Below, in pieces: positions 1 through 64,000 of a stretch of DNA of 64,000 nucleotides. Both the position numbers and the translations under genes were made by a program. This DNA comes from an uncultured bacterium (GTDB lineage Bacteria > Patescibacteriota > Saccharimonadia > UBA4664). The notes under the pieces were generated by a model. The model was not told the origin of the DNA, searched no databases, and saw only the letters and a program-made list of their open reading frames with translations. Numbering within the stretch: position 1 is the stretch's first letter; each line of letters begins with the position of its first letter. Where the stretch lies: contig CAVUEQ010000001.1 of NCBI GenBank assembly GCA_963740635.1, positions 657,026 through 721,025 of the forward strand, given 5' to 3'.

Positions 1-639
1 CGTTTGCCAGGCGTTTTCGCCGTATTTGGGCACGAGTTTGCGCACGCCCACCTGGCCGTCGTAGTGGCCGTCTGAGGTGTAGCGGGCGGAGGTGAGGGCG
101 TAGTCTGCCACGACCATTTCGGCGGTGGCGGCGAGTTTTGCGCGGAATGCGGCCGGGTCCGGTTCGCCGGAGCGCAGCCACTCGAGGACCTCGGCGCGCT
201 GCATCGGTGTGGATATCACAATGCGGCGGCCCTTGGCAGCGGAGCGCAGCATGGCCGGGCCGCCCATGTCGGTTTGGTCGATGACGGATTCGGGGGTGGA
301 GTTGGGCTTGGCTATTTCTTCGGCGAGTGGGTAGAGGTCGACGCACACGAGATCGATATAGGGAATGCCCAACACGCTCATTTCCGCATGGTCTTCGGTG
401 GTGTCGCGGGCCAGCAATGCGGCATGGATTTCGCGGGACAAAGTCACCACGCGGTGGCCTAGAATAGGCCCGCCGCCAACCAGGGTGGCCACGTCCGTAA
501 CGGGGATTTTGGCTTCGGCAAGCTTTTTGGCTGTACCGCCGGAGGAGTAGATGGTCCAACCCGAATCGACCAATTCGCGGGCAAAGTCGGTGATGCCGGT
601 CTTGTCGTAGACCGAAAGTAATGCGTTGCGCTTGGTCAA
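1..639 (-). CDS. purH: AICAR formyltransferase/IMP cyclohydrolase PurH, N-terminal ~213 codons (continues beyond position 1)
   Basis: Absent from the ORF track because there is no stop in the window. My reverse-strand translation from TTG 639..637 gives LTKRNALLSVYDKTGITDFARELVDSGWTIYSSGGTAKKL...GGPAMLRSAAKG...KYGENAWQT. This is the MGS-like IMPCH domain plus the YGENxxQ motif. TTGA overlap with the purC stop. Confidence 0.85.
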   Translation of the reverse strand, partial: MTKRNALLSVYDKTGITDFARELVDSGWTIYSSGGTAKKLAEAKIPVTDVATLVGGGPILGHRVVTLSREIHAALLARDTTEDHAEMSVLGIPYIDLVCVDLYPLAEEIAKPNSTPESVIDQTDMGGPAMLRSAAKGRRIVISTPMQRAEVLEWLRSGEPDPAAFRAKLAATAEMVVADYALTSARYTSDGHYDGQVGVRKLVPKYGENAWQT

Positions 640-1502
640 ACCTGGACCTCACGCCCGGTCAGGAGCTTGCAGATGTCCTGGTAAATCTGCGCGGTTTTCG
701 CAATCACGTCGCCGGGCACGTGCGGCGCCGGCGGCTTCTTGTCCCAGCCAATGCCCATGGCCCATTGCCGCACGTATTCTTTGTCCATCGACTTGGGCGG
801 CAGGCCGGATTCGTGGGTCTTGGCATCTACGAAGCGGCTCGAGTCCGGGGTCAGAATTTCATCGCACAGGCTCAGCTTGCCATCGATGAAGCCAAGTTCA
901 AATTTCGTGTCCAGCAGCAAAATGCCGCGCTCTTTGGCAAAATCGGCGGCCGTCTGGTACGCCTCAAGGCTAATGCGGCGGGCGGCTTCGGCATTCTCCT
1001 GCCCTGCCAATTCGGCGGCCTGCTCAAAGCTGATGTTCTCATCGTGCTTCCCCTGCTCGGCCTTGGTCGACGGCGTGAACAGCGGCTCGGGCAATGCATC
1101 GCCCTCCTGCATGCCATCGGGCAACTTCGATCCGTGCAGCGTGCCTGATTCTTTGTACTCGCGCCAGCCGGAGCCTACCAAGTAGCCGCGCACAATGCAC
1201 TCAATCGGCAGCATTTCGGCCTTACGCACCAGCATGGCCCGGCCCGCGAATTGCCGGCCCCAGTCCGGGAAATCAGCCGGGTCGGTGGAGATGAGGTGGT
1301 TGGGCGCGGCCTTGGCCACGCCGGTATCGCGCAGCCAAAATTCGGTCATGGCGGTGAGCACCGCGCCCTTGCCCGGCACGGTTTCGCCGAGCACCACGTC
1401 GAAAATGCTGAGGCGGTCCGAGGCCACCATCAGGAAATTGTCGCCCGCGGCGTAGGTGTCGCGGACTTTGCCGGTGTGGACGGGCTTGGGCGCTTCGGTC
1501 AT
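636..1502 (-). CDS. purC: SAICAR synthetase
   Basis: 288-aa ORF: HTGKVRDTY...MVASDRLSIFD...ILLLDTKFELG, typical long-form PurC. Confidence 0.9.
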   Translation of the reverse strand: MTEAPKPVHTGKVRDTYAAGDNFLMVASDRLSIFDVVLGETVPGKGAVLTAMTEFWLRDTGVAKAAPNHLISTDPADFPDWGRQFAGRAMLVRKAEMLPIECIVRGYLVGSGWREYKESGTLHGSKLPDGMQEGDALPEPLFTPSTKAEQGKHDENISFEQAAELAGQENAEAARRISLEAYQTAADFAKERGILLLDTKFELGFIDGKLSLCDEILTPDSSRFVDAKTHESGLPPKSMDKEYVRQWAMGIGWDKKPPAPHVPGDVIAKTAQIYQDICKLLTGREVQV

Positions 1503-1990
1503 TATTTGACGTCCCCGGCCAAATCTACATTAAACTGAGGCGTTTTTTTGGTCTTTTCCAGATATGCGGACAGCCCCGTGGCCACTTTCTCATCACCGAT
1601 TGCCAAAATCTGCGCCGCGGCGACGGCCGCATTTTTCAGGCCCGCCTTCCCTACCCCCGTCGTCAACACCGGCACGCCCGGCGGCATGAAAATTGTTGAA
1701 GTAATGCCGGACTCGTCGAGCGGCACACCAATGACGGGGATGGTCATCTTAGTGAGGCCGGCCAGTGCGCCAGGCAGAGCAGCGGCCACACCGGCGGCGC
1801 CGATAAAGAGCTTCGTGCCCTCCTTTATGGACTGCGCGGCAAACTCATCTAGCTCATGCGCATTGCGGTGCGCCGAGCACACCGACACCGCGTTACTGAT
1901 GCCAATATCGGTCAGCGTTTGCGAAATCCCAGAGGCCTTTACCGCCTCGAGGTCGCTGGCACTACCGAGAACAATTTGAACCAGGGACAT
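1502..1990 (-). CDS. purE: N5-CAIR mutase / AIR carboxylase catalytic subunit
   Basis: 162-aa ORF: IVLGSASDL...CSAHRN...GAAGVAAALPGALAGLT..PVIGVP. SD AAAGGAG lies 8 nt upstream. 1-nt overlap with the purC start. Confidence 0.88.
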   Translation of the reverse strand: MSLVQIVLGSASDLEAVKASGISQTLTDIGISNAVSVCSAHRNAHELDEFAAQSIKEGTKLFIGAAGVAAALPGALAGLTKMTIPVIGVPLDESGITSTIFMPPGVPVLTTGVGKAGLKNAAVAAAQILAIGDEKVATGLSAYLEKTKKTPQFNVDLAGDVK

Positions 1991-2134
1991 GTCACTGCTC
2001 CTTTCACAACGTATCGAGGTTATTTTACCTTACCGGAGCCCGGTCTGGCCAGCGCCCTGAATTGACTAATGCGTGTAATTATTTTACTCTTTGCGCGGGT
2101 CAATCCGGCCCCCTGCGACGTCCTTGGAGGAGTC

Positions 2135-2592
2135 ATGTTTCGAACCTTGGTTGGGTCCTGGCCACTATGGGCCGTGATCGCCCCAACGGGTTTTGTGGTG
2201 TACCAGGCCTTTGTGAAGGGCGCCTGCCGAAAGGAACTTCAACGCTCACAGTGTTGTCTTACGGGCTGGCACTGGCTACGGCGATTCTGTTCGTCCTGAA
2301 CCAGATCTTCGGGTCCGACAAATCCTTGGCCATTCATGGCAAGGCCTTGCTGCTGATGTTTTGCATCGGGACTTGTCTGGCAATAGCCAACTTCGCTGTC
2401 TTGTGGGCTTTTCGTCACGGCGCTCCCCAGTCTGGATTCACTGCGGTGTACAACCCGACCTTCCTGATCGTTGGGATAGTCATCGGCCTGGTCATCTGGC
2501 ACGAGCGGCCAACCCCCGTGCAGTTGTTGGGACTCGGCGTCATCCTGGGCGGCGTTCTCATCTACTCACTCGGGAAGACCATCTGGTCCTAG
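2135..2592 (+). pseudogene. Small EamA/DMT-like membrane transporter interrupted by one frameshift near 2222-2226
   Basis: GGAGG-N4-ATG at 2135 opens MFRTLVGSWPLWAVIAPTGFVVYQAFVKG (frame of ORF 2069..2299). The hydrophobic continuation LPKGTSTLTVLSYGLALATAILFVL...VIWHERPTPVQLLGLGVILGGVLIYSL is in the frame of ORF 2062..2592. Restoring one C in GGCGCC(C)TGCCG joins them. Confidence 0.6.
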
Positions 2593-2611
2593 CTCGAGTG
2601 GATGCGCGGCC

Positions 2612-2668
2612 GGAAACCCAAATCGGTCCGGGCCTTTTAAGCTCCGGACCGGTTTCCGTTTTGTCTTT
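2612..2668 (+). terminator. Intrinsic terminator-like hairpin after the transporter gene
   Basis: GGAAAC..CGGTCCGG-N12-CCGGACCG GTTTCC, followed by GTTTTGTCTTT. Confidence 0.5.
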
Positions 2669-2670
2669 GA

Positions 2671-4068
2671 CTAGGCAGGAATTGTTTCAGTGGGGTTGCG
2701 GCGGTGGATGACCTTGATTTGGCAGAGCTCGCGCAGGCCATGGATGCCACGCTCGCGACCCTGGCCGGAGTTTTTGAAGCCGCCAAAGGGATCGGCTGGC
2801 GAGAAGCGATCTTCGAAGTTGAGGGCAATTGAGCCTCCGTCGATTTGACCGGCCACTCGCTCGGCCCGGTTGAGGTCGGAGGAGATGACGCGGCCGCCGA
2901 GGCCGTAAGGGGTGTCGTTGGCCAGCGAGACGGCCTCCGCATCAGTTTTGAAGGTGACGATGGGCAGCACCGGGCCGAAAACTTCTTCGCGCCACACCCG
3001 CATGTCGGGCTTGATGCCGGTGAGCAGAGTCGGGGCAACGTAAGCCCCTTTTAGAGCGCTGGGCACGGGCAGCTGCGCGGCGATTCTGGCGCCGCTATCG
3101 AGGGCCTCCTGCAGTTGACTTTTGATTAGCACCTGCTGGCGCTTGGCCACCAGACTTGAAATGTCAGTGTCGGGATTGGACCCAGGGCCGATAGTTTTAG
3201 TCTCAAGGACTTTTGCCAGCTCGCGGGTGAGGGCCGGAGCGACGGATTCGTGGACTATTAGGCGCTTGATGGCACTGCAGACTTGGCCGCAATTCCCGAA
3301 GCGCCCGGTGTAAATGATGCGCGAGGCCTCGGTGAGGTCGGCATCTTCGAAGACCACGCAGGGGTTGGAGCCGCCCATTTCCAGCACGGCCTTGATGAAT
3401 TTGTCGGCGGCGGTCCTGTACAGGAGTTTGCCGGTGCGGGTGCTGCCGGTGAACCAGATGAGGTCAACATCTGACTCGACCAGCTGCTGGCCGACGTCTC
3501 CCCCGCCATAGACTTCGGCGAACACGCCCTCCGGTAAGTTGTGCTTGTTAATTATCTCCTCGATGAGGCGCCCAACCAGGGGGCATTCCTCTGAGGTCTT
3601 GAACACGACTGGGTTGCCCGCGATAAGGTTCGGGAAAATGCCCCATACGGCCATGCCAAATGGGTAATTCCACGGCGCAATGGCGGCGGCCACGCCATGC
3701 GGCTCGTATCGGATGTAGTGGTGCGACTCGTCATCGCTCAGCGTGACTTCATCGGCCAGCGCCGTCTCAGCGTGGTCCAGAAACCAGGTGAGTTCAAGAT
3801 TGGTATAGCGCGTGGCCTCAGACCGGGCCTGCTCGATCGGCTTGCCCATTTCTTGGCTGATGAGCGTGGCGATTTCCTCAATGCGGGCCGCGAATTCGTC
3901 ACGGATTGGCTCGAGCAGTTTGACCCTAGCAGCCACGCCGAGGTCTTTCCAGGCGGTTTTGACGGCCTGAGCCTGCTTAACTTTGGCTTTAATTTCGGCC
4001 TGAGTCGAGACCTCGACTTCGCCATTCACGGAATAATTTTCGGCCGGATTGGTGGAAATTAATTTCAT
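2671..4068 (-). CDS. NAD(P)-dependent aldehyde dehydrogenase
   Basis: 465-aa ORF with an ALDH family signature: FTGSTRTGK, LEMGGSNP, GQVCSAIKR, EEVFGPVLP. TGCTAAAAT-N6-ATG lies directly upstream. Confidence 0.9.
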   Translation of the reverse strand: MKLISTNPAENYSVNGEVEVSTQAEIKAKVKQAQAVKTAWKDLGVAARVKLLEPIRDEFAARIEEIATLISQEMGKPIEQARSEATRYTNLELTWFLDHAETALADEVTLSDDESHHYIRYEPHGVAAAIAPWNYPFGMAVWGIFPNLIAGNPVVFKTSEECPLVGRLIEEIINKHNLPEGVFAEVYGGGDVGQQLVESDVDLIWFTGSTRTGKLLYRTAADKFIKAVLEMGGSNPCVVFEDADLTEASRIIYTGRFGNCGQVCSAIKRLIVHESVAPALTRELAKVLETKTIGPGSNPDTDISSLVAKRQQVLIKSQLQEALDSGARIAAQLPVPSALKGAYVAPTLLTGIKPDMRVWREEVFGPVLPIVTFKTDAEAVSLANDTPYGLGGRVISSDLNRAERVAGQIDGGSIALNFEDRFSPADPFGGFKNSGQGRERGIHGLRELCQIKVIHRRNPTETIPA

Positions 4069-4132
4069 ACGGGTATTTTAGCAGACGAAACCGGCTGCAC
4101 TTCTCATCGCTGAGAGGCGCGGCCGGCTGCTG

Positions 4133-4825
4133 TCATGCGACGTCTTCCTCTGAGACATACTTCATCCTGCGCGAGTCGAAAACCCACTTGGGGGCAAGGA
4201 GAGCGACCGGCAGAGGCTTCGTCACACCCCCGAGTTCGCACAGGACGATCCGCCAACGTGCTAGGTTCTGTTTCGGACGGGGGTTCTGCACCTCCGCAAG
4301 TTCGCCCGTGAGAGCGATCCGGTGGGTTCTGGACAGAACTCTAGTCAGCCTAGCGTGAGCGCCGGCGAGAGATTCCCCCCATGGCAAGCTGGGGGATGAG
4401 CCGTACCATTGGTTGAGGTAAACGAAATACTGCAGGCAGACTGCAACCCCGAACATGCGGCGGGTGTCCGTGGTGAAGTGATGCCCACGGCCGACGAAGC
4501 GGAAGACGGGTTCCGGCTTGAAGGCGTCGAGTTGTCGCTGAATCCAGATCGTGGTTAGGAAGTTGAGGTTGTTGTACCAGACCTCCTCGACGCTAGCCAG
4601 CCGGTGGGGCGGCTCCCGAAGGGGAAGATTCTCGGCGCAGAAGCGGGCGGTCTGAGTGACATTGGCCATGTCTTCGAGCGAGAACTGCCACCGCCAGGCG
4701 AGAGCGAAGGCGCCGGTTTGCCGGGCTAGTATGCGCATAACGCCGGCAATTTCGGGAATCGCCAGTAGCTCATCTGCCGACTTCCGGCAGTTAATACGCG
4801 TCTCGAGCAAGAAGCGCTTGGACAT
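4133..4825 (-). CDS. Hypothetical protein, no recognisable family
   Basis: 230-aa ORF with GGAGG 6 nt upstream of the ATG. Non-repetitive composition. Sits between purB and the aldehyde dehydrogenase. Confidence 0.55.
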   Translation of the reverse strand: MSKRFLLETRINCRKSADELLAIPEIAGVMRILARQTGAFALAWRWQFSLEDMANVTQTARFCAENLPLREPPHRLASVEEVWYNNLNFLTTIWIQRQLDAFKPEPVFRFVGRGHHFTTDTRRMFGVAVCLQYFVYLNQWYGSSPSLPWGESLAGAHARLTRVLSRTHRIALTGELAEVQNPRPKQNLARWRIVLCELGGVTKPLPVALLAPKWVFDSRRMKYVSEEDVA

Positions 4826-4912
4826 ATCTGACCTCCGGGATCGGGTAAGGATGTGAGGTGCGTGGCAAGACTGGTTTAGTTTTAGAATACCTTGAGCGTT
4901 TTGGCAAGGGAT

Positions 4913-6364
4913 CTAGAGAATCGGCTCGGGCGTGTATTTGGCGTCTTGGGGGTGGGCTTTGAGGACTCCTGCGGCGCGGGCGCGGAAGGCGTCGGTTTGT
5001 TGGCGGGCCAGGCCGGTGAAGGATAGCGGGTCGGCGTGGATGAGGTCCTGAAGCTCTATAGATGAGAACTTGAGGCGGGAGTCGGCGGCTAGGCGGTCGA
5101 GGAGGTCGTTGGGGGCGCCGGTTTCGCGCATGGCGGTGGCGACGGCGGTGGCGTGCTCTTTGATGGCCTCGTGGGCGGTTTCGCGGCCGACGCCTTTGGC
5201 GACGGCGGCCATGAGGATTTTGGAACTGGCGAGGAAGGGCAGGTAAGTTTTGAGCTCGGCCTCGATGACGGCCGGGTAGGCGCCGAACGAGTCGAGGACG
5301 GAGATGGCGGTTTGGAGCAGGCCGTCGACGGCGAAAAAGGCGTTGGGGATGGCGACGCGGCGGATGACGGAGCAACTCACGTCGCCCTCGGCCCATTGGG
5401 TGCCGACGACGCCCATGAGCTGGGTGTGGCTGCCGCCGAGCACGGCAAACAGGCCGTGAATGCGCTCGCTGGAGCGGGCATTCATTTTGTGCGGCATGGC
5501 GCTGGAGCCGGCCTGGCCCTTTTTGAAGCCCTCAGTCACCTGGCCGTTGCCGGCCATGAGGCGGATGGTAGTGGCGAGGTTGGCGATGGGGGCGGCGGCG
5601 CGGATGAGGGCGTCGACGACGGCGAGGTCGAGCGAGCGCGGGTAGATTTGGCCGGTGGAGGTGAAGGTGTGGCTGAAGCCCAGCTCCTTGGCAATGTCTG
5701 CTTCTAAGGCGGAGACATTTTCTTCCGAGCCCAATACCTGCAGCTGGTCGGCAGCGGTGCCCATGGGGCCTTTGATGCCGCGCAGCTGGTAGCCGGCGCG
5801 CAGTTCGGCTAGCGCGTCGATGCCGAGCAGCAGCTCTTCGCCGGCGGTGGCAAAGCGCTTGCCCAGGGTGGTCACCTGCGCCGGCACGTTGTGGCTGCGG
5901 CCCGCGATGGGCTGGTCGCGGTAGTCGCCGGCCAGCTTGTCGAGGCGGGCGAGGGTGGCGATGAGGCGGGATTGGATGAGGGCGAGGGAGTCGCGGATGG
6001 CAGCCTGCTCGGTGTTTTCGGTGACGTCGCGGCTGGTGAGGCCGACATGGATGGCCTCGTGGCCGGCCAGGGCGTTGAATTCTTCGATGCGGGCCATCAC
6101 GTCGTGGCGGGTGCGCAATTCGCGCTCGCGGATCGAATCGAGGTCGACTTGGTCGGTGACCTTTTCGTAAGCGGCGATGACTGAAGCGTCGGCTTTGGCG
6201 CCGTGCTTAGCCTGCGCGCGCAGAACGGAGATCCAGAATTTTCGCTCGCGAATGACTTTGGCCTCGTCGGTCCAGAGTTCAAGCATGGGCGTGGAAGCGT
6301 AGCGGTCGGCCAAAACATTGGGGATAAGGGGTTTGCTAGCGGACACTGAGAGTTTCCCCTTCAT
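4913..6364 (-). CDS. purB: Adenylosuccinate lyase
   Basis: 483-aa ORF: IPNVLADRYAS...GLTSRDVTEN...GSSAMPHKMN. The true start may be slightly downstream, since the ORF overlaps purM by 29 nt. Confidence 0.9.
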   Translation of the reverse strand: MKGKLSVSASKPLIPNVLADRYASTPMLELWTDEAKVIRERKFWISVLRAQAKHGAKADASVIAAYEKVTDQVDLDSIRERELRTRHDVMARIEEFNALAGHEAIHVGLTSRDVTENTEQAAIRDSLALIQSRLIATLARLDKLAGDYRDQPIAGRSHNVPAQVTTLGKRFATAGEELLLGIDALAELRAGYQLRGIKGPMGTAADQLQVLGSEENVSALEADIAKELGFSHTFTSTGQIYPRSLDLAVVDALIRAAAPIANLATTIRLMAGNGQVTEGFKKGQAGSSAMPHKMNARSSERIHGLFAVLGGSHTQLMGVVGTQWAEGDVSCSVIRRVAIPNAFFAVDGLLQTAISVLDSFGAYPAVIEAELKTYLPFLASSKILMAAVAKGVGRETAHEAIKEHATAVATAMRETGAPNDLLDRLAADSRLKFSSIELQDLIHADPLSFTGLARQQTDAFRARAAGVLKAHPQDAKYTPEPIL

Positions 6365-7451
6365 AAATTAAGTTCTTGGGCTTAATTACAACGCTTTTGT
6401 GATCACCTTCTTTGGTTATTTTTCCAGCAATCCATGCATTAATGTTATGTTTTTTGGAAATCTGCACAACAGCATCCGCATCTTCGGGACGCACATATAT
6501 CGCAAAACCCGCGCCCATGTTCCAGGTGCCGTAAGCTTCCTCGTCGGATACCGGGCCTTGCTCCTGCATGAATTTGAACACCGGCTGCGGCTCAGGAATT
6601 TGGTCGACGGTGTAGATGTACGGCTCCACAGCGCGCATGAGTTTGCGCCAACCGTGGCCGGTGATGTTGACCGTGTAGTGCATGTTAATGCCGGCCTCTT
6701 GGATGCCTTCGATGATTGGCACGTAGATGAAGGTGGGGTCGAGCAAGGCCTCCCCAAAACTGCGGCCGTCGCTGAGGACGGCGTCGTAGCCCGTGGTTTC
6801 GGCGATTTTGCGGGCCAGAGAGATGCCGTTGGCGTGGATGCCGGAGCTTGCGAGCAACACGATGGCGTCGCCGTCGGCAATGTCGCCGCGGATCCGGCGG
6901 TCTTTGGGCTTGATGATGCCCACCGCCGAGCCGGCTAGCGCAACGGCATTGGGCTCCACAACTCCGGTGAGGCCGGCCGATTCGCCGCCGCCCCAGACGC
7001 AGCCCGCCAGGTCGCAGGCCCGTTTCCAGCCGTCGGCCAGGCTCTTGGCGCGCTCCACGTTGGTGAACCAACGCGTGTCGCCGACTCCGGCGTGCATGGC
7101 GACCGATACAGGCAGAGCTCCCAAAGTGATGAGGTCGTTGATGATCATGGCAACGGTGTCCTGGGCAATGGCGTCGTAATAGTGCTTGCCGGTCAGCTCG
7201 TGCACCCTATCTGCCACCAAATTTTTGGTGCCGAGGTCCTCTTCGACGTGGGCCAGGTAGTGGTCACCGGCCTCAAGCAAAAAGGCAGATTCGCCGCGGC
7301 TAGCCGTAACTTCGGTGAAGCCCAGGCGCCGGGCATTGCCCCCTGTCGTGAGCGCCGCTGCCTGCGCGGCTCGTTTAAACGGGTCCAGAGCGTCGTAATC
7401 TACGCCGTGGTCGGAGTATTTGAGGCCGGGTTTGGACGCTGGTTTGCTCAT
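6336..7451 (-). CDS. purM: AIR synthetase (FGAM cyclo-ligase), PurM family
   Basis: 371-aa ORF with AIR-synthase-like N and C domains (DLGTKN, GGGESAG, ITGHG). Lies in the pur cluster. Confidence 0.8.
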   Translation of the reverse strand: MSKPASKPGLKYSDHGVDYDALDPFKRAAQAAALTTGGNARRLGFTEVTASRGESAFLLEAGDHYLAHVEEDLGTKNLVADRVHELTGKHYYDAIAQDTVAMIINDLITLGALPVSVAMHAGVGDTRWFTNVERAKSLADGWKRACDLAGCVWGGGESAGLTGVVEPNAVALAGSAVGIIKPKDRRIRGDIADGDAIVLLASSGIHANGISLARKIAETTGYDAVLSDGRSFGEALLDPTFIYVPIIEGIQEAGINMHYTVNITGHGWRKLMRAVEPYIYTVDQIPEPQPVFKFMQEQGPVSDEEAYGTWNMGAGFAIYVRPEDADAVVQISKKHNINAWIAGKITKEGDHKSVVIKPKNLIYEGETLSVR

Positions 7452-8026
7452 ACTGGGCTCGCTTTCGTCATTAATTTCTGGAGAGTTGCTGGATAAAGGC
7501 TGCGCTCGGCCTGCTTAATGCGCTCGTGCAGGATGGCGACGGAGTCGCCGGGCTCCACGGGTACCTGCTCCTGGGCGAGGATGGGCCCGGCGTCGAGCTC
7601 GAGGGTGGCGATGTGGATGGTGCAGCCGGTAACGTTCGAGCCGGATTCGAGCGCGTCGCGGACGGCAGTGTCACCTTTGAAGGCGGGCAGCAGCGACGGG
7701 TGGGTATTGATGATTTTGCCTTCGTAGCGGGCAAATACCGGCTCGGCGAGAATGGTCATGAAGCCGGCCATGGCGACGAGGTCAATGTGGTGGCGCTCGA
7801 GGACCTCCACCAGCTCACGCGAATAGGCGGTGCGGTCGAAGTCCCGGCCGTAGCTGCGACGCTCCACCAGCTCGGTGGGCACACCGGCGGCCGCCGCGAT
7901 CTCCAACCCGCGGCAGGGGCGGTCGGCCACCACCAGCGATACCTCAACCCCGGCCTTGAGCATAGCCTCCAAAATCGAACCGACGCCCGAAACCATCACG
8001 GCGAGCCTAGTCACAACGTGGCACAC
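7448..8026 (-). CDS. purN: GAR formyltransferase
   Basis: 192-aa ORF: LAVMVSG.GS...INTHPSLLPAFKG...TIH.A..ELDAGPI. ATGA overlap with purM. Confidence 0.9.
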   Translation of the reverse strand: MCHVVTRLAVMVSGVGSILEAMLKAGVEVSLVVADRPCRGLEIAAAAGVPTELVERRSYGRDFDRTAYSRELVEVLERHHIDLVAMAGFMTILAEPVFARYEGKIINTHPSLLPAFKGDTAVRDALESGSNVTGCTIHIATLELDAGPILAQEQVPVEPGDSVAILHERIKQAERSLYPATLQKLMTKASPV

Positions 8027-8108
8027 AACATAACGTATTGATTTTACCTGGAATTTGGGGCCGGGGCAAAGCGCCTAAGCGCGCGTTATGTCAGATAAAA
8101 TTACGAAA

Positions 8109-8942
8109 TCATTTCAGCGTAGTAATTGGCCTCGATTGTACTACGTAAAATTTTCCTTCTTTAAACGCCCATTCAATATCTTGCGGTACTCGAAAATGCT
8201 GTTCGATTCTCAGCCCGATCGATGCAATCTCTTCCACCTGTTTCTCGCGTAACGTGGCTTTGTCTGACATCGAAGCAGGGACTTGAACGACCTTATTCTC
8301 GGTACCAGTGAACAGCATCTGACTATCTTTAACACTGATATGAAACTCGGGTACGCTTAGTGGTTTTTTAATCACGACCCAACGGTCTGGCGTTATGGCC
8401 CCCTGCACAATCATTTCCCCCAGCCCATAGACGGCTTCAATAATCATAGAGTTTCGGTCACTCGTGACCGGGTTGGCGGTAAACATCACCCCTGATACCT
8501 GGCTGTCGACCATATCCTGCACCACAACGCCAACCGTTAACTGGTCTTCGGAAAGGTTTTTATCTTCGGCGTAGCTCAGTGCTCGCCCGGATCTTATTGA
8601 ATCCCAGCACTTTCGGACGCTATCATCGAGGCGGCCCTCACTGACATTCAAATACGACTCTAATTGGCCGGCCCAAGATGCATCACTCGCATCTTCGACA
8701 GTCGCGGAAGATCTGACTGCCACCCTGGTCGTGTTGAGCTTAAGGAAAGCATGGTGCAATTCAGCTTTGAACCCCGCGCTTAGGGGCCTGGCGGCAAAAT
8801 CATTGGATGCCTCGGCCGCAATTGCAAACCCGTTGGGAACAGGGAAACCGACCGCTAAAAGTTCACCCAGCGATGCAGCCTTGCCTCCATAGTTTGATGC
8901 ATTAACTCTATTGATCTCGCTCAGCTGTTTGATGTATTTCAT
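8109..8942 (-). CDS. PPDK_N-type ATP-grasp (PEP/pyruvate-binding) domain protein, stand-alone
   Basis: 277-aa ORF: YGGKAASLGELL..GFPVPNGF, VAVRSSATVEDA...WAGQLESYLNV, SGVMFTANP, GLGE.IVQG, PQDIEWA...VVQSRPIT. Markedly lower GC than the flanks. Confidence 0.8.
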   Translation of the reverse strand: MKYIKQLSEINRVNASNYGGKAASLGELLAVGFPVPNGFAIAAEASNDFAARPLSAGFKAELHHAFLKLNTTRVAVRSSATVEDASDASWAGQLESYLNVSEGRLDDSVRKCWDSIRSGRALSYAEDKNLSEDQLTVGVVVQDMVDSQVSGVMFTANPVTSDRNSMIIEAVYGLGEMIVQGAITPDRWVVIKKPLSVPEFHISVKDSQMLFTGTENKVVQVPASMSDKATLREKQVEEIASIGLRIEQHFRVPQDIEWAFKEGKFYVVQSRPITTLK

Positions 8943-10462
8943 GATAACTTTCTGACAATCCCGTGATCGGCATCTAGCTCCACCAAATCACCTTCTTTAA
9001 ACACATGCGTGGCATGCCGCGTTCCGATGACGCTCGGCAAGCCTAGCTCCCTGGAAACAATGGCGGCATGCGACGTAACGCCACCTTCATCCGTGACGAT
9101 GCCAATCGCCTCCCTGATCAGCGGCATCATTGCCGGCCGGGTGTGACCGGCCACCAGAATTTGGTTTTTCTTAATGGATCTCAGCTTGTCTTGCATATTG
9201 TCCCCCCAGTTGTATAGGCACACCCGGCCCCTCACAACCCCACGCATGGCTGGACTGCCCGACACTTCTACGATGTGCGATAGGTTTACAGCCGGGACCA
9301 ACCTGTCGAACATCATTTGCGCCTCTTCGCCATAAAAGGTAGTGATTTGACCATCGGCAAGGTAAATCATGTATTCCTCATGCTTTCCCATCCGATCAGC
9401 CGCATCCTCCTGTGTGTATGAGAAGGTTCCATCGAGAAAACGCTGCAGCTCATTGATATTCAGATAAGCAAAGGCATCTTTGCTTATCCCCCTGCGCCGG
9501 GCGACCTCCCTCGATAGGCCGATACCGGTCATGATAAGAAGCATAAATCCATCAACGCGCAAATTAAAGCGGTAAAAACCTAAATCAGCGAGAAAATTAA
9601 TAGTGCGAATTGTGTCTTGAGGAAGGTATAACTCACTAGCCAATCGAGTCCGCGCGGCTAAAACCTGCTCTGCCCGGCCTTTAACGATGGCGAGCTTTTG
9701 ACGCAGCTGCGTTATTGGCATGGCCGCATCCCGTAAGAGGTGCTTCATAAAAAACTCGATGTCATAGGACCAGGAGCCGTCCCCAATGCTCAAAATCTTG
9801 TACTTATTAAAATGCTCTTCTAGATCACTATATAATTTCGGGTACTCGGTTTGCAGCTTGTGCATTTTCTCTACTGCAGATTTGAGGACGGAATGATTGC
9901 TAATGAGTAGGGTTAGCCAATCGCGCCCTTCTTCGCCCATGCGGGTTAATTTTTCAGAAACCGCGAGTTCGGCCAGGTAGGAGTCTACTCTTTCTGTAGC
10001 GACGCGTTTTTTCAGCTCGTTTTTTATGCCGTCTTCAAACAAGACCGTGCGCTGCGGCTGGCAGGCAAGGAAATAGGAAAACACTATACTATCGAGCTCA
10101 TATGTTTTGAGAAACAGGTCATTTAACTGCGCGTCGCTCAGACTGGCAATATTTAAGCTATTGGCATCATCGATATGCCGGCCAACTTTTTGCAAAATGC
10201 TTTTGACGTCGCGAAAATACTTCGCCCGGTTAGCCACATCCGAAAAGTATTGGTAATAATAATGAGCAGATAATCTGAGCTCGTTGGATTCGTAATACGC
10301 CTTGCCTTGCTTATCTCTACTATAGAAAATGTAATATTTGTCACCGCGAAAGCCTAAGCTAGCCAGAGTTTTGGCATGGGGCAGGACTTCCTCAAAGTAG
10401 TGGGCAAGCGGAGGAACATCGTTGACGCCGTACGCATATTGGTAATTCCTTTTACTCGCCAC
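8939..10462 (-). CDS. Protein with an unassigned ~420-aa N-terminal region and a C-terminal PEP-utilising (swivelling phospho-His) domain
   Basis: 507-aa ORF ending ...GIVTDEGGVTSHAAIVSRELGLPSVIGT..., the mobile-domain catalytic His motif. ATGA overlap with the downstream ATP-grasp gene. Confidence 0.75.
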   Translation of the reverse strand: MASKRNYQYAYGVNDVPPLAHYFEEVLPHAKTLASLGFRGDKYYIFYSRDKQGKAYYESNELRLSAHYYYQYFSDVANRAKYFRDVKSILQKVGRHIDDANSLNIASLSDAQLNDLFLKTYELDSIVFSYFLACQPQRTVLFEDGIKNELKKRVATERVDSYLAELAVSEKLTRMGEEGRDWLTLLISNHSVLKSAVEKMHKLQTEYPKLYSDLEEHFNKYKILSIGDGSWSYDIEFFMKHLLRDAAMPITQLRQKLAIVKGRAEQVLAARTRLASELYLPQDTIRTINFLADLGFYRFNLRVDGFMLLIMTGIGLSREVARRRGISKDAFAYLNINELQRFLDGTFSYTQEDAADRMGKHEEYMIYLADGQITTFYGEEAQMMFDRLVPAVNLSHIVEVSGSPAMRGVVRGRVCLYNWGDNMQDKLRSIKKNQILVAGHTRPAMMPLIREAIGIVTDEGGVTSHAAIVSRELGLPSVIGTRHATHVFKEGDLVELDADHGIVRKLS

Positions 10463-11357
10463 CGGTAATGAGGGCCTGATATTCTTTGCCCTTGAAGTCG
10501 GTGCGAGCTACGCCGCCTTTAACGTGAATGGGGATTGACTCGGCGTGGGCAGGAAGATAATCGTGACTGTCTTCGGCGACTCCGAGTTCATCCTGGAGTA
10601 GAGATCTGACGACCCCATCGTGCGCGACTAGAACGTACATTCGCTTTCGGCCGGCATCAGTTTCGTAATGTTGCCGAGTTAGCATAGCCACATCTTCGAT
10701 GACCCCCTTGGCCCTGGCCGCTACGTCCCGGCCCGTTTCTGCCCCAATCGCTTTGGCGACCGCCTCAGCTTCTGGATCGCTCCCCCTCAGATGAGCTTCT
10801 TTCCAGCCTTTTCCGTGCCTTTCTCTAAGAGATTTAATGTAGCCCATGGGGTTCTCGTTGCGCTCATCTGTTGTGCCTGGCCGAAACGGTATGTAATAAA
10901 TATCGCCCTCAACCAGACGGTCGTTGGGCAGTGAGTCGGGGCGCTGTTCGTAGACGGGAGAGACGACCCTTATGCCTTGTTGCTGCAACTCATCGTCATG
11001 TTCAAGAATGGCATTGATGGCTTCAGTAGAGGTTTCCTCTGCCCGCCTGCCGCCTTCATCCGGAAGACCGGCGCCCATGGGGTAGTCAGGACTATCGTAT
11101 CTTTGCGAGCTGGCAATGAATGATATGTCGACTTTACCCCCTAGAGAGCGAGCAGCTTCAAGTACCTGCTCCCCCAATTCTCTTGATTGCTGGACGCCCT
11201 TCTCGGTTAAATGCCCGAGTGTTTCCGGACGCTCTTCATCCATCGAATATTCCGCATGCCTCGCCACAATCAGCTCGAAGTCCGGAGTTGCGGTTAGATG
11301 TTCCGCGACGTTTTCTGCTGACTCGTGCCCTGGCGGTTGCTCTTGGAATTGGTCCAT
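10452..11357 (-). CDS. Histidine phosphatase superfamily (phosphoglycerate-mutase-like) protein
   Basis: 301-aa ORF with LIVARHAEY (RHG-type motif) and VLVAHDGVVRSL. First gene of the low-GC three-gene unit. Confidence 0.6.
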   Translation of the reverse strand: MDQFQEQPPGHESAENVAEHLTATPDFELIVARHAEYSMDEERPETLGHLTEKGVQQSRELGEQVLEAARSLGGKVDISFIASSQRYDSPDYPMGAGLPDEGGRRAEETSTEAINAILEHDDELQQQGIRVVSPVYEQRPDSLPNDRLVEGDIYYIPFRPGTTDERNENPMGYIKSLRERHGKGWKEAHLRGSDPEAEAVAKAIGAETGRDVAARAKGVIEDVAMLTRQHYETDAGRKRMYVLVAHDGVVRSLLQDELGVAEDSHDYLPAHAESIPIHVKGGVARTDFKGKEYQALITGGE

Positions 11358-11447
11358 TCTGCAATTCTACAGCTGTTTTATGATCTGTGAAGCATTGACT
11401 GGGCTGGTCAGATATCTCAAGATACGGCTATGTGACAAGGAATTCGG

Positions 11448-14400
11448 GTGCTTAGACTACACCGCCGGGACCGGGTGAGCAACAACGAAGTCAGCCAGCT
11501 GCACGCGGCGGGGATGAAAACGCCGACGACGGTGGCGGCCGAGTGGGTGTATTACGTGGAGACTTCGGGCCGGCTGGGTGACGATGATGCAAAGAAGCTG
11601 AAGTGGTTGCTGGGCGAAACGTTTGACCCCCTGGGCACGCGCGAGGCAACCTTTTTGGGCGAGCACCCGAGCGTGATTGAGATCGGGCCGCGGCTGAACT
11701 TTGAGACGCCGTGGGCCAGCACCGCCCGGCAGATTTGCCACTCGGTGGGGCTCCGGGCGGTAGTGAGGATTGAGCGCGCGCGGCGGCTGGGTTTCCCGAA
11801 GCGGCTGAGCGAGGCCGAGCATGCGGACCTGGTGGCGGCGCTGGCCGACCGCATGACCCAGCAGCCCTACGGGCAAGCGCCGGAGACGCTGGTCGTGAGC
11901 GGGGAGCCGGAGCCGGTGCATGTGATACACGTAATGAAGCACGGGATTGAGGCGCTGCGCCGGGCCAATACCGACTTCGGGCTGGCCATGGACGAAGAAG
12001 ATCTGAACAATTACCTGGATCTGTTTGCCAACCGGCTGAAGCGCGACCCCACGGACGTGGAGATTTTTTCGCTGGGACAAGGGAATAACGAGCACGCGAG
12101 GCACGGGTTTTTCCGGGGCAGCCTGGTGCTCGACGGCCAGCCGCTGGGCACGAGCCTGATGAAGATAGTGAAGGCGCCATGGCAGGCCAACCCGAACAAT
12201 TCGGTGATCGCGTTTCATGATGATAGCTCGGCGATCGAGGGGCGGCGGGTGCACGTGATGGCGCCGGAGAGCCCCGGCGAGCCGAGCCCGTTTGAGCTCG
12301 ACGACCGCACCTACCACCCGACGCTGACGGCCGAGACGCACAATTTCCCCACCGGCATCGCGCCATACCCGGGGGCCGCGACCGGCACCGGCGGGCGAAT
12401 TCGCGACAACCAGAGCGTGGGGCGGGGCGGATTGGTGGTGGCAAGCGGCGTGGGTTACAGCGTCGGCAACTTGCACATTCCCGGCTATGACCTGCAGTGG
12501 GAACAGGACGGGGTGGCGCATCCGGCGAATTTGGCATCTCCCTTGGATATTTTGATCGCGGGCTCCAACGGCGCCTCGGATTACGGCAACTGCTACGGCG
12601 AGCCGGTATTGCTGGGGCACGTGCGGACATTTGGGCAGAAAATGCCCGGCGGGTACCGGGCTTGGTTTAAGCCCATCATGTATTCCGAGGGCGTGGGCAT
12701 GCTCGACGCACTGCATGCCGAAAAGGGCAAACCGGAGCCAAAAATGCTGATAGTACAAGTGGGCGGACCGGCCTACCGGATCGGTATGGGCGGGGGTGCC
12801 GCCAGCTCACTGATGAGCGGCGACAACACCGAGGCGCTTGATTTTAACGCGGTGCAGCGGGGCGACGCCGAGATGGAGCAACGGCTCAACCGCGTGATCC
12901 GCACGTGCATTGAGCTGGGAGCGGATAATCCGATCGTGAGCGCGCATGACCTGGGGGCCGGCGGCGATTCGAACGCGCTGCCGGAGATTGCCGAGCCGGC
13001 GGGGGCGCGGATTGACCTGCGGGCGATGCCGGTGGGCGACGCGACACTGTCGGTGCTGGAGATCTGGGGCAACGAATCGCAGGAGCGCGACGCGCTGCTG
13101 CTACGGCCGGAAGATTTGGAGCGGTTTGAGGCTATTTGCAAGCGCGAAAACGCGCCGTTTGCGGTGGTAGGCGAAATTACGGGCGACGGGAATTTGGTGG
13201 TGTACGACGACAGCAACCACAGTACGCCGGTAAACCTCCCCCTGGAGCCATTTCCGGGCGGGGTGCCGATAAAGACGGTGGAGCTCACAACGGTGGCGCC
13301 GGAACTGAAGCCGCTGAAGCTGCCGGGGGATTTGACGGTCCGGGAGGCGCTAGAGCGGGTGCTGCGGCTGGTGTCGGTGGGCTCCAAGAGTTGGCTAACG
13401 CGCAAGGTGGACCGGTGCGTGACCGGGTTGGTGGCGCAGCAGCAAGGAGTGGGGCCGCTGGAGACGCCGCTCGCCGACTTTGCGATTTCGGCGCACAGTT
13501 TGTTTGGCAATAGCGGCACGGTGCTGGCTCAGGGCGAGCGGCCGCTGATTGGATTAATTTCGCCTAGTGCCCAAGGGCGCATGACGGTCGGCGAGGCCCT
13601 CACGAACCTGATGGGGGCGCGCATTTCGGACCTCAGCGACGTGCGGGCCAGCGCCAACTGGATGTGGGCGGCCAAGCTCGAGGGCGAGGGCGCGCGGTTG
13701 TACGAAGCCGCCGTGGCCATGAGCGATACCATGACGGCGCTGGGCATGGCGGTGGACGGCGGCAAGGACAGCCTGAGCATGGCGGCCCAAACGCCGGCCG
13801 GGCTGGTGAAGGCTCCGGGGCAGCTGGTGGTGGCGCCGTATGCCGTGATGCCCGACGTGCGGCAAAAAGTGACGCCCGACTTTAAAGGTGAGGGCGACGT
13901 ACTGATATTGGTGGATTTGAGCGGTGGCCACGCCAGGCTGGGCGGGTCGGCGCTGGCCCAGGCCTACGGGCAAATCGGCGACGAGGCCCCCGACCTCGAC
14001 GACCCGGCGGTGCTCGGCCAGGCCTTTGCCAGCGTGCAGGGGTTAATCCGGCGCGGCCGGCTGCGCTCGGTGCACGACCGCAGCGACGGCGGCCTGCTGG
14101 TGACGGCGCTCGAGATGGCCTTGGCCGGCAATTTCGGCCTGGAGCTCGATTTGCCCGCGACCGATTCAGGGCCGCTGGCCGCGCTGTTTGCCGAGGAGCT
14201 CGGCGTACTGTTGGCGGTGAAGCCCGACAACGCCGAAGCGGTGCGGGCCGAGCTAGCCGCCGACCGGGTGGCGAGCGCCACCTTGGGCCGCGTGGGTGTG
14301 ACCGCCGGGCCCGTGCGCGTGCGGGTGGGCGGGAGCACAGTGCTCGACATGCCCTTGCACGAGCTGCGCGGCTTGTGGGAAGACACCGCCAGCCATCTCG

Positions 14401-15338
14401 ACGCGCTGCAAGCCAATCCGGACTGCGTGGCGGAAGAGGCCGAGCTGCTCAAATCGCCGCGCGTATCGCCGCGCTGGCACCTCACCTACACCCCTACCGG
14501 CGTGCGGCCGCCGGTGAGCAGCGGGGCGGCGCGGCCCAAGGTGGCTGTGCTGCGCGAGGCCGGCAACAACGGCGACCGCGAGATGGCCGGGTCGTTCCTG
14601 GCCGCCGGATTTGAGGTCTGGGACGTCACCATGAGCGACATTATTAGCGGCCGCACCCACCTCGGCCAGTTCCGGGGCGTGGCGTTCCCGGGCGGGTTCT
14701 CGTTTGGCGACGTGCTCGACGCCGGCAAGGGCTCTGCTGGAGTTATTCGGTTTAACAAGGTGCTGGCCAAGGAATTTGCCAACTTCTACGAGCGCCCGGA
14801 TACGTTTTCGCTGGGAACATGCAATGGCGCGCAGCTGATGGCGCTGCTGGGCTGGGCGCCGTTTATTAACCTGGCCGACGACGAGCGGCCGCGCTTCATT
14901 AGCAATACTTCGGGCCGGCTCGAGTGCCGATTCGTGACGGTGGAGATTGGGCCGAGCCCGGCGATTATGCTGCGCGGCATGGAGGGCAGCAGGCTGGGGG
15001 TGTGGGTCGCGCACGGCGAGGGCCGGCTGCACGTCCCCACGCCCGAGGTCATGAAGCAGATCGGCGAGCAGAACCTGGCCCCCATGCGGTACGTGGAGCC
15101 CGACGGCGGCCCCACCACGGCCTACCCGTTCAACCCCAACGGCAGCCCCGGCGGCATCACGGCATTGTGCTCGCCCGACGGCCGCCACCTGGCCATGATG
15201 CCGCACCCCGAGCGCCTTGCGAACGCCCTCTGGCAGTGGCCGTGGCTGCCGGAGGACTGGGCCTCGCTGCCCGCCAGCCCGTGGCTGCGCATGTTCCAGA
15301 ACGCCCGCGAGTGGTGCGACCGGCAGACATCCCGCTAA
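11448..15338 (+). CDS. purL: FGAM synthase, large single-chain form
   Basis: 1296-aa uninterrupted ORF with an FGAM-synthase core and a C-terminal glutamine amidotransferase (GTCNGAQL, HPER). The exact start is uncertain: GTG 11448 or GTG 11475. Confidence 0.92.
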   Translation: MLRLHRRDRVSNNEVSQLHAAGMKTPTTVAAEWVYYVETSGRLGDDDAKKLKWLLGETFDPLGTREATFLGEHPSVIEIGPRLNFETPWASTARQICHSVGLRAVVRIERARRLGFPKRLSEAEHADLVAALADRMTQQPYGQAPETLVVSGEPEPVHVIHVMKHGIEALRRANTDFGLAMDEEDLNNYLDLFANRLKRDPTDVEIFSLGQGNNEHARHGFFRGSLVLDGQPLGTSLMKIVKAPWQANPNNSVIAFHDDSSAIEGRRVHVMAPESPGEPSPFELDDRTYHPTLTAETHNFPTGIAPYPGAATGTGGRIRDNQSVGRGGLVVASGVGYSVGNLHIPGYDLQWEQDGVAHPANLASPLDILIAGSNGASDYGNCYGEPVLLGHVRTFGQKMPGGYRAWFKPIMYSEGVGMLDALHAEKGKPEPKMLIVQVGGPAYRIGMGGGAASSLMSGDNTEALDFNAVQRGDAEMEQRLNRVIRTCIELGADNPIVSAHDLGAGGDSNALPEIAEPAGARIDLRAMPVGDATLSVLEIWGNESQERDALLLRPEDLERFEAICKRENAPFAVVGEITGDGNLVVYDDSNHSTPVNLPLEPFPGGVPIKTVELTTVAPELKPLKLPGDLTVREALERVLRLVSVGSKSWLTRKVDRCVTGLVAQQQGVGPLETPLADFAISAHSLFGNSGTVLAQGERPLIGLISPSAQGRMTVGEALTNLMGARISDLSDVRASANWMWAAKLEGEGARLYEAAVAMSDTMTALGMAVDGGKDSLSMAAQTPAGLVKAPGQLVVAPYAVMPDVRQKVTPDFKGEGDVLILVDLSGGHARLGGSALAQAYGQIGDEAPDLDDPAVLGQAFASVQGLIRRGRLRSVHDRSDGGLLVTALEMALAGNFGLELDLPATDSGPLAALFAEELGVLLAVKPDNAEAVRAELAADRVASATLGRVGVTAGPVRVRVGGSTVLDMPLHELRGLWEDTASHLDALQANPDCVAEEAELLKSPRVSPRWHLTYTPTGVRPPVSSGAARPKVAVLREAGNNGDREMAGSFLAAGFEVWDVTMSDIISGRTHLGQFRGVAFPGGFSFGDVLDAGKGSAGVIRFNKVLAKEFANFYERPDTFSLGTCNGAQLMALLGWAPFINLADDERPRFISNTSGRLECRFVTVEIGPSPAIMLRGMEGSRLGVWVAHGEGRLHVPTPEVMKQIGEQNLAPMRYVEPDGGPTTAYPFNPNGSPGGITALCSPDGRHLAMMPHPERLANALWQWPWLPEDWASLPASPWLRMFQNAREWCDRQTSR

Positions 15339-15403
15339 TCTGTGGCATAATACGTGGTACTTCAGTTGTTTTGACATCCTACAACCCCACTACGGAGGCG
15401 GTT

Positions 15404-15925
15404 ATGAGACACAAACCCAAGCCGCCGCGATTCGTGCGGCAACGCCAAAGGGCCACGCGTTGGAGGGTCTTGCACCGCATGGCCAGGAATTTTCTGTTTG
15501 CGCTGGCGGTTTGCTTGTTTTCATATGGGCGGATAAGTGGCTTGGCGCTCACGCTATTAGCGCTAGTTGGTACGGAAATAGCCTGGCATTACTGTACCAG
15601 GACGGCACCGCTTCAGCCGATACCTGATATCCGCGCGTTGGAAGGCAGCGGTCACGGATTGTGCTGCAGCGACCTCATCTACATCAAAGAAAGTTGCGGC
15701 CACGCGGCGAGCTACAAGGTGGGCGAGGCTGGGCCAAAAGTCTGCCTCTGCTGCTGCGAGAAGTGGTTGCGCTACACAGGGATCGACCTGGACCGGCTGC
15801 GGCCTTACCCGCTCGAGCCGTCCTGCCCGATAAGGCACCGGCACGAGCTGGCCTGCCTGGTGCTTCCTAGACCGCACTTGCTCGCTCACTTATCCCAGCC
15901 CGGCGCCCGGGTGTTTTTCGACTAG
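15404..15925 (+). CDS. Cys-rich membrane protein, paralog 1 (unassigned family)
   Basis: GGAGG-N5-ATG at 15404. The 174-aa product is the tail of ORF 14924..15925. It has hydrophobic helices, then GLCCSDLIYIKESCGHAASYKVGEAGPKVCLCCCEKWL. Confidence 0.6.
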   Translation: MRHKPKPPRFVRQRQRATRWRVLHRMARNFLFALAVCLFSYGRISGLALTLLALVGTEIAWHYCTRTAPLQPIPDIRALEGSGHGLCCSDLIYIKESCGHAASYKVGEAGPKVCLCCCEKWLRYTGIDLDRLRPYPLEPSCPIRHRHELACLVLPRPHLLAHLSQPGARVFFD

Positions 15926-15940
15926 CTACCGGAGGTAGTA

Positions 15941-16495
15941 ATGGATAACCGAGACGAAGAGACTCAGCGCGAAGCGGCGGCGGCCTTTAGATACAGGCTG
16001 ACCGGGACGGCGTATGGCCCGTTGATCTTCCTGGCAGGATTCTGGTTGGCGGTGATGACGATAATCACCGCATTATTCACAGGTAACATCTGGTTGGCGC
16101 TGGTGGCCGTCGCCCTTCCGTTTGCCGGATTATGGCTCTCGTTCGCCTTTGCACGGAGAATATGGTCGCGGCAGATTCCGCACATCAGACCGCTGCGGGC
16201 AGACCCGGCCAACCCCAACGGGTTCTGCCAAAGCGCCATGTTGAGCTTGGCCGATGGGTGCGAGCACGCGGCCGGTTACGTGGTAGGCTACCCGGAGGTG
16301 AGGCTCTGCCTGTGCTGCTGCGCCAGGTGGCTCTTCCGCGGCCTCAGGGAAAGCCGGTTCTCGATAGAAATCCTAACTGATGACAGGGGGCCACGGCTGA
16401 GCTTCCCCGGCCAGGATCAGCGCTGCTTCGCCGACAGGCGAGCACCCGCGGTGGCGTACCTGGTGAGGCAATCGGCTCCGTGGATGGAACACTGA
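15941..16495 (+). CDS. Cys-rich membrane protein, paralog 2 (unassigned family)
   Basis: 184-aa ORF with two long TM helices, then GFCQSAMLSLADGCEHAAGYVVGYPEVRLCLCCCARWL. This aligns with the upstream gene's motif. Confidence 0.6.
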   Translation: MDNRDEETQREAAAAFRYRLTGTAYGPLIFLAGFWLAVMTIITALFTGNIWLALVAVALPFAGLWLSFAFARRIWSRQIPHIRPLRADPANPNGFCQSAMLSLADGCEHAAGYVVGYPEVRLCLCCCARWLFRGLRESRFSIEILTDDRGPRLSFPGQDQRCFADRRAPAVAYLVRQSAPWMEH

Positions 16496-16503
16496 AGCAT
16501 GGG

Positions 16504-16536
16504 CTCGAGGGCGCAGGAGTTTTACGCGCCCTCGGG
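16504..16536. terminator. GC-rich hairpin between convergent genes
   Basis: CTCGAGGGCGC-N11-GCGCCCTCGGG. No clear U-tract. Confidence 0.4.
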
Positions 16537-16552
16537 TCCGGCACCGGTATTA

Positions 16553-16636
16553 TTATTTAGGCTTCTTGTCTTTCTTGGGGCCTTTGGGTTTCTTAACTTC
16601 TTTGCCCTTTCCGCCCTTGTCTCTGCCTTTGGCCAT
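16553..16636 (-). CDS. 27-aa lysine-rich small protein (candidate)
   Basis: My translation is MAKGRDKGGKGKEVKKPKGPKKDKKPK*. GAGGG lies 6 nt upstream of the ATG. Too short for the ORF track. Confidence 0.35.
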   Translation of the reverse strand: MAKGRDKGGKGKEVKKPKGPKKDKKPK

Positions 16637-16699
16637 GATGCCCTCGCTTTCATATGCGACTAACATTAGCACACTTCCCCGCCGGGCATGGGCGATGGC

Positions 16700-17035
16700 T
16701 CAGCCCCGGGCGCGGTCCTCGAACCATTCCCGAGGCCGGTTGTACTGCCAGGGGTCGCGAACGTTGCATTTAATGACTTCATACGTTTCCCAAACTTTGC
16801 CCGTTACGTAAGGCTCCCGCTTCAGCCAATCGTGGAGCTCTTTTTCGGTAGCGAAATCCATAAGCAGCATCGAGCCGATCATCTGGTTGTTGCCGTCCCA
16901 GAGCGCCGCGCCGTACCACATGTTGCCGGACTGACGCAGCTGCTCGCCGAGATCGATGTGGTCGGGACGGGCCTTCTGGCGGCGGGCCGGTGCTTCAGGG
17001 TCGGTGCCGTCCCGGCCGATGATGACGAACTGCAC
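16700..17035 (-). CDS. YciI-like protein
   Basis: 111-aa ORF: MQFVIIGRDGTD...RPDHIDLGEQL...G... Confidence 0.7.
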   Translation of the reverse strand: MQFVIIGRDGTDPEAPARRQKARPDHIDLGEQLRQSGNMWYGAALWDGNNQMIGSMLLMDFATEKELHDWLKREPYVTGKVWETYEVIKCNVRDPWQYNRPREWFEDRARG

Positions 17036-17037
17036 GC

Positions 17038-19005
<1,968 letters not shown>

Positions 19006-19038
19006 GGTTAGATTGTACATCTTTGCTACAATGTCGCT

Positions 19039-20641
19039 ATGCAGAATCCTCTTGAAACTCCGGCTGCAGCAGCACCCACTGAAAAAGCCCCGGCCCTGTC
19101 GCCGCTGATGGAGGGTTTGGTGAAACTGTTGCGCACCAAGCAGCCGCCGGCCTGGAAGGGGGCCAAAATCCATGTGCCGGAGATTACTTCCGGCGCTTAC
19201 TTCCTCTACGAGCAAATCCGCAATGCAGTCGAATACCGCGAGCAGCACCTGTTTTTGCGGGGGGCGATCGAGCGGTTTTTGCTGCGCGAGCTGGGGTCGG
19301 CCGAGCCGGAAAGCATCGGGTTTGAGCTGGTCAGCGAACTCACCAAAACCCGCTACCTGGCCAACGACACGATTACCGACGAGCACGTCGCCTACCTGGA
19401 TTACCTGGTGGATCGCTATGCGACGCTGCAAAAGCTGGCTTTGGCGCACGGCAAACCCGATTACGACCAGGTAGCCACGGCCATTGTGCAACTGCTGAGC
19501 GTGGAGCTCGAGCGGGCGTTGCACCCGCATCCCACCGAGGCGGCGATCGTGGAGTTTACCTACGCGTCGTTTATTAAGCACGCCGACGTGCCGCGCGAAG
19601 ACCAGCTGGTCCTGTACGCCGCCGTCCACAAGGCGCTCTTGAAATCGGACTTGGCCACCATCCGCTACGGTGTGTTTTCGCGCAAGTTCCCCCGCTGGCT
19701 CGAGGACGACGCGCAGCTCGAGGCGGCCGGCGCCGGCTTTAGCGGCCTGAACAATGAGCTGGCGGAGCAGATTGGGGGCTCACAGCCGCACCGGATGTTT
19801 AGGCTGGTGCGCCGGCACATCGCCCCGTATCTGATCCTGCGCGAAATCATTAAGACCAGCACCAAAGGCCTCGAGCAGCTGTCCACCACACCGAGCGTGC
19901 TCATGGAGAAGGCCCGCAGCGTGGCCGAGCAGCAGTACCAGGTGGCGTCGGCGCGGCTGAAGCGCAGCGTGGTGCAGGCTATGATTTTCTTGTTTGTGAC
20001 CAAAATGGTGATCGGCGTACTGATCGAAATTCCGTACGAGCTGTTTGTTTATGGTGAGGTCAACCCTGTGCCGCTGGCGATCAACCTGATATTCCCGCCG
20101 CTGTACATGGCCGCGGTCGGGTTTGGCATCAAGACGCCGGGCCCGCGCAACACCACCAAAATCCTCAGCGACCTCAAGCTCATCGTGTACCAATCAGAAC
20201 AGCCGCTCAGCTACACGTTGCGCACCCGCGGCCGCCGCTCGAGCGTACGCGGCGCCTTCAACCTGTTTTTACGGGCTCACTTCCCTGCTGACGCTGGCCG
20301 GCATTTCGTACCTGCTGCAACTGGTGGGCTTCAATATTGTCAGCGGCATCATCTTCTTCGTGTTCCTGTCGACCGTAAGCTTCTTCGCCTACCGTATTTC
20401 CAACTCCGTCCGCGAGTACGCGGTGATCGACGAAGACACCGGTTTTTTCACGACCCTGAGCGATTTTTTACTGACGCCTTTCATACGCACGGGGCAATGG
20501 CTGGCCGAGCGCTACAGCCGCATCAACATCTTCACAGCCATCCTGGACATCATTATCGAAACACCATTCAAGACCCTGCTGCGCATCATCGAGCAGTGGA
20601 ACGCCTTCCTGCGCGACAAGCGCGACGACGTCCTGCGCTAG
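19039..20641 (+). pseudogene. Hypothetical polytopic membrane protein with a frameshift at a T5 run (20266-20270)
   Basis: ORF 19039..20679 becomes an Arg/His/Pro-rich tail after ...RGAFNLF. The hydrophobic continuation GLTSLLTLAGISYLLQLVGFNIVSGIIFFVFLSTVSFFAY... is in the frame of ORF 20123..20641. TGCTACAAT-N6-ATG lies at the start. Confidence 0.6.
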
Positions 20642-20681
20642 GCTTGCATAGCGCTAGGTATTGTGTTATTAATGCATGAGC

Positions 20682-20710
20682 TTGAATGTTCGCTTTTTGT
20701 TTGGTATAAT
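20682..20710 (+). promoter_or_regulatory. Sigma-70-type promoter TTGAAT-N17-TATAAT
   Basis: TTGAAT at 20682-20687 and TATAAT at 20705-20710. About 45 nt upstream of the ATG at 20756, which has an AAAGGGG SD. Confidence 0.6.
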
Positions 20711-20755
20711 GGCTTTGTGATCGGGAATATACTGGAAAGACGAAAGGGGTGCAAA

Positions 20756-21064
20756 ATGCCGACCGTGGATTTTACAAAGGAAGAACTACTTACGGATATG
20801 CGCGTGCTAGTCGATGAGCGACTGGATGAGAAGTTGGAGGCGCGATTCAAGAAGGAGCGAGAGTACACGCGCAGCTTGCTTGATGAGCGATTCGCACAAG
20901 AGCGCGAGTATACGCGGCAGATGATGACTGATACCTTTTTGAGCTTTTGGGAGTCCAATCTGGAGCCGGCTTTCGAGTCGCTGGAGACCGAAGTCAAAAA
21001 GCAGGGACGGCTATTGGCACGTCACTCGAACGACATCATGGAGCTGCGGTCGCGCACAACGTAA
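20756..21064 (+). CDS. Hypothetical coiled-coil protein
   Basis: 102-aa product (internal Met of ORF 20663..21064) containing the internal repeat KKEREYTRSLLDERF / AQEREYTRQMM. Confidence 0.5.
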   Translation: MPTVDFTKEELLTDMRVLVDERLDEKLEARFKKEREYTRSLLDERFAQEREYTRQMMTDTFLSFWESNLEPAFESLETEVKKQGRLLARHSNDIMELRSRTT

Positions 21065-21402
21065 TGGCTACTGAGGCACGGACGGCGGAATTTTTGGCGG
21101 AGCAGGTGGCGGGCGCGGGTGAGATACGCACGCGCAAGATGTTTGGTGAATACGCTTTGTATTGCGACGAGAAGGTGGTGGCGTTTATTTGCGACGACCA
21201 ACTATACGTGAAGATTACCGCCGCGAGCCGGCCGTATCTCGACGAGTCGCACGATGCGCCGGCTTATCCCGGGTCGAAGCCATATATCCGGGTGCCGGAA
21301 GATTATTGGGACGATGCCGACTGGATGTCGCGGATCGTGCGGGCGGTGGCCGATAGTGTGCCGGCCCCTAAACCAAAGGCGCGGCGCACGCGGAAAGATT
21401 AG
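21064..21402 (+). CDS. TfoX N-terminal domain protein
   Basis: MATEARTAEFLAEQV...RKMFGEYALYCDEKVVAFICDDQLYVK. TAATG coupling to the upstream gene. Confidence 0.65.
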   Translation: MATEARTAEFLAEQVAGAGEIRTRKMFGEYALYCDEKVVAFICDDQLYVKITAASRPYLDESHDAPAYPGSKPYIRVPEDYWDDADWMSRIVRAVADSVPAPKPKARRTRKD

Positions 21403-21520
21403 CTGTATTATCTTGTTATAAGGATTAGGGACTTAGGCAAGTTGTTACTCGAGAAACATAATTTAACCAAGGTAGTAGTCTTTTCGATTACGCTAGAGGA
21501 CTGGAAGGTAGAGTGGTTGG

Positions 21521-22435
21521 GTGAGTAATCTGGATTACAAAAAGCTTGGGGCGCAAATAAAGGACGTTTACGTCGACAAGGAGCGGTACCAGCTCAACAA
21601 GGACGTTCCTACGTTCTACAGAGACGGCAAATATGTGGGCGATTTCTTTAACTTCACGATATTCGAGCTTGATGGGTCAAACCCACCAACCTTTTACCAT
21701 GTCTTTAGCCCGTACGACATCATCACGAGCAAAAGCACTCAGCAAGCGGCGGTTTTTCGTTCAGGTGAATTGATTTTTAGTTCGGAGTTTACTCCCTATA
21801 TGCAGCAACGGACTGGGGTAATGTCGGCGCTGGTGTTGGGTGCCCTTGGCATCAAAGCACTCAAGAATCTGCGCGTTTTGTACGTTGGTACTGGCTCGAT
21901 TGCACAGAGAGACATCGCGGCTTTAAAAGCGCATTTTCCGGATGTCGCTGAAGTTTCGTTTGTGAACCGGGGCGATGAAGCTAAAGAGTTTACGAAGATA
22001 GCTCGAGAACTTGGGGTTGAGACGGCCCGAAGCAGCTTAGGGCAGATCGGCGACTTTGATATCATCATTTGCCATACGAACTCAAAGGAACCGGTGGTGA
22101 CTGCCGATCTGGAGGCCAAGATTAAGTCTGGCACGATTATCGCTGTGTTTTCATCGGAGGACTTTACCGAGCTGGCACCAGAGTTTTTTGACACCAAGGT
22201 CGCCAACATACTGATTGATTGGGAACAGACAATCGAGGAAGCGCTGGAATTAAAAGCCAGCGTGGACAGCGGTCGTGCCGACCCGGAGAAGTTTGTTTCG
22301 TTAGCAGAACTATTTTCAAGCGGGCTGCCAAACAGAGGGCGCAAGAACTACACGATATACCGGTCACACGGTACGCCGATGCAAAATCTGGCGGCATTAA
22401 AGCTGCTCGTGAACGATAAGGAATCTAAGGTCTGA
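21521..22435 (+). CDS. Ornithine cyclodeaminase / mu-crystallin family-like NAD-binding protein (tentative)
   Basis: 304-aa ORF with a GTG start. Rossmann-like LYVGTGSIAQ and a C-terminal YRSHGTPMQNLAA. Lower GC than neighbours. Confidence 0.4.
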   Translation: MSNLDYKKLGAQIKDVYVDKERYQLNKDVPTFYRDGKYVGDFFNFTIFELDGSNPPTFYHVFSPYDIITSKSTQQAAVFRSGELIFSSEFTPYMQQRTGVMSALVLGALGIKALKNLRVLYVGTGSIAQRDIAALKAHFPDVAEVSFVNRGDEAKEFTKIARELGVETARSSLGQIGDFDIIICHTNSKEPVVTADLEAKIKSGTIIAVFSSEDFTELAPEFFDTKVANILIDWEQTIEEALELKASVDSGRADPEKFVSLAELFSSGLPNRGRKNYTIYRSHGTPMQNLAALKLLVNDKESKV

Positions 22436-23362
22436 CTGTAACGACTACCTTGCCCTGGGGGTGGCCGGTTTGGAAGTAGCTGAGAGCGGCGCCGGCTTGG
22501 TCGAGCGAAAGGTTTTGGCGATGACCGGCTTGACGGCGCCGGACTCGACCAGCTTGGTGAGGGCGGCGAGGCGGTCGGTGGTGACTTTGGTGTACTGGTG
22601 AAAGGCCGACACTCGGTGCTGCCTGGCGAGGGCCTCATCAACAGGCGCGCTCATGGAGGCGATCGCGCCCCCGGGCTTTAGAACTGCGTGCGAATCGGTA
22701 TAGGTTTGGCCGCCAACGGTATCGAAAACCGCGTCATAGTCCGACAGCTTGTCCTGGAATTTTTCGGTTTTATAATCGATGACCACGTCCGCGCCGAGGC
22801 CTTTCAGGAAGTCCGCGTGCGACGCCTCGGCAGTGGTGGCAACGTACGCCCCGAGATGCTTGGCGAGCTGGATAGCCAGGCTGCCGATGCCGCCGGCGCC
22901 CCCGTGGATGAGGATTTTTTGGCCGGGCTGGAGGTTGAGGGTTTCGACGAGGGCCTGGTAGGCGCTAACACCAACGAGGGGCAGGGCCGCGGCCTCTTCG
23001 AAGCTGACACTGGCCGGCTTGGGGCCGAGGTTGGCAGGAGAGGCCGGCCCGAATTCGGCGAAAGATCCGTGGCTTGAGAGAGGCCCGGCCTGGCCATAAA
23101 CCGCGTCGCCGGGTTTGAAGTTCGCAACCTCGGGTCCAACCTCCGCAATTACCCCGGCGAAGTCGCTGCCAAGCACGGCCGGAAAGTCCAGCTCTTTCAT
23201 TCGCCGCATCGCACCCGATAGGACCGCAAGATCAAAAGGATTGACAGCGGAGGCATGAACCTGGATCAGGACTTGGCTTGTTTTTATGACCGGCTTGGCG
23301 GCGTCCGTGACAGTCCTGATGATTTCGGGGGCGCCATATGCGGTGATTTGCGCTGCTTTCAT
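22425..23362 (-). pseudogene. NADPH:quinone oxidoreductase (MDR family) with a C-terminal frameshift near 22506
   Basis: ORF 22445..23362 (305 aa) has QOR motifs. After ...KPVIAKTF the expected ending PLDQAGAALSYFQTGHPQGKVVVTVRP* lies in another frame. TTTCGCTC looks like TTTC(C)GCTC with one C missing. Confidence 0.7.
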
Positions 23363-23464
23363 AGACTAGGTACCTCGCATTACTTTACTTAGTATAGTAA
23401 CACGAGGACGGGGTCTATTTGAAAGATGTGCCGAGAATTGGCGGCCGGCTGCTACAATGCGGAC

Positions 23465-23974
23465 ATGAGCTCTCCGACACAATTTGAAGCCAAAACCCCG
23501 CTCGATAAGTTTTTTCAGGCCGGCATTTTGCTGAAGGCCATCGACGGGCTGCTCGAGATAATCGGCGGTGTGCTGTTGCTGTTTGTGAAGCCGGCATACT
23601 TGGACCAGTTTGCGGTCACGTTGACGCAGCACGAGCTAGTAGAGGATCCGCACGACTTTGTAGTCAGCCACCTGGTGATGATTTTGCAGGCCGGCAAGGG
23701 TTCACTGCTGTTTGGGGCGGTGTATCTGGTGACGCATGGGCTGGTGAAGATATTGCTTGTGAGCGAGATTCTGCGCGGGCGGCTGTGGGCCTACCAGGGA
23801 CTGATCTGGTTTACGGTCGGGTTTATGGTTTACCAGACTTACCGGTTCGCGTATTCGGGCTCGGTGCTTATGATAGTGCTGACCTTGTATGACGCGGTAG
23901 TGGTGTGGCTGACGGTGGTGGAGTACCGCAAGCGGCGAGGGGACCGGCAAGCGGGTGAAACTCAGGCAGTGTAG
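23465..23974 (+). CDS. DUF2127-like membrane protein
   Basis: FFQAGILLKAIDGLLEIIGGVLLLFV pattern and four hydrophobic helices. TGCTACAAT-N6-ATG supports the start at 23465. Confidence 0.6.
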   Translation: MSSPTQFEAKTPLDKFFQAGILLKAIDGLLEIIGGVLLLFVKPAYLDQFAVTLTQHELVEDPHDFVVSHLVMILQAGKGSLLFGAVYLVTHGLVKILLVSEILRGRLWAYQGLIWFTVGFMVYQTYRFAYSGSVLMIVLTLYDAVVVWLTVVEYRKRRGDRQAGETQAV

Positions 23975-25428
23975 GACGTGGAGCTGGTGGTGCCGCCGTG
24001 GCCGGTCCAGTTGGTGTGGAAGAATTCGCCGCGCGGTTTGTCCACGCGCTCGTAAGTGTGCGCGCCGAAGTAATCGCGCTGGGCCTGGAGCAGGTTCGCG
24101 GGCAGGCTGGCGGTGCGGTATCCGTCGTAGAACGCCAGCGCGGTGCTGAAGGCCGGCACCGGGATGCCTTTCTTGACGGCCGCGGCGACGACGTTGCGCC
24201 AGGCGCCTTGAGCGGCGTTGATCGCCTCGTGGAAGAACGGCTCCAGCAGCAGGTTGGTGAGCTCGGGATCGTTGTCGAAGGCTTCCTTGATGTCGCCGAG
24301 GAACCGGCTGCGGATGATGCAGCCGCCGCGCCACATCAGCGCGATGCCGCCGTAGTTGAGGTTCCAATTGTATTCCGCGGCCGCCGCGCGCATGAGCATG
24401 TAGCCCTGCGCGTAGCTGACGATCTTCGAGGCGTAAAGCGCATGGCGGATGTGCTCGATGAACGCCTTGCGCGGTCGCCGGGCTGCGGCGGGCTTGGGGC
24501 CCTTGAACACCTTGGCGGCCTCCACGCGCTCGTCTTTCAGCGCCGACAAACGCAGCGGCGAAGACCGCCTCGGCGATCAGCGTGATCGGGAATTCCGAGG
24601 TTGGCCGAATTGATGACGGTCCATTTGCCCGTGCCCTTTCTGGCCGGCGGTGTCGAGAATCTTGTCCACCAGCGGCTGGCCGTCCGTGTCTTTGAAGGCC
24701 AGGATGTCGCGGGTGATTTCGATGAGGTAGGTGTCGAGCTCGCCTTTGTTCCATTCGGCGAAGACTTCGTGCATTTGCTCGGCGGCGTCAGGCCAGGCTG
24801 GTCCTCATGATGTGGTAGGCTTCGCAGATGAGCTGCATGTCGCCGTATTCGATGCCGTTGTGGACCATCTTCACGTAATGGCCGGCGCCGCCCTCGCCCA
24901 CCCAATCGCAGCACGGCGTGCCGTCTTCGACTTTGGCGGCGATGCCCTGGAAGATGTCCTTCACGTGCGGCCACGCGGCGGGCGAACCGCCGGGCATGAT
25001 CGCCGGGCCCATGCCGCGCGCCTTCTTCGCCGCCGCTCACGCCGGTGCCGATGTAAAGCAGGCCCTTGATCTCGACGTATTTCACGCGGCGGGCGGTGTC
25101 CTCGAACAGCGAATTGCCGCCGTCAATGATGATGTCGCCGGGTTCGAGGTGCGGCAGGAGGTGCTCGATGAATTCGTCCACTGGCTTGCCGGCCTTGACC
25201 ATCAGCATCACGCGGCGGGGGCTTTTGAGCTGCGCGACCATTTCCTCGATGAGTGGGCGCCGATGACCTTCGTGCCCTTGGCTTCGTTGGCGAGGAAGTC
25301 GTCCACCTTCTGATGGTGCGGTTGTAGGCCACGACGGTGAAGCCGTGGTCGTTCATGTTGAGGATGAGGTTCTGGCCCATCACGGCCAGGCCGATGACGG
25401 CGATATCGGCGGTAGGTTCGGGTTTCAT
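23962..25428 (-). pseudogene. gnd: 6-phosphogluconate dehydrogenase (decarboxylating) broken by at least 8 single-base indels
   Basis: A conserved 6PGD sequence is recoverable only by hopping frames. The segments are MKPEPTADIAVIGLAVMGQNLILNMNDHGFTVVAYNRT | QKVDDFLANEAKGTKVIGAHS | LIEEMVAQLKSPRRVMLMVKAG...[13 protein letters not shown] | [18 protein letters not shown]...[10 protein letters not shown] | GLTP | [24 protein letters not shown]...DTAGQKG | [15 protein letters not shown] | [10 protein letters not shown] | ..LSALKDERV...GAHTYERVD. Shift sites are near 25316, 25250, 25005, 24793, 24783, 24635, 24587 and 24555. Confidence 0.9.
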
Positions 25429-25530
25429 AATCTAGAGTTTACCGCGACAAGCGGTTTTGATACAGCAAATCGCTTATTTCCTTTTAAGAGTAAGTGCTGT
25501 CCATTACTTTCAACAATCCCTCACTAGAAC

Positions 25531-25632
25531 TATGTAGACCATCTATACACCAATGATTAGAATCCCTTTGCTAAGCCATTATTAATCGCTGTCCCAAGCC
25601 ATTATTGTATAGGTATGTAGATCATCTACATA
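25531..25632. promoter_or_regulatory. AT-rich spacer with two related palindromes and a direct repeat upstream of gnd
   Basis: TATGTAGACCATCTATACA at 25531-25549 (imperfect). TATGTAGATCATCTACATA at 25614-25632 (perfect 9-1-9 palindrome). AAGCCATTATT occurs at 25573-25583 and 25596-25606. Confidence 0.4.
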
Positions 25633-25684
25633 GTTGGCGTTAGGTAAATATCGAAAAATCTCAACTACCCGTAACGGAATTCTG

Positions 25685-26536
25685 CTAGGTCTGGTACCCG
25701 ACTGAAATCATGGCGCTGAAAACGAGGATGACGATGAGCGAGAAGCGGAAAAGTTGGCGGGCCCAGAGTTTGTCGTCGGGGGCGGTGAAACCCGCGTAGG
25801 CCAGGCGCAACCAATAGCCGCCGAAGGCGAGCATGACGACGAGATAAACCAAGCCGGTGTAGCCGGTGATGGTGAGCAGGCTGGTGGCGACGAGGAAGGC
25901 CACGATGTAGACGATGATCTGGTTTTTGGCGGCGCGAACGCCACGGCGCACAGGGAGCACCGGGATGCCGGCGGCGGAGTAATCATCGGCGCGGTAGGTG
26001 GCGATGGAGTAGAAGTGCGGCATTTGCCAGGTGACGAGGACCAGGAACAGGATGATGGCGGCGGCGTCGAGGCGGCCGGTGACAGCCGTGTAGCCGACCA
26101 CGGGCGGGATGGCGCCGGAGATGCTGCCGATGAGGGTGCCGTGGACGGTGCGGCGCTTGCCGATGCCATATAGAAACACGTAGGCGAAATAGCCGAAGAG
26201 CGCCAGGCCGGCGGCGAGCAGGTTGGTGAGGGCTAGGAGTATGAAGGTGCCGGCCGCGCCGAGGACGGCCGCGAAGGTGAGGGCGGCGCGCGGCGAGACT
26301 TTGCCGGTGACCAGCGCGCGGTTTTTAGTGCGGGCCATGCGGCGGTCGATGTCGCGGTCCAGGTAATTGTTGGACACGCAGGCCGCGGCGATGACGGCAG
26401 AGAGGCCGGCCAGCGTGGCCACCAGCAGGCCGGCGTCGACCTGGCCGCGGGAGGCCAGAAAAAATCCGCCGGCGGCCGTGATGGCGTTGCCGTAGACGAT
26501 GCCCGGCTTGGTGAGCCGGTAATAGGTTTTGAGCAC
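25685..26536 (-). CDS. cyoE: Protoheme IX farnesyltransferase (heme O synthase)
   Basis: 283-aa polytopic ORF with a GTG start: YYRLTKPGIVYGN...NNYLDRDID..M.RT..R. UbiA family. Confidence 0.88.
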   Translation of the reverse strand: MLKTYYRLTKPGIVYGNAITAAGGFFLASRGQVDAGLLVATLAGLSAVIAAACVSNNYLDRDIDRRMARTKNRALVTGKVSPRAALTFAAVLGAAGTFILLALTNLLAAGLALFGYFAYVFLYGIGKRRTVHGTLIGSISGAIPPVVGYTAVTGRLDAAAIILFLVLVTWQMPHFYSIATYRADDYSAAGIPVLPVRRGVRAAKNQIIVYIVAFLVATSLLTITGYTGLVYLVVMLAFGGYWLRLAYAGFTAPDDKLWARQLFRFSLIVILVFSAMISVGYQT

Positions 26537-26737
26537 CGGGGCCGCTATTTGCCAAACCCTTCGTCGTGAATGATGTATTTGTCCATATTGTCGGGCGTCA
26601 TGCCGTGATAGTTAAGGTTGTTCATGGTTATTTATACTATAACAGTTTCGCGGTACGTCGCTTAAAAGCTATACTCTTGGCTCATAACTGATTTACATGG
26701 CATAATGATTATGCTTATTTGTGATGGAGCGCGGTTG

Positions 26738-27640
26738 ATGTCGAAAACAAAACCGAAGCACCGGCCCGGCAGCCTGGCCAGGGTGATAGTCCTGGGGATT
26801 GCCGCGTTGTCACTGCTGTATATGGTGCTGATGCATGGTCACAATGTGCAGGTGCTTAACCCGAAGGGCTTCGTTGCACAAGAAGAGCTAGGGATGATTA
26901 TTTTTTCCACAATCGTGCTGCTGGCGGTGGCGGTGCCAACTGTCGGGGTGCTCTACTTCACCGCCTGGAAGTACCGTGAGTCCAACACCAAGGCCAAGCA
27001 CGACCCGCAGATGCAGGGCGGTAAGCTGTTCCTGCTAGCGACGTGGGGGATTCCCATCGTTTTTATGAGCGTGCTGAGCGTAGTGATGTGGACTGCGACT
27101 CACAAATACGTGCCTCAACAAACTATTCCCGCATCGGTCAAACCGCTGAGGGTGGAAGTGGTGGCGATGAGGTGGAAATGGCTATTTATCTATCCCGAGC
27201 AGCACATAGCGACCGTAAACTTTGTCCAAATGCCGGTTAATACCCCGGTAACCTTTGAACTGACCGCCGACGATGCACCCATGAGTGGGTTTTGGATCCC
27301 GAACCTGGGCGGCATGCTGTACGCCATGACCGGCCACCTGAACCCCCTCAACCTGATGGCACAGACGCCGGGTGATTATGAAGGCAGATCAGGCGAAATC
27401 AACGGCGCCGGCTTTGCTGACATGAAATTCACGGCCAGGGCTAGCTCCAAGGCAGAATTCGATGACTGGGTGGTCGATATGCGGCAGTCGGGGGGTGTAC
27501 TCGATGACGCTGAGTACCAAAAATTGCTCAAGCCCAGCGAAGCTAATCCCGCCACGTTCTACTCGGATTACGAAAAGGGGTTATATGCTACAGTGCTTAC
27601 GAAATACTCGGGCTCACATAACCACGGCGGACAAGAATGA
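26738..27640 (+). CDS. cyoA: Quinol oxidase subunit II (no CuA ligands seen)
   Basis: ORF 26705..27640. Preferred start is ATG 26738, with GGAG upstream. Two N-terminal TM helices and a cupredoxin domain with GRSGEINGAGFADMKF in place of the CuA Cys/His motif. Confidence 0.85.
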   Translation: MSKTKPKHRPGSLARVIVLGIAALSLLYMVLMHGHNVQVLNPKGFVAQEELGMIIFSTIVLLAVAVPTVGVLYFTAWKYRESNTKAKHDPQMQGGKLFLLATWGIPIVFMSVLSVVMWTATHKYVPQQTIPASVKPLRVEVVAMRWKWLFIYPEQHIATVNFVQMPVNTPVTFELTADDAPMSGFWIPNLGGMLYAMTGHLNPLNLMAQTPGDYEGRSGEINGAGFADMKFTARASSKAEFDDWVVDMRQSGGVLDDAEYQKLLKPSEANPATFYSDYEKGLYATVLTKYSGSHNHGGQE

Positions 27641-29754
27641 ACTGGCAGGAAGTAATCCTCGGTAAGTTAACTACCCAGGCGTTGCCGCACGAATGGTTTA
27701 CTATTGGCGGGACGATCGGCTTTATACTGCTACCATTCCTGGGCGTGATCGCACTTGGCTGGATCAAGGGCTGGAAGTGGTTGTGGGGAGAGTGGTTCAC
27801 CTCGGTTGACCCGAAGCGAATCGGCATCATGTACATGATTGTGGCCGGGTTTATGCTGTTGCGCGGCGGCCTGGACGCACTTATGCTCTGGCTGCAGCAG
27901 GCGCTGGGAGCCAGTAACATGCCCGGTTTTCTGGGCGTCCAGCACGGCTACCTCTCGGCCAGCCACTTCCAACAGATCTTCACAGCCCATGGCAACATCA
28001 TGGTGTTTTTCGTGGCGATGGCCTTCATCTTCGGGCTCATCAACTTCATCGTGCCATTGCAGATTGGCGCGCGTGACTTAGCGTTTCCGTTTTTGAATAC
28101 GCTCGGGTTTTGGCTCTACGTGGCCGGCGTAGTCATGGTAAACATGTTCTTCGCGCTGGGCGGCGAATACGCCGCGACCGGCTGGCTGGCGATAGCACCG
28201 CTACAGGGCAAGGAGTTTAGCCCCGGTGTGGGGGTGGACTATTGGATCTGGAGCCTTCAGATTTCCGGCATTGGCACCACCTTGAGTGCGCTGAACTTCA
28301 TTGTGACCATTATCAAGATGCGCGCACCCGGCATGACCATCTGGAAGATGCCGCTGTTTACCTGGGGCTCGCTGTGCAGCATGCTGATGGCGATCACGGT
28401 CTTCCCGCTGCTGACCGCTACGCTCTTCCTGTCCTTTTTCGATCGCTACATCGGCACGCACTTCTTCACCATCACGGCCGGGGGCGATCCTATGCTGTAC
28501 ACAAGCATGATCTGGATGTGGGGGCATCCCGAGGTCTATATTCTGGTGCTGCCGGCCTTTGGAGTGTTTTCTGAGGTGGTGTCGACCTTCAGCCGCAAGC
28601 CGGTCGCCAGCTACGCGACTGCGGTATTGGGTATGGTCGGCGTCTCGTCACTGGGACTTTCGGTGTGGCTGCACCACTTCTTCACGATGGGGGCCGGCGC
28701 CGACGTCAACGCGTGGTTCGGGCTGATGAGCATGATAATTGCGATCCCGACGGCGGTGCTAATGTATACCTGGATCGCCACGTTGTACAAGGGCCGGATT
28801 CGGTTTGCTACCCCGATGCTGTGGTTTTTGGGGTTTGTCTTCACTTTCACGATCGGCGGCTTGAGCGGCGTAATGCTGGGTATACCGACGGCGGATTTCC
28901 AGCTGCACAACAGCCTGTACCTGGTGGCCCATTTCCACGCCAACGTGGTCGGTGGGGTGCTCTTCGGTATCTTTTGCGGCATTACCTTCTGGTTCCCCAA
29001 GTTTGCGGGCTTTAGGCTCAATGAGCGGATCGGGAAGAACGCCTTCTGGTTCTGGATTGTGGGGTTCTGTTTGTCATTTATACCGATGATGATTCTGGGG
29101 CTAATGGGGGCTACCCGCCGCCTTGACCACTACGACGCCTCTACCGGCTGGCAGCCGTTGTACATCACTATGCTCATCGGCGGCCTCCTCATAGCGAGCG
29201 GCGTGGGCTTGCAGCTGGCTCAGATTTTGGCCAGCATTATTGAGCGCAAACGCCTGGCAGATACGACCGGAGATCCATGGAATGGACGGTCGCTGGAGTG
29301 GTCCACCGCCTCACCGCCTCCGGCCTATAACATCAGCAAAATTCCGACCGTGACCACTCGTGATGCGTTTTGGGAAATGAAGCAAAAAGGCCAGGGCGAG
29401 CCGGCCTACGAGGATATCCACGTCGTTAAGAATACCGCTGCCGGCATCTACATCTCCATCTTCGCTTTCCTCGCGGGCTTTGGCTTCGTCTGGAACATAG
29501 TGTGGCTGTGGGTGGCGTCGCTAATAGCGATAATCGTGAGCATTGTGGTGCGGTCATTCACCGAGGACACCGAGTATACAGTGACGGCGGCCGAGGTGAA
29601 GGCGCTCGAGGAAGAGCGCCTGAAGCACGTGCCTGATGCCCCGCCCGCAAGTGTCAGTGATCCCGATGAAGACATGGGAGTATGGGACCTGGTGAAGTGG
29701 TTGATGGCGTTTGCTTTGGATATTGTGAGGAGGAAACGATGGCGGAAGCAGTAG
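27637..29754 (+). CDS. cyoB: Heme-copper quinol oxidase subunit I
   Basis: 705-aa ORF: GMIWMWGHPEVYILVLPAFG, LWFLGFVFTFTIGGLSGV and HFH motifs. ATGA overlap with subunit II. Confidence 0.93.
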   Translation: MNWQEVILGKLTTQALPHEWFTIGGTIGFILLPFLGVIALGWIKGWKWLWGEWFTSVDPKRIGIMYMIVAGFMLLRGGLDALMLWLQQALGASNMPGFLGVQHGYLSASHFQQIFTAHGNIMVFFVAMAFIFGLINFIVPLQIGARDLAFPFLNTLGFWLYVAGVVMVNMFFALGGEYAATGWLAIAPLQGKEFSPGVGVDYWIWSLQISGIGTTLSALNFIVTIIKMRAPGMTIWKMPLFTWGSLCSMLMAITVFPLLTATLFLSFFDRYIGTHFFTITAGGDPMLYTSMIWMWGHPEVYILVLPAFGVFSEVVSTFSRKPVASYATAVLGMVGVSSLGLSVWLHHFFTMGAGADVNAWFGLMSMIIAIPTAVLMYTWIATLYKGRIRFATPMLWFLGFVFTFTIGGLSGVMLGIPTADFQLHNSLYLVAHFHANVVGGVLFGIFCGITFWFPKFAGFRLNERIGKNAFWFWIVGFCLSFIPMMILGLMGATRRLDHYDASTGWQPLYITMLIGGLLIASGVGLQLAQILASIIERKRLADTTGDPWNGRSLEWSTASPPPAYNISKIPTVTTRDAFWEMKQKGQGEPAYEDIHVVKNTAAGIYISIFAFLAGFGFVWNIVWLWVASLIAIIVSIVVRSFTEDTEYTVTAAEVKALEEERLKHVPDAPPASVSDPDEDMGVWDLVKWLMAFALDIVRRKRWRKQ

Positions 29755-30335
29755 CCGAGCCCAGCCAGCACGAAGAAGCAGCCAACGACCGGACGGTGTT
29801 TGGATTCTGGGTCTACCTTATGACCGACTTGTTGATGTTCTCCATTCTGTTTGCGGCCTATTCGGTGCTGCACGGCAACACGCTCGGCGGGGAATCGGGG
29901 CGAGAGCTCTTTAGCCAACCGGTGGCGCTCACCAAAACACTGCTGCTGCTCACCAGTAGCTTCACTGCCGGCATCGGCATGTACCGGGCGAGGCAGGGCA
30001 ACAAGAAACAAGTCCTAATCTGGTTTGGCATCACCTTCCTGCTTGGCCTGTCCTTTTTGGGGCTGGAAATCAAGGAGTTCGTCCAGTTTTTCCACGAAGG
30101 CCACACTATTCAGACTAACGGCTTCCTGTCGTCCTTTTTCGTGCTGGTGGGCACGCACGGGCTGCACATTACCTCAGGACTGCTGTGGATGGGGATCACG
30201 CTGGGGGTGGTATCGGCGCGCGGATTGCGCCCTAGCGTGGTGCGGAAACTGAGCTTGCTGAGCCTGTTCTGGCATTTCCTAGATATTGTCTGGATCTTCA
30301 TTTTCACTATCGTTTACCTGCAGGCCCGGGTGTGA
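29739..30335 (+). CDS. cyoC: Quinol oxidase subunit III
   Basis: GAGGAGG-N5-ATG at 29739. FGFWVYLMTDLLMFSILFAAY...FWHFLDIVWIFIFTIVY. Confidence 0.88.
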   Translation: MAEAVAEPSQHEEAANDRTVFGFWVYLMTDLLMFSILFAAYSVLHGNTLGGESGRELFSQPVALTKTLLLLTSSFTAGIGMYRARQGNKKQVLIWFGITFLLGLSFLGLEIKEFVQFFHEGHTIQTNGFLSSFFVLVGTHGLHITSGLLWMGITLGVVSARGLRPSVVRKLSLLSLFWHFLDIVWIFIFTIVYLQARV

Positions 30336-30991
30336 AAAGAGAGCACGGCACCGTCAAGAATTATGTGATCGGGTTTGGCCTGTCGCTTCTGTTTACGCTC
30401 ATTCCCTACTTCCTGGTGGCGAACCAGGTCGTGACGGGCGAGGCGCTTTATCTCACGATCATTACGTTTGCGCTGCTGCAGGCTATTATCCAAGTGTTCT
30501 TCTTCCTGCACCTGGGGCGGGAACGCAATCCGCGCTGGCAGTCTGGATTTCTGGCGGCTACGGTCGGCGGTATAATTGTGGTGACGGTGGGCACCACAAT
30601 TATCCTGTACCACCTGCACACCAACATGACGCCGTCGGCAGAGGCACTGAAGGCGGCTGAAGACGAGGGCATTGCCCAGGTCGGCGGGCAGGATACCGGC
30701 GCTTGCGTCGGGCCGTACGTCCTCCACAAAGTTACGATCACGAACGGCGTTGCCAGCCCCAGCCACACCAACGCGCGAAAGTGTGACCGGATCGAATTCA
30801 AGGATGCGGACAGCGGGGTGCGTGATATTGCTTTCGGATCTTATCCGCACCATGAGGTGTATGGGGGAGTGGAAGACCTGATAATCTCCAGGGATCAGAA
30901 CCAGACATTGATTCTGGACGAGTTGGGCACGTATTCGTTCCACGACCACCTGCACGAGCAGACAACCGGCAGCTTTACCGTAAAACCCTGA
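30332..30991 (+). CDS. cyoD: Quinol oxidase subunit IV fused to a ~110-aa C-terminal cupredoxin-like domain
   Basis: GTGA overlap with cyoC. The first ~105 aa are CyoD-like, with three TM helices (YVIGFGLSLLFTLIPYFLV...). The C-terminal half HKVTITNGVASPSH..CDRIEFKDAD..HHEVYGG..GTYSFHDHLHEQTTGSFTV is beta-rich and His-rich. Confidence 0.75.
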   Translation: MKREHGTVKNYVIGFGLSLLFTLIPYFLVANQVVTGEALYLTIITFALLQAIIQVFFFLHLGRERNPRWQSGFLAATVGGIIVVTVGTTIILYHLHTNMTPSAEALKAAEDEGIAQVGGQDTGACVGPYVLHKVTITNGVASPSHTNARKCDRIEFKDADSGVRDIAFGSYPHHEVYGGVEDLIISRDQNQTLILDELGTYSFHDHLHEQTTGSFTVKP

Positions 30992-31278
30992 CCGAATCAT
31001 AACCCCCAAGTGCTTCAGGTCACTGACCAGCCGGGCCGGGAGCCCTAGCATGTGATATGAGGGCAACCGCGCGCCGCCTCGGCGATGCAAGGGCGCTGGT
31101 CGTGAGGGGCCGCTATCGATGCGGACGATTCTGCTATCCAGACCAGGGCGCGACCGCCACACCCTAAACTGCCGGACGGATCTATCAGGGGAGGACCGTC
31201 CAGCAGGGACACGGAATTATTATCCAGGCGGGACCTGAACCAGGCTCCGGCGGTAGTGCGGCGCCCAGGAGTCGCGGC

Positions 31279-31608
31279 TCAGAACCGGTAGGCCGTCACC
31301 TTTTCTTCGGTCACCAGAGCGCCGTTCACCATGCCGGTGGTTTCGAGCTCGTCCTTGAGCCGGTCGATTTTGGCGGCTGTATCCACGATTTCCACTACTA
31401 ATGACAGGTCGGTGCTGAGCTCCAGGATGCCGGCGGTATGCATTTTGTGGTGGCGCCCAAAGCCTTCTATCCCCCGCAACACCGTGGCGCCGGCATATTC
31501 GTGGGTGCGCAGGTATTCCAGCAGGTACTGGTAGGCCGGCCGGCCTTTAAACTTGTAGCTTTCTTCCAGGAAGATGCGCAATAGCACTTGCTGCTCGGTC
31601 TGTTTCAC
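31279..31608 (-). CDS. DUF190 (CrcB-associated) protein
   Basis: GTG start at 31608 overlapping the crcB stop (GTGA). LLRIFLEESYKFKGRPAYQYLLEYLR..GATVLRGIEGFG. Confidence 0.75.
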   Translation of the reverse strand: MKQTEQQVLLRIFLEESYKFKGRPAYQYLLEYLRTHEYAGATVLRGIEGFGRHHKMHTAGILELSTDLSLVVEIVDTAAKIDRLKDELETTGMVNGALVTEEKVTAYRF

Positions 31609-31994
31609 TTTATTAATCCTCCAATTAGTAAGGCCGCCTCTTTGCCTAAGTATATGGCAAGCAGGCACAAAAACAGGTTGGCGCTCAGATTTAGCCCGAA
31701 CAACGCGTAGTCGCGCAGGTCCACAAAGCGGAACGACTCGTAGGCAAACGTCGACATTGTGGTGAAGGCGCCGATGAAGCCCACGGCCATGAAGCTACGG
31801 AATTCGGGGGAGATGAGCCGGTCGTCGTGCAAAATGCTGTACATAATGACGCCCAAAAAGAAGCTGCCGATAATGTTCACCAGCAGCGTGCCGAGCGGAA
31901 AGCTGCCCCAGAACCCCGAGGTATATTTGGAAACCAGGAACCGGCTGACGGCTCCCAGAAACCCTCCGGCGCCTATAAGCAAAAGTTGCTGCAT
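31605..31994 (-). CDS. crcB: Fluoride channel CrcB/FluC
   Basis: 129-aa ORF: GGFLGAVSRFLV, GTLLVNIIGSFFLG, GFIGAFTTMSTF. Confidence 0.88.
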   Translation of the reverse strand: MQQLLLIGAGGFLGAVSRFLVSKYTSGFWGSFPLGTLLVNIIGSFFLGVIMYSILHDDRLISPEFRSFMAVGFIGAFTTMSTFAYESFRFVDLRDYALFGLNLSANLFLCLLAIYLGKEAALLIGGLIK

Positions 31995-32045
31995 GGTTGG
32001 AAGTATACCAATAAACGGGGTCCGTGGTGACCACCGGACACCAGC

Positions 32046-32077
32046 AATTCCTTGGCTGGGGCGCAGGATTCGAACTG
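32046..32077 (-). repeat. tRNA-Gln 3'-end-like repeat R1
   Basis: AATTCCTTGGCTGGGGCGCAGGATTCGAACTG on the + strand. Compare the tRNA copy AATTCCTTGGCTGGGGCGCTAGGATTCGAACC. Confidence 0.8.
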
Positions 32078-32101
32078 AAAGTTAGACAGGTCGTTGATCA
32101 C

Positions 32102-32118
32102 TACACTAAGGTAGTGTA
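32102..32118 (+). promoter_or_regulatory. Candidate antitoxin operator (7-3-7 perfect inverted repeat)
   Basis: TACACTA-AGG-TAGTGTA, 14 nt upstream of the RHH antitoxin ATG. Confidence 0.4.
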
Positions 32119-32131
32119 CACTGTAGTCATT

Positions 32132-32353
32132 ATGAAGAATATTACACTTTCAGCACCCGAAGAGCTGATTGAGCTGGCACGGAAAAAGGCTGCGGCAAAA
32201 GGCACGACACTGAACAATGAATTTCGAGATTGGCTGGAGGCACAGGCGATAAGCGGCGAAGAGCATGTGGCGCAGTATAAGCAGCTGCTGGGACAGTTGT
32301 CCCACGTGGACGCTGGCCGTAAGTTCACTCGAGACGAAATGAACGAGCGCTAG
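32132..32353 (+). CDS. Ribbon-helix-helix-type antitoxin (VapB-like)
   Basis: 73-aa product MKNITLSAPEELIELARKKAAAKGTTLNNEFRDWL. Ends 4 nt upstream of a PIN toxin gene. Confidence 0.6.
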   Translation: MKNITLSAPEELIELARKKAAAKGTTLNNEFRDWLEAQAISGEEHVAQYKQLLGQLSHVDAGRKFTRDEMNER

Positions 32354-32357
32354 GCCA

Positions 32358-32786
32358 ATGCCCCTAAAAGATAAAGTATTTTTTGATACCAATGTTTTGG
32401 TATACCAATTTGACCGATCTACTCCGTCCAAACAGAGTCGAGCCGAAGAACTCATAGAGCACTGCATCCTCGAGAAACGCGCTGCTATAAGTTCACAAGT
32501 GGTGCAAGAGTTCATGAACGTGGCTTTATCGAAGTTCGCAGTGAAACTATCAGCGCAGGAGCTGGAACAGGTTATGTTTATGCTGCTCAAACCGCTATGT
32601 TCTCATACCCCCACCTTTGAGTTTTATCAGCGAACGCTCAAACTATATGCGTCACACTCACTTAGCTTTTACGATGCACTAATTATCCAAGCAGCGATGG
32701 ATCTGGGTTGCAGGACGCTTTATAGCGAAGATTTACAGGATGGCCAGCGGTTCGGAACTATAACGGTCAAAAACCCATTTATCTAA
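32358..32786 (+). CDS. vapC: PIN-domain toxin (VapC family)
   Basis: 142-aa ORF: FFDTNVLVY...SSQVVQEF...FYDALIIQAA...LYSEDLQDG. Confidence 0.75.
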   Translation: MPLKDKVFFDTNVLVYQFDRSTPSKQSRAEELIEHCILEKRAAISSQVVQEFMNVALSKFAVKLSAQELEQVMFMLLKPLCSHTPTFEFYQRTLKLYASHSLSFYDALIIQAAMDLGCRTLYSEDLQDGQRFGTITVKNPFI

Positions 32787-32799
32787 AAAGCAACATACG

Positions 32800-32827
32800 C
32801 TTGGCTGGGGCTCAGGATTCGAACTTT
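32800..32827 (-). repeat. tRNA-Gln 3'-end-like repeat R2
   Basis: CTTGGCTGGGGCTCAGGATTCGAACTTT. Confidence 0.75.
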
Positions 32828-32836
32828 GCAATCAGA

Positions 32837-33232
32837 CTACTTCGTGGCATCCAGGGACTTGAAGCCCGAAATTGTTATTGCGAGTATTTTGGGGTCACTT
32901 GTTACTAGCGTACATTTTTCGTTTCGGGCAACCGAGATTAGCATATTGTCAAAAGGGTCTTTATTGTCGGGGTTAAAAATGGCGTACCCGTGTAAGGCGT
33001 CTTCATCAGGCATAATTATTTCGATGCCCATTTTCGGCAGATCACCAATTACCGAGTGATCATAGTCCAGCTTGCCAATGCTGGCTTTTATTGTCATCTC
33101 GAAAAAAGAAAAATAGCTGATGCTAACCCGGTTACTTGTATCACTGAGCCGTTGCAGAGCACTGGAGCCGATGTTATTGTTCTCGTTCAAAAGCCAAATG
33201 AAAACCTGAGTGTCTACTAAGAGGTGCGCCAC
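32837..33232 (-). CDS. vapC: PIN-domain toxin (VapC family)
   Basis: 131-aa ORF: LLVDTQVFIWLL...ISYFSFFEM...DPFDNMLISVA...LVTSDPKI. Confidence 0.75.
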   Translation of the reverse strand: MAHLLVDTQVFIWLLNENNNIGSSALQRLSDTSNRVSISYFSFFEMTIKASIGKLDYDHSVIGDLPKMGIEIIMPDEDALHGYAIFNPDNKDPFDNMLISVARNEKCTLVTSDPKILAITISGFKSLDATK

Positions 33233-33235
33233 TCT

Positions 33236-33487
33236 TTATTCATCCAACATCAGCGCGGCAATACTCTTGTCTGTCGACTCGGCAAATGCATCTGGTTTTG
33301 CCGTTATTTTACCCTTGGCTATGCTGAATACGCGTTTTGAGAGTGAGCCAGACTCCTGATCGGAGACTTTTACCATTAGTACTTCTGGCTTGCCAAATCC
33401 ACCAATATAGATCTTTTCGCCCTGCTTTGCTTGGGCAATATATTTGCTGAGGTTGGTTTTGGCATCGTGGATTGATATCATCTTCAT
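33236..33487 (-). CDS. Phd/YefM-family antitoxin
   Basis: 83-aa ORF: MISIHDAKTNLSKYIAQAKQGEKIYIGGFGKPEVLMV. Confidence 0.7.
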   Translation of the reverse strand: MKMISIHDAKTNLSKYIAQAKQGEKIYIGGFGKPEVLMVKVSDQESGSLSKRVFSIAKGKITAKPDAFAESTDKSIAALMLDE

Positions 33488-33558
33488 GTTTCTATCTTAG
33501 CTAGCCTAGCTAACCCTGTCAAGCGATAGTGCTAGTCCTTGCCGGATGAGTAGTTGAT

Positions 33559-33594
33559 GGCTTTGTAAAGCCAAAAAATTCCTGGCTGAGGCGG
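33559..33594 (-). repeat. tRNA-Gln 3'-end-like repeat R3, including the downstream hairpin
   Basis: GGCTTTGTAAAGCCAAAAAATTCCTGGCTGAGGCGG. Compare GGCTTTACAAAGCCAATAATTCCTTGGCTGGGGCGC next to the tRNA. Confidence 0.65.
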
Positions 33595-33600
33595 AAGTAC

Positions 33601-34494
33601 TTATTCCAAACTTTTCAGTCTCTCCAAAACACCCTCGGCGAAAATGCGGGATACCATTTCGTCATAGCCACTGTCGAGTCCGCTGCTGCCGACCACTATC
33701 CTGCCCTCATCAGGGTCATCTGCGCTGCCCGCGTGCACCGCTCCTTGTCGGAGTGCACTACTGTTAGGTGATTCGGTTAGGAGTGTATACATGGCTTTCA
33801 GCGCCGCAATCTTATCAAACGGCAGGGACCATGGTATTTCCGCGCCTTCCGGATCTTTCAGAGTAATGAAGGTATCGTTAGCCAACAAACTGGCACTCAA
33901 AGCCTGTTGTAGCTCGGGACTAAAATCTGCGTCTTGTTTGTCTGTCATTATTGTCTTACGCAGAGTTTTCACTTTTTCCAGAAGGGCATCCCGCTGAGCC
34001 TTATCGAGCTTTAGGGCTTTCGGATCGAGTGCAACCACCGCCATTACCGGCTTCTGCTCCGGCTTGATCACTAGGTCTTTCGGGCGCAAACCCTTGAAAC
34101 GCCCATCTTCATTTACGCTGTTGGCATCATCAACCCCTGGCGGCGCCGGCTCCAGGTAGTCGGCTTTCGTGGCTTTATTACCATTTGAAGTTGTGTCATC
34201 GAAGCCCTCAATTGTTTCTTTGGTTGCGAGCTCACCCAAGGCGGAATTCTGCCACAATTCACTAACCTTTGTTGTCAGGTGATTGTCTTTTAGCTCGCGA
34301 AGAGCGTAGGCCAGCCGTCCTTCGCCGAAGAAGTGGGCGGCAACGGCTTTGGTGGCCCGGCCTAATTCAGAGGAAGCGGCGCCGGCATCGATCGACGAGA
34401 GAAACGAGCCATTCCGGCGAGGGCCACGCTCGGGTGATTCAAGGTTGGGGAACGAAAATGTAGCTTCCCTCTCGGGGCCGGGTTGTTCTTGCAT
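33601..34494 (-). CDS. Hypothetical protein
   Basis: 297-aa ORF. No motif I recognise. Confidence 0.5.
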   Translation of the reverse strand: MQEQPGPEREATFSFPNLESPERGPRRNGSFLSSIDAGAASSELGRATKAVAAHFFGEGRLAYALRELKDNHLTTKVSELWQNSALGELATKETIEGFDDTTSNGNKATKADYLEPAPPGVDDANSVNEDGRFKGLRPKDLVIKPEQKPVMAVVALDPKALKLDKAQRDALLEKVKTLRKTIMTDKQDADFSPELQQALSASLLANDTFITLKDPEGAEIPWSLPFDKIAALKAMYTLLTESPNSSALRQGAVHAGSADDPDEGRIVVGSSGLDSGYDEMVSRIFAEGVLERLKSLE

Positions 34495-34538
34495 GTGTAA
34501 ATCATAGCATCTGAGCCTGGCTCAGATGCAGCGCAGGG

Positions 34539-35336
34539 CTATTTTGTCGAAACCGCAATGGTCAGCGTCATAGCATAGTGCTTTTCGAGCGTACCGCCTG
34601 GCAATTTATTAATGATGTTTGCGATGCGGTGGAAAAATTTGTCGCGGTCGGTTTTCGAAAGAGCGATCATCATGGAGTAGGTTGAAAGCACGTCGAGATA
34701 TTGTTGGGCAGTGTATTTTATCACCATCGGAAAAGCACTATAGCTCACGAATGTAAACAGGTTCGGATCGAACTTTTCAGTTGAGCGCAGGCTGGCTAGT
34801 TTAGGCGGTTCTGATTGGGTGTATAGATTTGCTTGTTGCTCAAATGGGATGTACCTGTCAAAAAATGGCTTGCTGGAATGGTAGAATTGATCGCCGTTCC
34901 CGTCACATGTATGTACAGTGTGAATCACCGCCAAATGACCCCCGTTTACCAGTAGGTCGTGGGTTTTTGTGTATTTATACTCGTCGAGGACCCAATGAAA
35001 AGCAGTAGCTGAAAGGATAAGAGCGAACTCGTCCTTGGGCAGCTCGGTCCGCTCGAACGCGCCGGTGACGATCTGGACATTAGAGTAGCCCGCAAGAACC
35101 TCCCGAGCCTTCTCGGCCATCTGTGGTCCGAGCTCAACGGCTGTAATATTGTACCCTCGATCCGCCAAAGGCTTTGTTGCTTGGCCGGTTCCCGGGCCTA
35201 TCTCCAAAATGCTCGCGCCGGGCGCCAGTTTGGTGTCCTTAATCAGGCGCTCAAATAGCTGCACCGGGTAGTGCGGCCGTGATGCATGGTAATGGTCGGG
35301 CACTTGGTCGAATGTTGATCGCAGAGGAATGGTCAT
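34539..35336 (-). CDS. Class I SAM-dependent methyltransferase
   Basis: 265-aa ORF: ILEIGPGTGQATKPLADRGYNITAVELGPQMAEKA. Confidence 0.8.
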   Translation of the reverse strand: MTIPLRSTFDQVPDHYHASRPHYPVQLFERLIKDTKLAPGASILEIGPGTGQATKPLADRGYNITAVELGPQMAEKAREVLAGYSNVQIVTGAFERTELPKDEFALILSATAFHWVLDEYKYTKTHDLLVNGGHLAVIHTVHTCDGNGDQFYHSSKPFFDRYIPFEQQANLYTQSEPPKLASLRSTEKFDPNLFTFVSYSAFPMVIKYTAQQYLDVLSTYSMMIALSKTDRDKFFHRIANIINKLPGGTLEKHYAMTLTIAVSTK

Positions 35337-35343
35337 GTGATAG

Positions 35344-35364
35344 ATAATAGTTCCTTGGCTGGGA
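35344..35364 (-). repeat. tRNA-Gln 3'-end-like repeat R4 (short)
   Basis: ATAATAGTTCCTTGGCTGGGA. Confidence 0.55.
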
Positions 35365-35471
35365 CTATGGTCCGATTACCGGACTTTACAAACGCCGGTA
35401 AATCCTTTAACGGTGAAGCGGGTTGAAGCCCTGTTTGCGGAGTGGCATGAGCCAGTAGCTAGCACGAGTGA

Positions 35472-35816
35472 TTAGAGAGCTTTAGGCCTAGTCGAAATGC
35501 GGGTTAGCGCTCGTCCGAGCAATGCTAGGATTATCCCGCACACAGCCCCGAACACCCCTAAAATAACAAAGAAAGGTACTCTGCTAATCAAGCTCTGGCT
35601 GCCGCTATACCCCATAATCATAAAGACAAACGAAACCAGGAAGCCGAATATAGCCCCTCCCATAGCAGCCTCACTCAATCTTTTTGCCAGAAAACCAATA
35701 CCAAGCCCAATAATGGCCCATGCTGCCAAACTAAATACCGATTCATGCAATAGCAGCTTTGATACAGCCATGCCAATCACTGCTCCGCTAAGGCTAATAA
35801 TTACAATTCTCTGCAT
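35472..35816 (-). CDS. Small 4-TM membrane protein
   Basis: 114-aa hydrophobic ORF. Confidence 0.5.
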   Translation of the reverse strand: MQRIVIISLSGAVIGMAVSKLLLHESVFSLAAWAIIGLGIGFLAKRLSEAAMGGAIFGFLVSFVFMIMGYSGSQSLISRVPFFVILGVFGAVCGIILALLGRALTRISTRPKAL

Positions 35817-35847
35817 AGGTACATACTACCACGATAAGCATAAGCCC

Positions 35848-35875
35848 AATGGCTGGGGCGGCAGGTTTCGAACTG
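35848..35875 (-). repeat. tRNA-Gln 3'-end-like repeat R5
   Basis: AATGGCTGGGGCGGCAGGTTTCGAACTG, abutting the doc stop codon. Confidence 0.7.
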
Positions 35876-36262
35876 TTACGATTGCTTGCTACTATGCTGC
35901 TGTATCCACTTTGCTACATCGGCTAGGTCCGGGTGACTGTTAGCCATGCTGAGCGTATATTGTTCGAGCTCCTCGTTCGTCGCTGAGAGGTCATAACCAT
36001 TAACTGTGAGAAAACGATACATCGAGATGGCAGAGGTTCGTTTGTTGCCATCAATGAAGACGTGATAGTTGCAAAGTGCCTCGTACAAGGCGGCCGCTTT
36101 GGCGAAGACAGTGGGATACAGTTCTTGCCCACCGAAGCCGGCTTGTGGCTTGGCCGCGATTGACTCTAGAAGTTCAGGCTCCCGGATCCCAAGAGAGCCG
36201 CCGGTAGCTTCCACAATTTGATTATGGATAGCTGTGATTTCGGCGGCTTCGAGGTAGTGCAT
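35876..36262 (-). CDS. doc: Fic/Doc-family toxin (Doc)
   Basis: 128-aa ORF with the Fic motif HVFIDGNKRT. Confidence 0.85.
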   Translation of the reverse strand: MHYLEAAEITAIHNQIVEATGGSLGIREPELLESIAAKPQAGFGGQELYPTVFAKAAALYEALCNYHVFIDGNKRTSAISMYRFLTVNGYDLSATNEELEQYTLSMANSHPDLADVAKWIQQHSSKQS

Positions 36263-36483
36263 TATATGTCGGCAAGCGCTTCCAAGGCTGGGCGGTAGCG
36301 ATCGATGGCTTTGCTTGTCCAGGCTGTGAGTTCTTCATCTACTGGCAGGCTTTCCGTGACTGGCACGAGACGGAAGATTGGTTTTGACCGTTTGACGACC
36401 ACGAAGGTTTCGCCACGATTTGCCCGCTCTGCTACAGCCTCTGTGTTTTCTCTGAGCTCCTTGAGCCCGATTATGGTGGCCAT
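36262..36483 (-). CDS. phd: Phd/YefM-type antitoxin
   Basis: 73-aa ORF: IIGLKELRENTEAVAERANRGETFVVVKRSKPIFRLVPV. 1-nt overlap with doc. Confidence 0.7.
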   Translation of the reverse strand: MATIIGLKELRENTEAVAERANRGETFVVVKRSKPIFRLVPVTESLPVDEELTAWTSKAIDRYRPALEALADI

Positions 36484-36542
36484 ATAGTTGATCCTTTAAG
36501 GTTACTTATAGATTAACTTAAAAGCTACTTTGTGTCAACATG

Positions 36543-36560
36543 ATAATTCCTTGGCTGGGC
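36543..36560 (-). repeat. tRNA-Gln 3'-end-like repeat R6
   Basis: ATAATTCCTTGGCTGGGC. 17 of 18 nt are identical to the copy at 36629-36646. Confidence 0.7.
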
Positions 36561-36637
36561 CTAGTCAGCGACATCAGAATCGCTCTTGAACAGGCCGGGG
36601 AGCTGCGAGATGTGGCTTTACAAAGCCAATAATTCCT

Positions 36638-36712
36638 TGGCTGGGGCGCTAGGATTCGAACCTAGGATCTCTTGAGCCAGAATCAAGCGCCTTACCACTT
36701 GGCCACGCCCCA
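36638..36712 (-). tRNA. tRNA-Gln (anticodon CUG), CCA encoded
   Basis: 75-nt reverse-strand sequence TGGGGCGTGGCCAAGTGGTAAGGCGCTTGATTCTGGCTCAAGAGATCCTAGGTTCGAATCCTAGCGCCCCAGCCA. 7-bp acceptor stem, anticodon stem CTTGA/TCAAG with loop TTCTGGC, and T-arm CCTAG-GTTCGAATC-CTAG(G). Confidence 0.9.
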
Positions 36713-36756
36713 TTGAATTGTGTGCCGCCTGCGCGACCGTATTATGTTACAAGAAT

Positions 36757-37227
36757 TTATGTCTTCGGTAAAGATTGCCGGCGGGGGCGGAGGCGTTTGA
36801 GCTGGGGCCAAGCCCGGCGCAGGATGCCGGCGCCGTACACCAGGAAAACCAGGAAGGCCGAAATCCAGGCGATGGCGTCTTCGGAGGCGTCGATGTTGTA
36901 GCGGGCGGTGAGGTGGACCCACATGCCGAATTCGTCGAAGGATAGGGCCAGGCCGACGCCGTAAAAGTAGGCCTGCAAGCGGCGGCCCTTGTTTACGGTG
37001 ATGGCGATGAAGCCGACGATGGCGAGCACGAAAAAGCCGTAAATGAAATGGTGGACGTGAGTGCCGCGCACGTGGAGGAACAAATACGGATAGCGCGCCA
37101 CGAGGAACCGGGCCATCCAGAAGGTCGGCAGGAAGCCCACGAGCACCCAGAACGGGATTTGCTTGCGCCGGTTGAGGATGAGCTCATTAAGTGCGAAGCG
37201 GAAGGGCTTCAGGAATTTGCGTGCCAT
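36757..37227 (-). CDS. Hypothetical membrane protein
   Basis: 156-aa ORF with about 4 TM helices, immediately downstream of sodX. Confidence 0.5.
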   Translation of the reverse strand: MARKFLKPFRFALNELILNRRKQIPFWVLVGFLPTFWMARFLVARYPYLFLHVRGTHVHHFIYGFFVLAIVGFIAITVNKGRRLQAYFYGVGLALSFDEFGMWVHLTARYNIDASEDAIAWISAFLVFLVYGAGILRRAWPQLKRLRPRRQSLPKT

Positions 37228-37229
37228 GG

Positions 37230-37616
37230 TTACAGTTTAGCAATTATTACGGCCTCGATGTCGGCGAGCGGGACGGGGCCGAACTGGCGCGAATCGCTGG
37301 AGCGGGCGGCGTTGTCGCCGAGCAGCGTGGCTTGGCCGGCGGTGACGGCGGCCAGGCGCTTGATGAGCGGCCGGCCGGCGTGCGTGGCCACCACCGCCTG
37401 GCCGGGCCGGGGCCGGCGGAACCAGCGCAGGCCCAGCAGGAGGTCGCCCGGCCGGTAGCTGGGCAGCATGCTGTCGCCGGCTACCCGGTAGAGGCCGAGG
37501 GGCCAGAGGCGCGCGGGCGCCACGGAGCGGATTATTCCGAGTGCAGCCAGCGGTGTCTGCGGTCGCCTTTGCGACCGAGTTCGCTGGCCAGCGAGGAATG
37601 ATTCGCGCAGGGGCAC
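37230..37616 (-). CDS. sodX: Ni-SOD maturation protease (S26 signal-peptidase-like)
   Basis: 128-aa ORF: RVAGDSMLPSY.PGDLLL...IKRL...LLGDN...S.DSR.FG. Adjacent to sodN. Confidence 0.75.
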   Translation of the reverse strand: MPLRESFLAGQRTRSQRRPQTPLAALGIIRSVAPARLWPLGLYRVAGDSMLPSYRPGDLLLGLRWFRRPRPGQAVVATHAGRPLIKRLAAVTAGQATLLGDNAARSSDSRQFGPVPLADIEAVIIAKL

Positions 37617-37617
37617 A

Positions 37618-38019
37618 CTATTTGGCCGCCTGTTTGGTGGCGTCGAAGACCGTAGTGATTTCGGCGATGAGCGCCAGCAGCTTTTCGCCTTCGGCGGGCT
37701 CGTGATGGTGCTTGGTCTCCCCCGCCTGTTTGGTGGCGCGCCATATGAGGTCGTGCAGGTCCGGGTGTGCGGCGAGATGCTCGGGCTTGAAGTAGTCGGT
37801 CCACAGCACCCACAGGTGATGCTTCACCATTTCGGCGCGGGATTCCTTGATGATGAGCGAGCGGACGCGGAAATCGGGGTCGGGATTGTCCGCCATTTTT
37901 TTCATGATGGCGAGCACCAATTCGGCCTCAATACGGGCCTGGGCCGGGTCATAGACGCCGCAGGGCAGGTCGCAGTGAGCATAGACAGTTTTGGCGGGCA
38001 GCAAGTGCAGTAAACTCAT
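37618..38019 (-). CDS. sodN: Nickel superoxide dismutase precursor
   Basis: GGAGG-N6-ATG at 38019 gives a 14-aa propeptide MSLLHLLPAKTVYA followed by the Ni-hook HCDLPCGVYDP. Confidence 0.9.
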   Translation of the reverse strand: MSLLHLLPAKTVYAHCDLPCGVYDPAQARIEAELVLAIMKKMADNPDPDFRVRSLIIKESRAEMVKHHLWVLWTDYFKPEHLAAHPDLHDLIWRATKQAGETKHHHEPAEGEKLLALIAEITTVFDATKQAAK

Positions 38020-38134
38020 AATTTCCTCCATATTCTGCTGCTAATTATACGCCGAGAATAGATGCGTAGCGGTGCTCAAAAATGCCAACATAAGCGGCTT
38101 GAATGGTGATGATGCTTACGTTTATACTAAAACT

Positions 38135-39280
38135 ATGATTCGTGTGATGGATGGAGTGCGTCCAACGCCTTCGCGGCTTCGTGCGGTGACCCTGCCGAGG
38201 CCGGGTGTGGGCGCGCGCCGCCGCGAAGTGGTGGCCGCCTCGCAAATGGTGGCCGCCAGCACCGGCTACGTGATGGGCCTGGACGGCGTGCGGCGGCCGG
38301 CGCGCACGTCGCCGCGGGCGGTCGTGGGCGCCATGCAGGCTTCGGCGACGCCGCCGATGCCCGCGATGGCGCCGGCGGCGGCGCTGCCTGAGGCCCGGAG
38401 TCCGCTGGCCGGCTGGCGGCGGCCGGCGATCGCGTTTGGGTTGGTGGCCATGGCGCTGGTGGCGTCGGGCGGGGTGGCGGTGCGGCTGGCGAGCAACGGC
38501 TCGACCGCGCGTGCGGCTGCCGAGGCGCCCAAGCCGGCAGCCACCGTGGCTCCGGCAGTGGCGCCCACGGCCACGCCGGTACCCCAGAAGACCGGTCTCC
38601 AGCAATTACTCACGGATTTCGCGGCCGGCAACCCGGGCAAATTCGGCATTGTGGTGAAGGACTTAGCCACCGGCGAGACGGCCGGCATTAACCCCGACCA
38701 GCAGATGGAAAGCGCCAGCTTGTATAAATTGTTCGTGGCCCAGCGCATTTACCAGCAGATCGACCTGGGCCAGCTCACTTACGGCAAAGCGGCCGGCGGC
38801 GGCACGGGGCGCAACATTCAGGATTGCCTGCGGGTGATGATCAACATTTCGGACAACGATTGCGGCCGGGCGCTGGGAACGATCCTTGGCTGGGGGGCGC
38901 AAAACCAGGCGCTGGCGATCGAAGGCTACAAAGCAACCAATCTGGCCACTCCGCAAAAAACCTCGGCCGGCGACGTGGCTACATTGCTCAGCCGGCTGTA
39001 CACCGGCACCCTCGTGTCGGCCAACTCGACCAACGGCTTCATGGGGCTGCTCAAAGACCAGCGTGTGAACAACCGGCTGCCGGTGGGTCTGCCCACGGGC
39101 ACAGTGATTGCGCACAAGACCGGCGACCTCGACGGCTTCGTCCACGACGCCGGCATCGTATACGGACCCAAGACCAACTACCTGGTGGTGGTCACCAGCG
39201 GGCCGTGGAACACACCCGGCAGCGCGCCGGCCCAGTTTGCAAAGCTGTCGGGCCAACTCTGGAATTATTTCGAACAATAG
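38135..39280 (+). CDS. Membrane-anchored class A beta-lactamase-like serine hydrolase
   Basis: SxxK (SLYK), SDN (ISDND) and KTG (HKTGD) motifs. Ala/Pro-rich linker and one TM helix. TATACT-N6-ATG supports the start at 38135 (ORF track start is 38072). Confidence 0.7.
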   Translation: MIRVMDGVRPTPSRLRAVTLPRPGVGARRREVVAASQMVAASTGYVMGLDGVRRPARTSPRAVVGAMQASATPPMPAMAPAAALPEARSPLAGWRRPAIAFGLVAMALVASGGVAVRLASNGSTARAAAEAPKPAATVAPAVAPTATPVPQKTGLQQLLTDFAAGNPGKFGIVVKDLATGETAGINPDQQMESASLYKLFVAQRIYQQIDLGQLTYGKAAGGGTGRNIQDCLRVMINISDNDCGRALGTILGWGAQNQALAIEGYKATNLATPQKTSAGDVATLLSRLYTGTLVSANSTNGFMGLLKDQRVNNRLPVGLPTGTVIAHKTGDLDGFVHDAGIVYGPKTNYLVVVTSGPWNTPGSAPAQFAKLSGQLWNYFEQ

Positions 39281-39310
39281 TTATCTGCGAAAATCTATTT
39301 TTGTAAAAAT

Positions 39311-39342
39311 AGGTATCAATTATATGCATATAAAATATACCT
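39311..39342. repeat. 32-bp AT-rich palindromic element, copy 1
   Basis: AGGTAT-CAATT-ATATGCATAT-AAAAT-ATACCT. Second copy at 50534..50565. Confidence 0.8.
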
Positions 39343-39373
39343 AAAATGTCCCCTGCGGATGCTTTCCCTATTT

Positions 39374-40168
39374 CTAATTTGTAATAAATATTGGCAGCGC
39401 CTGCGGGTAGGTGGCGTTAATAAGGGCCAGATATAAGACCAGGTCGACAGTGAGATGAATAGTTATGACATATAAGAGCGACTCTGTGCGCTTGAAAATG
39501 TAGCCCTGCAGCAGCGTGAACGGGATGAGGCCCAGCGGCGCCCAGCCGCGGAACCCGAGCTCGTACAGGAAGGTGGTGAAAATAATGGACTGGGCGAGGT
39601 TGGCCCACACGAACGGCAGGTAGTGACGGAAGACGCCGAGGATCGTGTTCACGAAAAACAGCTCGTCCCACACGCCCACGACGGCGCAGGCCACGCCGAG
39701 CGCGATGAGACTGGCGGGGTCGGGGCCAACCTGCCAGTTGTGATACGCGCCGGTGGAGCTGAAATAGTAAGGCATGATCAGATACGCGAATAGGCCCCAC
39801 GTCAGGATGTAGAAAACCTCGGCGCGGTACCAGTGGCGGCCCTGGTGGAAGCGGAAGGTAATGACGCGGTCGTCCCAGTACCGGCGCAGGATGTAGGCCG
39901 GCAGAATGGCCGCTGGTATGAGAAACAAACTCATGCGCAGGACGTGGCCGGCGCCGAGATTGGTGCTCACGGGCGCCAGGGCGAGCAAGGCGAGGGCGCC
40001 GAGGATCACGAGCAGGCGGCGGCGGAACGGGTCGTTTTGCGACCAGGTGAACACGGCCGCCGCTAGCAGAAGCGACCATCCGAAGACGCGCCAGTGCAGC
40101 ACCAGGATGTCTATCTCAGCCAGGCAAGCCAGCGCGATGACGATGCGGGCGGCGAGGCGCTCACTCAT
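39374..40168 (-). CDS. CPBP-family (CAAX-like) intramembrane protease-like protein
   Basis: Start MSERLAARI at 40168 (ATGAGTGA overlap with the trmD stop). Polytopic, with WDELFF, a later FxxxYE and HLTVD motifs. The N-terminal part of track ORF 39374..40615 is a shadow of trmD. Confidence 0.6.
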   Translation of the reverse strand: MSERLAARIVIALACLAEIDILVLHWRVFGWSLLLAAAVFTWSQNDPFRRRLLVILGALALLALAPVSTNLGAGHVLRMSLFLIPAAILPAYILRRYWDDRVITFRFHQGRHWYRAEVFYILTWGLFAYLIMPYYFSSTGAYHNWQVGPDPASLIALGVACAVVGVWDELFFVNTILGVFRHYLPFVWANLAQSIIFTTFLYELGFRGWAPLGLIPFTLLQGYIFKRTESLLYVITIHLTVDLVLYLALINATYPQALPIFITN

Positions 40169-40856
40169 GGGCGGGCTCGTGGCCTGAGAGGTCCGGGCGG
40201 AATTTGGCGGTTTTGGCGCGGGCCTGGGTGCGTCGCCACTTCTCGATCTCGGCGTGGTGGCCGTTTTGGAGCACTTCCGGCACGGACTCGCCCCGGAATT
40301 CCACCGGGCGGGTGTAGTGCGGGTACTCGAGGAGCGCCGGGTCGGAAAACGATTCGTCGTGGGCCGACTGCTCGCCGCCCAGCACGCCCGGAACGAGGCG
40401 GATGACGGAGTCGGCGATGACCATGGCCGGCAGCTCGCCGCCCGTGAGCACATAGTCGCCGATGGAGATCTGGTCGTCCACGTAGCTGAAGATGCGCTCG
40501 TCGAAGCCCTCGTAGTGGCCGGCGAGCAGGATGAGGCCGGGCAGCTGTGCGTACTGGTGGGCCGCGGCCTGAGTGTAGCGGTGGCCGGCCGGCGTGAGGA
40601 CCACCACGGGGGCACCGGGGTTGCCCCGGCGGGCGGCCTCGATGGCAGCCACCACCGGCTCTACGCGCAGCACCATGCCGTCGCCGCCGCCATAGGGCGT
40701 GTCGTCCACGGTGCGGCGCGGGCCCAGGCCATACTCGCGCAGGTCTATGAGGTTAATCTGGGCCAGGCCTTTGTCCTGAGCCTTGGCGATCATACTCATA
40801 TCAAACGGGCCTTTGAACATGTCGGGAAAGAGCGTAATAATGTCGACGCGAAACAT
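40161..40856 (-). CDS. trmD: tRNA (guanine37-N1)-methyltransferase
   Basis: 231-aa ORF: MFRVDIITLFPDMF...IDLR.Y......VDD.PYGGG.GMV...SIGDYVLTGGELPAMV. Confidence 0.92.
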   Translation of the reverse strand: MFRVDIITLFPDMFKGPFDMSMIAKAQDKGLAQINLIDLREYGLGPRRTVDDTPYGGGDGMVLRVEPVVAAIEAARRGNPGAPVVVLTPAGHRYTQAAAHQYAQLPGLILLAGHYEGFDERIFSYVDDQISIGDYVLTGGELPAMVIADSVIRLVPGVLGGEQSAHDESFSDPALLEYPHYTRPVEFRGESVPEVLQNGHHAEIEKWRRTQARAKTAKFRPDLSGHEPAHE

Positions 40857-40901
40857 GCTTATACTATGCCATAAATCGAGCCTGCATACGATGCCATCTG
40901 G

Positions 40902-41471
40902 CTATGGGAGCTTCGTTAAGTGCTGGCCATACTTTTCGGCCTGCACTTTGTACCATTCGTTATACCCTATCACCCACTCGACCTCGTCCGGCTTGAGGCT
41001 GTCCGGGTAAGTGTGGCCCGGGCTACTCCACAGGCCACGGGTGTACACCCGCTCCTTTATGCGTTCATGGTTGTCATCATAGAGAAATGTGACGTGCAAC
41101 TTGAGGTGCGAGAAGCGTTTTAGCAGGACGGGAATCAGTGCCGGGGTGACGGCAATCCCTTCGAGTACAAGCCGGTCCCAGGGGAGAGCGACCTCGAGCA
41201 GCACCAGCACTCCCTTTTGCGTGTCCTGCGCTTGAGCAATCTCCTCGGCCAGCATCTTCGCTGGGGTATCGAATACGGCGTAATACTCTGCGGCCGTCTG
41301 CTGTTGGCCGGTGTAGAGGTGGCCGGTCTCGTCGGGCGCGCCCACGCCCCGCATCCAATCCCGGATGTTGTCGGTGGACATCACGACGGCGTGCTCACGA
41401 GTGGCAAGTTTGGCGGCCAAAGTGGTTTTACCGGTGAGCGGTGCGCCCCCGATGAGAAATAGCTTGTTCAT
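40902..41471 (-). CDS. P-loop NTPase/kinase-like protein
   Basis: 189-aa ORF with the Walker A motif GGAPLTGKTT. Confidence 0.55.
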   Translation of the reverse strand: MNKLFLIGGAPLTGKTTLAAKLATREHAVVMSTDNIRDWMRGVGAPDETGHLYTGQQQTAAEYYAVFDTPAKMLAEEIAQAQDTQKGVLVLLEVALPWDRLVLEGIAVTPALIPVLLKRFSHLKLHVTFLYDDNHERIKERVYTRGLWSSPGHTYPDSLKPDEVEWVIGYNEWYKVQAEKYGQHLTKLP

Positions 41472-41485
41472 ATTAGTGAGTAAAT

Positions 41486-41917
41486 TTAGAGGTCGAGGTC
41501 GTCGAGGTCGGCGAATTCGCGCTTGGTGCGGGCCAGCATTTCGGCCTCGGCGTCGGTTTGCGGGGCGGCCGGGGCGGTTTCGGGGGCCTCGGCGGCTCGG
41601 GGCTCGTCGGAGCCATAGGCGGCCGGGGCCGGTGCGGCGCCCTCGGCGGCGGCCGGTGCGTGCTCGCTGCCTTCGGGCTCAATGATCTTGAGGTTCACGC
41701 GAGCGTCGTTGCGGCTGCCCAATACGCGCAGCAGGGTGCGGATGCTCTTGGCGGTGGCGCCGGCCTTGCCGATTACCTTGCCCATGTCTTCGGGGTTCAC
41801 CAACAATTCGAGCAACACGCCCATGTCATCCACCAACCGCTTCACCTCGACATCGTCGGGGTGGTTAACCAATGCTTTCACTACGTATTCTACAAATTCC
41901 TTATCCATGTCCGGCAT
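41486..41917 (-). CDS. KH-domain RNA-binding protein (YlqC/KhpA-like) with an Ala/Pro/Glu-rich C-terminal tail
   Basis: VEYVVKALVNHPDDVEV...GKVIGKAGATAKSIRTLL, followed by a ~60-aa low-complexity tail. Confidence 0.8.
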   Translation of the reverse strand: MPDMDKEFVEYVVKALVNHPDDVEVKRLVDDMGVLLELLVNPEDMGKVIGKAGATAKSIRTLLRVLGSRNDARVNLKIIEPEGSEHAPAAAEGAAPAPAAYGSDEPRAAEAPETAPAAPQTDAEAEMLARTKREFADLDDLDL

Positions 41918-41980
41918 ATCACCACTCCTTACAGAATTATGGATCTTGCGGACATCATACCATTTTTGGCGGACAACAAG

Positions 41981-42451
41981 CTATGCAGAGGGCTCTTCGG
42001 TGGCGCCGGCCTCGGCTTCTGCTTCGGCTTCCTCGGGCGATACTTCGGTGTAGGCCTCAGCTGGGACGGTCTCTTCGGCAGCGGGCGCGACAGGTACGCC
42101 GTCGGCCTTGGCTTCAGCCTTCTCTTCAGCCTTAGGAGCTTCCTCGGCCGGAGCTGCCTCTTCGGCCGGAGCTTCCACCGGCTTGGGGGCCTTAGTTTTG
42201 AGCACAACCCACTTGGGCAGCTCGACTTTTTCACGCATCAGGATCTTCACCATCGTGTTCGAGGGCTGGGCTCCATTTGCGAGCAGTTTGGCAATTTCGT
42301 CGCGCTTGAGCACGGTGGCTTTGGTGTGGGGGTTGTAGTGGCCCACGATGGCCACAAACTTGCCCGTAGCCGCGCGCGCAGATTCGGCCGCAACAATTCG
42401 GTAGGTGGGGTATTTACTGCGGCCGGCGCGGGCCAAGCGGATAACTAGCAA
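41981..42451 (-). CDS. rpsP: 30S ribosomal protein S16 with a long C-terminal extension
   Basis: TTG start. LVIRLARAGRSKYPTYRIVAAESARAATGKFVAIVGHYNP, then a ~70-aa Ala/Glu/Pro/Lys-rich tail. Confidence 0.9.
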   Translation of the reverse strand: MLVIRLARAGRSKYPTYRIVAAESARAATGKFVAIVGHYNPHTKATVLKRDEIAKLLANGAQPSNTMVKILMREKVELPKWVVLKTKAPKPVEAPAEEAAPAEEAPKAEEKAEAKADGVPVAPAAEETVPAEAYTEVSPEEAEAEAEAGATEEPSA

Positions 42452-42543
42452 AAAAGGTATTCCTGATAAGTGATTACAACGAAGTAGAGTTTACCTATTT
42501 AGGGGCATAAAGTCAACAGATATGAAAGGCTGGGGTCTGGACG

Positions 42544-44001
42544 TCACAGTGTATCAATCTCATCTAGCTGCTCTTTACTATAGCCGCCATAAATTAAGTT
42601 AATGCGAGTTCCAGGCGTCAACCGTGTGAGGGGTAGCTCAATCCCGTTGCGATCCTTAATTTTCCCTTTATAGGGATTTTGGAAGATCTGGGTGACCTCT
42701 TGACCCGCTTGTGTCTTCGCATGAATCGCGCCTTGAGTTCCGGCTGTATCAACTGAAAGGAGTGTGAGATTTGTCGTTGTACCCGGGCAGTAGTAGCTCG
42801 CCGCTCCAGCGTCGATAAGTTTGCAAAATCGGGGGTCTTGAGCCGACTCCTGGATAACGATTTTATATACGTAAACTTTATTCGTCCGGTTATCCTGCCT
42901 CCAGTAGTACGTAATTACACTGCCGGGCTTTGCGTAGAAAGAGTCAGATGATTTCCCGTCTGGTGTAAAGTACTTGGCTTGGCTCTGGTCTATTCTGGAA
43001 GCCTGCGTGTCGGTGGGGCCATCCAACGACATCGCAGCTATCTCGAAAGCTGGATCGCGACTAATTACCAGCATGTCCTTATCGACCCGGATATCTTGAT
43101 TGTAGACCTGCGCACTCGGCACCTGATATGTGAAGCATTGCTTCCCAGCCGCGTGATGAAGGAAATCTCTAGGCTTTGTACCGCCAGAGGCGTCATAGTG
43201 AAACCACCCACATAGTTGATAGTTTGTACCGATATAGAAGAATTCGACGTTGTCCTCTCGAGCGATAGCCTCGGGATCAATATGTTGCGCAGGGAGGTTT
43301 TTAAATGCATCCGCGATTTTGTCTGCTGTTTCCTGTAAATGGGGACCCATCACCCTATCCTGGTAGTGCCTCCAGGCGAGGGGGAAAGTAAAGTAAATGA
43401 AGAGAACGGAACACACGAAAAGTGCGGTAATAATTGCTAGCTCGCGCTTTCCGATATTAATGGGCGTTCCAATGGATCTACCGCCCAGACGAATTGCGGC
43501 ATAAATTGCTAGCCCTAGCTGTGAACAAATGATGAGATTTCTGGTCTGGATCAGTATATTGATAAGAATTTCGGGGCGTTGAAATGCGTATGAGTTGCTG
43601 AAGAGATGAGATAGGGTAGCCGCCAATTGACCAACGAGTACAAGTACCGCAATTTGTGCAACTTGTTTGTTGCGGAAAACACCCAAAAGTAACGCTACCA
43701 ATAGTACTAAGAACGGAATGATAAATAAGATTAACCCACCTAGCCAATTCGTTGGTGAACAGGTATCCACGAAACCTATAGCACAGGCATTGATAGGATA
43801 AATAGCCTGATGGAAACTGTATAGCAGTCTGGATGGTGGGAGGAGATAGGCTAGGGTGCCACAGAAAATCAATGCCGATATTGCTAGGGATAATTTGTTG
43901 TTTGTCGGCGAGTTTGGCTTTGTCGGGATGGGGAGTTTTGTAGATTTGGAATAATTTTCCGGGTTTATCTCGGATGTGATTGTTGGTGGCGTCGTGTCCA
44001 T
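42544..44001 (-). CDS. Hypothetical polytopic membrane protein with a large extracytoplasmic C-terminal domain
   Basis: 485-aa ORF in a low-GC patch. No family recognised. Confidence 0.5.
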   Translation of the reverse strand: MDTTPPTITSEINPENYSKSTKLPIPTKPNSPTNNKLSLAISALIFCGTLAYLLPPSRLLYSFHQAIYPINACAIGFVDTCSPTNWLGGLILFIIPFLVLLVALLLGVFRNKQVAQIAVLVLVGQLAATLSHLFSNSYAFQRPEILINILIQTRNLIICSQLGLAIYAAIRLGGRSIGTPINIGKRELAIITALFVCSVLFIYFTFPLAWRHYQDRVMGPHLQETADKIADAFKNLPAQHIDPEAIAREDNVEFFYIGTNYQLCGWFHYDASGGTKPRDFLHHAAGKQCFTYQVPSAQVYNQDIRVDKDMLVISRDPAFEIAAMSLDGPTDTQASRIDQSQAKYFTPDGKSSDSFYAKPGSVITYYWRQDNRTNKVYVYKIVIQESAQDPRFCKLIDAGAASYYCPGTTTNLTLLSVDTAGTQGAIHAKTQAGQEVTQIFQNPYKGKIKDRNGIELPLTRLTPGTRINLIYGGYSKEQLDEIDTL

Positions 44002-44039
44002 TACTGCTTATGCTAGCATATGCAGCTCAGGGGATGTGG

Positions 44040-44324
44040 TTAGAACAAACGCCCGTCGAACAGTAATTGAGTCAGGAGCCAAAATGAAAGCCATGTTCCA
44101 AAAGTAATCGCAATTACCATGTTCACGACATGAACGTTGGTCAGGTGGCGGTTTTTTATAGCGAGGTAGACGCTCAAAATACTCGTCAGAACTGCTATGA
44201 AAATAGGGTAGACCCAACTGGGCAATGGTGAATGGGAGCCAATCAGTACAGCTGCCGCAAGTCCGAACAAAGCTGGGAGAACGTCAACTACTCGGAGGGT
44301 TTGGTTTTTAGAAGTTCTCTTCAT
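44040..44324 (-). CDS. Small 3-TM membrane protein
   Basis: 94-aa hydrophobic ORF starting 2 nt after the smc stop. Confidence 0.45.
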   Translation of the reverse strand: MKRTSKNQTLRVVDVLPALFGLAAAVLIGSHSPLPSWVYPIFIAVLTSILSVYLAIKNRHLTNVHVVNMVIAITFGTWLSFWLLTQLLFDGRLF

Positions 44325-44325
44325 A

Positions 44326-46848
44326 TTACCGCGCCGCCAGCCTCGTGGCTTGTTCGAGGCGCATGGAGATGAGGTGAGAGGTGTGGTGCTCGCCCATGGT
44401 GACGCCGAAGAGGGTTTTGGCGGCCTGCATGGTTTGGCGGTTGTGGGTGATGACGATTAGTTGGGAGAATTGCTCGAGCTCGCCGAGAATGGTGGCGAGG
44501 CGGCCGGAGTTGGCTTCGTCGAGGGCGGCGTCGATTTCGTCGAGGACAACGAAAGGGCTGGGGTTGACCTTCATGATGGCGGCAATGAGGGCGACGCCGG
44601 CCAGGGCTCTCTCGCCGCCGGAAAGGGCCGCGATGGTGGCGAGGCGCTTGCCTTTGGGGCTGGCTTTGATGTTGATGCCGTAGGTGCCGTCTTCGGATTC
44701 GGTGAGCTCGAGGGAGGCGTTGCCGCCTTCGAAGAGACGTGTGAAGTAGGCGCTGAATTGCTCGGCGAGCCGAGAGAAGTTGTCGTGGAAACGGGTTTTG
44801 ATGGTGGCGTCGAGGCGGGAGACGAGGGTGAGGAGGTCGGATTCGGCGCGCTCGAGGTCGGCGATTTGGGCGGCGAGCTCGGCGTCCCGGGCGGTAACTT
44901 CCTGGTATTGGGCGAGCTGCTCTTGATAGACCTGGGTGCGGGCTTCGAGCAGGGCCTCGGCGCGGGCGAGGCGGTCGGTGAGGTCGGGGAGGGATGCGGA
45001 TTGGAATTGTGGCTGGTCTGGGCCGGTGGCGGTGGCGGGTGCGGCCTCGGGGGAGATGCCCCAGGCTATGGCCTGGCGGGTGACGGCCGCGAGCTCGCGG
45101 GCGGCGGTGGTGCGGGCAGTACGGAGGGCGGACTGGGACTCGGCGAGGGTTTGGAGCTGAGTCTTGATGCGCTCGAGGTCGGCGAGCCGGCGGCTGCCCT
45201 CAGCGATGGCGGCGGATTGGTCTGAGAGATTGGGCAGCTGGGCGCGCTCGGCGTCGAGGGCGGCGGTGTCGGATTGGAGTTTGGCGGCGGCTTGGGCTTC
45301 GCGAGTACGAAGACGCGGGAGGGATTCGGCGGCGCGCTTGAGAGGGGTGAGCTCGGATTTGAGCTCCCCCAGGCGGGCTTCGAGGCGTTCGACCTGACTG
45401 AGCTGGTAGGCCAGGTCGATCTCGAGCGAGCTGCCGGCGATGGCCAGGTTGGTCTGGTGCTCGACGGCAGTGTCGCGCTTGGTCATGGCGGCTTCGAGCC
45501 GCTTTTGGGATGTGCCAAGCTCGGCCGCGAGGCCGTCTGAGCTGATGCGGGTGGCGTGGCTGAGCAGGCGGCCGGCCTTGTGGACCAGGAGCTTGACCTG
45601 GCTGTGGTCGAGCTGTGGGGTGCCGAGGCCGGCGGCGAGGGTCTTGAGGATATGGAGAGCGTTGTGGAGGTAGGCGTCGCGGGCGTCGCTGCCGGCATCT
45701 TTGCGGACGGCAATGAGCGCGGCCTGGGCGGCAGCAACGGATTTACCGGCGGCGTCGACGGCGGCGCGGGCACGGGCCGTGGCCTCGGCGTTGCCGGCGA
45801 GCTCGGCGCGCAGGTCGGTGAGGCGCTCCTGAGCCTCGGCCAGCTCGGTGGCGGCATGGGTGAGACGGCTGCTGGCCTGCTTGGCCATCTCGGCGTCGCG
45901 GACGGCGGCTGATACGGCCGATTGGGCTTCGTGGAGGGCGGCGGCGGAGCGGTCGCGGGATTGCTCGAGCGCCGAGAGGTGGGATTGGAGGCGGACGAGG
46001 CGCTGGGCGGCCTGAGCCTCGGCGCGTTCGGCACGGCGGCCGGCTTGCTCGAGGGCGTGCCTCTCGTGGCGCAGGTTGTGGGCGCCCTGGGCTGCGCCCT
46101 CGAGCCCGGAGGCCGCGGCGGCTGCGGCTGAGTTCCAGTGGGCGTAGGCCGCGGCCGACACGGCGGCGCGCAAGGCGGCCACTTCGGCCTCGAGACGCTC
46201 GCGCTCGCCGGCCGCGCCCACGGTGGTCTCGAGCGAGCCGAGGCGCGGCGCCAGTTCGCCGGCGATGTCGCGCAGCCGCGTGAGGTTGGCGGCGGTGGCG
46301 TTGAGTCTGCGCAGCGCCGCCTCGCGACCTAGCTCGGGTCCGCGGATGCCGGCGGCCTCGTCGAACAGCAGTTTGCGCTCGGCAGGCGTACTCATCAGCA
46401 TGTTGTCGATCATTCCCTGCCCGATCACCGCGTAGGTGTTGGCGCCCACTCCGGCCTGGGCCAGCAGCGATTGGATGTCGCTCAAACGCACGCTGCGGCC
46501 GGCCAGACGGTAGTCGGTCTCGCCGCTGCGGTACATGCGGCGGGCGATTTCGACCTGGGTGAGGTCGAGCGGGAACGCGCCGTCTTCATTATCAAATAAG
46601 AGCACCACTTCGGCATAACTGGCCCGGGGTTTAGTGTCGTTGCCGGCAAACACGACCTCTTCGCGGCCGCCCTCCAGCCGCAGGCGGTTTTTACCCTGCT
46701 CACCCAGCGCCCAGCGGACGGCGTCGGCCAGGTTGCTTTTGCCGGAGCCATTGGGCCCGACGATAGCCGTAATGCCGCGCTCAAGATCGATAACGGTCTT
46801 GCCGGCAAACGATTTGAACCCGGTTACGGTTACGCGACTAAGATACAC
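44326..46848 (-). CDS. smc: SMC-family ATPase, unusually short (840 aa), with no recognisable hinge
   Basis: GTG start with GGGGAG SD. N-head FKSFAGKTVIDLERGITAIVGPNGSGKSNLADAVRWALGEQ. C-head LSGGERALAGVALIAAI...FVVLDEIDAALD. The middle ~500 aa are Ala-rich coiled coil. Confidence 0.8.
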   Translation of the reverse strand: MYLSRVTVTGFKSFAGKTVIDLERGITAIVGPNGSGKSNLADAVRWALGEQGKNRLRLEGGREEVVFAGNDTKPRASYAEVVLLFDNEDGAFPLDLTQVEIARRMYRSGETDYRLAGRSVRLSDIQSLLAQAGVGANTYAVIGQGMIDNMLMSTPAERKLLFDEAAGIRGPELGREAALRRLNATAANLTRLRDIAGELAPRLGSLETTVGAAGERERLEAEVAALRAAVSAAAYAHWNSAAAAAASGLEGAAQGAHNLRHERHALEQAGRRAERAEAQAAQRLVRLQSHLSALEQSRDRSAAALHEAQSAVSAAVRDAEMAKQASSRLTHAATELAEAQERLTDLRAELAGNAEATARARAAVDAAGKSVAAAQAALIAVRKDAGSDARDAYLHNALHILKTLAAGLGTPQLDHSQVKLLVHKAGRLLSHATRISSDGLAAELGTSQKRLEAAMTKRDTAVEHQTNLAIAGSSLEIDLAYQLSQVERLEARLGELKSELTPLKRAAESLPRLRTREAQAAAKLQSDTAALDAERAQLPNLSDQSAAIAEGSRRLADLERIKTQLQTLAESQSALRTARTTAARELAAVTRQAIAWGISPEAAPATATGPDQPQFQSASLPDLTDRLARAEALLEARTQVYQEQLAQYQEVTARDAELAAQIADLERAESDLLTLVSRLDATIKTRFHDNFSRLAEQFSAYFTRLFEGGNASLELTESEDGTYGINIKASPKGKRLATIAALSGGERALAGVALIAAIMKVNPSPFVVLDEIDAALDEANSGRLATILGELEQFSQLIVITHNRQTMQAAKTLFGVTMGEHHTSHLISMRLEQATRLAAR

Positions 46849-46899
46849 ATTAACTCCCCACCATTAGCATTATTGTATCAGGTGAAAATATTGGACGGA

Positions 46900-47222
46900 G
46901 GCGGGCAGTAAGCCAAGATTGACGAACGCCATGTCCCGCGGCGTTGCGGGACATGGCGCTTCGTCTGGGTGCCAAACTCATACTAGGGCACCCAGGCGCG
47001 TGGCCGCGGCGGATTAGGCCGTAGCGGCATGGGGAGAACGGGACGAATGCAGCGGGCAGCCGCTCGCCCGGCGGCGCCGGCTTGCCCTGGCGGTTCCAGC
47101 GCGGTTACGCACACGCGTCCTCGTTTATTTGAAGGAGGGAGCACCCCTCAGGTTCGTTTCAGACGGATTTGGGGGTTGCTTAAGTTCGTTATACCATAAG
47201 CATTAAGGATTTGGCCAGAAAA
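46900..47222. other. ORF-free, GC-rich, highly self-complementary spacer (candidate structured RNA, family unassigned)
   Basis: No ORF of 60 aa or more on either strand. There is a ~20-bp hairpin at 46921-46965 (GACGAACGCCATGTCCCGC...GCGGGACATGGCGCTTCGTC), a second at 46966-46994 (TGGGTGCC-N12-GGCACCCA) and further GC stems. Confidence 0.35.
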
Positions 47223-47918
47223 TCAGGCTTTGACCCGGGCTAGGTTCTTGAGCGCGGCGGCAGCAGCTTCTTGCTGGCCGGCCTGCTTGCTGGAGCCGGA
47301 GCCCTGGCCATACAGGGTGTCGCCCACGTACACGCCGATGGTGAAGGTTTTGTCGTGGTCGGGGCCGGCTTCGTCCATGACTTTGTAACCCGGCGTGAGT
47401 CCGAAGCGCTCCTGGGCCAGCTCCTGGAATTTGCTCTTGGGGTCCATCCAGGTACCAGTCTCGAGGATTTCGGGCAGGCGCGATATGATGTGTCCGGTGA
47501 TGAATTTCTTGGCGGTGTCGTAGCCCTGGTCCAGATATGCGGCGCCGATAATCGCCTCCACGGCGTTGGCCGAAATGAGCGCGTGCGAGCGGGAGTTACC
47601 CTTGGATTCGCCCCGGCTGAGCTTGAAGTGCCCGGCGATCTGGAGCTTTTCGGCCACGGCCGCCAGCGACTCGGTCTTCACCAGCGCCGAGCGCCAGTTG
47701 GTGAGGTCGCCCTCGGGATTGGAATAGTTACGGTAGAGGTAATCGGTGACGACCAGCTCGAGCACGGCGTCGCCGAGGAATTCGATGCGCTCGTTGTGCT
47801 CCAGGCCGGGCTTGGGGTGCTCGTTGAGGTAGCTGCGGTGGATGAAAGCGCGCTCGAGCAAGCTCACATCATTAAATTGGATGCCGATGCGGTCCTGGAA
47901 GTCTTGTAGCGGTTTCAT
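47223..47918 (-). CDS. rnc: Ribonuclease III
   Basis: 231-aa ORF: NERIEFLGDAVLELVV signature plus a dsRBD. Confidence 0.92.
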   Translation of the reverse strand: MKPLQDFQDRIGIQFNDVSLLERAFIHRSYLNEHPKPGLEHNERIEFLGDAVLELVVTDYLYRNYSNPEGDLTNWRSALVKTESLAAVAEKLQIAGHFKLSRGESKGNSRSHALISANAVEAIIGAAYLDQGYDTAKKFITGHIISRLPEILETGTWMDPKSKFQELAQERFGLTPGYKVMDEAGPDHDKTFTIGVYVGDTLYGQGSGSSKQAGQQEAAAAALKNLARVKA

Positions 47919-48463
47919 GCCGCGGCTCCTTGGACTTTGGCGCTGCGGGCCTTGGCCTTGGGATTCGGGAGCGAGTGCTGCAGCTTGGTGAGGCCCAGGC
48001 GGAACAGGCGCTCAGTGTCGCGGTATTCGATGAGCCCCAGGGCCTTGTCGGCCGGGAACCATTTGGCGTCCACGATGCCTTCCGAATCTTCGGGGATTAC
48101 GGCGTCGGTGTTGCCGAGCGCCTCCATGAGGAACACGTGAGTGGTCATGAAGATGAGTTTGCCCTCCTTGCGGTAGAAAAAGTGCAGTTTATCGAGCTTG
48201 TCGCCGAGGCGGAAACGGGTGAGGCCGGTTTCTTCGGCGACCTCGCGCAGGGCGGTCTGCTCCAGGCTTTCGCCGGCTTCTACGTGGCCCTTGGGGATGG
48301 TCCAGCGGCCGAGGCGGTCCTGGATCATCAGGATCTCGACGCCGTCACCGGGCACGCGGCGGTACACCACGCCCCCGGCGGTGTATTCGCGGACGGCTTT
48401 ACCGGCGCGGTTATTTTTCGGTTTGGTCTGCCGGTTTGGCCGGCGGTTCTTCTTCTGGTTCAT
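47915..48463 (-). CDS. NUDIX hydrolase
   Basis: Nudix box [22 protein letters not shown]. Start placed at the internal Met (MNQKKNRR). The start is uncertain and the gene overlaps the nusB 3' end. Confidence 0.75.
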
Positions 48464-48887
48464 AAAATTCGCTATTCCGGTAAATGGTCCCCAGCACGCC
48501 GTTGATGAATTTGCTGGAGTTTTCGCCGCCGAAGGTTTTGGCCAGCTCAACGGCTTCGTTGATGGCCACCTTCGGCGGCACGTCGCGCTTGATCATCAGC
48601 TCGTAAACGCCGATGCGCAGGACGATTTTGTCGATCTTGGCTATTTGCTCCACCGGCCATTCAGGAGCGGCCGGACCGATGATGCCGTCGATCTCGGCCT
48701 GGTGCTTGTGCACACCGTCCACCACGTCCTCCACGAAATTCGTGTCGTCGATGCTGGAGCGGAACTCGTCGAGATTGCGCTGCAGAATGGGCGCGAGCTC
48801 GAGTTCGGTTTGGTCGCCGGCCCGAAAATCGTGCTCGTAGAGCGTTTGCATGGCCACGATGCGGCCGAGGTGTCGGTTGGAAGCCAT
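48411..48887 (-). CDS. nusB: Transcription antitermination factor NusB
   Basis: 158-aa ORF: [10 protein letters not shown]...[16 protein letters not shown]...[15 protein letters not shown]. Confidence 0.88.
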
Positions 48888-48897
48888 TGGGTAGAGC

Positions 48898-49065
48898 TTA
48901 AGCCTTCTTAGCTGTTTTGAGCAAGCCGAGTTCGGCGGCTTTCTTGAGACGGCGCGGGACTTCTGCCCCGGTAGAGGCGCGGACGAGCTGCACCGGCTCG
49001 AGGGCGAGGTGCGAGCGGCGCTGACCCTGGACGGTCCTGGTAGTACGTTTCTTAGGTACGGCCAC
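48898..49065 (-). CDS. rpmF: 50S ribosomal protein L32
   Basis: GTG start at 49065 with AAAGGAAA upstream. [19 protein letters not shown]. Confidence 0.85.
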
Positions 49066-49528
49066 GCTTGTTTCCTTTCGTGATACGCGCCCGGCTGCCA
49101 ACGCGCGCGCTGTCGTGTGTTTCCTTAGTATACTTGGTCGCAACGCCTGTGATGCCCGGGCAGTCGGGCCGGTCAAGGACCTGGAGCGGGATGTCGAGGA
49201 TGAGCTCCTGAGCGATTAGAGCGGCGAGGTCGATAACGCCATCGGTTATGGGCATCTGGTCGTCGCCGGGAGCTTCCGCGTATTCCTGGGCCAGGTCTAC
49301 TTGGGTGGGGCGCGCAAAAGTGCTTAAACAACGGTGGCATTCGAGCTCAATTTCGGTCGAAACGTGCCCTTTTAGGAGCAAGCTCGAATCGAGGCGCGAG
49401 ATTACAATCTCCCCCTCTATATCCCGGGTCAGCTTGATGCCTTCCAGATGCGGGCGTTCACCCGCTATCTTGTACGCCTCACTAAACCCGACCGATTCAA
49501 CTAGAATGTCGCGAACGTTGATGTGCAT
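49052..49528 (-). CDS. yceD: YceD/DUF177 family protein
   Basis: 158-aa ORF preceding rpmF. Pattern ...LECHRCL...D...P.D. Confidence 0.75.
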
Positions 49529-49586
49529 AGCACTCTTGCACGCGATTATATCTTATTTTGTGGTATGTGGCAACTGTTTAGGGCCG

Positions 49587-50478
49587 GGCTCATTCAACTA
49601 AAACGGAACAAGCACTAGAATCAAGTTGCGGAAACAACTAAAGCTAGGAGGCCTGTCCCGTGTATACGGTACTCGATTTACCCGTAGATGACTACGGATG
49701 CGTCCAAATAATCATCAATCATATCTTTCCTGAGGGCGCCCGGTGTCCCTGGAAGCATCACCCAGGTATTTGCCTGAGAGAGAAGTATCTGTGGTGCCGA
49801 AGCTGCCGTCGCAAGTGGAGCCTCAAAAAGATGCTGGGCTTTGGGTACGCCAAGCTCAGCTGGCGGCAGATCCTGGCGCTTGTCCTGGGCTGGGTGCGTA
49901 AACTTTCACCGGGTGACATCCTGGGCATGGTAGGCACCAGCTACGAAACCATCCAGCGGTGGTTGGAACGGCTGCGCAAGCGATTGCCAGAGGATGCCGG
50001 CAAGCTGGCCGGATTGGTCGAAATAGACCAATCATATCTGGGGCGCAAGAAGCACGGCAACCAAGTGCTCGTCATGGGCGTGGTGGACCGCGAGACTGAC
50101 GAGGTTCGCATCCGCGTCATCCCCGACATGGAGCAAGACAGCGTCGAGGGCTTCCTAGACGACTGGGTCGAGCCGGAAACCTTGATTCATGCCGACGCTC
50201 ACGCCTCACATTTAAGCCTGGAGGACGTGGGTTACGGCCTCGTGTTGTGCAACCACGACCGAGGCCACTTTGGTCCCACGAACCGGATTGAGGGTGTCTG
50301 GAGTAGTTTTGACAGGTTTGTTATTCGTACCCGGGTCCAATTCCTAAAGCGATCCTTGCCTGGGTTACTGCAGGAGTACTGTGCGCGGAGAAACCGCCCA
50401 GAACTCTTTACGGACCCGCTAACATTCCTTACCCTTACAAGTAACTTGACCTAGTGTTCCGTTTTCGTGGAATGAGCC
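49587..50478 (+). mobile_element. Complete IS1595-family (ISXO2-like) insertion sequence, 892 bp, with an 8-bp target-site duplication
   Basis: IRL is GGCTCATTCAACTAAAACGGAACA (49587-49610). The reverse complement of IRR (50455-50478) is GGCTCATTCCACGAAAACGGAACA, 22/24 identical. Direct repeat TAGGGCCG at 49579-49586 and 50479-50486. Confidence 0.85.
49660..50454 (+). CDS. IS1595-family DDE transposase
   Basis: 264-aa ORF with a GTG start after AGGAGG. N-terminal Zn-ribbon CPWK...CRSCRRKWS. ISXO2-like core IDQSYLGRKKHGNQVLVMGVVDRE...IHADAHASH. Confidence 0.85.
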   Translation: MYTVLDLPVDDYGCVQIIINHIFPEGARCPWKHHPGICLREKYLWCRSCRRKWSLKKMLGFGYAKLSWRQILALVLGWVRKLSPGDILGMVGTSYETIQRWLERLRKRLPEDAGKLAGLVEIDQSYLGRKKHGNQVLVMGVVDRETDEVRIRVIPDMEQDSVEGFLDDWVEPETLIHADAHASHLSLEDVGYGLVLCNHDRGHFGPTNRIEGVWSSFDRFVIRTRVQFLKRSLPGLLQEYCARRNRPELFTDPLTFLTLTSNLT

Positions 50479-50533
50479 TAGGGCCGGCCGGCTGTGCGGC
50501 TGCAGCATGGGAAATTATCGCGTGTCTGTTTTT

Positions 50534-50565
50534 AGGTATGTTATATATGCATATAATTTATACCT
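50534..50565. repeat. 32-bp AT-rich palindromic element, copy 2
   Basis: AGGTAT-GTTAT-ATATGCATAT-AATTT-ATACCT, followed by ATTTTT. Confidence 0.8.
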
Positions 50566-50617
50566 ATTTTTGGGGAAATGATTTTTCCCGAAATGTGGGG
50601 GTGCTCGTGTCGGTGCT

Positions 50618-51250
50618 TTAGAAGGAGAATTCTTCCAAGCTCGGAATAACACGTTTGACGCCGGCTTTGATAAATTGCGGGGCCGTGACGTGGCCGGTGG
50701 TGACGGCGACGAAATCGAGGCCGGCGCCGGTAGCAGCGCGGTAATCGGCCAGCGAATCGCCGATGTAAGTGATGTTCTGCTTGATGCCGGCCTGGGCCAG
50801 GCGTGCCAGCATGGGCTTGAAGACGGCGGGGTCTGGCTTGTGGACGGTGGTGTCCTCCATGGTCTGGATGAAGACGAAATCGGCCAAGTTGAAACCGAGC
50901 CGCTCGAGGTCAGCGTGGACGACGCGGTTGCTCGTGGCGGTCAGAATGCTGAGCAACACGCCGGCCTCGTGCAAGCGTGTCACCGCGTCGAGCGCGCCGG
51001 GTTGAAGTACGAGGGGGAATTCGTGCTCGCGGGCAAGTTTCGCGTTGACCATGTTCTCGAGAGTGTCGGAATTTTGGAAGAAAATCCCGTGAAGATCGGT
51101 GTATGGTTTGCCCCAGTGCTCGCGGACGGTGGCTTCTGAGAGGTCGATGCCATATGAATCTTTGGCCACAGCTTGCCAATGCTTGACCTTGATGTCGTAG
51201 GTCTTCACGAGGGTGTCGTCGAAATCGAAAATGACGGCTTTGGCTTTCAT
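50618..51250 (-). CDS. HAD-superfamily hydrolase
   Basis: Start MKAKAVIFDFDDTLV at 51250 (ATGA overlap with the upstream gene). The upstream part of track ORF 50618..51565 is a shadow. Confidence 0.8.
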   Translation of the reverse strand: MKAKAVIFDFDDTLVKTYDIKVKHWQAVAKDSYGIDLSEATVREHWGKPYTDLHGIFFQNSDTLENMVNAKLAREHEFPLVLQPGALDAVTRLHEAGVLLSILTATSNRVVHADLERLGFNLADFVFIQTMEDTTVHKPDPAVFKPMLARLAQAGIKQNITYIGDSLADYRAATGAGLDFVAVTTGHVTAPQFIKAGVKRVIPSLEEFSF

Positions 51251-51960
51251 AATGGCTTCGCGAAGGGCAAAAGATGAAGTGCGAACGACCACGCCATGGC
51301 CAGCGGGATCCAGAGAGTGAGCGTGATGGCGAGGGCGCGCAGGTGCCGGCGGTGGGCCCGGCGGGGCGAGCGGATGGTGTCGTAGGTGATGAGTTTGAGC
51401 TCGGGGACGGCCATGTAAATGACCTGCAGGACCAGCCAGTAGACCGGCAGGAAACCGGCCGCGCCCAGCAGAAATGCGCGCGTGATGGGCAATTGCGTGG
51501 CCAGGAAGCTGAGCGCGCCGCCGGCCAGGGCGGCCAGCCAGCCGAATTCCTCCAGTTGCGCCCACACGTAGCGGCGGGCCTGGCCGAGGCGCTGATCGTG
51601 CGTGACGGTGCCTTCGGTGTAGCTGGCCGGATGTTCGCCGCCCATGAAAGTGTGGTCGCCCCGAGCTGGAGCCGGCCGGTCACCGGCACTGGCGGCGCGG
51701 GTACTGGTGCGCTGTGTGCGGGCGGCTGCGTCGGCGGCGGAGTCGCGGCGGCGGTCAACCCGAAGCCGGTCGGAGGCATTACTCAGGATGGTATAGGCCC
51801 GGGTGAGGCGCTCCATGTCTTTGGGGTTGCCGCCGGCGTCGGGATGCGCCTTCTTGGCCCGGGCGCGGTAGGACTTGCGGATTTGGTCGGCCGTGGCTCC
51901 GCGCGACACGCCGAGCACGGCGTACGGATCGATTTCGGGATCGACGACGGGGATGGCCAC
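51247..51960 (-). CDS. J-domain (DnaJ-like) membrane protein
   Basis: GTG start at 51960. DPYAVLGVSRGATADQIRKSYRARAKKAHPDAGG (HPD motif), then a disordered linker and four TM helices. Confidence 0.7.
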   Translation of the reverse strand: MAIPVVDPEIDPYAVLGVSRGATADQIRKSYRARAKKAHPDAGGNPKDMERLTRAYTILSNASDRLRVDRRRDSAADAAARTQRTSTRAASAGDRPAPARGDHTFMGGEHPASYTEGTVTHDQRLGQARRYVWAQLEEFGWLAALAGGALSFLATQLPITRAFLLGAAGFLPVYWLVLQVIYMAVPELKLITYDTIRSPRRAHRRHLRALAITLTLWIPLAMAWSFALHLLPFAKPL

Positions 51961-52613
51961 TAGAGATCCTTCAATACCGCCGGCGTGAAATCGGTGAGCG
52001 AACCGAGCACCAAGTCGGAAATTACAAAACGCTTGTCGTTTTTCATTTTGGCGTCGGGGACGGCAACGCATTTCATTTTGGCGGCCTTGGCCGAGAGCAC
52101 GCCGTTGGGCGAATCCTCAAACGCCAGGCAGTCGGTTGGATGCACGCCGAGGTTCTTGGCGGCTGAAATATACACACCGGGATGGGGTTTTCCATAAGGC
52201 TCATGCTCCGCCGATTGCACCACTTTTATGTCTTTGTCGAACCCGGATTTATCGAGGAAGGCTTGGATGATGGCCGTCTGCGAGGAGCTGGCGATGGCCA
52301 TGGGCAGGCCGGCCTCGGCCACCATGCGCACGACGTCGGATGCGCCCGGCTGCAACTCGCCCTTCTCGCGGATGAGCTCGATGACGCCGTTAATAAGCAG
52401 CTCGTTGACCTCGTCCTGAGAGGGCCCCGTCCACGGGTGGCGCTTGTACCAGTAATGTACGACTTCATCAGAGCGCAGGCCCATGGTCTGTTTGGTGGTT
52501 TCGTGAGTGAGTGGCACGCCGACCGATTTGAAGGTGCGCAGCTCCACTTCCTCCCAGAGCGGCTCGCTGTCGATCAGCAGCCCGTCCATATCAAAAATGA
52601 CGGCCTTGATCAT
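51960..52613 (-). CDS. HAD-superfamily phosphatase (beta-phosphoglucomutase/sugar-phosphatase subfamily)
   Basis: 217-aa ORF: IKAVIFDMDGLLIDSEPLW...ASSS...KPHPGVY...FEDSPNGV. Confidence 0.85.
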   Translation of the reverse strand: MIKAVIFDMDGLLIDSEPLWEEVELRTFKSVGVPLTHETTKQTMGLRSDEVVHYWYKRHPWTGPSQDEVNELLINGVIELIREKGELQPGASDVVRMVAEAGLPMAIASSSQTAIIQAFLDKSGFDKDIKVVQSAEHEPYGKPHPGVYISAAKNLGVHPTDCLAFEDSPNGVLSAKAAKMKCVAVPDAKMKNDKRFVISDLVLGSLTDFTPAVLKDL

Positions 52614-52616
52614 TGG

Positions 52617-55600
52617 CTAGGCCTTCACCACGAAGTTGACTAGCTTGCGGGGAACCACGATGGTTTTGACGATTTTGCCTTCGGCCAGGTATTTGGCCAC
52701 CTTGGCGTCGGCTTTGGCGGCCTCGGTGAGCTCGGCCTCGGAGGCGTCGGCGGCGAGCACCAGGTTAGCCCGCACCCGGCCGTTGACCTGCACCACTACG
52801 GTAACGAGGTCGTCTTTGATGAGTTCGGGGTCGTATTTGGGCCAGCCGGCCACGTGGATGCTCTCTTCATTGCCAAGGTCGCGCCACAGTTCTTCGGCGA
52901 CGTGGGGCGTGATGGGCGCCAGCAGCAGGAGCAGAGTGCGGACGGTTTCTTGGGCGAGGCCGCTGTAGCTGGGGTCGGTAAGGTGCTGGTGGATGCGAGG
53001 GCTGGTGAGGAAATTGACGTATTCCATCAGGGTGCTGACGGCGGTATTGAAACGCATGTCGTGGAGGTCGTCGTGGATTTTCTTGATGGTTTTGTGGGTG
53101 AAGCGACTGACCTCCGTGGCGATTTCGGCGGTGTTGGGCGCGGATTCGCGGCTGGGGTCGTGCCGATTGGCGATGAGGTCGTGGGCCAGCGTCCACACCT
53201 TATACACGAAACGGCTGGAGCCGGCCAGGCGCTCGGCGGACCAGGGGGTGGTTTCGTCGTAGGGCGCCATGAAGAGGATGTACAGGCGCAGGGTGTCGGC
53301 GCCGTGGGTGGCGATGATGTCGGTGGGGTTGATGACGTTGCCCAGCGATTTGCTCATTTTGCGGCCGTCCGAAGCCAAGACTATGCCTTGGCCGCGGCGG
53401 GCGGTGTAGGGTTCGGGGGTGGGGACGAGGCCTTGGTCGTAGAAGAATTGGTGCCAGAAACGCGAGTAAAGCAGGTGGAGCGTGGTGTGCTCCATGCCGC
53501 CGAGGTAGAGGTCGACTGGGCCCCAGTACTTCATGGCTTCGGGGTCGGCGAAGGCCGCGGAGTTGTGCGGGTCGGCGTAGCGCAGATAATACCAGCTGGA
53601 ACCGGCCCAGTTGGGCATGGTGTCGGTCTCTCGTGTGGCCGGGCCGCCGCACTTGGGGCAAGTGGTGTTGACCCACTCGTCTACTTTGGCCAGGGGCGAC
53701 TCCCCCGTTTCGGTTGGTTCATAATGCTTGACGTCGGGCAGCCTCACCGGAAGCTCGGAGTCGGGGACAGGGATAGCTTTCGTCAGCAACGTCACGTGCC
53801 ACGCAACCAGGCCGTACTTCTTAATCTTTTCGCCGTATTCGGGTCGATGATGCTCGTAATGCGCAGCCAGTTCTTCGCCATTCTTGAACGTATGCCCGAA
53901 AGCGGCTGTTACAGCGTCCTTGTCGGCGGCCAAGTCGTCGACAGTTTTGTAATGTCGCGACGTTTTGATCTCGGCATAAACGGTATCGCTGGCTGAAGTC
54001 AACTTGATGATCGAACTGGGCTGTATACCCGCATACTCAGGAATTGCTGCACGCGTCATAGCGGACTTGTCGCCCTGGACAAGCTCCTGGAAACTGCTCG
54101 GATCCGCAAAATCGACTTCGGGAGCACCCGAGAATTTTGACGCGTCGACACAGTGCGGGCAATGAATTATGGGAATCGGCTCGCCCCAGTAGTGCTGGCG
54201 GGAGAAAATCCAGTCGCGCAGTTTGTACTTCACCGACGGCTTCCCGGCGCCCTTTTTCTCCAGTGCGGCCACGATTGCTTTTTTGGCTTTATCCCCCTCC
54301 AGGCCGTCAAACTCGCCGGAATTTATCAATTTTCCGTAACCCGTGTATGCATCCGCTCCTTTGGGTGCGGTTACGACTTGGACAATGGGCAGGTGGAAAG
54401 TCTTGGCAAATTCGCCGTCGCGCTCGTCGTGGGCCGGGACGGCCATGATGGCGCCGGTGCCGTAGCTGCCGAGCACATAATCGGCTACCCAGACCGGGAT
54501 CAGTTCTCCGGTAAGCGGGTGGATGGCCTTCACGCCGGTGTCGAAGCCGGTTTTGGTTTTGTCGTCCTCCTGGCGCTGGAGCTCAGTTTCGGTGAGAGAT
54601 TTTTTGACATAGCGGCTCACTTTTTCATCTGGTTCCCACCCTGCCTTCATCCACCGGTCAGCGACCTCGGGAGAGACGACCAAAAAAGTAGCGCCGAAGA
54701 GCGTGTCCTGCCGAGTGGTGAATACTGTAAGCGGGTCCGACACCGCCTCGAGGACTGCTGGTTCTTGATCACCACAAAAGTGGCTTTCTTGCACTGTACC
54801 CGCGGTGACTTTGACGCCAAATTTCTGGGCCAGGAAGTCGGCGCGCTCAGACGGCACCGCATAATCTTCGCTGGCACGTAGGACCACCACTTCCTCGACG
54901 TTCCGCTTGATCGCAGCCCAGTCGAATGTCCAATCGTTTTTCCGTTCAAACGGACGCTCATTGTCTTTAAAGCCCGGCTGGGCGAAGCCGGCTACGAGCA
55001 CGAGTTTGCGGATCGGCGTTTGCAATTGTTCGACAACTTTTAAAGCGACCGGCGCCCCGAAGCTGTGACCCATGAGGACGGTATCTTTATTAAATGTGCA
55101 GTTCTTAAGCGCATAATCCGCTTGCTCGGTGATACTGGGGTCGTTGGTATTGGGCAGGTCTGGCGCTTCGACTTTGGACGTCTTAGAAAGTATTTTGCTG
55201 AGCCAAGGGAAAAAGACCTCGTTGCCCTTACCCGAGGAGCCATGGAGAAGGACGTAATTGCTGGCGAGACTGGCGACAGGGAACGTGATTTCGGCGCCAT
55301 CGGAGCGGCCGATCCAGTTGACCTGCTGGTCGGCGATGCGCGGCGGATAATCCACGGACCCCAGGCCGTCGATGAGGCGGTCGGCGTAGGCGGTGATATG
55401 CAGCATCCACTGTTTGAGCAGCTTCTTCTCGACCGGGGTGCCGCAGCGCTCATGACGCCCGTCCACGACTTCCTCGTTGGCCAGGCCGGTTTTCTCCTTT
55501 GGGCACCAGTTAATGGCCATCTCGGCCTGGTAGGCGAGCCCGGCCTCAAAGAATTTCAAAAACAGCCACTGGGTCCACTTGTAGTAATCGGGGTCGGTGG

Positions 55601-55982
55601 TGTTGACCTCGCGGTCCCAGTCGAAGCTGAAGCCCATGCCGTCGAACTGAGTGCGGAACGTGGCTACATTCTCAGCCGTAGCGTCCTGCGGGCGGATTTT
55701 GTGCTTAATGGCGTAATTTTCAGTGGGCAGGCCAAAGGCGTCGTAGCCCATCGGGTAGAGCACATTGAAACCCTGCATGCGCTTGTGGCGCGCCATGACG
55801 TCGCCGAGGGTGTACTCGCGGATGTGGCCGGCATGCAGACCCGCGCCCGACGGATACGGGAACTCGGTGAGCATGTAGTACTTCTCGCGGGTACGATCGC
55901 CCGTGACGGCGGCATACAATTTGGTATCGGCCCAAATTTTCTGCCACTTGGGCTCTATGCTTTTAGGGTCGTATTTCGTCAT
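52617..55982 (-). CDS. leuS: Leucyl-tRNA synthetase carrying two inserted domains
   Basis: The track ORF runs to 56015. The canonical N-terminus MTKYDPKSIEPKWQKIW begins at 55982. HAGH (HIGH) and KMSKS motifs are present. The CP1 motifs TTRQDT and AVPAHDERD are intact. Extra segments are at 54735-55274 and 53778-54149. Confidence 0.92.
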   Translation of the reverse strand: MTKYDPKSIEPKWQKIWADTKLYAAVTGDRTREKYYMLTEFPYPSGAGLHAGHIREYTLGDVMARHKRMQGFNVLYPMGYDAFGLPTENYAIKHKIRPQDATAENVATFRTQFDGMGFSFDWDREVNTTDPDYYKWTQWLFLKFFEAGLAYQAEMAINWCPKEKTGLANEEVVDGRHERCGTPVEKKLLKQWMLHITAYADRLIDGLGSVDYPPRIADQQVNWIGRSDGAEITFPVASLASNYVLLHGSSGKGNEVFFPWLSKILSKTSKVEAPDLPNTNDPSITEQADYALKNCTFNKDTVLMGHSFGAPVALKVVEQLQTPIRKLVLVAGFAQPGFKDNERPFERKNDWTFDWAAIKRNVEEVVVLRASEDYAVPSERADFLAQKFGVKVTAGTVQESHFCGDQEPAVLEAVSDPLTVFTTRQDTLFGATFLVVSPEVADRWMKAGWEPDEKVSRYVKKSLTETELQRQEDDKTKTGFDTGVKAIHPLTGELIPVWVADYVLGSYGTGAIMAVPAHDERDGEFAKTFHLPIVQVVTAPKGADAYTGYGKLINSGEFDGLEGDKAKKAIVAALEKKGAGKPSVKYKLRDWIFSRQHYWGEPIPIIHCPHCVDASKFSGAPEVDFADPSSFQELVQGDKSAMTRAAIPEYAGIQPSSIIKLTSASDTVYAEIKTSRHYKTVDDLAADKDAVTAAFGHTFKNGEELAAHYEHHRPEYGEKIKKYGLVAWHVTLLTKAIPVPDSELPVRLPDVKHYEPTETGESPLAKVDEWVNTTCPKCGGPATRETDTMPNWAGSSWYYLRYADPHNSAAFADPEAMKYWGPVDLYLGGMEHTTLHLLYSRFWHQFFYDQGLVPTPEPYTARRGQGIVLASDGRKMSKSLGNVINPTDIIATHGADTLRLYILFMAPYDETTPWSAERLAGSSRFVYKVWTLAHDLIANRHDPSRESAPNTAEIATEVSRFTHKTIKKIHDDLHDMRFNTAVSTLMEYVNFLTSPRIHQHLTDPSYSGLAQETVRTLLLLLAPITPHVAEELWRDLGNEESIHVAGWPKYDPELIKDDLVTVVVQVNGRVRANLVLAADASEAELTEAAKADAKVAKYLAEGKIVKTIVVPRKLVNFVVKA

Positions 55983-56305
55983 GCTGTGAACATTATACCG
56001 GCTGGTGTCAATCAACCAGCTGCCGTTTGAAGAATGCGACGGTGGCAGCGTTGATTTTGGCGAGCATGCGGACCAGGGCCATTCGGCTTCGCTAAGAATC
56101 CGGCAAGGTTTAGTCCCAAGTGCGTTGGAATAGAAATTTTTTCGCTCATATTCATGGATTTTAGCATTACTTATAAGAGAATGATGAGCTCTGAACGTAT
56201 TTTCCGTTTACACATACTGCAAGGGGTTACCGAATTCCGGACAGCTACAATTTTTTTGAGCTCAAATTGGACAGTGGTGTCCGGGTTTCGGTATAGTGCC
56301 TGGCT

Positions 56306-56614
56306 ATGAGTGTTCCGATGGTATCGACGAAATATTTTTTGCTGCTGGCGCTGGCCGTGGGACCGCAGCACGGGACGGCGATGCGCAAGCAAATGCTGGA
56401 TGATACTTTGGGGTATTGGGTTCGCGATAGTAGTTTATATGATTGCCTGAAAAGTATGCTAAGCGATGGTCTGATCGAGCAGATTAATGTGAGGGATCCG
56501 GTGCGCAAGGTGTACCGGCTGACCGACAAGGGCGAGCGCCTACTGGCGCTGGAAGTGCGGACCCACAAGCGGGCGGCGGAATTGGGGTGGCGCAGGCTTA
56601 AACTTCACCTTTGA
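56306..56614 (+). CDS. PadR-family transcriptional regulator
   Basis: 102-aa ORF: YFLLLALAVGPQHGTAMRKQM...LYDCLKSMLSDGLIE...KVYRLTDKGERLL. TATAGT lies 8 nt upstream, and the palindrome GGACA-N4-TGTCC overlaps the -35 region. Confidence 0.75.
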   Translation: MSVPMVSTKYFLLLALAVGPQHGTAMRKQMLDDTLGYWVRDSSLYDCLKSMLSDGLIEQINVRDPVRKVYRLTDKGERLLALEVRTHKRAAELGWRRLKLHL

Positions 56615-57914
56615 AATCGGGGAATTGCGCGGCCTTGGTGCGCAGCCAGCCCCGCGATTGGCGCACAAACTTAGAGATGTCGGCCGGGTCGCGCAGCAGG
56701 GGCTTGAGCGCCTCCTCGGCGAACACGCCGTTTTGCGAGCCCTTGGACAGCACGACGTCGCCGGGCGCGAGGAGCGCGGCCAGGAAAGCGCCGGCGGCAT
56801 AGGGCGAGTCGGCCGGCTTGAAGCGGCTGGGATCGAGGCCGGCGCGGACGGCGGCCGGACCGAGGTGCTTGCTGGCGAGCGCGCCGATAGTCACCAGCAG
56901 GTCCACGCCCGCGGCGGCCTCCCCCACCTGCTCGTGGTAGCGCGGCGCATCGGGCCCGAGCTCGTTCATGGAGCCCATAATGGCGATGCGCCGGCCGCTG
57001 GCAGGGGCGGCCTCGAGCGCGCGCAGGGCCGCGATGGCCGCCTCGGGGCTGGAATTGTAGGTGTCGTCGATGAGCATGGAGCCGTTTATCCCCGCAAGCG
57101 GGTTCATGCGGCCGCTCACCGGTTTCAATCCCGCCAGCCCCGCCGCGATCTGGGCAGTCGTGAGGCCCATGAGATCTGCCACAGCATATGCGGCGGCCGC
57201 CGCTTTGGCGCTGTGCTGCCCAAATAGCGGCAGACTCAAATGCTTGAGCGTGGTGTGACCTTCGTGAGACAGAGTGGCAGTAGTGCCATTCTCGGGGTCG
57301 GTGGCGGCCACGGTGAGGCCGTATTCCGGCTCACTTCCTAGGCCGTAGTAGTGGTGGTTCGGATGCGGGTCGAGGTATTTATGGCGGTATTTGGCCGGAA
57401 TTTCGTCGTAATTGGCCACAAACACTTTCGAGCCGCCGGCCAGTGCCAGCTCCTCAGCGGCCAATTGGTCCATACCGCCAGGAAAATTCTCCATGTGCTC
57501 AGCTGTGAGAGCCGTGATGACGCTAATGTCCGGCGACAGGTAGCGCAGGTAGCGCGGGATTTCGCCGGGGTGGTCGGTGCCGAGCTCCAGCACCAGCACC
57601 TGCGGGCGGTAACGGCTGAGGATAATAAATTCGCTGCGAAGAAGTTTCCAGGCCCAGGCGAACGGATTAAACAGTGAACCGGGCACAGACATTGCAAATA
57701 CCGACAGCGGGAGCCCGATTTCGGAATTATACCCCAGCTCGATAATGCTTTGGGTCCGGAATTTCTCGCGCAACACGGTGGCGATGGCCAGGCGGGTACC
57801 GGTTTTGCCGACGCTACCACCGACCGCTACCACCCGCGGCTTGTGCCGGGCAATTAACCGGCGGACCTGGTTTTCGAAGAGGCGGGCAACGAAGCGCCGA
57901 AAAACGGATTTCAT
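56598..57914 (-). CDS. murF: Mur ligase, most likely UDP-MurNAc-tripeptide--D-Ala-D-Ala ligase
   Basis: 438-aa ORF: VAVGGSVGKTGT, Mur ligase middle and C-terminal domains. Confidence 0.7.
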   Translation of the reverse strand: MKSVFRRFVARLFENQVRRLIARHKPRVVAVGGSVGKTGTRLAIATVLREKFRTQSIIELGYNSEIGLPLSVFAMSVPGSLFNPFAWAWKLLRSEFIILSRYRPQVLVLELGTDHPGEIPRYLRYLSPDISVITALTAEHMENFPGGMDQLAAEELALAGGSKVFVANYDEIPAKYRHKYLDPHPNHHYYGLGSEPEYGLTVAATDPENGTTATLSHEGHTTLKHLSLPLFGQHSAKAAAAAYAVADLMGLTTAQIAAGLAGLKPVSGRMNPLAGINGSMLIDDTYNSSPEAAIAALRALEAAPASGRRIAIMGSMNELGPDAPRYHEQVGEAAAGVDLLVTIGALASKHLGPAAVRAGLDPSRFKPADSPYAAGAFLAALLAPGDVVLSKGSQNGVFAEEALKPLLRDPADISKFVRQSRGWLRTKAAQFPDFKGEV

Positions 57915-57955
57915 ATAGGCATGATAACACCGCGTGGCCGTGCTAGAATTCCCTT
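57915..57955. promoter_or_regulatory. 41-bp divergent intergenic region with back-to-back extended -10 boxes, each 6 nt from its ATG
   Basis: Minus strand: TGTTATCAT-GCCTAT-ATG (murF). Plus strand: TGCTAGAAT-TCCCTT-ATG (murA). No SD on either side. Confidence 0.6.
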
Positions 57956-59260
57956 ATGATTAATACACTGAAAATCCGGGGCGGCCGGAGCCTGAGCGGC
58001 CGTGTGCGCGTGGCCGGAGCCAAAAACGCCGCCTCCAAAATGATGATCGCCAGCCTCCTGACCGATGACGAGGTGATCTTAAGTAACTGCCCGCAGATCG
58101 ATGAACTGGCGATCACCGCGGAGATTTGCGCGGCGGTGGGCATGCATGTGCAGCGTGACGGCCACCGCGCCATTTTGCATACCCCCGAAATCACGAGCCG
58201 GAGGGTGGCCAAAATGACGCGCAGTAACCGCATCTCGATCCTGGCGCTGGCGCCGCTGCTGCACCGGGCGGGCGAGGCGGATGTGCCGCTGGTGAAAGGC
58301 GACGCCATTGGACCGCGCCCGGTCAACTTCCACTTGAGCGCGCTGCAACAGATGGGTGCCATAATTGAGGAAACCGACGGTACCTACCGGGCCACCGCGC
58401 CCAAGGGAGGATTGCACGGCGCCGCCATCACCCTCCCCTACCCCAGCGTGATGGCGACCGAGACCGTGATGTTGGCGGGGGTGTTGGCCAAAGGGCGCAC
58501 GCGCATCGACAACTGTGCGCTGGAGCCGGAAATCAGCGACCTGGTGAAATTCCTGCAGCAGATGGGCGCGATTATAGAGTTTGGCGCCGGGCGGACCATT
58601 ACGATTGATGGCGTAAAAAAGCTTCACGGAGCCAAATTCAGCGTGATGCCAGACCGGCTGGAAGCGGCCTCCTGGGCCAACGTGGCGCTGGCCACCGGCG
58701 GCGAGATTATCGTCGAAGACGCCCGCCAGGCCGACATGGTGACGTTTTTGAACACCGTGCGGCGCATTGGCGGCGACTACGAGGTGCTGCCCGAGGGCAT
58801 CCGCTTCCGGCGGGGTACCGCGGGGCTTACGGGCATTGAGCTCGAGACCGACACCTACCCCGGGTTTGCTACCGACTGGCAGCAGCCGACGGTGGTGACA
58901 TTGACGCAGGCAAGCGGTATATCGGTGGTGCATGAGACAGTGTATGAAGACCGGTTCGGGTACACCGAGGACCTCAAGCGCATGGGGGCGGACATTGGCG
59001 TGTTTGCCAAATGCCTGGGTGAGCTGCCGTGCCGGTTCCGCAACCATTCCCAGCGGCACTCGGCGGTGATAATCGGGCCGAAACAATTGCATGGAGCGGA
59101 GGTTGATATTCCGGATATCCGCGCGGGCATGGCGCAAGTGATCGCGGCGCTGGTGGCGGAGGGCGAGAGCACGCTCACGGGGGTGCACCACCTGGAGCGG
59201 GGCTACGAGCAATTGTGGGACAAGCTAACGGCCATGGGCGCTGATTTCGAGATCGAGTAG
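57956..59260 (+). CDS. murA: UDP-N-acetylglucosamine 1-carboxyvinyltransferase
   Basis: 434-aa ORF: L.I.GG..L.G.V.V.GAKNAA... and an EPSP-synthase fold pattern. Confidence 0.92.
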   Translation: MINTLKIRGGRSLSGRVRVAGAKNAASKMMIASLLTDDEVILSNCPQIDELAITAEICAAVGMHVQRDGHRAILHTPEITSRRVAKMTRSNRISILALAPLLHRAGEADVPLVKGDAIGPRPVNFHLSALQQMGAIIEETDGTYRATAPKGGLHGAAITLPYPSVMATETVMLAGVLAKGRTRIDNCALEPEISDLVKFLQQMGAIIEFGAGRTITIDGVKKLHGAKFSVMPDRLEAASWANVALATGGEIIVEDARQADMVTFLNTVRRIGGDYEVLPEGIRFRRGTAGLTGIELETDTYPGFATDWQQPTVVTLTQASGISVVHETVYEDRFGYTEDLKRMGADIGVFAKCLGELPCRFRNHSQRHSAVIIGPKQLHGAEVDIPDIRAGMAQVIAALVAEGESTLTGVHHLERGYEQLWDKLTAMGADFEIE

Positions 59261-59632
59261 TACACGCTGGAGGTCAAAGTCGACGGATTGCGGCTCGCCG
59301 AAGCCGGCGTTTTTCATTATTTCGACGGCGTGGTTTAGGCGAATGAATTCTTCTCTTAATCTAAGGTGTCCGTGTGGCGTGAGACCGTAAATGAGTCTCG
59401 GTTTGTTTTGTTTGCCTACTGGGCGTTTATCGACAAGCTCAATTAGGGCTTCGTTTTCGAGTTTTTCGGCTGCCAAGTATATTTTTTCCGTCCTGACATT
59501 GAGACTACCAAGAGAATCTTTCCAGATTACACTTTTAAGGGCATACCGGTGCAACTCTCTCTTGCTCAAGGCAAGAAGAATATAGAATTCCACTGCCCGC
59601 ATTGGCCGGGATAAATTCGGAAAAGGATACAT
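59225..59632 (-). CDS. PadR-like winged-helix regulator (tentative)
   Basis: 135-aa ORF: VEFYILLALSKRELHRYAL...KIYLAAEKLENEALIE...LIYGLTPHG. Low GC. Its 3' end overlaps murA by 36 nt. Confidence 0.5.
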   Translation of the reverse strand: MYPFPNLSRPMRAVEFYILLALSKRELHRYALKSVIWKDSLGSLNVRTEKIYLAAEKLENEALIELVDKRPVGKQNKPRLIYGLTPHGHLRLREEFIRLNHAVEIMKNAGFGEPQSVDFDLQRVLLDLEISAHGR

Positions 59633-59667
59633 AAATCAGAATATTACTCCCCTTTTAGCTATTAGCC

Positions 59668-59702
59668 AAAAAGGGAATACTTTTGCGAAAAAGGTATTCC
59701 CC
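59668..59702 (-). terminator. Intrinsic terminator downstream of the Ala-rich secreted protein gene
   Basis: The minus strand reads GGGAATAC-N13-GTATTCCC followed by TTTTT. Confidence 0.65.
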
Positions 59703-59763
59703 CTCGAGGAGGTCGCTGAGCCAACGCTGGCTCGGGCGCAAACGCACCCAGCCCCGGGTATGA

Positions 59764-60609
59764 CTACGGTGTGGCCGTTGGTGTGGGGCTCACGGTCGGC
59801 GAGGGATTGGCGCTGACGCCCAGGGCGGCTTTGAGCTTGGCGAGGGCGTCCTTGATAGCGGCCTTGAAGGTGGCATTGGCGGCGTCGACGGCGGCGCGGC
59901 GGGCGGCCTTGAGGGTGTCGAGGTTGGGGCCGACCTTGGCCGAGGACTTGCGGGCCGTCTCCAAGTTGGCGCGGGCGGTGTCGAGGGCGGTCTTGAGCGC
60001 GGTGCGCACAGTGGCTGGGGGCATGCCGGCGGCGCAGCTGGCCTTGGCGGCGGCCAGGGCATTGGCAACTGCGGTCTTATAGGCCGTGGCCGCGGCCTTG
60101 AGGTCGGCCTGGCGGGCGACCACGGCGGCCTGCAAGCCGGCCTTGAAGTCGGCGTTGGCCTTGTCGACGGCGGCGCGGCGGGCGGCTACAGCGGCCAGCA
60201 CGGCGGCCTTAAAGTCGGCCGCAGCGGCCTTCTGGGCGTCGGTGGTGGCCTTGGCGTCTAGCTCGGTAAATTTACTGCCTAGCTTGGAGTCGGCATCGGT
60301 GCGGCCGGCGGCAATTTTGGTTTTAACATCAGCAAAGTCGCTGTCAATTTTACCCTTGCGGGCGGCAAAATCGTTGCTGAGCTGAGTGAAGCGGCTGGTG
60401 GTCTCGGTGCTAACCGTGCCGGTGGCGTCGGAAAAGCGCGAGCAAAATTGGGCGCCTTCGAGCTTGACCTTGGCCTGTGCTTCGCCAAGCGGACGAACTG
60501 AGGGTGAGGGCTTGGGGCTCTGCGAATTGCCGTCCTCGGCCAAAACCAGGCTGGGGACGAGCATGGTACCGGACAAAAACACCAGGAAGAATCTAGTAAG
60601 CGCTGGCAC
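59764..60609 (-). CDS. Secreted Ala/Lys-rich repetitive helical protein
   Basis: Signal peptide MPALTRFFLVFLSGTMLVPSLVLA. Repeated A..FKAA / AA.DKANADFKAGL units. Confidence 0.6.
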   Translation of the reverse strand: MPALTRFFLVFLSGTMLVPSLVLAEDGNSQSPKPSPSVRPLGEAQAKVKLEGAQFCSRFSDATGTVSTETTSRFTQLSNDFAARKGKIDSDFADVKTKIAAGRTDADSKLGSKFTELDAKATTDAQKAAAADFKAAVLAAVAARRAAVDKANADFKAGLQAAVVARQADLKAAATAYKTAVANALAAAKASCAAGMPPATVRTALKTALDTARANLETARKSSAKVGPNLDTLKAARRAAVDAANATFKAAIKDALAKLKAALGVSANPSPTVSPTPTATP

Positions 60610-60913
60610 TGCTTGACCCTCCCAAGTTGGTTACGTCGACGTCGGCTTCAGTGAGCTGGTCGGCGGCGCTTTCGGCGCTGGTACTGAGGCTGGCGTCGTC
60701 GGCGGCACTGGTTTCGGTGATGGCCGCGGCCGAGTTAGCCGCACTCACCGCGCTATTCGCCGCCGGCGCCGGCGCGCTCGGAGTTGTGGCGGCCGGACTG
60801 TGCTGGCTCGATTGGTACAGGGCCAGGCCGACGAGGGCAAGCACGGCGGCTACCAGTACCAACTCGAGAAGCATGGCCACGCCACGCTGATCGTGTAAGT
60901 AATTCTGCTTCAT
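60593..60913 (-). CDS. Small N-terminally anchored Ala/Ser-rich protein, possibly pilin-like
   Basis: QRG-VAMLLELVLVAAVLALVGLALY resembles a prepilin leader, but the Glu is at +6 rather than +5. Confidence 0.4.
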   Translation of the reverse strand: MKQNYLHDQRGVAMLLELVLVAAVLALVGLALYQSSQHSPAATTPSAPAPAANSAVSAANSAAAITETSAADDASLSTSAESAADQLTEADVDVTNLGGSSSASAY

Positions 60914-60986
60914 GATGTTTTTTGTTTTTACCCTTAATGTGCGTTCATTATTGCACTTATGCTTGGGGTGTCAAGTGCCATACGCC

Positions 60987-62063
60987 TTAGTCCAGGTCCT
61001 GGCCGGCGCTGGGGCCGTCGGCCCAGAGGTTGCCGGTGTGGACGACCGGTGGGTCGTCGGAGGTGAGTGGGCCGTAGCCGCCGCTGTTTGGGTGGTACAC
61101 GGTGGAGAACCGGTTGTTAGTAATGTTGATGTTGCTGACAACTGCAAGATTGTCCCGGCCCGCTGAGTAGCCGCCGTACACAGTGTACCCGCCGCCCGCG
61201 AACAGGTTTTTGTCGATGAATATGTTGCGCATATCCGTAGCCGACCCGGTGGACAGGATGATGGAGGTACCGTCGCCCTGGTTGAAGATCGTGTTGTGGC
61301 GGATAGTCAGGCCGGTCGTGCCCAATGTCTGGATGCCGTCGTTATGACTGGTATCGGAGTGGATCAAGTCGTGGATGTAGGAATCCTGGATGGTGTCGTT
61401 GCTGGCCTTGGCTCCGTCGGCGGTGCCATGGATGTCGACCCGGGTGGCGGTGTAGTCACCGGCGATGCCGTCGTGGGTAACGTCGTTGAGGCCGTCGATC
61501 TCGGTGTCGGAAACCTGCAGGCCGGAGGCATCGTTGCGAATGACCCAGTAGCAGCCGACCGTCTTCACCAAAACGTTTTTGATGATGACGTTGTTGGCGC
61601 CGGTGCGGACGTGGATGCAGCCGTCGACTTCCATGTTTTGCAGCACGTAGCCGGCTTGGGTGATGTCGATGTCGCCCGTGTGGACGGTGAGAGTGACGGG
61701 AGTGCGGGTGTCGCCGGGCAGACCGTGCGGGTAGCCGGTGTTATTGGGCCCGGGCCAGCAGCCACCCCACGGGTCGGGGCCGCCGGGGGTGTTGGCCGCA
61801 CCGGTGCAGGCGCCAGGGGTGGGGGTTGGGGTGGGCGCGGCGAATTTGACGGCCTGACCGCCGGAGGCATTCGCGTCGGCCACATTAGTGGCTGATCCCG
61901 ACAACGTGCCGGCTTCGGGCTCGAAAGCGAGAGGGGAACCAGCGGCGAAGATGCGCCAGACGACCAGTATGCCGACTGCTACAACCGGAACCATAACCAA
62001 AACCGCCCGGCGCCAGTTGAGGCTTCGGGTTGAGGTGAGCAGTTTGATGCCGGACTTTCTCAT
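60987..62063 (-). CDS. Secreted/anchored right-handed parallel beta-helix repeat protein
   Basis: 358-aa ORF with an N-terminal TM anchor, FEPEAGTL...ASGGQAVKF, a Thr/Pro linker, then repetitive beta-helix turns (N.I.N, HDGI, HNDGIQ). Confidence 0.7.
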   Translation of the reverse strand: MRKSGIKLLTSTRSLNWRRAVLVMVPVVAVGILVVWRIFAAGSPLAFEPEAGTLSGSATNVADANASGGQAVKFAAPTPTPTPGACTGAANTPGGPDPWGGCWPGPNNTGYPHGLPGDTRTPVTLTVHTGDIDITQAGYVLQNMEVDGCIHVRTGANNVIIKNVLVKTVGCYWVIRNDASGLQVSDTEIDGLNDVTHDGIAGDYTATRVDIHGTADGAKASNDTIQDSYIHDLIHSDTSHNDGIQTLGTTGLTIRHNTIFNQGDGTSIILSTGSATDMRNIFIDKNLFAGGGYTVYGGYSAGRDNLAVVSNINITNNRFSTVYHPNSGGYGPLTSDDPPVVHTGNLWADGPSAGQDLD

Positions 62064-62213
62064 TTGAGGCTATGTTAACCTCTTATGCATTGAGCGTCAA
62101 AACACCCTGTCGTGGCTAAGAACCGGCTCTTACCACCACCAATCGCGTTTGACCATGCGTGTCCCCTTAGGGTTATTTAAGAATAATATAGCACGCCCGA
62201 AGCACCTCCGGAG

Positions 62214-62474
62214 TTACTTGTACAATTGCGAGTGCGTACCGACTGCCACGAAGAACGCCGTATCGTCGTCGAGGAGCTTAAAGTGCAGGCGTAAATCTTC
62301 GTCGGCGCTGATTGAATAATACCCAGCCCACTCTTCGCCAAGGGCATGGCGGCGTAGCGCCTCATGTTTCGGATCGTCTAGAAACAGCTCTATGCAATCA
62401 GTAGCCTTGCGTTTAAGCGTTTTCGGCAGCCTGGCAAATTGCTGGTCAAAGCCCGCGCTATATTGAATCGTCAC
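62214..62474 (-). CDS. RelE/ParE-superfamily toxin
   Basis: 86-aa ORF, 4-nt overlap with the upstream antitoxin gene. ...WAGYYSISADEDLRLHFKLLDDDTAFFVAVGTHSQLY. Confidence 0.65.
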   Translation of the reverse strand: MTIQYSAGFDQQFARLPKTLKRKATDCIELFLDDPKHEALRRHALGEEWAGYYSISADEDLRLHFKLLDDDTAFFVAVGTHSQLYK

Positions 62475-62749
62475 AGCGAGCGCAGGTGCTCAAGGGCTTC
62501 TTTCTTGGTCTTGGCCGTGGTGATGCCGCGACCGGCCGCGAGGTCGGCGTCAGCCTCGCGCATTATTTTCCTTAGGTAAGCCGTAGGCTCAAGGACGGTG
62601 CTAAAAACGACCTTGCGATCCCGGAGCATTTGCTTAATTGACCCATTGACTAGAGCGGATACGGGTACGCCAACCTCAGCCGCAAACTCTTTGAGAGATT
62701 GTTTAGTCTGCGTATCGATTTTGACATTTAGTGTAGTATTCATACGCAC
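62471..62749 (-). CDS. RelB/DinJ-type antitoxin
   Basis: 92-aa ORF: LNVKIDTQTKQSLKEFAAEVGVPVSALVNGSIKQML. Confidence 0.65.
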   Translation of the reverse strand: MRMNTTLNVKIDTQTKQSLKEFAAEVGVPVSALVNGSIKQMLRDRKVVFSTVLEPTAYLRKIMREADADLAAGRGITTAKTKKEALEHLRSL

Positions 62750-62781
62750 AGAGTACGCCTATTGTGATTACTTTTCAATGT

Positions 62782-64000
62782 TCAGGTGCACAGGCCGCCG
62801 CTGACGTGCGGGTTAGTATTGTCTAGGTTCTCGCCCGTTTCTAGCGTCGTATTGCCGCTGCGGGTGCTTCCCGAGCCGCTCCAGTCGCCGGTGGGCCCGC
62901 CATAATATGGCGGCCAAATGAAGTTGGAATTGCCCTCGGCCGGCCCTCGGTAGAACCATGCGCCAAAACTCCCCACACAGCTAAAGAGGTGGGTTGAGAG
63001 CTTGTTGTTAGTGAAATGGATGTTGGTGGTAGTGTAGCCGCCGACTGCCGACGGGTTGCCCGGGCTGCCGTCGCCGGGATTGTAATCTTCGGCGTAGACA
63101 GCGAAACCGCCGCCCTCGATGAGGTTGTTGGTGACGGTGATGTCGTGGCTGGAACGGTTGCCGTCCCAGATGGCGATGGCGCTGTCGGTGCCGTTGCCGT
63201 TGGCGTCGGAGGTCATTTGGAAAGTGTTGTGGTCAATCAGTCCATTGCCGGCGCCCTCGGTCTGGTAGCCGTCGATGTGGCCGTTGGCGGTGGCAGTAGT
63301 GAGGTCGTGGATATAGTTGTTTTGGATGGTGAAGTTGTCGCCGGCGGTGGCGGGGTCGAACTGGACTTGGGACCAGCTAAAGAAGCCATCATCGATGTTA
63401 TAGCAGTCGTTGTATGTGGCGGTCATGCTCGCGCCGGAGTACCAGACGCAAGCGTGGACCTGTTTTTGGCCATTGAATTCGTTGTGGTCGATGGTGGCGG
63501 TGGCGTTGTCGTCAACCATCACCGCCCCTGTGCCATTAGCGCCGCCGCGAATATTGAAGCCGTTGCAGGCGGCTGATCGAGTTGTTTTTGATCGTCACGC
63601 CCAGTAGTCTGCACCTCAATACAGCCAGTGATGCTCTGGCAGCTTATAGTCGTGTTGGCCGTGGTGACGTGAATGATGCCCTGCGCGTCTTTCGCAAGTG
63701 CGGAGGTGGTGAGCACGCCGCCACATTGCGACAGCACGTAGCCGGTATTGGTCGGTCCGGGCCAGCCACAAGTTTCGAGGTTGGCCCAGAGATAGTTGCC
63801 GCCCGAGGCGCAGGCTGCCGGAGGAGTGGGGGTGGGAGTAGCTCCGGTGGCAAACTTGACCGCCTGGCCGCCCGAGGCGCCGGCATCGGAGACAACCGCG
63901 GCGGGGCTGGTGAGCGTGCCGGACTCGGGCTCGAAGGCGGTGAAGCTACCGGCGGCGAAGATTTTGATTACGACAATAATGCCGATTGCAGCCGTCAGAC
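62782..64000 (-). pseudogene. Second beta-helix repeat protein (paralog of 60987..62063), 5' end outside the window, with two frameshifts near 63600 and 63575
   Basis: Reverse-strand reading gives ...IFAAGSFTAFEPESGTLTSPAAVVSDAGASGGQAVKFA...GCIEVQTTG | VTIKNNSI | SAACNGFNIRGGANGTGAVMVDDNATATIDHNEFNG... across three frames (track ORFs 63644..63895, 63519..63737 and 62782..63522). Confidence 0.7.

Follow-up and report, generated by a model that had tools for sequence, protein, structure and literature searches.

The described systems closest to the family reported here are zinc ribbon and treble-clef domains tethered to the membrane, the ZAS anti-sigma factors (zf-HC2), and the metallothionein-like or Cu(I)-thiolate proteins (SmtA/BmtA and MymT), together with bacterial Pfam families of unknown function (Cys_rich_CPCC, Cys_rich_CWC, Cys_rich_KTR, and the like) that are likewise defined by a cysteine pattern alone. 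The family comprises two genes, here called A and B, in the 64-kb stretch of DNA that was analyzed (the window) and one further protein, P0003, from another organism. Like the membrane-tethered zinc ribbons and treble clefs, its domain is short, has only Cys and His strongly conserved, and is predicted to be cytoplasmic; in low-confidence models of the A/B family, a beta-hairpin and then a helix also stand at the Cys cluster. In contrast to those domains, A, B, and P0003 contain neither CxxC nor CxxH, the spacing being C-x10-C-x-H-x13,14-C-x-C-C-C, their domain lies C-terminal to a two-helix hairpin, and no zinc-finger profile matches them.

The ZAS proteins are membrane anchored with a cytoplasmic Cys/His metal site, as is predicted for the A/B family. 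However, their zinc motif (H-x3-C-x2-C) is N-terminal and precedes a single transmembrane (TM) segment, and their gene lies next to that of an ECF sigma factor. In A, B, and P0003 the order is reversed, H-x3-C-x2-C is absent, no sigma factor gene is adjacent, and there is no Pfam match. The dense cysteines of CLCCC and the C-x-H, C-x-C, and CC spacings recall SmtA/BmtA and MymT, although those proteins, as they are generally described, are soluble, only 50 to 80 aa long, far richer in Cys, and devoid of an anchor. The models of Cys_rich_CPCC, Cys_rich_CWC, Cys_rich_KTR, and similar families match none of the three proteins, even at E ≤ 10. Judged by its sequences, the family fits no named family and at most may work like a membrane-tethered Cys/His metal domain.

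An earlier note on this DNA had found no named domain to which the two proteins could be assigned, and this is borne out in Pfam, NCBIfam, PHROGs, PADLOC, and PDB sequences, none of which gave a match to the family. At E ≤ 10 in Pfam-A and NCBIfam, A, B, P0003, and their isolated C-terminal domains yield a single 9-bit chance match, to the TM region (Mpo1-like). The best PHROGs E-values (0.12 to 0.41) involve the TM region only, and 0 PADLOC families were matched. Nothing relevant was found in the literature on CLCCC and CxCCC motifs.

The gene pair downstream of purL

Genes A and B lie in tandem on the + strand, with a large-type purL (11448 to 15338) directly upstream. Gene A (15404 to 15925, +) begins 65 nt after the purL stop codon and encodes 173 aa, and gene B (15941 to 16495, +) follows after a gap of 15 nt and encodes 184 aa. 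The length first given for B thus stands, whereas the 174 aa given for A had counted the stop codon; both of the peptides quoted in the earlier note are found verbatim at their positions. The window lies on a source contig of 828,923 bp and is identical to a Logan contig. An automatic gene caller starts gene A at the internal Met26 (15479), for a product of 148 aa. We favor the start at 15404, since the tblastn alignment of gene A with P0003 already begins at A residue 10.

Each gene has a perfect Shine-Dalgarno site, GGAGG, 5 nt 5′ of its ATG (15394 to 15398 for A and 15931 to 15935 for B, both on the + strand). The start contexts are alike (CTACGGAGG and CTACCGGAGG), and A and B are among the few ORFs in the whole window that have a perfect GGAGG-5 nt-ATG start. 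A candidate sigma-70-like promoter, CAGACA-16-CATAAT with a TG extension (15324 to 15351, +), overlaps the last purL codons and the intergenic region upstream of A; the consensus promoter scan gave 1 match where 0.4 was expected. Six nucleotides past the gene B stop codon begins an inverted repeat (16501 to 16539, +) with 14-nt arms that are 86% complementary, an 11-nt loop, and then a T-rich stretch, which probably marks the end of the A-B transcription unit. A weak terminator-like element, a short GC hairpin followed by GTTTTT, is located at the 3′ end of gene A (15898 to 15912, +), but such sites are in no excess over chance (4 versus 1.7 ± 1.6 expected). The genes downstream of gene B, namely, YCII, RidA, and pgi, are on the opposite strand. 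From the promoter-like match, the 15-nt gap, the inverted repeat after B, and the orientation of the downstream genes, we infer that A and B are probably a separate, cotranscribed two-gene unit, into which transcription from purL may possibly read through.

The two genes were initially described as tandem paralogs downstream of purL, and the sequence comparison agrees: BLASTP aligns A and B with 31% identity over 95 aa (E = 3e-12). The C-terminal domains alone still match at E = 2e-12, and the similarity is therefore not an artifact of hydrophobic composition. The A/B duplication is ancient.

One alternative holds that A and B are spurious reading frames, open by chance in GC-rich DNA and alike through a duplicated DNA segment. 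Codon usage lends it some support. With log-odds from a training set of 21 ORFs in the window that are long or assigned to a family, the absolute scores of A (−0.08) and B (+0.05) are near zero and only marginally coding-like compared with those of core genes (0.3 to 0.7), and the flanking purL, YCII, and RidA genes have typical scores. Long antisense ORFs (15563 to 15889 and 15964 to 16239) also overlap both genes. Against this, the annotated frame ranks best of six by codon usage for both A and B, GC3 is 0.72 in A and 0.76 in B where neighboring genes have 0.72 to 0.84, and both genes have the perfect Shine-Dalgarno sites; reading frames that lack coding signal, which the earlier note had named as a ground for dismissing the pair, are thus not what is seen. 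The antisense ORFs had no matches in searches and are rejected as true genes on that account. As for a duplicated segment, A and B share none: no DNA-level repeat between them extends beyond 12 nt at the CLCCC codons, and nucleotide identity across the 38-codon motif is 60%.

A third family member

The decisive evidence that A and B are real protein-coding genes comes from a third member. When 1.84 billion representative proteins were scanned exhaustively by HMMER with a profile built from A and B, a single additional member emerged, P0003 (168 aa; E = 1.8e-8), which has the A/B architecture along its whole length, with the motif GKCAGQSIGLRTECNHGASYNAGGGSFTKLCLCCCAKWQ and the distal Cys. Its C-terminal domain alone matches that of A at 1e-10 and that of B at 2e-9. 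The motif is thus shared by a homolog, contrary to one of the outcomes by which the proposed family would have fallen. In the motif, 16 to 17 residues are identical between P0003 and A or B, 10 to 11 of which are encoded by different codons, and nucleotide identity is 46 to 54%. The P0003 ORF is open in DNA of 39 to 50% GC. The same full-length architecture in the AT-richer DNA of another organism, with amino acids kept while codons differ, effectively refutes spurious frames on a duplicated segment as the explanation, which we consider extremely unlikely even though A and B, each used in a word-indexed search of 5.8 billion proteins, retrieved nothing but themselves.

No other relative was found. 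The three-sequence profile detected nothing further among the 5.8 billion proteins. Pattern-plus-tblastn searches of GTDB species genomes and of IMG/VR yielded no relatives, nor did peptide patterns and tblastn in JGI metagenomes, where a strict DNA pattern spanning CxH...CLCCCxxW gave 0 matches. Searches by tblastn of plasmids and phages found no family members, and the rest of the window contains no additional copy. The family is real, with three known members and no conserved gene context, and it is very rare and lineage restricted.

The membrane hairpin and the Cys/His core

All three proteins have the elements that define the family, namely, a basic N-terminal tail, a two-helix hairpin, the motif, and the distal Cys. 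The elements occur in the same order in each: N-terminal tail, two hydrophobic segments, linker, Cys/His core, and variable tail. Gene A encodes a basic tail, a weak two-segment membrane hairpin, the Cys-rich domain, and a variable tail, and gene B encodes two TM helices, an Arg-rich linker, the Cys-rich domain, and a variable tail. The N-terminal tail has 25 to 30 residues, and those of A (11 K/R) and P0003 (6 K/R) are strongly basic. The linker, of about 20 residues, separates the hairpin from the Cys/His core and is Arg-rich in B, and the variable tail, of about 50 residues, contains the distal invariant Cys.

The N-terminal TM helices and membrane anchoring that had been proposed are supported by a predicted hairpin before the motif, which is clear in B and P0003 and weaker in A. 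The TM hairpin of B (about residues 26 to 71; 16016 to 16153, +) has Kyte-Doolittle peaks of 2.2 to 2.4, as does that of P0003, in two clear 19-residue hydrophobic peaks. The hydrophobic hairpin of A (about residues 30 to 60; 15491 to 15583, +), which aligns to those of B and P0003, is weakly hydrophobic (peak of 1.66 to 1.74) and has an Arg within its turn. In all three proteins, the two segments are joined by a 3-residue turn. AlphaFold, run with the three-sequence alignment, models a helical hairpin here, with a pLDDT of 85 to 92 for the helices of B. Topology was assessed with the positive-inside rule. The N-terminal tail and the stretch after TM2 together hold 12 K+R versus 1 in the inter-helix turn in A, 9 versus 0 in B, and 8 versus 0 in P0003, and this excess on both flanks of the hairpin predicts an N-in/C-in topology that would place the Cys domain in the cytoplasm.

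An opposite arrangement, with an outward-facing Cys domain or a single membrane span, would make this a disulfide-stabilized surface domain, used, for example, for host cell contact by an episymbiont. In A, the weakly hydrophobic region possibly forms one span, both hosts look like Patescibacteria, which rely on surface proteins, and Cys-rich extracellular domains are common. We nevertheless find this arrangement very unlikely. Positive charges lie on both sides of the hairpin in three of three proteins while the turn has almost none, B and P0003 show two clear hydrophobic peaks, a signal-peptide-like cleavage context is absent, and the conserved Cys are odd in number, with three of them adjacent, which is awkward for disulfide pairing.

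The Cys/His motif lies at 15656 to 15769 (+) in A (GLCCSDLIYIKESCGHAASYKVGEAGPKVCLCCCEKWL) and at 16220 to 16333 (+) in B (GFCQSAMLSLADGCEHAAGYVVGYPEVRLCLCCCARWL). With P0003 included, it reads G-x-C-x-[SG]-x8-C-x-H-[AG]-A-[SG]-Y-x-[VA]-G-x6,7-C-L-C-C-C-x-[KR]-W. The Cys/His pattern of the first consensus is retained here, but four of its positions vary in the larger set (S, the leading A in HAA, V in x-V-G, and the L that closes it), and the linker before CLCCC, which had been put at 5 to 6 residues, is 6 in A and B and 7 in P0003. A further invariant Cys lies about 35 residues downstream of the motif in the three-sequence alignment (C151 of A at 15854 to 15856 and C162 of B at 16424 to 16426, both +). 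The invariant columns include, in B numbering, C96, C107, H109, C123, C125, C126, C127, and C162, i.e., 7 Cys and 1 His, as read from three sequences in which, outside the Cys/His columns, shared ancestry is inseparable from functional invariance. The proposal that the motif is the conserved part of the proteins holds, in that it recurs in P0003 with mostly different codons.

In the earlier note, the cluster was read as a putative metal-binding or redox module. We give about even chances to the view, drawn from these sequence features, that the family is a membrane-tethered cytoplasmic metal-binding domain, most likely with structural zinc, to which the variable tail would give specificity. 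Each protein would be anchored in the cytoplasmic membrane by its two-helix hairpin, with the N and C termini both facing the cytoplasm, and the hairpin would hold the C-terminal domain of about 100 residues against the inner membrane face. There, the core of 7 Cys and 1 His (C, C-x-H, C-x-C-C-C, and the distal C) most likely would chelate metal; the eight ligands would suit a pair of tetrahedral Zn(II) sites, around which a small domain of otherwise variable sequence would fold. The cytoplasm is reducing, and together with the odd Cys count, the vicinal CCC triplet, and the His, this leads us to prefer a ligand set over disulfides. The variable tails would carry partner specificity. A and B may pair in a heteromer, although the single copy in the host of P0003 indicates that a heteromer is not required.

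Structure prediction adds a weak hint. From the three-sequence alignment, AlphaFold modeled the Cys domain with low confidence (pLDDT of 33 to 44 in the full-length protein and mean of 39.5 when folded alone), and in both of these models a helix begins at CCC and a beta-hairpin immediately precedes CLCCC, the layout of a knuckle-plus-helix zinc site. A Foldseek search with the low-pLDDT model of the C-terminal domain, which is too poor for a meaningful fold comparison, returned nothing below E = 2.5, the E-value of the best PDB match (TM score, 0.28). Knuckles of the CxxC type, by which zinc ribbons are typically recognized, are missing from the Cys pattern, and zinc-finger profiles gave no match at E ≤ 10.

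The same architecture and topology could instead hold a redox-active or soft-metal cofactor (an Fe-S or Cu(I)-thiolate cluster) in the Cys7His core, in which case the membrane-tethered protein would sense redox state or metal or would buffer metal. The C-x-H, C-x-C, and CC(C) spacings of the 7 Cys and 1 His are unusual in zinc ribbons but occur commonly in metallothionein-like and Cu(I)-thiolate proteins. The host of the window has an oxygen-reducing quinol oxidase and so meets oxidative conditions, and the P0003 gene is closely followed, in the same orientation, by one for a PAS histidine kinase. However, Fe-S, metallothionein, and copper-protein profiles give no match, neither genome has metal resistance or Fe-S assembly genes beside its family member, and the kinase neighborhood of P0003 is not kept in the window. 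Cys also makes up only about 10% of the C-terminal domain, well under the proportion in metallothioneins. On balance, we regard such a cofactor as unlikely.

Somewhat unlikely, but worth stating beside the structural zinc domain, is an undescribed Cys7His metal-cluster fold that would occur in just a few ultra-small bacteria of Saccharimonadia-like type, carried as a single-gene cassette into slots between housekeeping genes and tethering a metal/redox center to the inner membrane face. Such a fold would have a lineage-specific purpose, for example, sensing or buffering a metal or oxidant that the host cell supplies.

If the Cys7His core does bind metal, its ligand pattern, and perhaps its small fold as well, would be a new entry in the catalogue of metal-binding domains, and it would offer a biochemical handle on a function-less gene of the candidate-phyla-radiation type. 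At present, the value of the family is mainly descriptive, as a set of three members with a sharply defined motif that can be used as a search seed once further genomes of these lineages become available. It is tied to no pathway and bears on no long-standing question, and orphan families of this kind are common in poorly sampled lineages.

Genomic context and hosts

P0003 was found on two metagenomic contigs, L082 and L083, whose DNA is identical. Its gene stands alone there, flanked by a divergent ychF and the PAS histidine kinase gene, and shares no neighbor with the window. The earlier note had suggested a search for recurring neighbors, and no context is conserved: purL, YCII, and RidA stand beside A and B, and ychF and the PAS kinase gene stand beside P0003. 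In 80 purL loci of other genomes we found no copy of the family and no downstream gene order in common, and the closest purL relatives (62 to 63% identity) have unrelated accessory genes downstream of purL. The different neighborhood of P0003, the absence of a copy at the 80 purL loci, and the low codon scores of A and B all indicate that the family behaves as a rare accessory gene. In the mechanism proposed above, the lack of conserved neighbors and the atypical composition in both hosts would likewise fit an accessory role.

Accessory behavior of this kind could also mean that the family travels on a small cassette, mobile or selfish, for instance as a membrane toxin/immunity pair or a phage exclusion protein. 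The Cys domain would then serve conflict and not housekeeping physiology, an explanation that is orthogonal to the chemistry of the core. Composition is atypical in both hosts: the P0003 gene in L082 is an island of 39 to 50% GC among genes of 55 to 65% GC, and codon scores are low in the window. The gene context is not conserved, the distribution is extremely patchy, and the slot downstream of purL varies in relatives, with a toxin/HTH-like pair there in the Saccharimonadia locus L004. An imperfect inverted repeat also lies on either side of the P0003 island, but it is a short one (19 nt, 79%), and a search for this palindrome in the window found no copy. Furthermore, PADLOC, PHROGs, phage, and plasmid searches were empty, and no integrase or transposase gene is adjacent. 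The GC gap between P0003 and A/B, about 15 points, implies that they do not derive from one recent transfer. A mobile cassette is thus quite improbable in our estimation.

The hosts themselves can be placed only loosely. The best purL matches are to metagenome-assembled genomes (MAGs) labeled Saccharibacteria, Saccharimonadia, Patescibacteria, or “uncultured bacterium.” Together with the tetranucleotide signatures, these affinities suggest, weakly, that both hosts are probably Patescibacteria of the Saccharimonadia type. The tetranucleotide signature of the window correlates best with L004 and with Patescibacteria loci, and for L082 the highest correlations are with two Patescibacteria loci, followed by the window.

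The site after purL and its surroundings

The site immediately after purL appears to hold varying genes in the genomes whose purL is closest to that of the window (62-63% identity). In the Saccharimonadia locus L004, a small toxin-like ORF and an HTH-like ORF (3668-4471) lie directly downstream of purL, and in L002 this place is taken by a gene encoding a 269-aa membrane protein (13876-14685). The accessory genes of these two loci are unrelated.

In the window, the upstream side of this site displays a strong GC mosaic. The genes encoding PPDK_N, PEP-utilizers, and His_Phos_1 domains (8000-11400) have 49 to 55% GC and a GC3 of about 0.53 to 0.55, whereas the adjacent genes for purL, purN, and adenylosuccinate lyase (11450-15340) have 64 to 67% GC and a GC3 of 0.81 to 0.84, which suggests that neighboring core genes between 8000 and 15340 differ in origin. 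A TfoX_N-domain gene of the competence regulator family (20947-21402, + strand; codon-usage score, 0.03) is atypical in codon usage to the same degree as genes A and B, the tandem membrane-anchored Cys-rich paralogs after purL. Gene B is convergent with a 27-aa lysine-rich ORF (MAKGRDKGGKGKEVKKPKGPKKDKKPK; 16556-16639, - strand), which has GAGGG 5 nt upstream and for which a family search returned no match.

The metagenomic locus of P0003

P0003, the 168-aa third member of the family, is carried at locus L082 in a low-GC island that lies between the arms of an imperfect inverted repeat (3675-3693 and 4436-4454; 19 nt, 79%). The left arm, which includes TAGACAATATTGTCTA, a perfect palindrome of 16 bp, closely precedes P0003, and the right arm closely precedes the PAS histidine kinase gene. 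The arms may form a common operator, or they may be what is left of the ends of a cassette. Neither the palindrome nor the repeat was found when the window was searched for them.

Apparent frameshifts in the window and in L082

The glucose-6-phosphate isomerase gene of the window (17409-19017, - strand) is split by an apparent frameshift, with the break near 17890-17905. The ORF for the N-terminal part reads past the break into nonsense sequence, and a conserved stretch of 25 residues resumes in a different frame, into a 127-aa ORF (17409-17792). A short-read Logan contig that is otherwise identical to the window stops at 17871, adjoining the break. Possible explanations are an error in the assembly, variation between strains, or decay of the gene to a pseudogene. 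Elongation factor P in L082 (809-1371) is likewise called as two ORFs, one of 149 aa with EFP_N/EFP domains and one of 38 aa with Elong-fact-P_C, suggesting that this contig, too, contains a frameshift.

A quinol oxidase in the window

CyoA-like (COX2 and COX_ARM) and CyoB-like (COX1) quinol oxidase subunits are encoded at 25685-29754, adjoined by a UbiA-family (heme O synthase-like) gene. Because Saccharimonadia/Patescibacteria MAGs are closest to the window genome, both by purL and by tetranucleotide signature, this oxygen-reducing terminal oxidase belongs to what is probably an ultra-small bacterium.

Follow-up and report, generated by a model that had tools for sequence, protein, structure and literature searches.

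We analyzed a 64-kb stretch of DNA (hereafter the window) from a Candidatus Saccharimonadia bacterium (TM7), the host of a tiny genome of 829 kb, in which a 4.6-kb island downstream of tRNA-Gln(CUG) is split into six units by partial copies of the tRNA 3' end. The explanation that we favor, and hold to be probable, is tandem accretion at a Saccharimonadia tRNA-Gln integration hotspot; the array would consist of att-bounded mini-elements of the CIME/pseudo-SCC type that lack a recombinase and are moved in trans. As seen from the genomes compared, near-identical strains of one related lineage differ by the gain, loss or replacement of units of this size, precisely at the site cores.

The tRNA-Gln island and its cassettes

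ARAGORN and Rfam found one intact tRNA-Gln(CUG), the 3' end of which reads ...GGTTCGAATCCTAGCGCCCCAGCCA, and the island downstream of it reaches the core gene crcB, which is adjoined by the most distal partial copy, R6 (Table 1). The GC content of all six units (0.45-0.53) was below that of the genome, each unit having its own low value, compared to 0.57-0.63 in the flanks (about 59%). The CCA-to-CCA spacing of successive units was 86, 702, 494, 1773, 781 and 749 bp; the first-pass annotation had described repeat-delimited units of about 0.07-1.75 kb including an empty one. The shortest of them (C1, 86 bp) is formed by the post-tRNA flank and hairpin joined with R1 and is gene-less. The 64-kb window also contains a TfoX-like gene.

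Table 1. Coordinates of the tRNA-Gln island, its site copies, cassettes and bordering genes in the 64-kb window
Feature	Coordinates	Strand	Evidence
Conserved 156-aa membrane protein, just upstream of tRNA-Gln	36757..37227	-	226 homologues, some named Candidatus Saccharimonadia
Intact tRNA-Gln(CUG), anchor and live attachment site	36638..36712	-	ARAGORN; Rfam tRNA, 68.7 bits
Post-tRNA type A flank AGGAATTATT with hairpin GGCTTTGTAAAGCC	36613..36637	-	Sequence; repeat families D4/I1
R1, partial copy (GGCCCAGCCA followed by AGGAATTAT)	36544..36579	-	nhmmer E = 3e-4
Cassette C2: Phd-type antitoxin (36262-36483) and Fic/Doc toxin (35876-36262)	35850..36551	-	Pfam; sequence
R2, partial copy (CAGTTCGAAACCTGCCGCCCCAGCCA), tRNA-like geometry, type B flank TTGGGCTTATGCTT	35836..35874	-	nhmmer E = 1e-4
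Cassette C3: single 114-aa hydrophobic (small membrane) protein (35472-35816), no family match	35356..35849	-	
R3, partial copy (TCCCAGCCA followed by AGGAACTATT), longer box spacing	35346..35385	-	nhmmer E = 9e-5
Cassette C4: class I SAM methyltransferase (34539-35336) and 297-aa hypothetical protein (33601-34494, no Pfam family)	33583..35355	-	Pfam
R4, partial copy (AAAGTTTGGA-N13-CCTCAGCCA followed by GGAATTTTTT) with hairpin GGCTTTACAAAGCC	33558..33613	-	nhmmer E = 1e-3
Cassette C5: Phd antitoxin (33236-33487) and PIN toxin (32837-33232)	32802..33582	-	Pfam
R5, partial copy (AAGTTCGAATCCTGAGCCCCAGCCA), tRNA-like geometry	32800..32826	-	Repeat family D1; nhmmer E = 0.05
Cassette C6: 73-aa putative antitoxin (32132-32353, no family match) and PIN toxin (32358-32786)	32053..32801	+	Pfam
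R6, most distal copy (CAGTTCGAATCCTGCGCCCCAGCCA followed by AGGAATT)	32046..32075	-	Repeat family D1; nhmmer E = 3e-3
CrcB fluoride channel, first core gene past the island	31605..31994	-	Pfam CRCB in identical Logan contig

Pfam searches bore out the modules previously proposed for C2 (Doc and Phd), C4 (methyltransferase and hypothetical protein) and C5 (PIN and Phd). For C6, described as an RHH antitoxin with a PIN toxin, the PIN assignment stood, while the RHH label is unverified because the 73-aa ORF matches no Pfam family. Closer inspection revealed that the cassettes are compact, with the stop codons of C2 and C4 located 3-10 nt ahead of the next site (3 nt between the Doc stop codon and R2) and the start codon of the C4 methyltransferase 19 nt past R3. 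The nearest homologues of this methyltransferase were just ~52% identical, and none of the window cassettes was found when they were sought in other arrays. The C6 genes are encoded on the strand opposite to those of C2-C5, so that both cassette orientations occur in the array, and C5 contains a promoter-like site, TTGACA-17-TAAGAT, at 33522-33494 (10/12 matches in the promoter scan).

Partial copies of the tRNA 3' end

All six partial copies downstream of tRNA-Gln share the orientation of the tRNA, the base matching the last A of CCA being located at 36552, 35850, 35356, 33583, 32802 and 32053 for R1 to R6, respectively. ARAGORN, Rfam and nhmmer confirmed an intact tRNA-Gln(CUG) with six same-orientation 3'-end repeats, as first annotated, at agreeing coordinates. 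With up to three mismatches, CCCCAGCCAAGGAATT gave five matches compared to 0.68 expected, a number reached in none of 100 shuffles, and four of the five were inside the island; a longer pattern including the T-loop gave two matches with 0 expected. Independently, an nhmmer profile trained solely on partial copies from other genomes placed the tRNA and R1-R6 at the top of its matches across the 64-kb window; these seven lie on the minus strand and have E-values of 9e-5 to 0.05, while the eighth match reached only E = 0.18. CAGCCA was invariant across every copy in the window. The hairpin GGCTTT(GT/AC)AAAGCC (families D4/I1), recorded earlier for the tRNA and the copy at 33559 (R4), is indeed present after both and also follows a partial copy in the related lineage L031. 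The tRNA-proximal site holds AGCCAA-GGAATTA-TTGGCT, a dyad of 6-bp arms spaced by 7 nt that we compared with Xer dif-like sites, which are 28 bp long with a 6-bp spacer separating the XerC and XerD arms, and the TTGGCT arm of this dyad is missing in R1, R3, R5, R6 and the type B sites. The attC sites of integrons are imperfect palindromes with a single-stranded fold; DNA folds of the seven 60-nt sites here gave z-scores of -1.8 to +0.7 for attC-like folding and no shared hairpin.

Of the 14 partial copies scored in relatives, 13 had a box-to-core spacing of 14 nt compared to 9 nt in live tRNAs, so that the GTT(CGAA) box of most copies is shifted away from the core by 5 bp relative to a real tRNA. 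The spacers of these copies are unrelated in sequence, while GTT was invariant across the 11 that were aligned. Moreover, a 49-nt site was 94% identical between L109 and L122, a pair whose core DNA is only 68-74% identical, and the flanks of the sites fall into two kinds, type A (AGGAATT..) and type B (TTGCACTTATGCTT). Because most of the relatives' copies share a non-tRNA geometry and the 49-nt site is this conserved between genomes of ~70% identity, simple tRNA pseudogenes of local origin do not account for the copies. The +5 spacing rule is weakest in the window, because the spacing in R2, R5 and R6 is like that of a tRNA and R1 is readable two ways, either as a site with the longer spacing or as a copy of tRNA length beginning TCAAGAG. 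At the level of sequence, the sites form a real family spread across genomes, and they look constrained with respect to box spacing, the invariant GTT and the 49-nt site. For large serine recombinases, crossover takes place at a central dinucleotide common to both partner sites. In serine integrases, a distal motif is common to the half-sites of attP and attB, and its distance from the center is 5 bp greater in attP (PMC3783163); the 5-bp box shift in the left arm of the relatives' sites may correspond to this attP-versus-attB difference. A mirrored box was looked for on the right arm of the sites and was not found.

The same locus in related genomes

Using the 156-aa membrane protein as the marker, the locus was retrieved from relatives. 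Five other related lineages retain Ni-SOD, the S26 peptidase, the membrane protein and tRNA-Gln, while their downstream genes are unrelated and are organized in 1-2-gene units separated by partial tRNA-end copies. These copies were located at 11555, 12369 and 13633 in L020, 13770 and 14538 in L021, 2387 and 2811 in L031, as well as 11270 and 11934 in L109, where the first cassette is RelB/YafQ; L122 and L125 likewise bear such copies. Judged by this comparison, related genomes have the same architecture with wholly different cargo, the overlap between arrays being near nil (one GNAT-family gene in two arrays, 56% aa identity). An identical, syntenic locus with repeats that are mere tRNA pseudogenes, considered earlier as the refuting scenario, did not hold; downstream content varies across relatives.

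Cassette polymorphism among relatives, proposed as a check by the first-pass annotation, was found in one of the four lineages having several contigs. The left flanks of L121, L122, L123 and L125 are 99.1-99.7% identical, and these contigs represent an empty allele in L123 (the tRNA followed by TTGCACTTATGC...), a cassette-X allele in L121 and L122 (1,222-bp insert, one 272-aa gene) and a cassette-Y allele in L125 (a different insert of 882 bp, one 197-aa gene), with breakpoints exactly on the tRNA-end cores. For the strain of the window itself, neither circular nor empty-site junctions were observed.

Recombinases at tRNA-Gln

Neither Pfam searches of 40 ORFs nor tblastn with two large serine recombinases (LSRs) and one tyrosine recombinase detected a serine or tyrosine recombinase in the 64-kb window; no island ORF matched a recombinase family, and none adjoined the arrays of L020, L021, L109 and L122. 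The earlier statement that no recombinase is present thus holds for the window but not as a general rule, since relatives have LSRs at the same tRNA-Gln end. In L024, an LSR directed toward the tRNA is located 83 nt from tRNA-Gln, and in L115-L120 the tRNA end is overlapped by an LSR of another family, which shares 25% identity with the L024 LSR. The L024-type family comprises 921 homologues, many of them from Saccharibacteria, across which it retains 60-70% identity, and it again abuts tRNA-Gln (UUG) in L126 and L127, with a relaxase gene as neighbor in the former and relaxase, coupling-protein and VirB4-like genes in the latter. One LSR family at tRNA-Gln therefore belongs to a conjugative element, and in related genomes the same attachment site is used by integrative or conjugative elements, with the LSR beside tRNA-Gln in L024, L115, L126 and L127; these elements were read from their tRNA-proximal side. 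Because the LSRs of relatives sit directly at the same tRNA-Gln end, the site belongs to an ordinary class of integrase target.

Proposed origin of the array and alternative explanations

According to the accretion explanation, each unit would have at its borders copies of an attachment site resembling the 3' end of the tRNA (conserved ..CCCAGCCA) together with a short conserved flank, and would be inserted and excised in trans by an LSR supplied from another locus of the genome or by a visiting element, with recombination falling within or beside the invariant CAGCCA. The toxin-antitoxin cargo would make the array harder to delete. Trans movement of the units by such a recombinase is probable; we infer both the responsible recombinase and present-day mobility. 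The stack of many sub-kb to 1.8-kb units rather than a single classical island, as suggested in the first-pass annotation, is supported, and the serial accretion proposed there fits the repeated sites and the unit-level strain differences. We know of no canonical serine integrase that takes attL as a target, and serial accretion therefore requires a permissive enzyme, as with Ccr. It is conceivable, though we advance it only tentatively, that the array represents a serine-recombinase-driven capture platform in parallel to integrons, in which 1-2 genes and a ~45-50-bp attP-like mimic of the tRNA-Gln end would be stacked, shuffled and released by recombinases borrowed from conjugative elements, flanks A and B reflecting two recombinase families. 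If true, this platform would be a main route of accessory-gene turnover in these ultra-small genomes.

The units could instead be inert scars of six full-size elements that integrated serially at tRNA-Gln with their own integrases and were then whittled by deletion, leaving in a streamlining genome addictive or useful genes and att remnants that are immobile now. This is the textbook path to CIMEs and tandem arrays (PMC5704250), the scattered partial tRNAs of Prochlorococcus islands have been read in this way (bioRxiv 10.1101/2020.12.28.424599), and it agrees with the degenerate sites of the window, with toxin-antitoxin genes as the expected survivors of deletion and with L106, where the LSR has shrunk to a 37-aa remnant beside the tRNA. 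However, most units would need deletion ends within 10-20 nt of the att core, both sites are retained in the 86-bp unit and in gene-less units of 55-155 bp, and single-gene units differ exactly at the cores among 99%-identical strains. Box spacing and the 49-nt site are furthermore conserved far above background, which is unexpected for decaying scars, and we consider this origin unlikely. We regard it as quite improbable that site-specific recombination played no part, with the repeats arising as local tRNA-end duplications or pseudogenes and the strain differences by homologous exchange of whole islands, e.g. by natural transformation. The TfoX-like gene would be in line with such exchange, and the drop in identity of L125 from 99.6% left of the tRNA to 91% right of it suggests imported DNA, but the copies are closer to those of other genomes than to the local tRNA, the +5 geometry, A/B flanks and 49-nt site (94%) are common across genomes, the right-hand breakpoints of the inserts lie on partial copies rather than at arbitrary points, and the low GC differs in each unit.

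A dedicated integron-like platform, in which a resident adjacent recombinase captures promoterless cassettes at a primary site under a common promoter, appears very improbable, and membership in this class is largely refuted. The many 0.5-1.8-kb cassettes arrayed with a repeated site would suit it, as would the strong conservation of the L024-type LSR across Saccharibacteria and the richness of the array in toxin-antitoxin genes. Chromosomal superintegrons are rich in toxin-antitoxin genes as well. In contrast, the window, L020, L021, L109 and L122 have no recombinase beside the array, an LSR, where present, sits in a conjugative element, cassettes occur in two orientations, at least one of them (C5) has its own strong promoter-like site, and the sites do not show an attC-like fold (z = -1.8 to +0.7). 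The integron-style array proposed in the first-pass annotation was abandoned on these grounds.

Comparison with known systems

In outline, the island resembles an integron, being a one-sided array of small cassettes that each have a recombination site and rich in toxin-antitoxin modules that could stabilize it, but its sites are double-strand mimics of a tRNA end without attC hairpins. Assignment to integrons was rejected, as no IntI, attI or Pc was found, an attC fold was lacking, C6 is reversed and C5 has its own promoter-like site. The pdif modules of Acinetobacter plasmids are Xer-dependent and are flanked by XerC/XerD dif-like sites in alternating orientation. Like the window units, they are small, often encode toxin-antitoxin genes, have short recombinase sites at their edges and no recombinase of their own, while the window repeats are direct, tRNA-derived and chromosomal. 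A classical tRNA-targeting island, which has an integrase gene within the element and one displaced tRNA 3' fragment at its distal end, was likewise rejected, with six tRNA fragments and no integrase in the window; the integrase-at-tRNA feature of such islands is seen in the relatives L024 and L115, where an LSR lies at the tRNA.

Tycheposon-built islands next to Prochlorococcus tRNA genes (bioRxiv 10.1101/2020.12.28.424599; Cell 2023) share with the window a streamlined host genome and anchoring at a tRNA, with successive integrations moving older elements inward and partial tRNAs strewn through the island. Tycheposons, however, carry their own, mostly tyrosine, recombinases as well as replication modules, and their remnants include integrase fragments, whereas the window island has no integrase fragment, single small modules and sites of non-tRNA geometry. 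In the composite SCC/SCCmec islands at staphylococcal rlmH (orfX), ccr-less SCC-like cassettes are mobilized by CcrAB/CcrC (PMC11470126). Both systems involve LSRs that target a housekeeping gene at its 3' end, tandem cassettes with repeated att sites derived from the target gene end, recombinase-less cassettes (excised and circularized in trans in the case of SCC, and presumably so here) and cargo rich in accessory or defense-type genes. The target here is a tRNA gene instead of a protein gene, the window units are 10-50 times smaller, and the recombinase families of relatives are, as far as tested, unrelated to Ccr.

CIMEs and tandem accretion are known from ICESt1/ICESt3 of Streptococcus thermophilus and from IME/CIME tandems at streptococcal tRNA-Lys (PMC5704250). 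In the window, units lie between direct-orientation att sites without integration or transfer genes, and like CIMEs they retain attL and attR, are stacked site-specifically at the 3' end of a conserved gene also targeted by a full conjugative element, and would be mobilized by the integrase of a co-resident element. They differ in that CIMEs are multi-kb decayed ICEs using tyrosine integrases, whereas the window, in a CPR (Saccharimonadia) bacterium, has six units of 86 bp to 1.8 kb with 1-2 genes each at most, which may never have been large, and the candidate enzymes are LSRs. The array is akin to known CIME and SCC-like arrays and is apparently hitherto undescribed in this phylum.

Repeated tRNA ends and the units between them

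The only tRNA gene found by ARAGORN and Rfam in the 64-kb window is tRNA-Gln(CUG). Downstream of it on the minus strand the last 10-25 nt of the gene are repeated six times in the same orientation (R1-R6, see table), and these partial copies often extend into the first ~7 nt of the tRNA flank. A 16-mer across the tRNA end and its flank gave five matches with at most three mismatches where 0.68 were expected, four of the five inside the island, and a pattern reaching from the T-loop to CCA gave two matches in the window with 0 expected. The strongest control was an nhmmer profile made solely from partial copies of other genomes: its seven best window matches were the tRNA and R1-R6, all on the minus strand (E 9e-5 to 0.05), and the next-best match in the 64 kb had an E of 0.18. 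The repeats that the first-pass annotation had described downstream of tRNA-Gln were thus confirmed, with all six same-orientation copies recovered by an independent profile.

The island units (C1-C6) are closely packed, with the Doc stop codon 3 nt ahead of R2, the start of the C4 methyltransferase 19 nt past R3 and the stop of the adjoining 297-aa ORF 10 nt ahead of R4. The GC content of each unit is 45-53%, compared to 57-63% in the flanks and 59% in the window. No match to the unknown cassette proteins was obtained in NCBIfam, PHROGs or Pfam; for the 73-aa ORF ahead of the C6 PIN gene, which lacks a Pfam match, the earlier label of RHH antitoxin is without family support. Scans for promoters (8 found, 4.8 expected from shuffled sequence) and terminators (5 found, 5.5 expected) did not exceed chance overall, and the promoter-like site in C5 was the only strong one. 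Homologues of the C4 methyltransferase did not exceed ~52% identity, so the same cassette was not found elsewhere and the search is uninformative on cassette mobility.

Features of the tRNA-Gln locus in the window and in relatives (positions of partial copies are their CCA-equivalent ends; unit lengths are site to site; A and B denote the right-flank motif)
Locus	Feature	Position	Length	Strand	Flank	Content
Window	tRNA-Gln(CUG)	36638-36712		minus	A
Window	R1	36552		minus	A
Window	R2	35850		minus	B
Window	R3	35356		minus	A
Window	R4	33583		minus	A
Window	R5	32802		minus
Window	R6	32053		minus	A
Window	C1		86 bp			gene-less
Window	C2		702 bp			Phd, Fic/Doc (Pfam)
Window	C3		494 bp			single 114-aa hydrophobic protein without family (Pfam)
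Window	C4		1773 bp			class I SAM methyltransferase adjoining 297-aa protein without family (Pfam)
Window	C5		781 bp			Phd, PIN (Pfam)
Window	C6		749 bp	opposite		73-aa ORF without family, then PIN (Pfam)
Window	near-palindrome after tRNA	36613-36628				TGGCTTTGTAAAGCCA
Window	near-palindrome after R4	33558-33573				TGGCTTTACAAAGCCA
Window	second low-GC patch	8109-11357		minus		PPDK_N (277 aa), PEP-utilizers (507 aa), His_Phos_1 (301 aa)
Window	TfoX N-terminal domain protein	20947-21402		plus
Window	island-flanking genes	26705-30991 and 37230-38031				cytochrome bo-type quinol oxidase; Ni-superoxide dismutase, maturation peptidase
Window	485-aa ORF	42544-44001		minus
Window	transposase-like ORF	49660-50454		plus		IS1595/ISXO2-like DDE domain
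L020	partial copies	11555, 12369, 13633			B, A,	hydrolase; 237-aa ORF; DUF1428
L021-L023	partial copies	13770, 14538			B, A (L021)	aldo-keto reductase, FAD oxidoreductase, 208-aa ORF; 212-aa ORF
L021	tRNA				B
L026	tRNA				B
L031	partial copies	2387, 2811			B,
L109/L110	partial copies	11226, 11270, 11934			, B, B (L109)	RelB/YafQ first, then acetyltransferase
L122	partial copies	1819, 1974			, B	single-gene insert
L125	partial copies	1689, 1744				single-gene insert
L125	tRNA				A
L116 (also L115, L117-L119)	recombinase ORF terminus inside tRNA-Gln	10587-10601 (L116)
L115/L116	tyrosine recombinase and restriction-modification genes	14215-16782
L115/L116	weak tRNA-end-like sequence	just upstream of 15136 (tyrosine recombinase start)				CTCTCCCAAGCCA

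Other features of the window include an IS1595-family ORF, which lies 13 kb from tRNA-Gln and apart from the repeats; no further transposase-like gene was found in the 64 kb. A second low-GC patch (0.49-0.51) with adjoining ORFs may be a locus for a PEP-utilising enzyme that was split or acquired horizontally. The 485-aa ORF near the SMC gene (GC ~0.47), for which no Pfam, NCBIfam or PHROG match was found, may be another insertion; relatives have S16, KH and TrmD in this stretch. The quinol oxidase and Ni-superoxide dismutase genes on either side of the island belong to an aerobic lifestyle; the Saccharimonadia genome that carries them has ~0.83 Mb. The TfoX domain protein resembles a competence regulator and bears on a possible exchange of the island via transformation.

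The same locus in relatives

For the 156-aa membrane protein encoded just upstream of the tRNA, 226 homologues were found, some of them named Candidatus Saccharimonadia or Patescibacteria, and the loci of relatives (L numbers) were fetched via homologues at 61-77% identity. The left side, consisting of Ni-superoxide dismutase, S26-type peptidase, membrane protein and tRNA-Gln(CUG), is kept in relatives, and the content to the right of the tRNA is different in every lineage. Protein-level comparison of the 10 kb downstream revealed almost nothing common between lineages, apart from one GNAT-family gene that two arrays carry and the core gene gnd, with which the island ends in two lineages. In five other lineages (L020, L021-L023, L031, L109/L110 and L122/L125) partial tRNA-Gln ends in tRNA orientation split the variable region into units of one or two genes, and no recombinase gene was found inside these arrays. 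The tRNA-Gln end is a lineage-wide hotspot, in which short att-like sites bound small foreign units.

A metagenome scan with a flank-protein profile yielded 80 loci, with the tRNA kept in only four close ones. Scanning a genome collection with a pattern of tRNA end plus AAGGAA found no relatives and returned only Pelagibacteraceae and a few unrelated MAGs, where the flank match is coincidental. In the viral collection the tRNA-end pattern had 0 matches, and the one match to the type B site (L131) was a chance palindrome.

Differences between strains

Contigs with an identical flank protein (P0017) exhibited three forms. In L123 the tRNA joins directly to TTGCACTTATGCTTTTAATC..., after which come a 111-aa ORF and a DUF2087-GNAT gene. 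An additional 1,222 bp in L121/L122 contains one gene, of 272 aa, and is bounded by the junction of the tRNA with TAGCACTTATGC and that of the partial copy AAGTTCGAAATACGTCAACTAGGGGCAGCCA with TTGGACTTATGC; an extra degenerate site at 1819 creates a gene-less unit of 155 nt. A different insert of 882 bp, encoding a single 197-aa membrane protein, is present in L125, where the tRNA joins AGAAATTATCG and ..CTCCCCAGCCA joins AGGAGTAAATCG, and is followed by a gene-less unit of 55 nt and the same type B copy. The three forms are 99.1-99.7% identical in their left flanks, and right flank identity is 98.7% for L122 versus L123 and ~91% versus L125. The insert breakpoints coincide with the site cores, and it is whole units that differ between strains at these cores. 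The presence or absence of cassettes for which the first-pass annotation had suggested looking, and also their replacement, was observed, in the strains of a relative rather than the window's own, while three other lineages with several contigs displayed no variation.

Assemblies of several samples (L001, L025, L032, L124 and L128) break off at the tRNA-Gln 3' end or no more than a few tens of bases from it, as expected if populations differ downstream; a tRNA sequence common to species could also cause this. For the window's own strain, a Logan contig breaks inside the tRNA end, which is compatible with a variant junction; a tRNA sequence shared with other organisms would explain it equally well.

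Anatomy of the sites

CAGCCA is invariant in all copies, and two right-flank motifs recur across genomes. Type A, (A)GGAATT(A/T)T, is similar to GGTATTATG, which follows the tRNA adjoining a large serine recombinase (LSR) of the L116 type, and type B, TTGCACTTATGCTT, is similar, more weakly, to TTGGTTTAATATTT beside the LSR of the L024 type. Several flanks lead into a terminator-like hairpin, with the window version GGCTTTGTAAAGCC repeated after R4 and the version GGCTTTGCAAAGCC after partial copy 2811 of L031. After R4 the 16-nt near-palindrome that follows the tRNA is found again, its two central bases being inverted.

All live tRNAs have 9 nt between a GTTCGAA-like box and the core CCCAGCCA, and the distance is 8-9 nt in R2, R5 and R6, which could be true displaced tRNA ends with the crossover in the T-loop. 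A distance of 14 nt is seen in relatives, where 13 of 14 partial copies scored have it, and in R3, R4 and arguably R1 of the window, the last being alternatively alignable as a tRNA-length copy starting at TCAAGAG. Since the 14-nt spacing was found in no tRNA, these arms are not simple decayed tRNA fragments. The 14-nt spacers are unrelated in sequence and GTT is invariant in 11 aligned copies; the spacing seems to be constrained. Between L109 and L122 a 49-nt site is 94% identical, even though the flank gene is only 68% and gnd DNA 74% identical. The attP and attB sites of serine integrases differ in the position of the distal zinc-ribbon motif, which is 5 bp farther from the crossover in attP (PMC3783163). 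By analogy, the 9-versus-14 pattern is what a tRNA with a host-type arm and distal unit ends with element-type arms would show, and this '+5' geometry would provide a sequence-only means to separate element-derived from host-derived arms at serine-integrase sites. No consistent mirrored TTCGAAC box was found to the right of the sites, and attC-like folding of the sites is absent.

Recombinases at the tRNA-Gln gene

Pfam analysis of 40 ORFs across the 64-kb window, several of which lack a family match, identified no serine or tyrosine recombinase, and tblastn of the window with two LSRs and one tyrosine recombinase from relatives found nothing. L024 has a 498-aa LSR (Resolvase, Recombinase and Zn_ribbon_recom) that is directed toward tRNA-Gln and terminates 83 nt from it. 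A 501-540-aa LSR in L115-L120, 25% identical to the former, overlaps the last 15 nt of the tRNA; the complement of the tRNA's acceptor 3' strand and T-stem supplies the C-terminal WLGR and stop codon of this LSR. Past this element, L115/L116 encode a 300-aa tyrosine recombinase, then a BamHI-like endonuclease and an N6/N4 methyltransferase, which may be a second element in tandem; a weak tRNA-end-like sequence lies just upstream of the tyrosine recombinase start.

The L024 LSR family comprised 921 matches at E <= 1e-10, some named Candidatus Saccharibacteria, and the best 120 of these were all 60-70% identical and ~495 aa long. Members in L126 and L127 are located 80-83 nt from tRNA-Gln(UUG), which has the same ..CCCCAGCCA end, with a relaxase gene beside the LSR in both and TrwB-like, M23 peptidase and VirB4/TraG-like genes in L127. 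In L106, an L024-type LSR beside the tRNA is reduced to its 37 C-terminal residues. Given the LSRs at tRNA-Gln in L024, L115-L120, L126 and L127, the tRNA-Gln 3' end serves at least two families of serine recombinases as attachment site, and one of these families belongs to a conjugative element; serine recombinases of mobile elements use the same tRNA-Gln site as the units. The earlier statement that no recombinase is present holds for the window but not for the system. The far ends of the LSR elements were not found within 10 kb. In the viral collection, the LSR as a single protein had no match and an LSR profile retrieved only relatives at 28-34% identity. The P0078 locus shares a 305-kb contig with an LSR element but lacks tRNA-Gln, and is therefore no case of an array and a recombinase in one genome.

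Origin of the units and significance

The units are probably recombinase-less mini-elements that integrated beside the tRNA and would be excised in trans by an enzyme encoded elsewhere or on a transient element. Each integration would restore the tRNA end, usually bring a terminator and displace older units from the tRNA, and the toxin-antitoxin cargo would then hinder unit loss. Recombination of attP with attL is not known for canonical serine integrases, so serial accretion would depend either on a permissive enzyme such as staphylococcal Ccr or on another kind of recombinase. The main rival explanation regards the units as inert remnants of full-size elements, a route which is the standard account of CIME origin (PMC5704250) and is favoured by the LSR remnant in L106. 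However, it agrees less well with the compactness of the units, with the gene-less units of 55-155 bp that retain both sites, and with the single-gene strain polymorphism and conserved site geometry. The initial reading of the locus as accretion or a cassette array is supported in substance.

Genomes of Saccharibacteria and other CPR bacteria measure ~1 Mb, and few mobile elements are thought to reside in them. Strain-specific gene acquisition in CPR bacteria is poorly understood, a question on which this locus bears. Together with its counterparts in at least five related lineages, it points to a defined, easily recognised hotspot that gains and loses modules of one or two genes, including toxin-antitoxins, methyltransferases, acetyltransferases and small membrane proteins. 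The site family and the conserved recombinase family provide a concrete model of accessory-gene turnover in ultra-small genomes. If a serine recombinase acts in trans, the tRNA-mimic sites and the conserved 495-aa family would constitute a compact natural cassette-exchange system, which might help to engineer hard-to-manipulate organisms.

Comparison with known systems

A literature search found no description of such an array for Saccharibacteria. The window locus works like CIME accretion arrays (PMC5704250) as well as SCC-like cassettes at rlmH, which are arranged in tandem and moved in trans by CcrAB/CcrC (PMC11470126). The genomic setting is similar to that of the tRNA-anchored islands of Prochlorococcus, in which partial tRNAs mark older integrations (bioRxiv 10.1101/2020.12.28.424599). 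The 'integron-style' description in the first-pass annotation stands as a functional analogy only: the locus has no adjacent IntI, attI or Pc, its sites lack the attC fold and its orientation is mixed, so it fails the defining tests of an integron. What sets the window locus apart from all of these systems is the size (86 bp-1.8 kb) and number of its units, its host, and the fact that most site arms have a non-tRNA geometry.

Follow-up and report, generated by a model that had tools for sequence, protein, structure and literature searches.

The leucyl-tRNA synthetase gene (leuS, encoding LeuRS) in the window, a 64,000-nucleotide stretch of DNA, raises the question of what a second enzyme is doing inside the editing domain of an essential synthetase. 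Synthetase proofreading is known from a handful of domain families, namely CP1, INS/YbaK, AlaX, and DTD. An earlier note on this DNA had proposed that a YdeN/RBBP9-type serine hydrolase interrupts LeuRS at the entrance of its CP1 editing domain, suggesting an added proofreading or deacylase activity. The host gene and its motifs are located as follows.

52617-56015, minus strand: leuS open reading frame starting with TTG at 56015, 1132 aa, the basis of the aa numbering used here
52617-55982, minus strand: leuS, bacterial-type leucyl-tRNA synthetase, 1121 aa from the ATG at 55982
55824-55835, minus strand: HIGH signature (HAGH) of the synthetic site
55275-55319, minus strand: host strand NWIGRSDGAEITFPV, aa 233-247, first strand of CP1, on the N-terminal side of insertion site A
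54702-54719, minus strand: threonine-rich peptide TTRQDT of CP1
54417-54461, minus strand: CP1 editing motif GTGAIMAVPAHDERD
54150-54734, minus strand: rest of the CP1 editing domain, aa 428-622
53346-53360, minus strand: KMSKS signature of the synthetic site

The window LeuRS matched TIGR00396 (leuS_bact) with 982.6 bits against a cut-off of 548.4, and the in silico excision of its two inserts left an 818-aa LeuRS collinear with that of Thermus thermophilus (1H3N, E 1e-231). Judged by its sequence, the protein apart from the inserts is a canonical bacterial-type LeuRS, and the host is a Saccharimonadia (Patescibacteria/CPR) bacterium. Since homologues and the T. thermophilus LeuRS align from aa 12, the ATG at 55982 is likely the true start of the gene. 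The host editing motifs, described as intact in the earlier note, were found again (TTRQDT and GTGAIMAVPAHDERD) together with HAGH and KMSKS; the threonine-rich peptide carries a Pro-to-Gln change that is unique among 121 LeuRS sequences. Between WIGRSDGAEITFPV (aa 234-247) and LTVFTTRQDT (aa 429-438) lie 180 residues, just before the threonine-rich editing peptide and in agreement with the approximate length first given for the insert, whereas the equivalent gap spans a few residues in insert-free Saccharibacteria LeuS and in the T. thermophilus LeuRS, in which NWIGRSDGAEITFPV corresponds to residues of about 222-236. Consistently, the CP1 profile PF13603 matched the uncut protein from aa 426 onward (profile positions 20-184), and after excision of the inserts it matched contiguously (positions 2-184). 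The insert and its predicted catalytic motifs occupy the following positions.

54735-55274, minus strand: nested YdeN/RBBP9-type serine hydrolase domain, aa 248-427, equal to a complete free-standing protein of about 180 aa
55239-55250, minus strand: LLHG motif, aa 256-259
55056-55070, minus strand: nucleophile elbow GHSFG with the predicted catalytic Ser318, aligned with the serine of YdeN AHSLG and with RBBP9 Ser75
54855-54872, minus strand: SEDYAV with the triad acid Asp384, aligned with the DD motif of YdeN
54777-54788, minus strand: ESHF with the triad histidine His412, aligned with YdeN GGHF

The insert was recognized by Pfam PF06821 (Ser_hydrolase) above the gathering score (48.1 bits, cut-off 22, E 1.7e-12; profile positions 1-148 of 172) and by comparison with B. 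subtilis YdeN (1UXO, E 2.4e-11), and free-standing homologues span the domain end to end. Its AlphaFold (AF2) model was a confident, complete fold (pLDDT 95.2, pTM 0.92), with 1UXO (YdeN) and 2QS9/7OEX (RBBP9) as the best PDB matches (TM 0.84 over 183-186 columns). The assignment to the YdeN/RBBP9 type was thus borne out, and the scenario in which neither a hydrolase family nor a hydrolase fold would be recovered falls away. The nucleophile elbow, Asp, and His also follow the order that had been read from the sequence, with Ser318, Asp384, and His412 aligning with the triads of YdeN and RBBP9. Across the 171 family domains, the Ser was kept in 167/171, Asp/Glu in 166/171, and His in 167/171, and the LeuRS-nested copies at sites A and B all retained the Ser-(Asp/Glu)-His triad (64/64 at site A and 12/12 at site B). 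The His of LLHG (H11 of the insert) was invariant across the family alignment, and this motif may represent the usual HG motif of the alpha/beta-hydrolase oxyanion hole. Searches of Pfam and NCBIfam with the insert returned alpha/beta-hydrolase families only and no known aminoacyl-tRNA editing family, the editing families compared being CP1 (PF13603), YbaK/INS (PF04073), tRNA_SAD/AlaX, and DTD. These results show that aa 248-427 form a complete PF06821 alpha/beta hydrolase with an intact triad in the first beta-hairpin of CP1.

An assembly chimera or an intein could produce an apparent insert of this kind, and the exact window protein was absent from the gene-position collection, with no independent assembly of that sequence seen. 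However, both junctions are in frame, and the same insert was found at the same residue in six other LeuRS (L001, L002, L003, L025, L028, and L029) and in dozens of cluster representatives from JGI, ENA, NCBI, and Logan. No Hint or intein Pfam match was detected in the window LeuS, and the junctions (FPV|ASLASNY and EAVSD|PLTVF) show neither an initial nucleophilic Cys/Ser nor a terminal His-Asn followed by Cys/Ser/Thr, so that an intein was rejected. The artefact and intein scenarios raised in the earlier note both fail on this recurrent architecture in independent assemblies and on the junctions, and such an origin is considered extremely improbable. A LeuRS split at the insert junction was likewise discarded: P0004 and similar matches start at the hydrolase, but in L029, the one case in which the DNA could be checked, the ORF is continuous (1175 aa), making P0004 a gene-calling artefact; a genuine in-frame TAA at the junction was seen in L001 alone. 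Neither terminal repeats nor a target-site duplication were found around the two inserts, where short repeats stayed at chance level, and a mobile-element scar was therefore not retained as an explanation. The lower GC content that had been noticed for the insert holds against the terminal cores of leuS (GC3 of 0.63 versus 0.81 and 0.83 for the N- and C-terminal cores); it is not specific to the hydrolase, as the CP1 remainder (0.69) and the second insert (0.62) are also low.

The second nested domain of the window LeuS, which the earlier note had overlooked, lies downstream in the same protein.

53781-54149, minus strand: second nested domain, divergent ASCH/PUA-like fold, aa 623-745, at site C between HCPHC and AIPVPDSELPV

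Its AF2 model (pLDDT 90.4) matched PH0355 (2Z0T, E 1e-6, TM 0.69-0.79) in Foldseek, with further matches to PF0455, the YqfB ac4C amidohydrolase (9KYF), EF3133 (1T62), and the L. crispatus ASCH domain 3S9X, and these structural matches point to a predicted ASCH/PUA-like beta-barrel. At the sequence level, Pfam ASCH (PF04266) stayed below its gathering score (13.6 versus 21.2 bits, E 0.11), and hhalign aligned only 36 columns with the nested ASCH set. Homologues of the second insert occur at site C in P0163, P0182, and P0185, and a word-index search with it gave zero matches.

A survey of LeuS orthologues for the insertion point, as the earlier note had called for, recovered the same architecture in dozens of independent assemblies. 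That note had missed that the window LeuS exemplifies a widespread and modular pattern: hydrolase, Nudix, or ASCH domains were found nested in 78 of the 121 closest LeuRS sequences, distributed over three hot-spot loops in 16 architectures. The hydrolase itself was nested at sites A, B, and C, and in the same loops it is swapped for Nudix and ASCH, domains of unrelated chemistry; comparisons made with the nested Nudix gave no subfamily assignment. All inserts of at least 40 aa beyond the N-terminus in these 121 LeuRS fell between aa 247 and 746, in CP1 and the catalytic-core region, and none occurred in the anticodon-binding or C-terminal half. The nested hydrolase was patchy even in close, syntenic orthologues, which variously lacked it, carried a copy at another site, or carried a very different copy, indicating that it is dispensable. 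Moreover, the nearest hosts shared 75-88% identity in the LeuRS core and only 34% in the insert, showing that insert identity is decoupled from host identity. We infer that the nested hydrolase is an accessory, exchangeable module and not a core part of LeuRS. A word-index search with the hydrolase insert gave a single match, and a metagenome scan added one further nested case. No relatives were found in viral contigs, arguing against phage carriage, and PADLOC returned zero matches for either insert, giving no link to defence systems. Nested and free-standing copies were equally acidic (median pI 5.8), which gives no sign of adaptation to RNA binding.

The closest free-standing relatives of the hydrolase tie it to the same gene in another way. 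In all six cases with recoverable DNA context, leuS lay directly downstream or nearby, as listed below.

P0003: free-standing hydrolase, 36-nt gap to downstream leuS
P0005: free-standing hydrolase, 6-nt gap to downstream leuS
P0016: free-standing hydrolase, 24-nt gap to downstream leuS
P0040: free-standing hydrolase, 2-nt gap to downstream leuS
P0011: free-standing hydrolase, leuS 1.35 kb downstream
P0009 (L034): one operon of hydrolase, hydrolase, YbaK/EbsC-like tRNA_edit, RdgB/Ham1, and archaeal-type LeuRS

The six contigs ranged in GC from 0.33 to 0.49, and their LeuRS were about 50% identical or less to the window LeuRS, the one in the P0009 operon being archaeal-type (TIGR00395, 784 bits). 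The upstream adjacency thus holds for bacterial-type and archaeal-type LeuRS across divergent contigs, and in none of the six contexts did the LeuRS also contain a nested hydrolase. Nesting at three LeuRS loops, together with the closest free-standing copies upstream of leuS, shows that the window hydrolase belongs to a LeuRS-tied clade. More distant relatives were nested in ValRS, AlaRS, Fmt, GatA, and TsaD, proteins that all act on tRNA or on its aminoacylated form, and also in SecA, UvrA, and Der. Fusions with a methyltransferase, a riboflavin kinase, a glyoxalase, and a Nudix domain also occur among them.

B. subtilis YdeN (PDB 1UXO), which we take to be the founding member of Pfam PF06821 / COG3545, resembles the window hydrolase in family, fold (TM 0.84/0.81), length (about 180 aa), and Ser-Asp-His order. 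However, YdeN is free-standing, whereas the window hydrolase is nested whole in another enzyme and belongs to a clade with genomic ties to leuS. To our knowledge, no physiological role has been established for YdeN, and we know of no link between RBBP9 and tRNA. The YdeN homologue ML-005 acts as a short-chain esterase; the same report refers to the structural work on YdeN for the lack of a lid (PMC6119806). Human RBBP9 (2QS9, 7OEX) shares the fold (TM 0.84) and triad of the window hydrolase but only weak sequence similarity (E 5e-4). RBBP9 reacts with single free-amine amino acids, Leu/Ile among them, to give acyl-enzyme intermediates, and it also hydrolyses aminoacyl amides (PMC8866121); this alpha-aminoacyl hydrolysis, resembling aminoacyl-ester cleavage, offers a family precedent for the chemistry. 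The residue anchoring the alpha-amine in RBBP9, Glu108, is also Glu in the window hydrolase and is not conserved across the LeuRS-linked clade.

Compared with the known editing modules, which are the CP1 domain of LeuRS, IleRS, and ValRS and the trans-editing factors YbaK/ProX (PF04073), AlaX, and DTD, the window hydrolase has a comparable location, within CP1 and beside the threonine-rich peptide. Similar to INS/YbaK with ProRS, the LeuRS-linked hydrolase is either present in cis or encoded separately next to the synthetase, and in L034 it shares one operon with a YbaK-type domain and LeuRS. Unlike these families, to which it has no homology, it combines an alpha/beta-hydrolase fold with a serine nucleophile; our literature searches found no described editing factor with such a fold and no published description of a LeuRS with a nested serine esterase. 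Synthetases with extra domains are familiar: among bacteria, an N-acetyltransferase domain is embedded in IleRS (NCBIfam NF040702), and eukaryotic synthetases carry appended domains. These have likewise gained an additional domain. The guest in the window differs from them in lying two levels deep, the hydrolase within CP1 and CP1 within the Rossmann fold, and in sharing three hot spots with other guests that can replace it.

As the closest free-standing relatives are encoded in front of leuS, the nested esterase is probably an undescribed helper of LeuRS. On balance, we regard it as a putative acyl or aminoacyl-ester hydrolase, accessory to LeuRS and functionally coupled with it. An active hydrolase of this type would work together with LeuRS: in the window the mobile CP1 domain would carry it in cis, a short sequence distance from the editing-site peptide, and elsewhere a separate gene would supply it in trans. 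Its most likely role would be extra quality control, with wrongly acylated or blocked aminoacyl-tRNA(Leu) or released aminoacyl-adenylate, unhandled by the intact CP1 pocket, as candidate substrates. The initial idea of an added proofreading or deacylase activity gains circumstantial support from the upstream gene order in all six contexts, once beside a YbaK-type deacylase. The CP1 motifs are preserved whether or not the hydrolase is present; hence no editing gap is evident, and a substitute for a decayed editing site was rejected. A bolder extension, that LeuRS-linked YdeN-like hydrolases constitute a new alpha/beta-hydrolase class of aminoacyl-tRNA or aminoacyl-adenylate proofreading or repair factor acting in trans or in cis, is put forward tentatively, as possible but short of probable.

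The occurrence of relatives in unrelated housekeeping proteins and the interchange with Nudix and ASCH at the same sites mean that the coupling to LeuRS may be looser. The hydrolase could be an autonomous housekeeping esterase that rides on LeuRS owing to insert-tolerant loops and co-expression in a streamlined genome, with no mechanistic link, as would suit the copies in SecA, UvrA, and Der or fused to unrelated enzymes, the 16 architectures and patchy presence among close orthologues, the intact CP1 editing motifs, and the acidic pI shared with free-standing copies. Such a rider would hardly be expected in front of leuS in every recovered context, on divergent contigs, with both LeuRS types and once with a YbaK-type deacylase, nor nested into LeuRS at three separate sites while the anticodon-binding half stays free of inserts, and we consider this explanation unlikely. 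A different link to LeuRS is conceivable in a host dependent on imported amino acids, where an aminopeptidase stripping N-terminal hydrophobic residues off scavenged peptides would supply leucine to the synthetase. RBBP9 indeed acts as an aminopeptidase, on which Leu/Ile, Phe, Tyr, and Trp are captured as acyl-enzyme intermediates (PMC8866121), and the operon coupling to leuS and the more distant relatives in ValRS and AlaRS would fit. This supply role is nevertheless quite improbable, given that the operon in L034 pairs the hydrolase with a homologue of aminoacyl-tRNA deacylases and not with a peptide transporter or peptidase, that the RBBP9 alpha-amine anchor is not conserved in the clade, and that no clear contribution to amino-acid supply suggests itself for the co-nested Nudix or Ham1 modules. 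Finally, a selfish or neutral in-frame passenger, kept only since imprecise loss would kill an essential gene, could account for the patchy distribution, for insert identity not tracking that of the host core, and for GC3 below that of the gene's termini. However, the triad kept in every site-A copy indicates selection for catalysis, free-standing copies are maintained in leuS operons, and terminal repeats and homing or intein features are missing, making a passenger very unlikely.

If a serine esterase is coupled to LeuRS, as gene order and repeated nesting suggest, it would add a new fold to the list of proofreading domains and would point to a class of error or damage not covered by CP1. 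Should the tentative proofreading-class reading be true, the LeuRS of these ultra-small symbionts would be a modular quality-control platform, drawing in nucleotide pyrophosphatases (the nested Nudix and the operon-encoded Ham1) as well as ASCH or YbaK modules. The LeuRS editing domain is shown here as a host for other domains, contrary to a 2026 survey in which it never acted as host (PMC13114784), and swappable enzyme cassettes are present in two thirds of the closest Saccharibacteria LeuRS. Thus, Saccharibacteria LeuRS provide a natural setting in which to follow how domains become nested and are turned over within an essential enzyme, in symbionts that are themselves poorly understood.

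The leuS gene lies on the minus strand of the window, and two domains are nested in its product (aa numbers follow the 1132-aa numbering):

52617–56015, minus strand: leuS ORF, class I synthetase, matching TIGR00396 (bacterial LeuRS) at 982.6 bits (cut-off 548.4)
54735–55274, minus strand: serine hydrolase insert (aa 248–427)
53781–54149, minus strand: second nested domain (aa 623–745) of divergent ASCH/PUA-like fold, flanked by the HCPHC motif and the AIPVPDSELPV strand

The ATG at 55982 is probably the start of leuS, as homologues and Thermus thermophilus LeuRS align from aa 12. After removal of both inserts, 818 aa remained, collinear with Thermus LeuRS (E 1e-231), and HIGH, KMSKS, and GTGAIMAVPAHDERD were all intact. 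The threonine-rich editing peptide (window 54702–54719, minus strand) reads TTRQDT, with a Pro-to-Gln change found in no other of the 121 LeuRS sequences compared. In addition, the leucine-specific domain, which spans ~55 residues before KMSKS in T. thermophilus LeuRS, was absent (window 53300–53420, minus strand); the alignment to the T. thermophilus chain skips from residue 580 to 637 near KMSKS.

The hydrolase insert places 180 residues between WIGRSDGAEITFPV (aa 234–247) and LTVFTTRQDT (aa 429–438), a stretch that is no more than a short hairpin turn in Thermus LeuRS and in relatives lacking the insert. It matched PF06821 (Ser_hydrolase) at 48.1 bits (cut-off 22; E 1.7e-12), as well as Bacillus subtilis YdeN (E 2.4e-11) and RBBP9 (E 5e-4). 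With 23 sequences as input, AlphaFold2 gave a model (pLDDT 95.2, pTM 0.92) whose top PDB matches were YdeN (1UXO) and RBBP9 (2QS9/7OEX) (TM 0.84), and Ser318 of GHSFG, Asp384, and His412 aligned with the triads of both, confirming the serine hydrolase domain that the earlier note had read within LeuS CP1. The editing-domain model PF13603 matched only from profile position 20 onward with the insert present, and from position 2 to 184 without a break after its in-silico removal, demonstrating that the hydrolase lies inside CP1 as defined by Pfam. It replaces the turn corresponding to T. thermophilus residues ~237–241, a few residues ahead of the editing-peptide residues Thr247, Thr248, and Thr252.

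The source organism is a Saccharimonadia (Patescibacteria/CPR) bacterium, and no identical record of the window LeuRS protein itself was found elsewhere. The same hydrolase was present at the identical residue in contigs L001, L002, L003, L025, L028, and L029 and in dozens of cluster representatives drawn from assemblies of JGI, ENA, NCBI, and Logan, and this recurrence ruled out an assembly artefact. An intein was ruled out by the lack of a Hint match and of an intein junction signature, and no flanking repeats were found around the insert. In the metagenome contig L001 (1132–1146), an in-frame TAA coincides exactly with the C-terminal boundary of the nested hydrolase, and the LeuRS is called as two ORFs (295 + 588 aa); possible explanations are a sequencing error, pseudogenisation, and a LeuRS that is truly split.

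The second nested domain had gone unnoticed in the earlier note. Its Pfam match to ASCH was weak (E 0.11), and its model (pLDDT 90.4) resembled ASCH/PUA-like proteins, including PH0355 (2Z0T; TM 0.69–0.79), PF0455, the Escherichia coli ac4C amidohydrolase YqfB, and a Lactobacillus ASCH domain. Homologues at the same site were found in only three others of the 121 LeuRS (P0163, P0182, and P0185). The composition of leuS by segment was as follows:

GC3 along leuS
N-terminal core: 0.81
Hydrolase insert: 0.63
Rest of CP1: 0.69
ASCH-like insert: 0.62
C-terminal core: 0.83

The lower GC previously attributed to the hydrolase insert is thus correct but not confined to it, the dip covering the whole middle of leuS. 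Overall GC of the window is 0.59, and GC3 of its other genes is mostly 0.72–0.84. Three long minus-strand ORFs with GC3 of ~0.49–0.56 (8939–10462, 23702–24754, and 42544–44001) may, judging from composition, have been horizontally acquired; the sole Pfam match of the first was a PEP-utilising mobile domain, and the last had no Pfam match. The phosphoglucose isomerase ORF (17806–19629, minus strand) carries ~255 residues without a Pfam match ahead of its PGI domain; either the GTG start is misassigned or the protein has an N-terminal extension that Pfam does not recognise. The window also encodes PurL (FGAR amidotransferase; 11448–15338, plus strand), adenylosuccinate lyase (4913–6364, minus strand), and cytochrome oxidase subunit I (27637–29754, plus strand), an unusually rich metabolism for a Saccharibacterium.

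When the window LeuRS was aligned with the 120 cluster representatives closest to it, 78 of the 121 sequences had at least one nested domain (16 architectures) and 43 had none (plain). Hydrolases occupied site A (the window's site) or site B (within CP1, following AHDERD...LPI..V), and site C also hosts one in LeuRS elsewhere. Site B was the main location of Nudix domains, present in one to three copies; ASCH was found at site A, and site C held the ASCH-like domain. With the exception of one N-terminal extension, all inserts of at least 40 aa lay between aa 247 and 746, none being found in the anticodon-binding or C-terminal half of the 121 LeuRS. P0163 (1616 aa, JGI) carries five nested domains, namely a hydrolase at A, three Nudix at B, and an ASCH-like domain at C, and tandem Nudix pairs occur at site B in several other LeuRS. 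The distribution was patchy over the LeuRS core tree: the nearest relatives of the window LeuRS include P0158 (825 aa, plain) and P0152 (hydrolase at A, Nudix at B), and the three share the synteny MurA-MurF-leuS-YceD-NusB-Nudix-RNase III-SMC. Moreover, the closest relative, P0151 (core identity 75–88%), carries a hydrolase at each of sites A and B; the site-A copy shares just 34% identity with that of the window, compared with 52% for copies in more distant LeuRS. It follows from these comparisons that the guest domains are gained, lost, and replaced. The free-standing Nudix ORF of the window (47918–48592, minus strand) matched an HMM of LeuRS-nested Nudix domains (E 2e-13). A corresponding gene lies between NusB and RNase III in L026 and L028, and most Saccharibacteria loci have it ~1–3 kb downstream of leuS; in L029, a different Nudix gene precedes leuS by 16 nt.

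Full-text literature searches returned no account of a LeuRS hosting a hydrolase, Nudix, or ASCH domain, nor of an alpha/beta-hydrolase aminoacyl-tRNA deacylase. The AARS Online paper mentions neither hydrolase domains nor CPR/Patescibacteria, and the LeuRS editing domain is never a host in a 2026 survey (PMC13114784). Protein names assigned automatically at JGI already take the form 'leucyl-tRNA synthetase / MutT / predicted alpha/beta hydrolase', so the nested architecture is present in databases but, as far as found, absent from the literature.

The closest free-standing relatives of the insert are complete ~180-aa proteins, 40–50% identical to it and matching end to end. In every recovered context (six), their genes share the strand of leuS and lie just upstream of it:

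P0003: leuS 36 nt downstream
P0005: leuS 6 nt downstream
P0016: leuS 24 nt downstream, its LeuRS with a nested Nudix
P0040: leuS 2 nt downstream
P0011: leuS 1.35 kb downstream
P0009: operon (L034 6001–10882, contig GC 0.33) of hydrolase, second hydrolase, YbaK/EbsC-like tRNA_edit, RdgB/Ham1 NTP pyrophosphatase, and archaeal-type LeuRS (TIGR00395, 784 bits)

The genes of the L034 operon overlap or abut, and both hydrolases are YdeN-like. GC of the contigs with free-standing copies varies widely (0.33–0.49), and their LeuRS all lack a nested hydrolase, indicating a complementary distribution. The pairing of esterase and Ham1 in the operon parallels that of nested esterase and Nudix; P0084 is a free-standing esterase-Nudix fusion.

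Several observations count against a specific link to LeuRS. More distant hydrolase relatives are nested in SecA, TsaD, AlaRS, UvrA, ValRS, Fmt, Der, and GatA, and further ones form fusions with Nudix, methyltransferase, riboflavin kinase, or glyoxalase; moreover, CP1 motifs are intact with or without the hydrolase, and acidity does not differ between nested and free-standing copies. However, the leuS adjacency of the closest free-standing relatives favours a specific link and is, in our view, decisive. Of 171 full-length domains of the family, 167 have the catalytic Ser, 166 an Asp or Glu, and 167 the His, and Ser-(Asp/Glu)-His is kept in 64/64 site-A and 12/12 site-B LeuRS copies, which argues for selection on catalysis in the nested hydrolases.

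Two family members have been characterised, RBBP9 and ML-005. RBBP9 forms acyl-enzyme intermediates with single free-amine amino acids (Leu/Ile, Phe, Tyr, and Trp) and cleaves aminoacyl amides (PMC8866121). ML-005 is homologous to YdeN and acts as a short-chain esterase (PMC6119806), and the YdeN structure study, as cited there, described no lid and suggested soluble esters or thioesters as substrates. As this chemistry fits aminoacyl-ester hydrolysis, an accessory hydrolase coupled to LeuRS is favoured over the rival readings, namely a housekeeping esterase merely co-expressed with LeuRS, an aminopeptidase supplying leucine, and a selfish passenger. The accessory hydrolase may act on mis-acylated or blocked tRNA(Leu), if it reaches the tRNA end, or on released aminoacyl-adenylate, and would be supplied in cis in the window LeuRS and in trans elsewhere.
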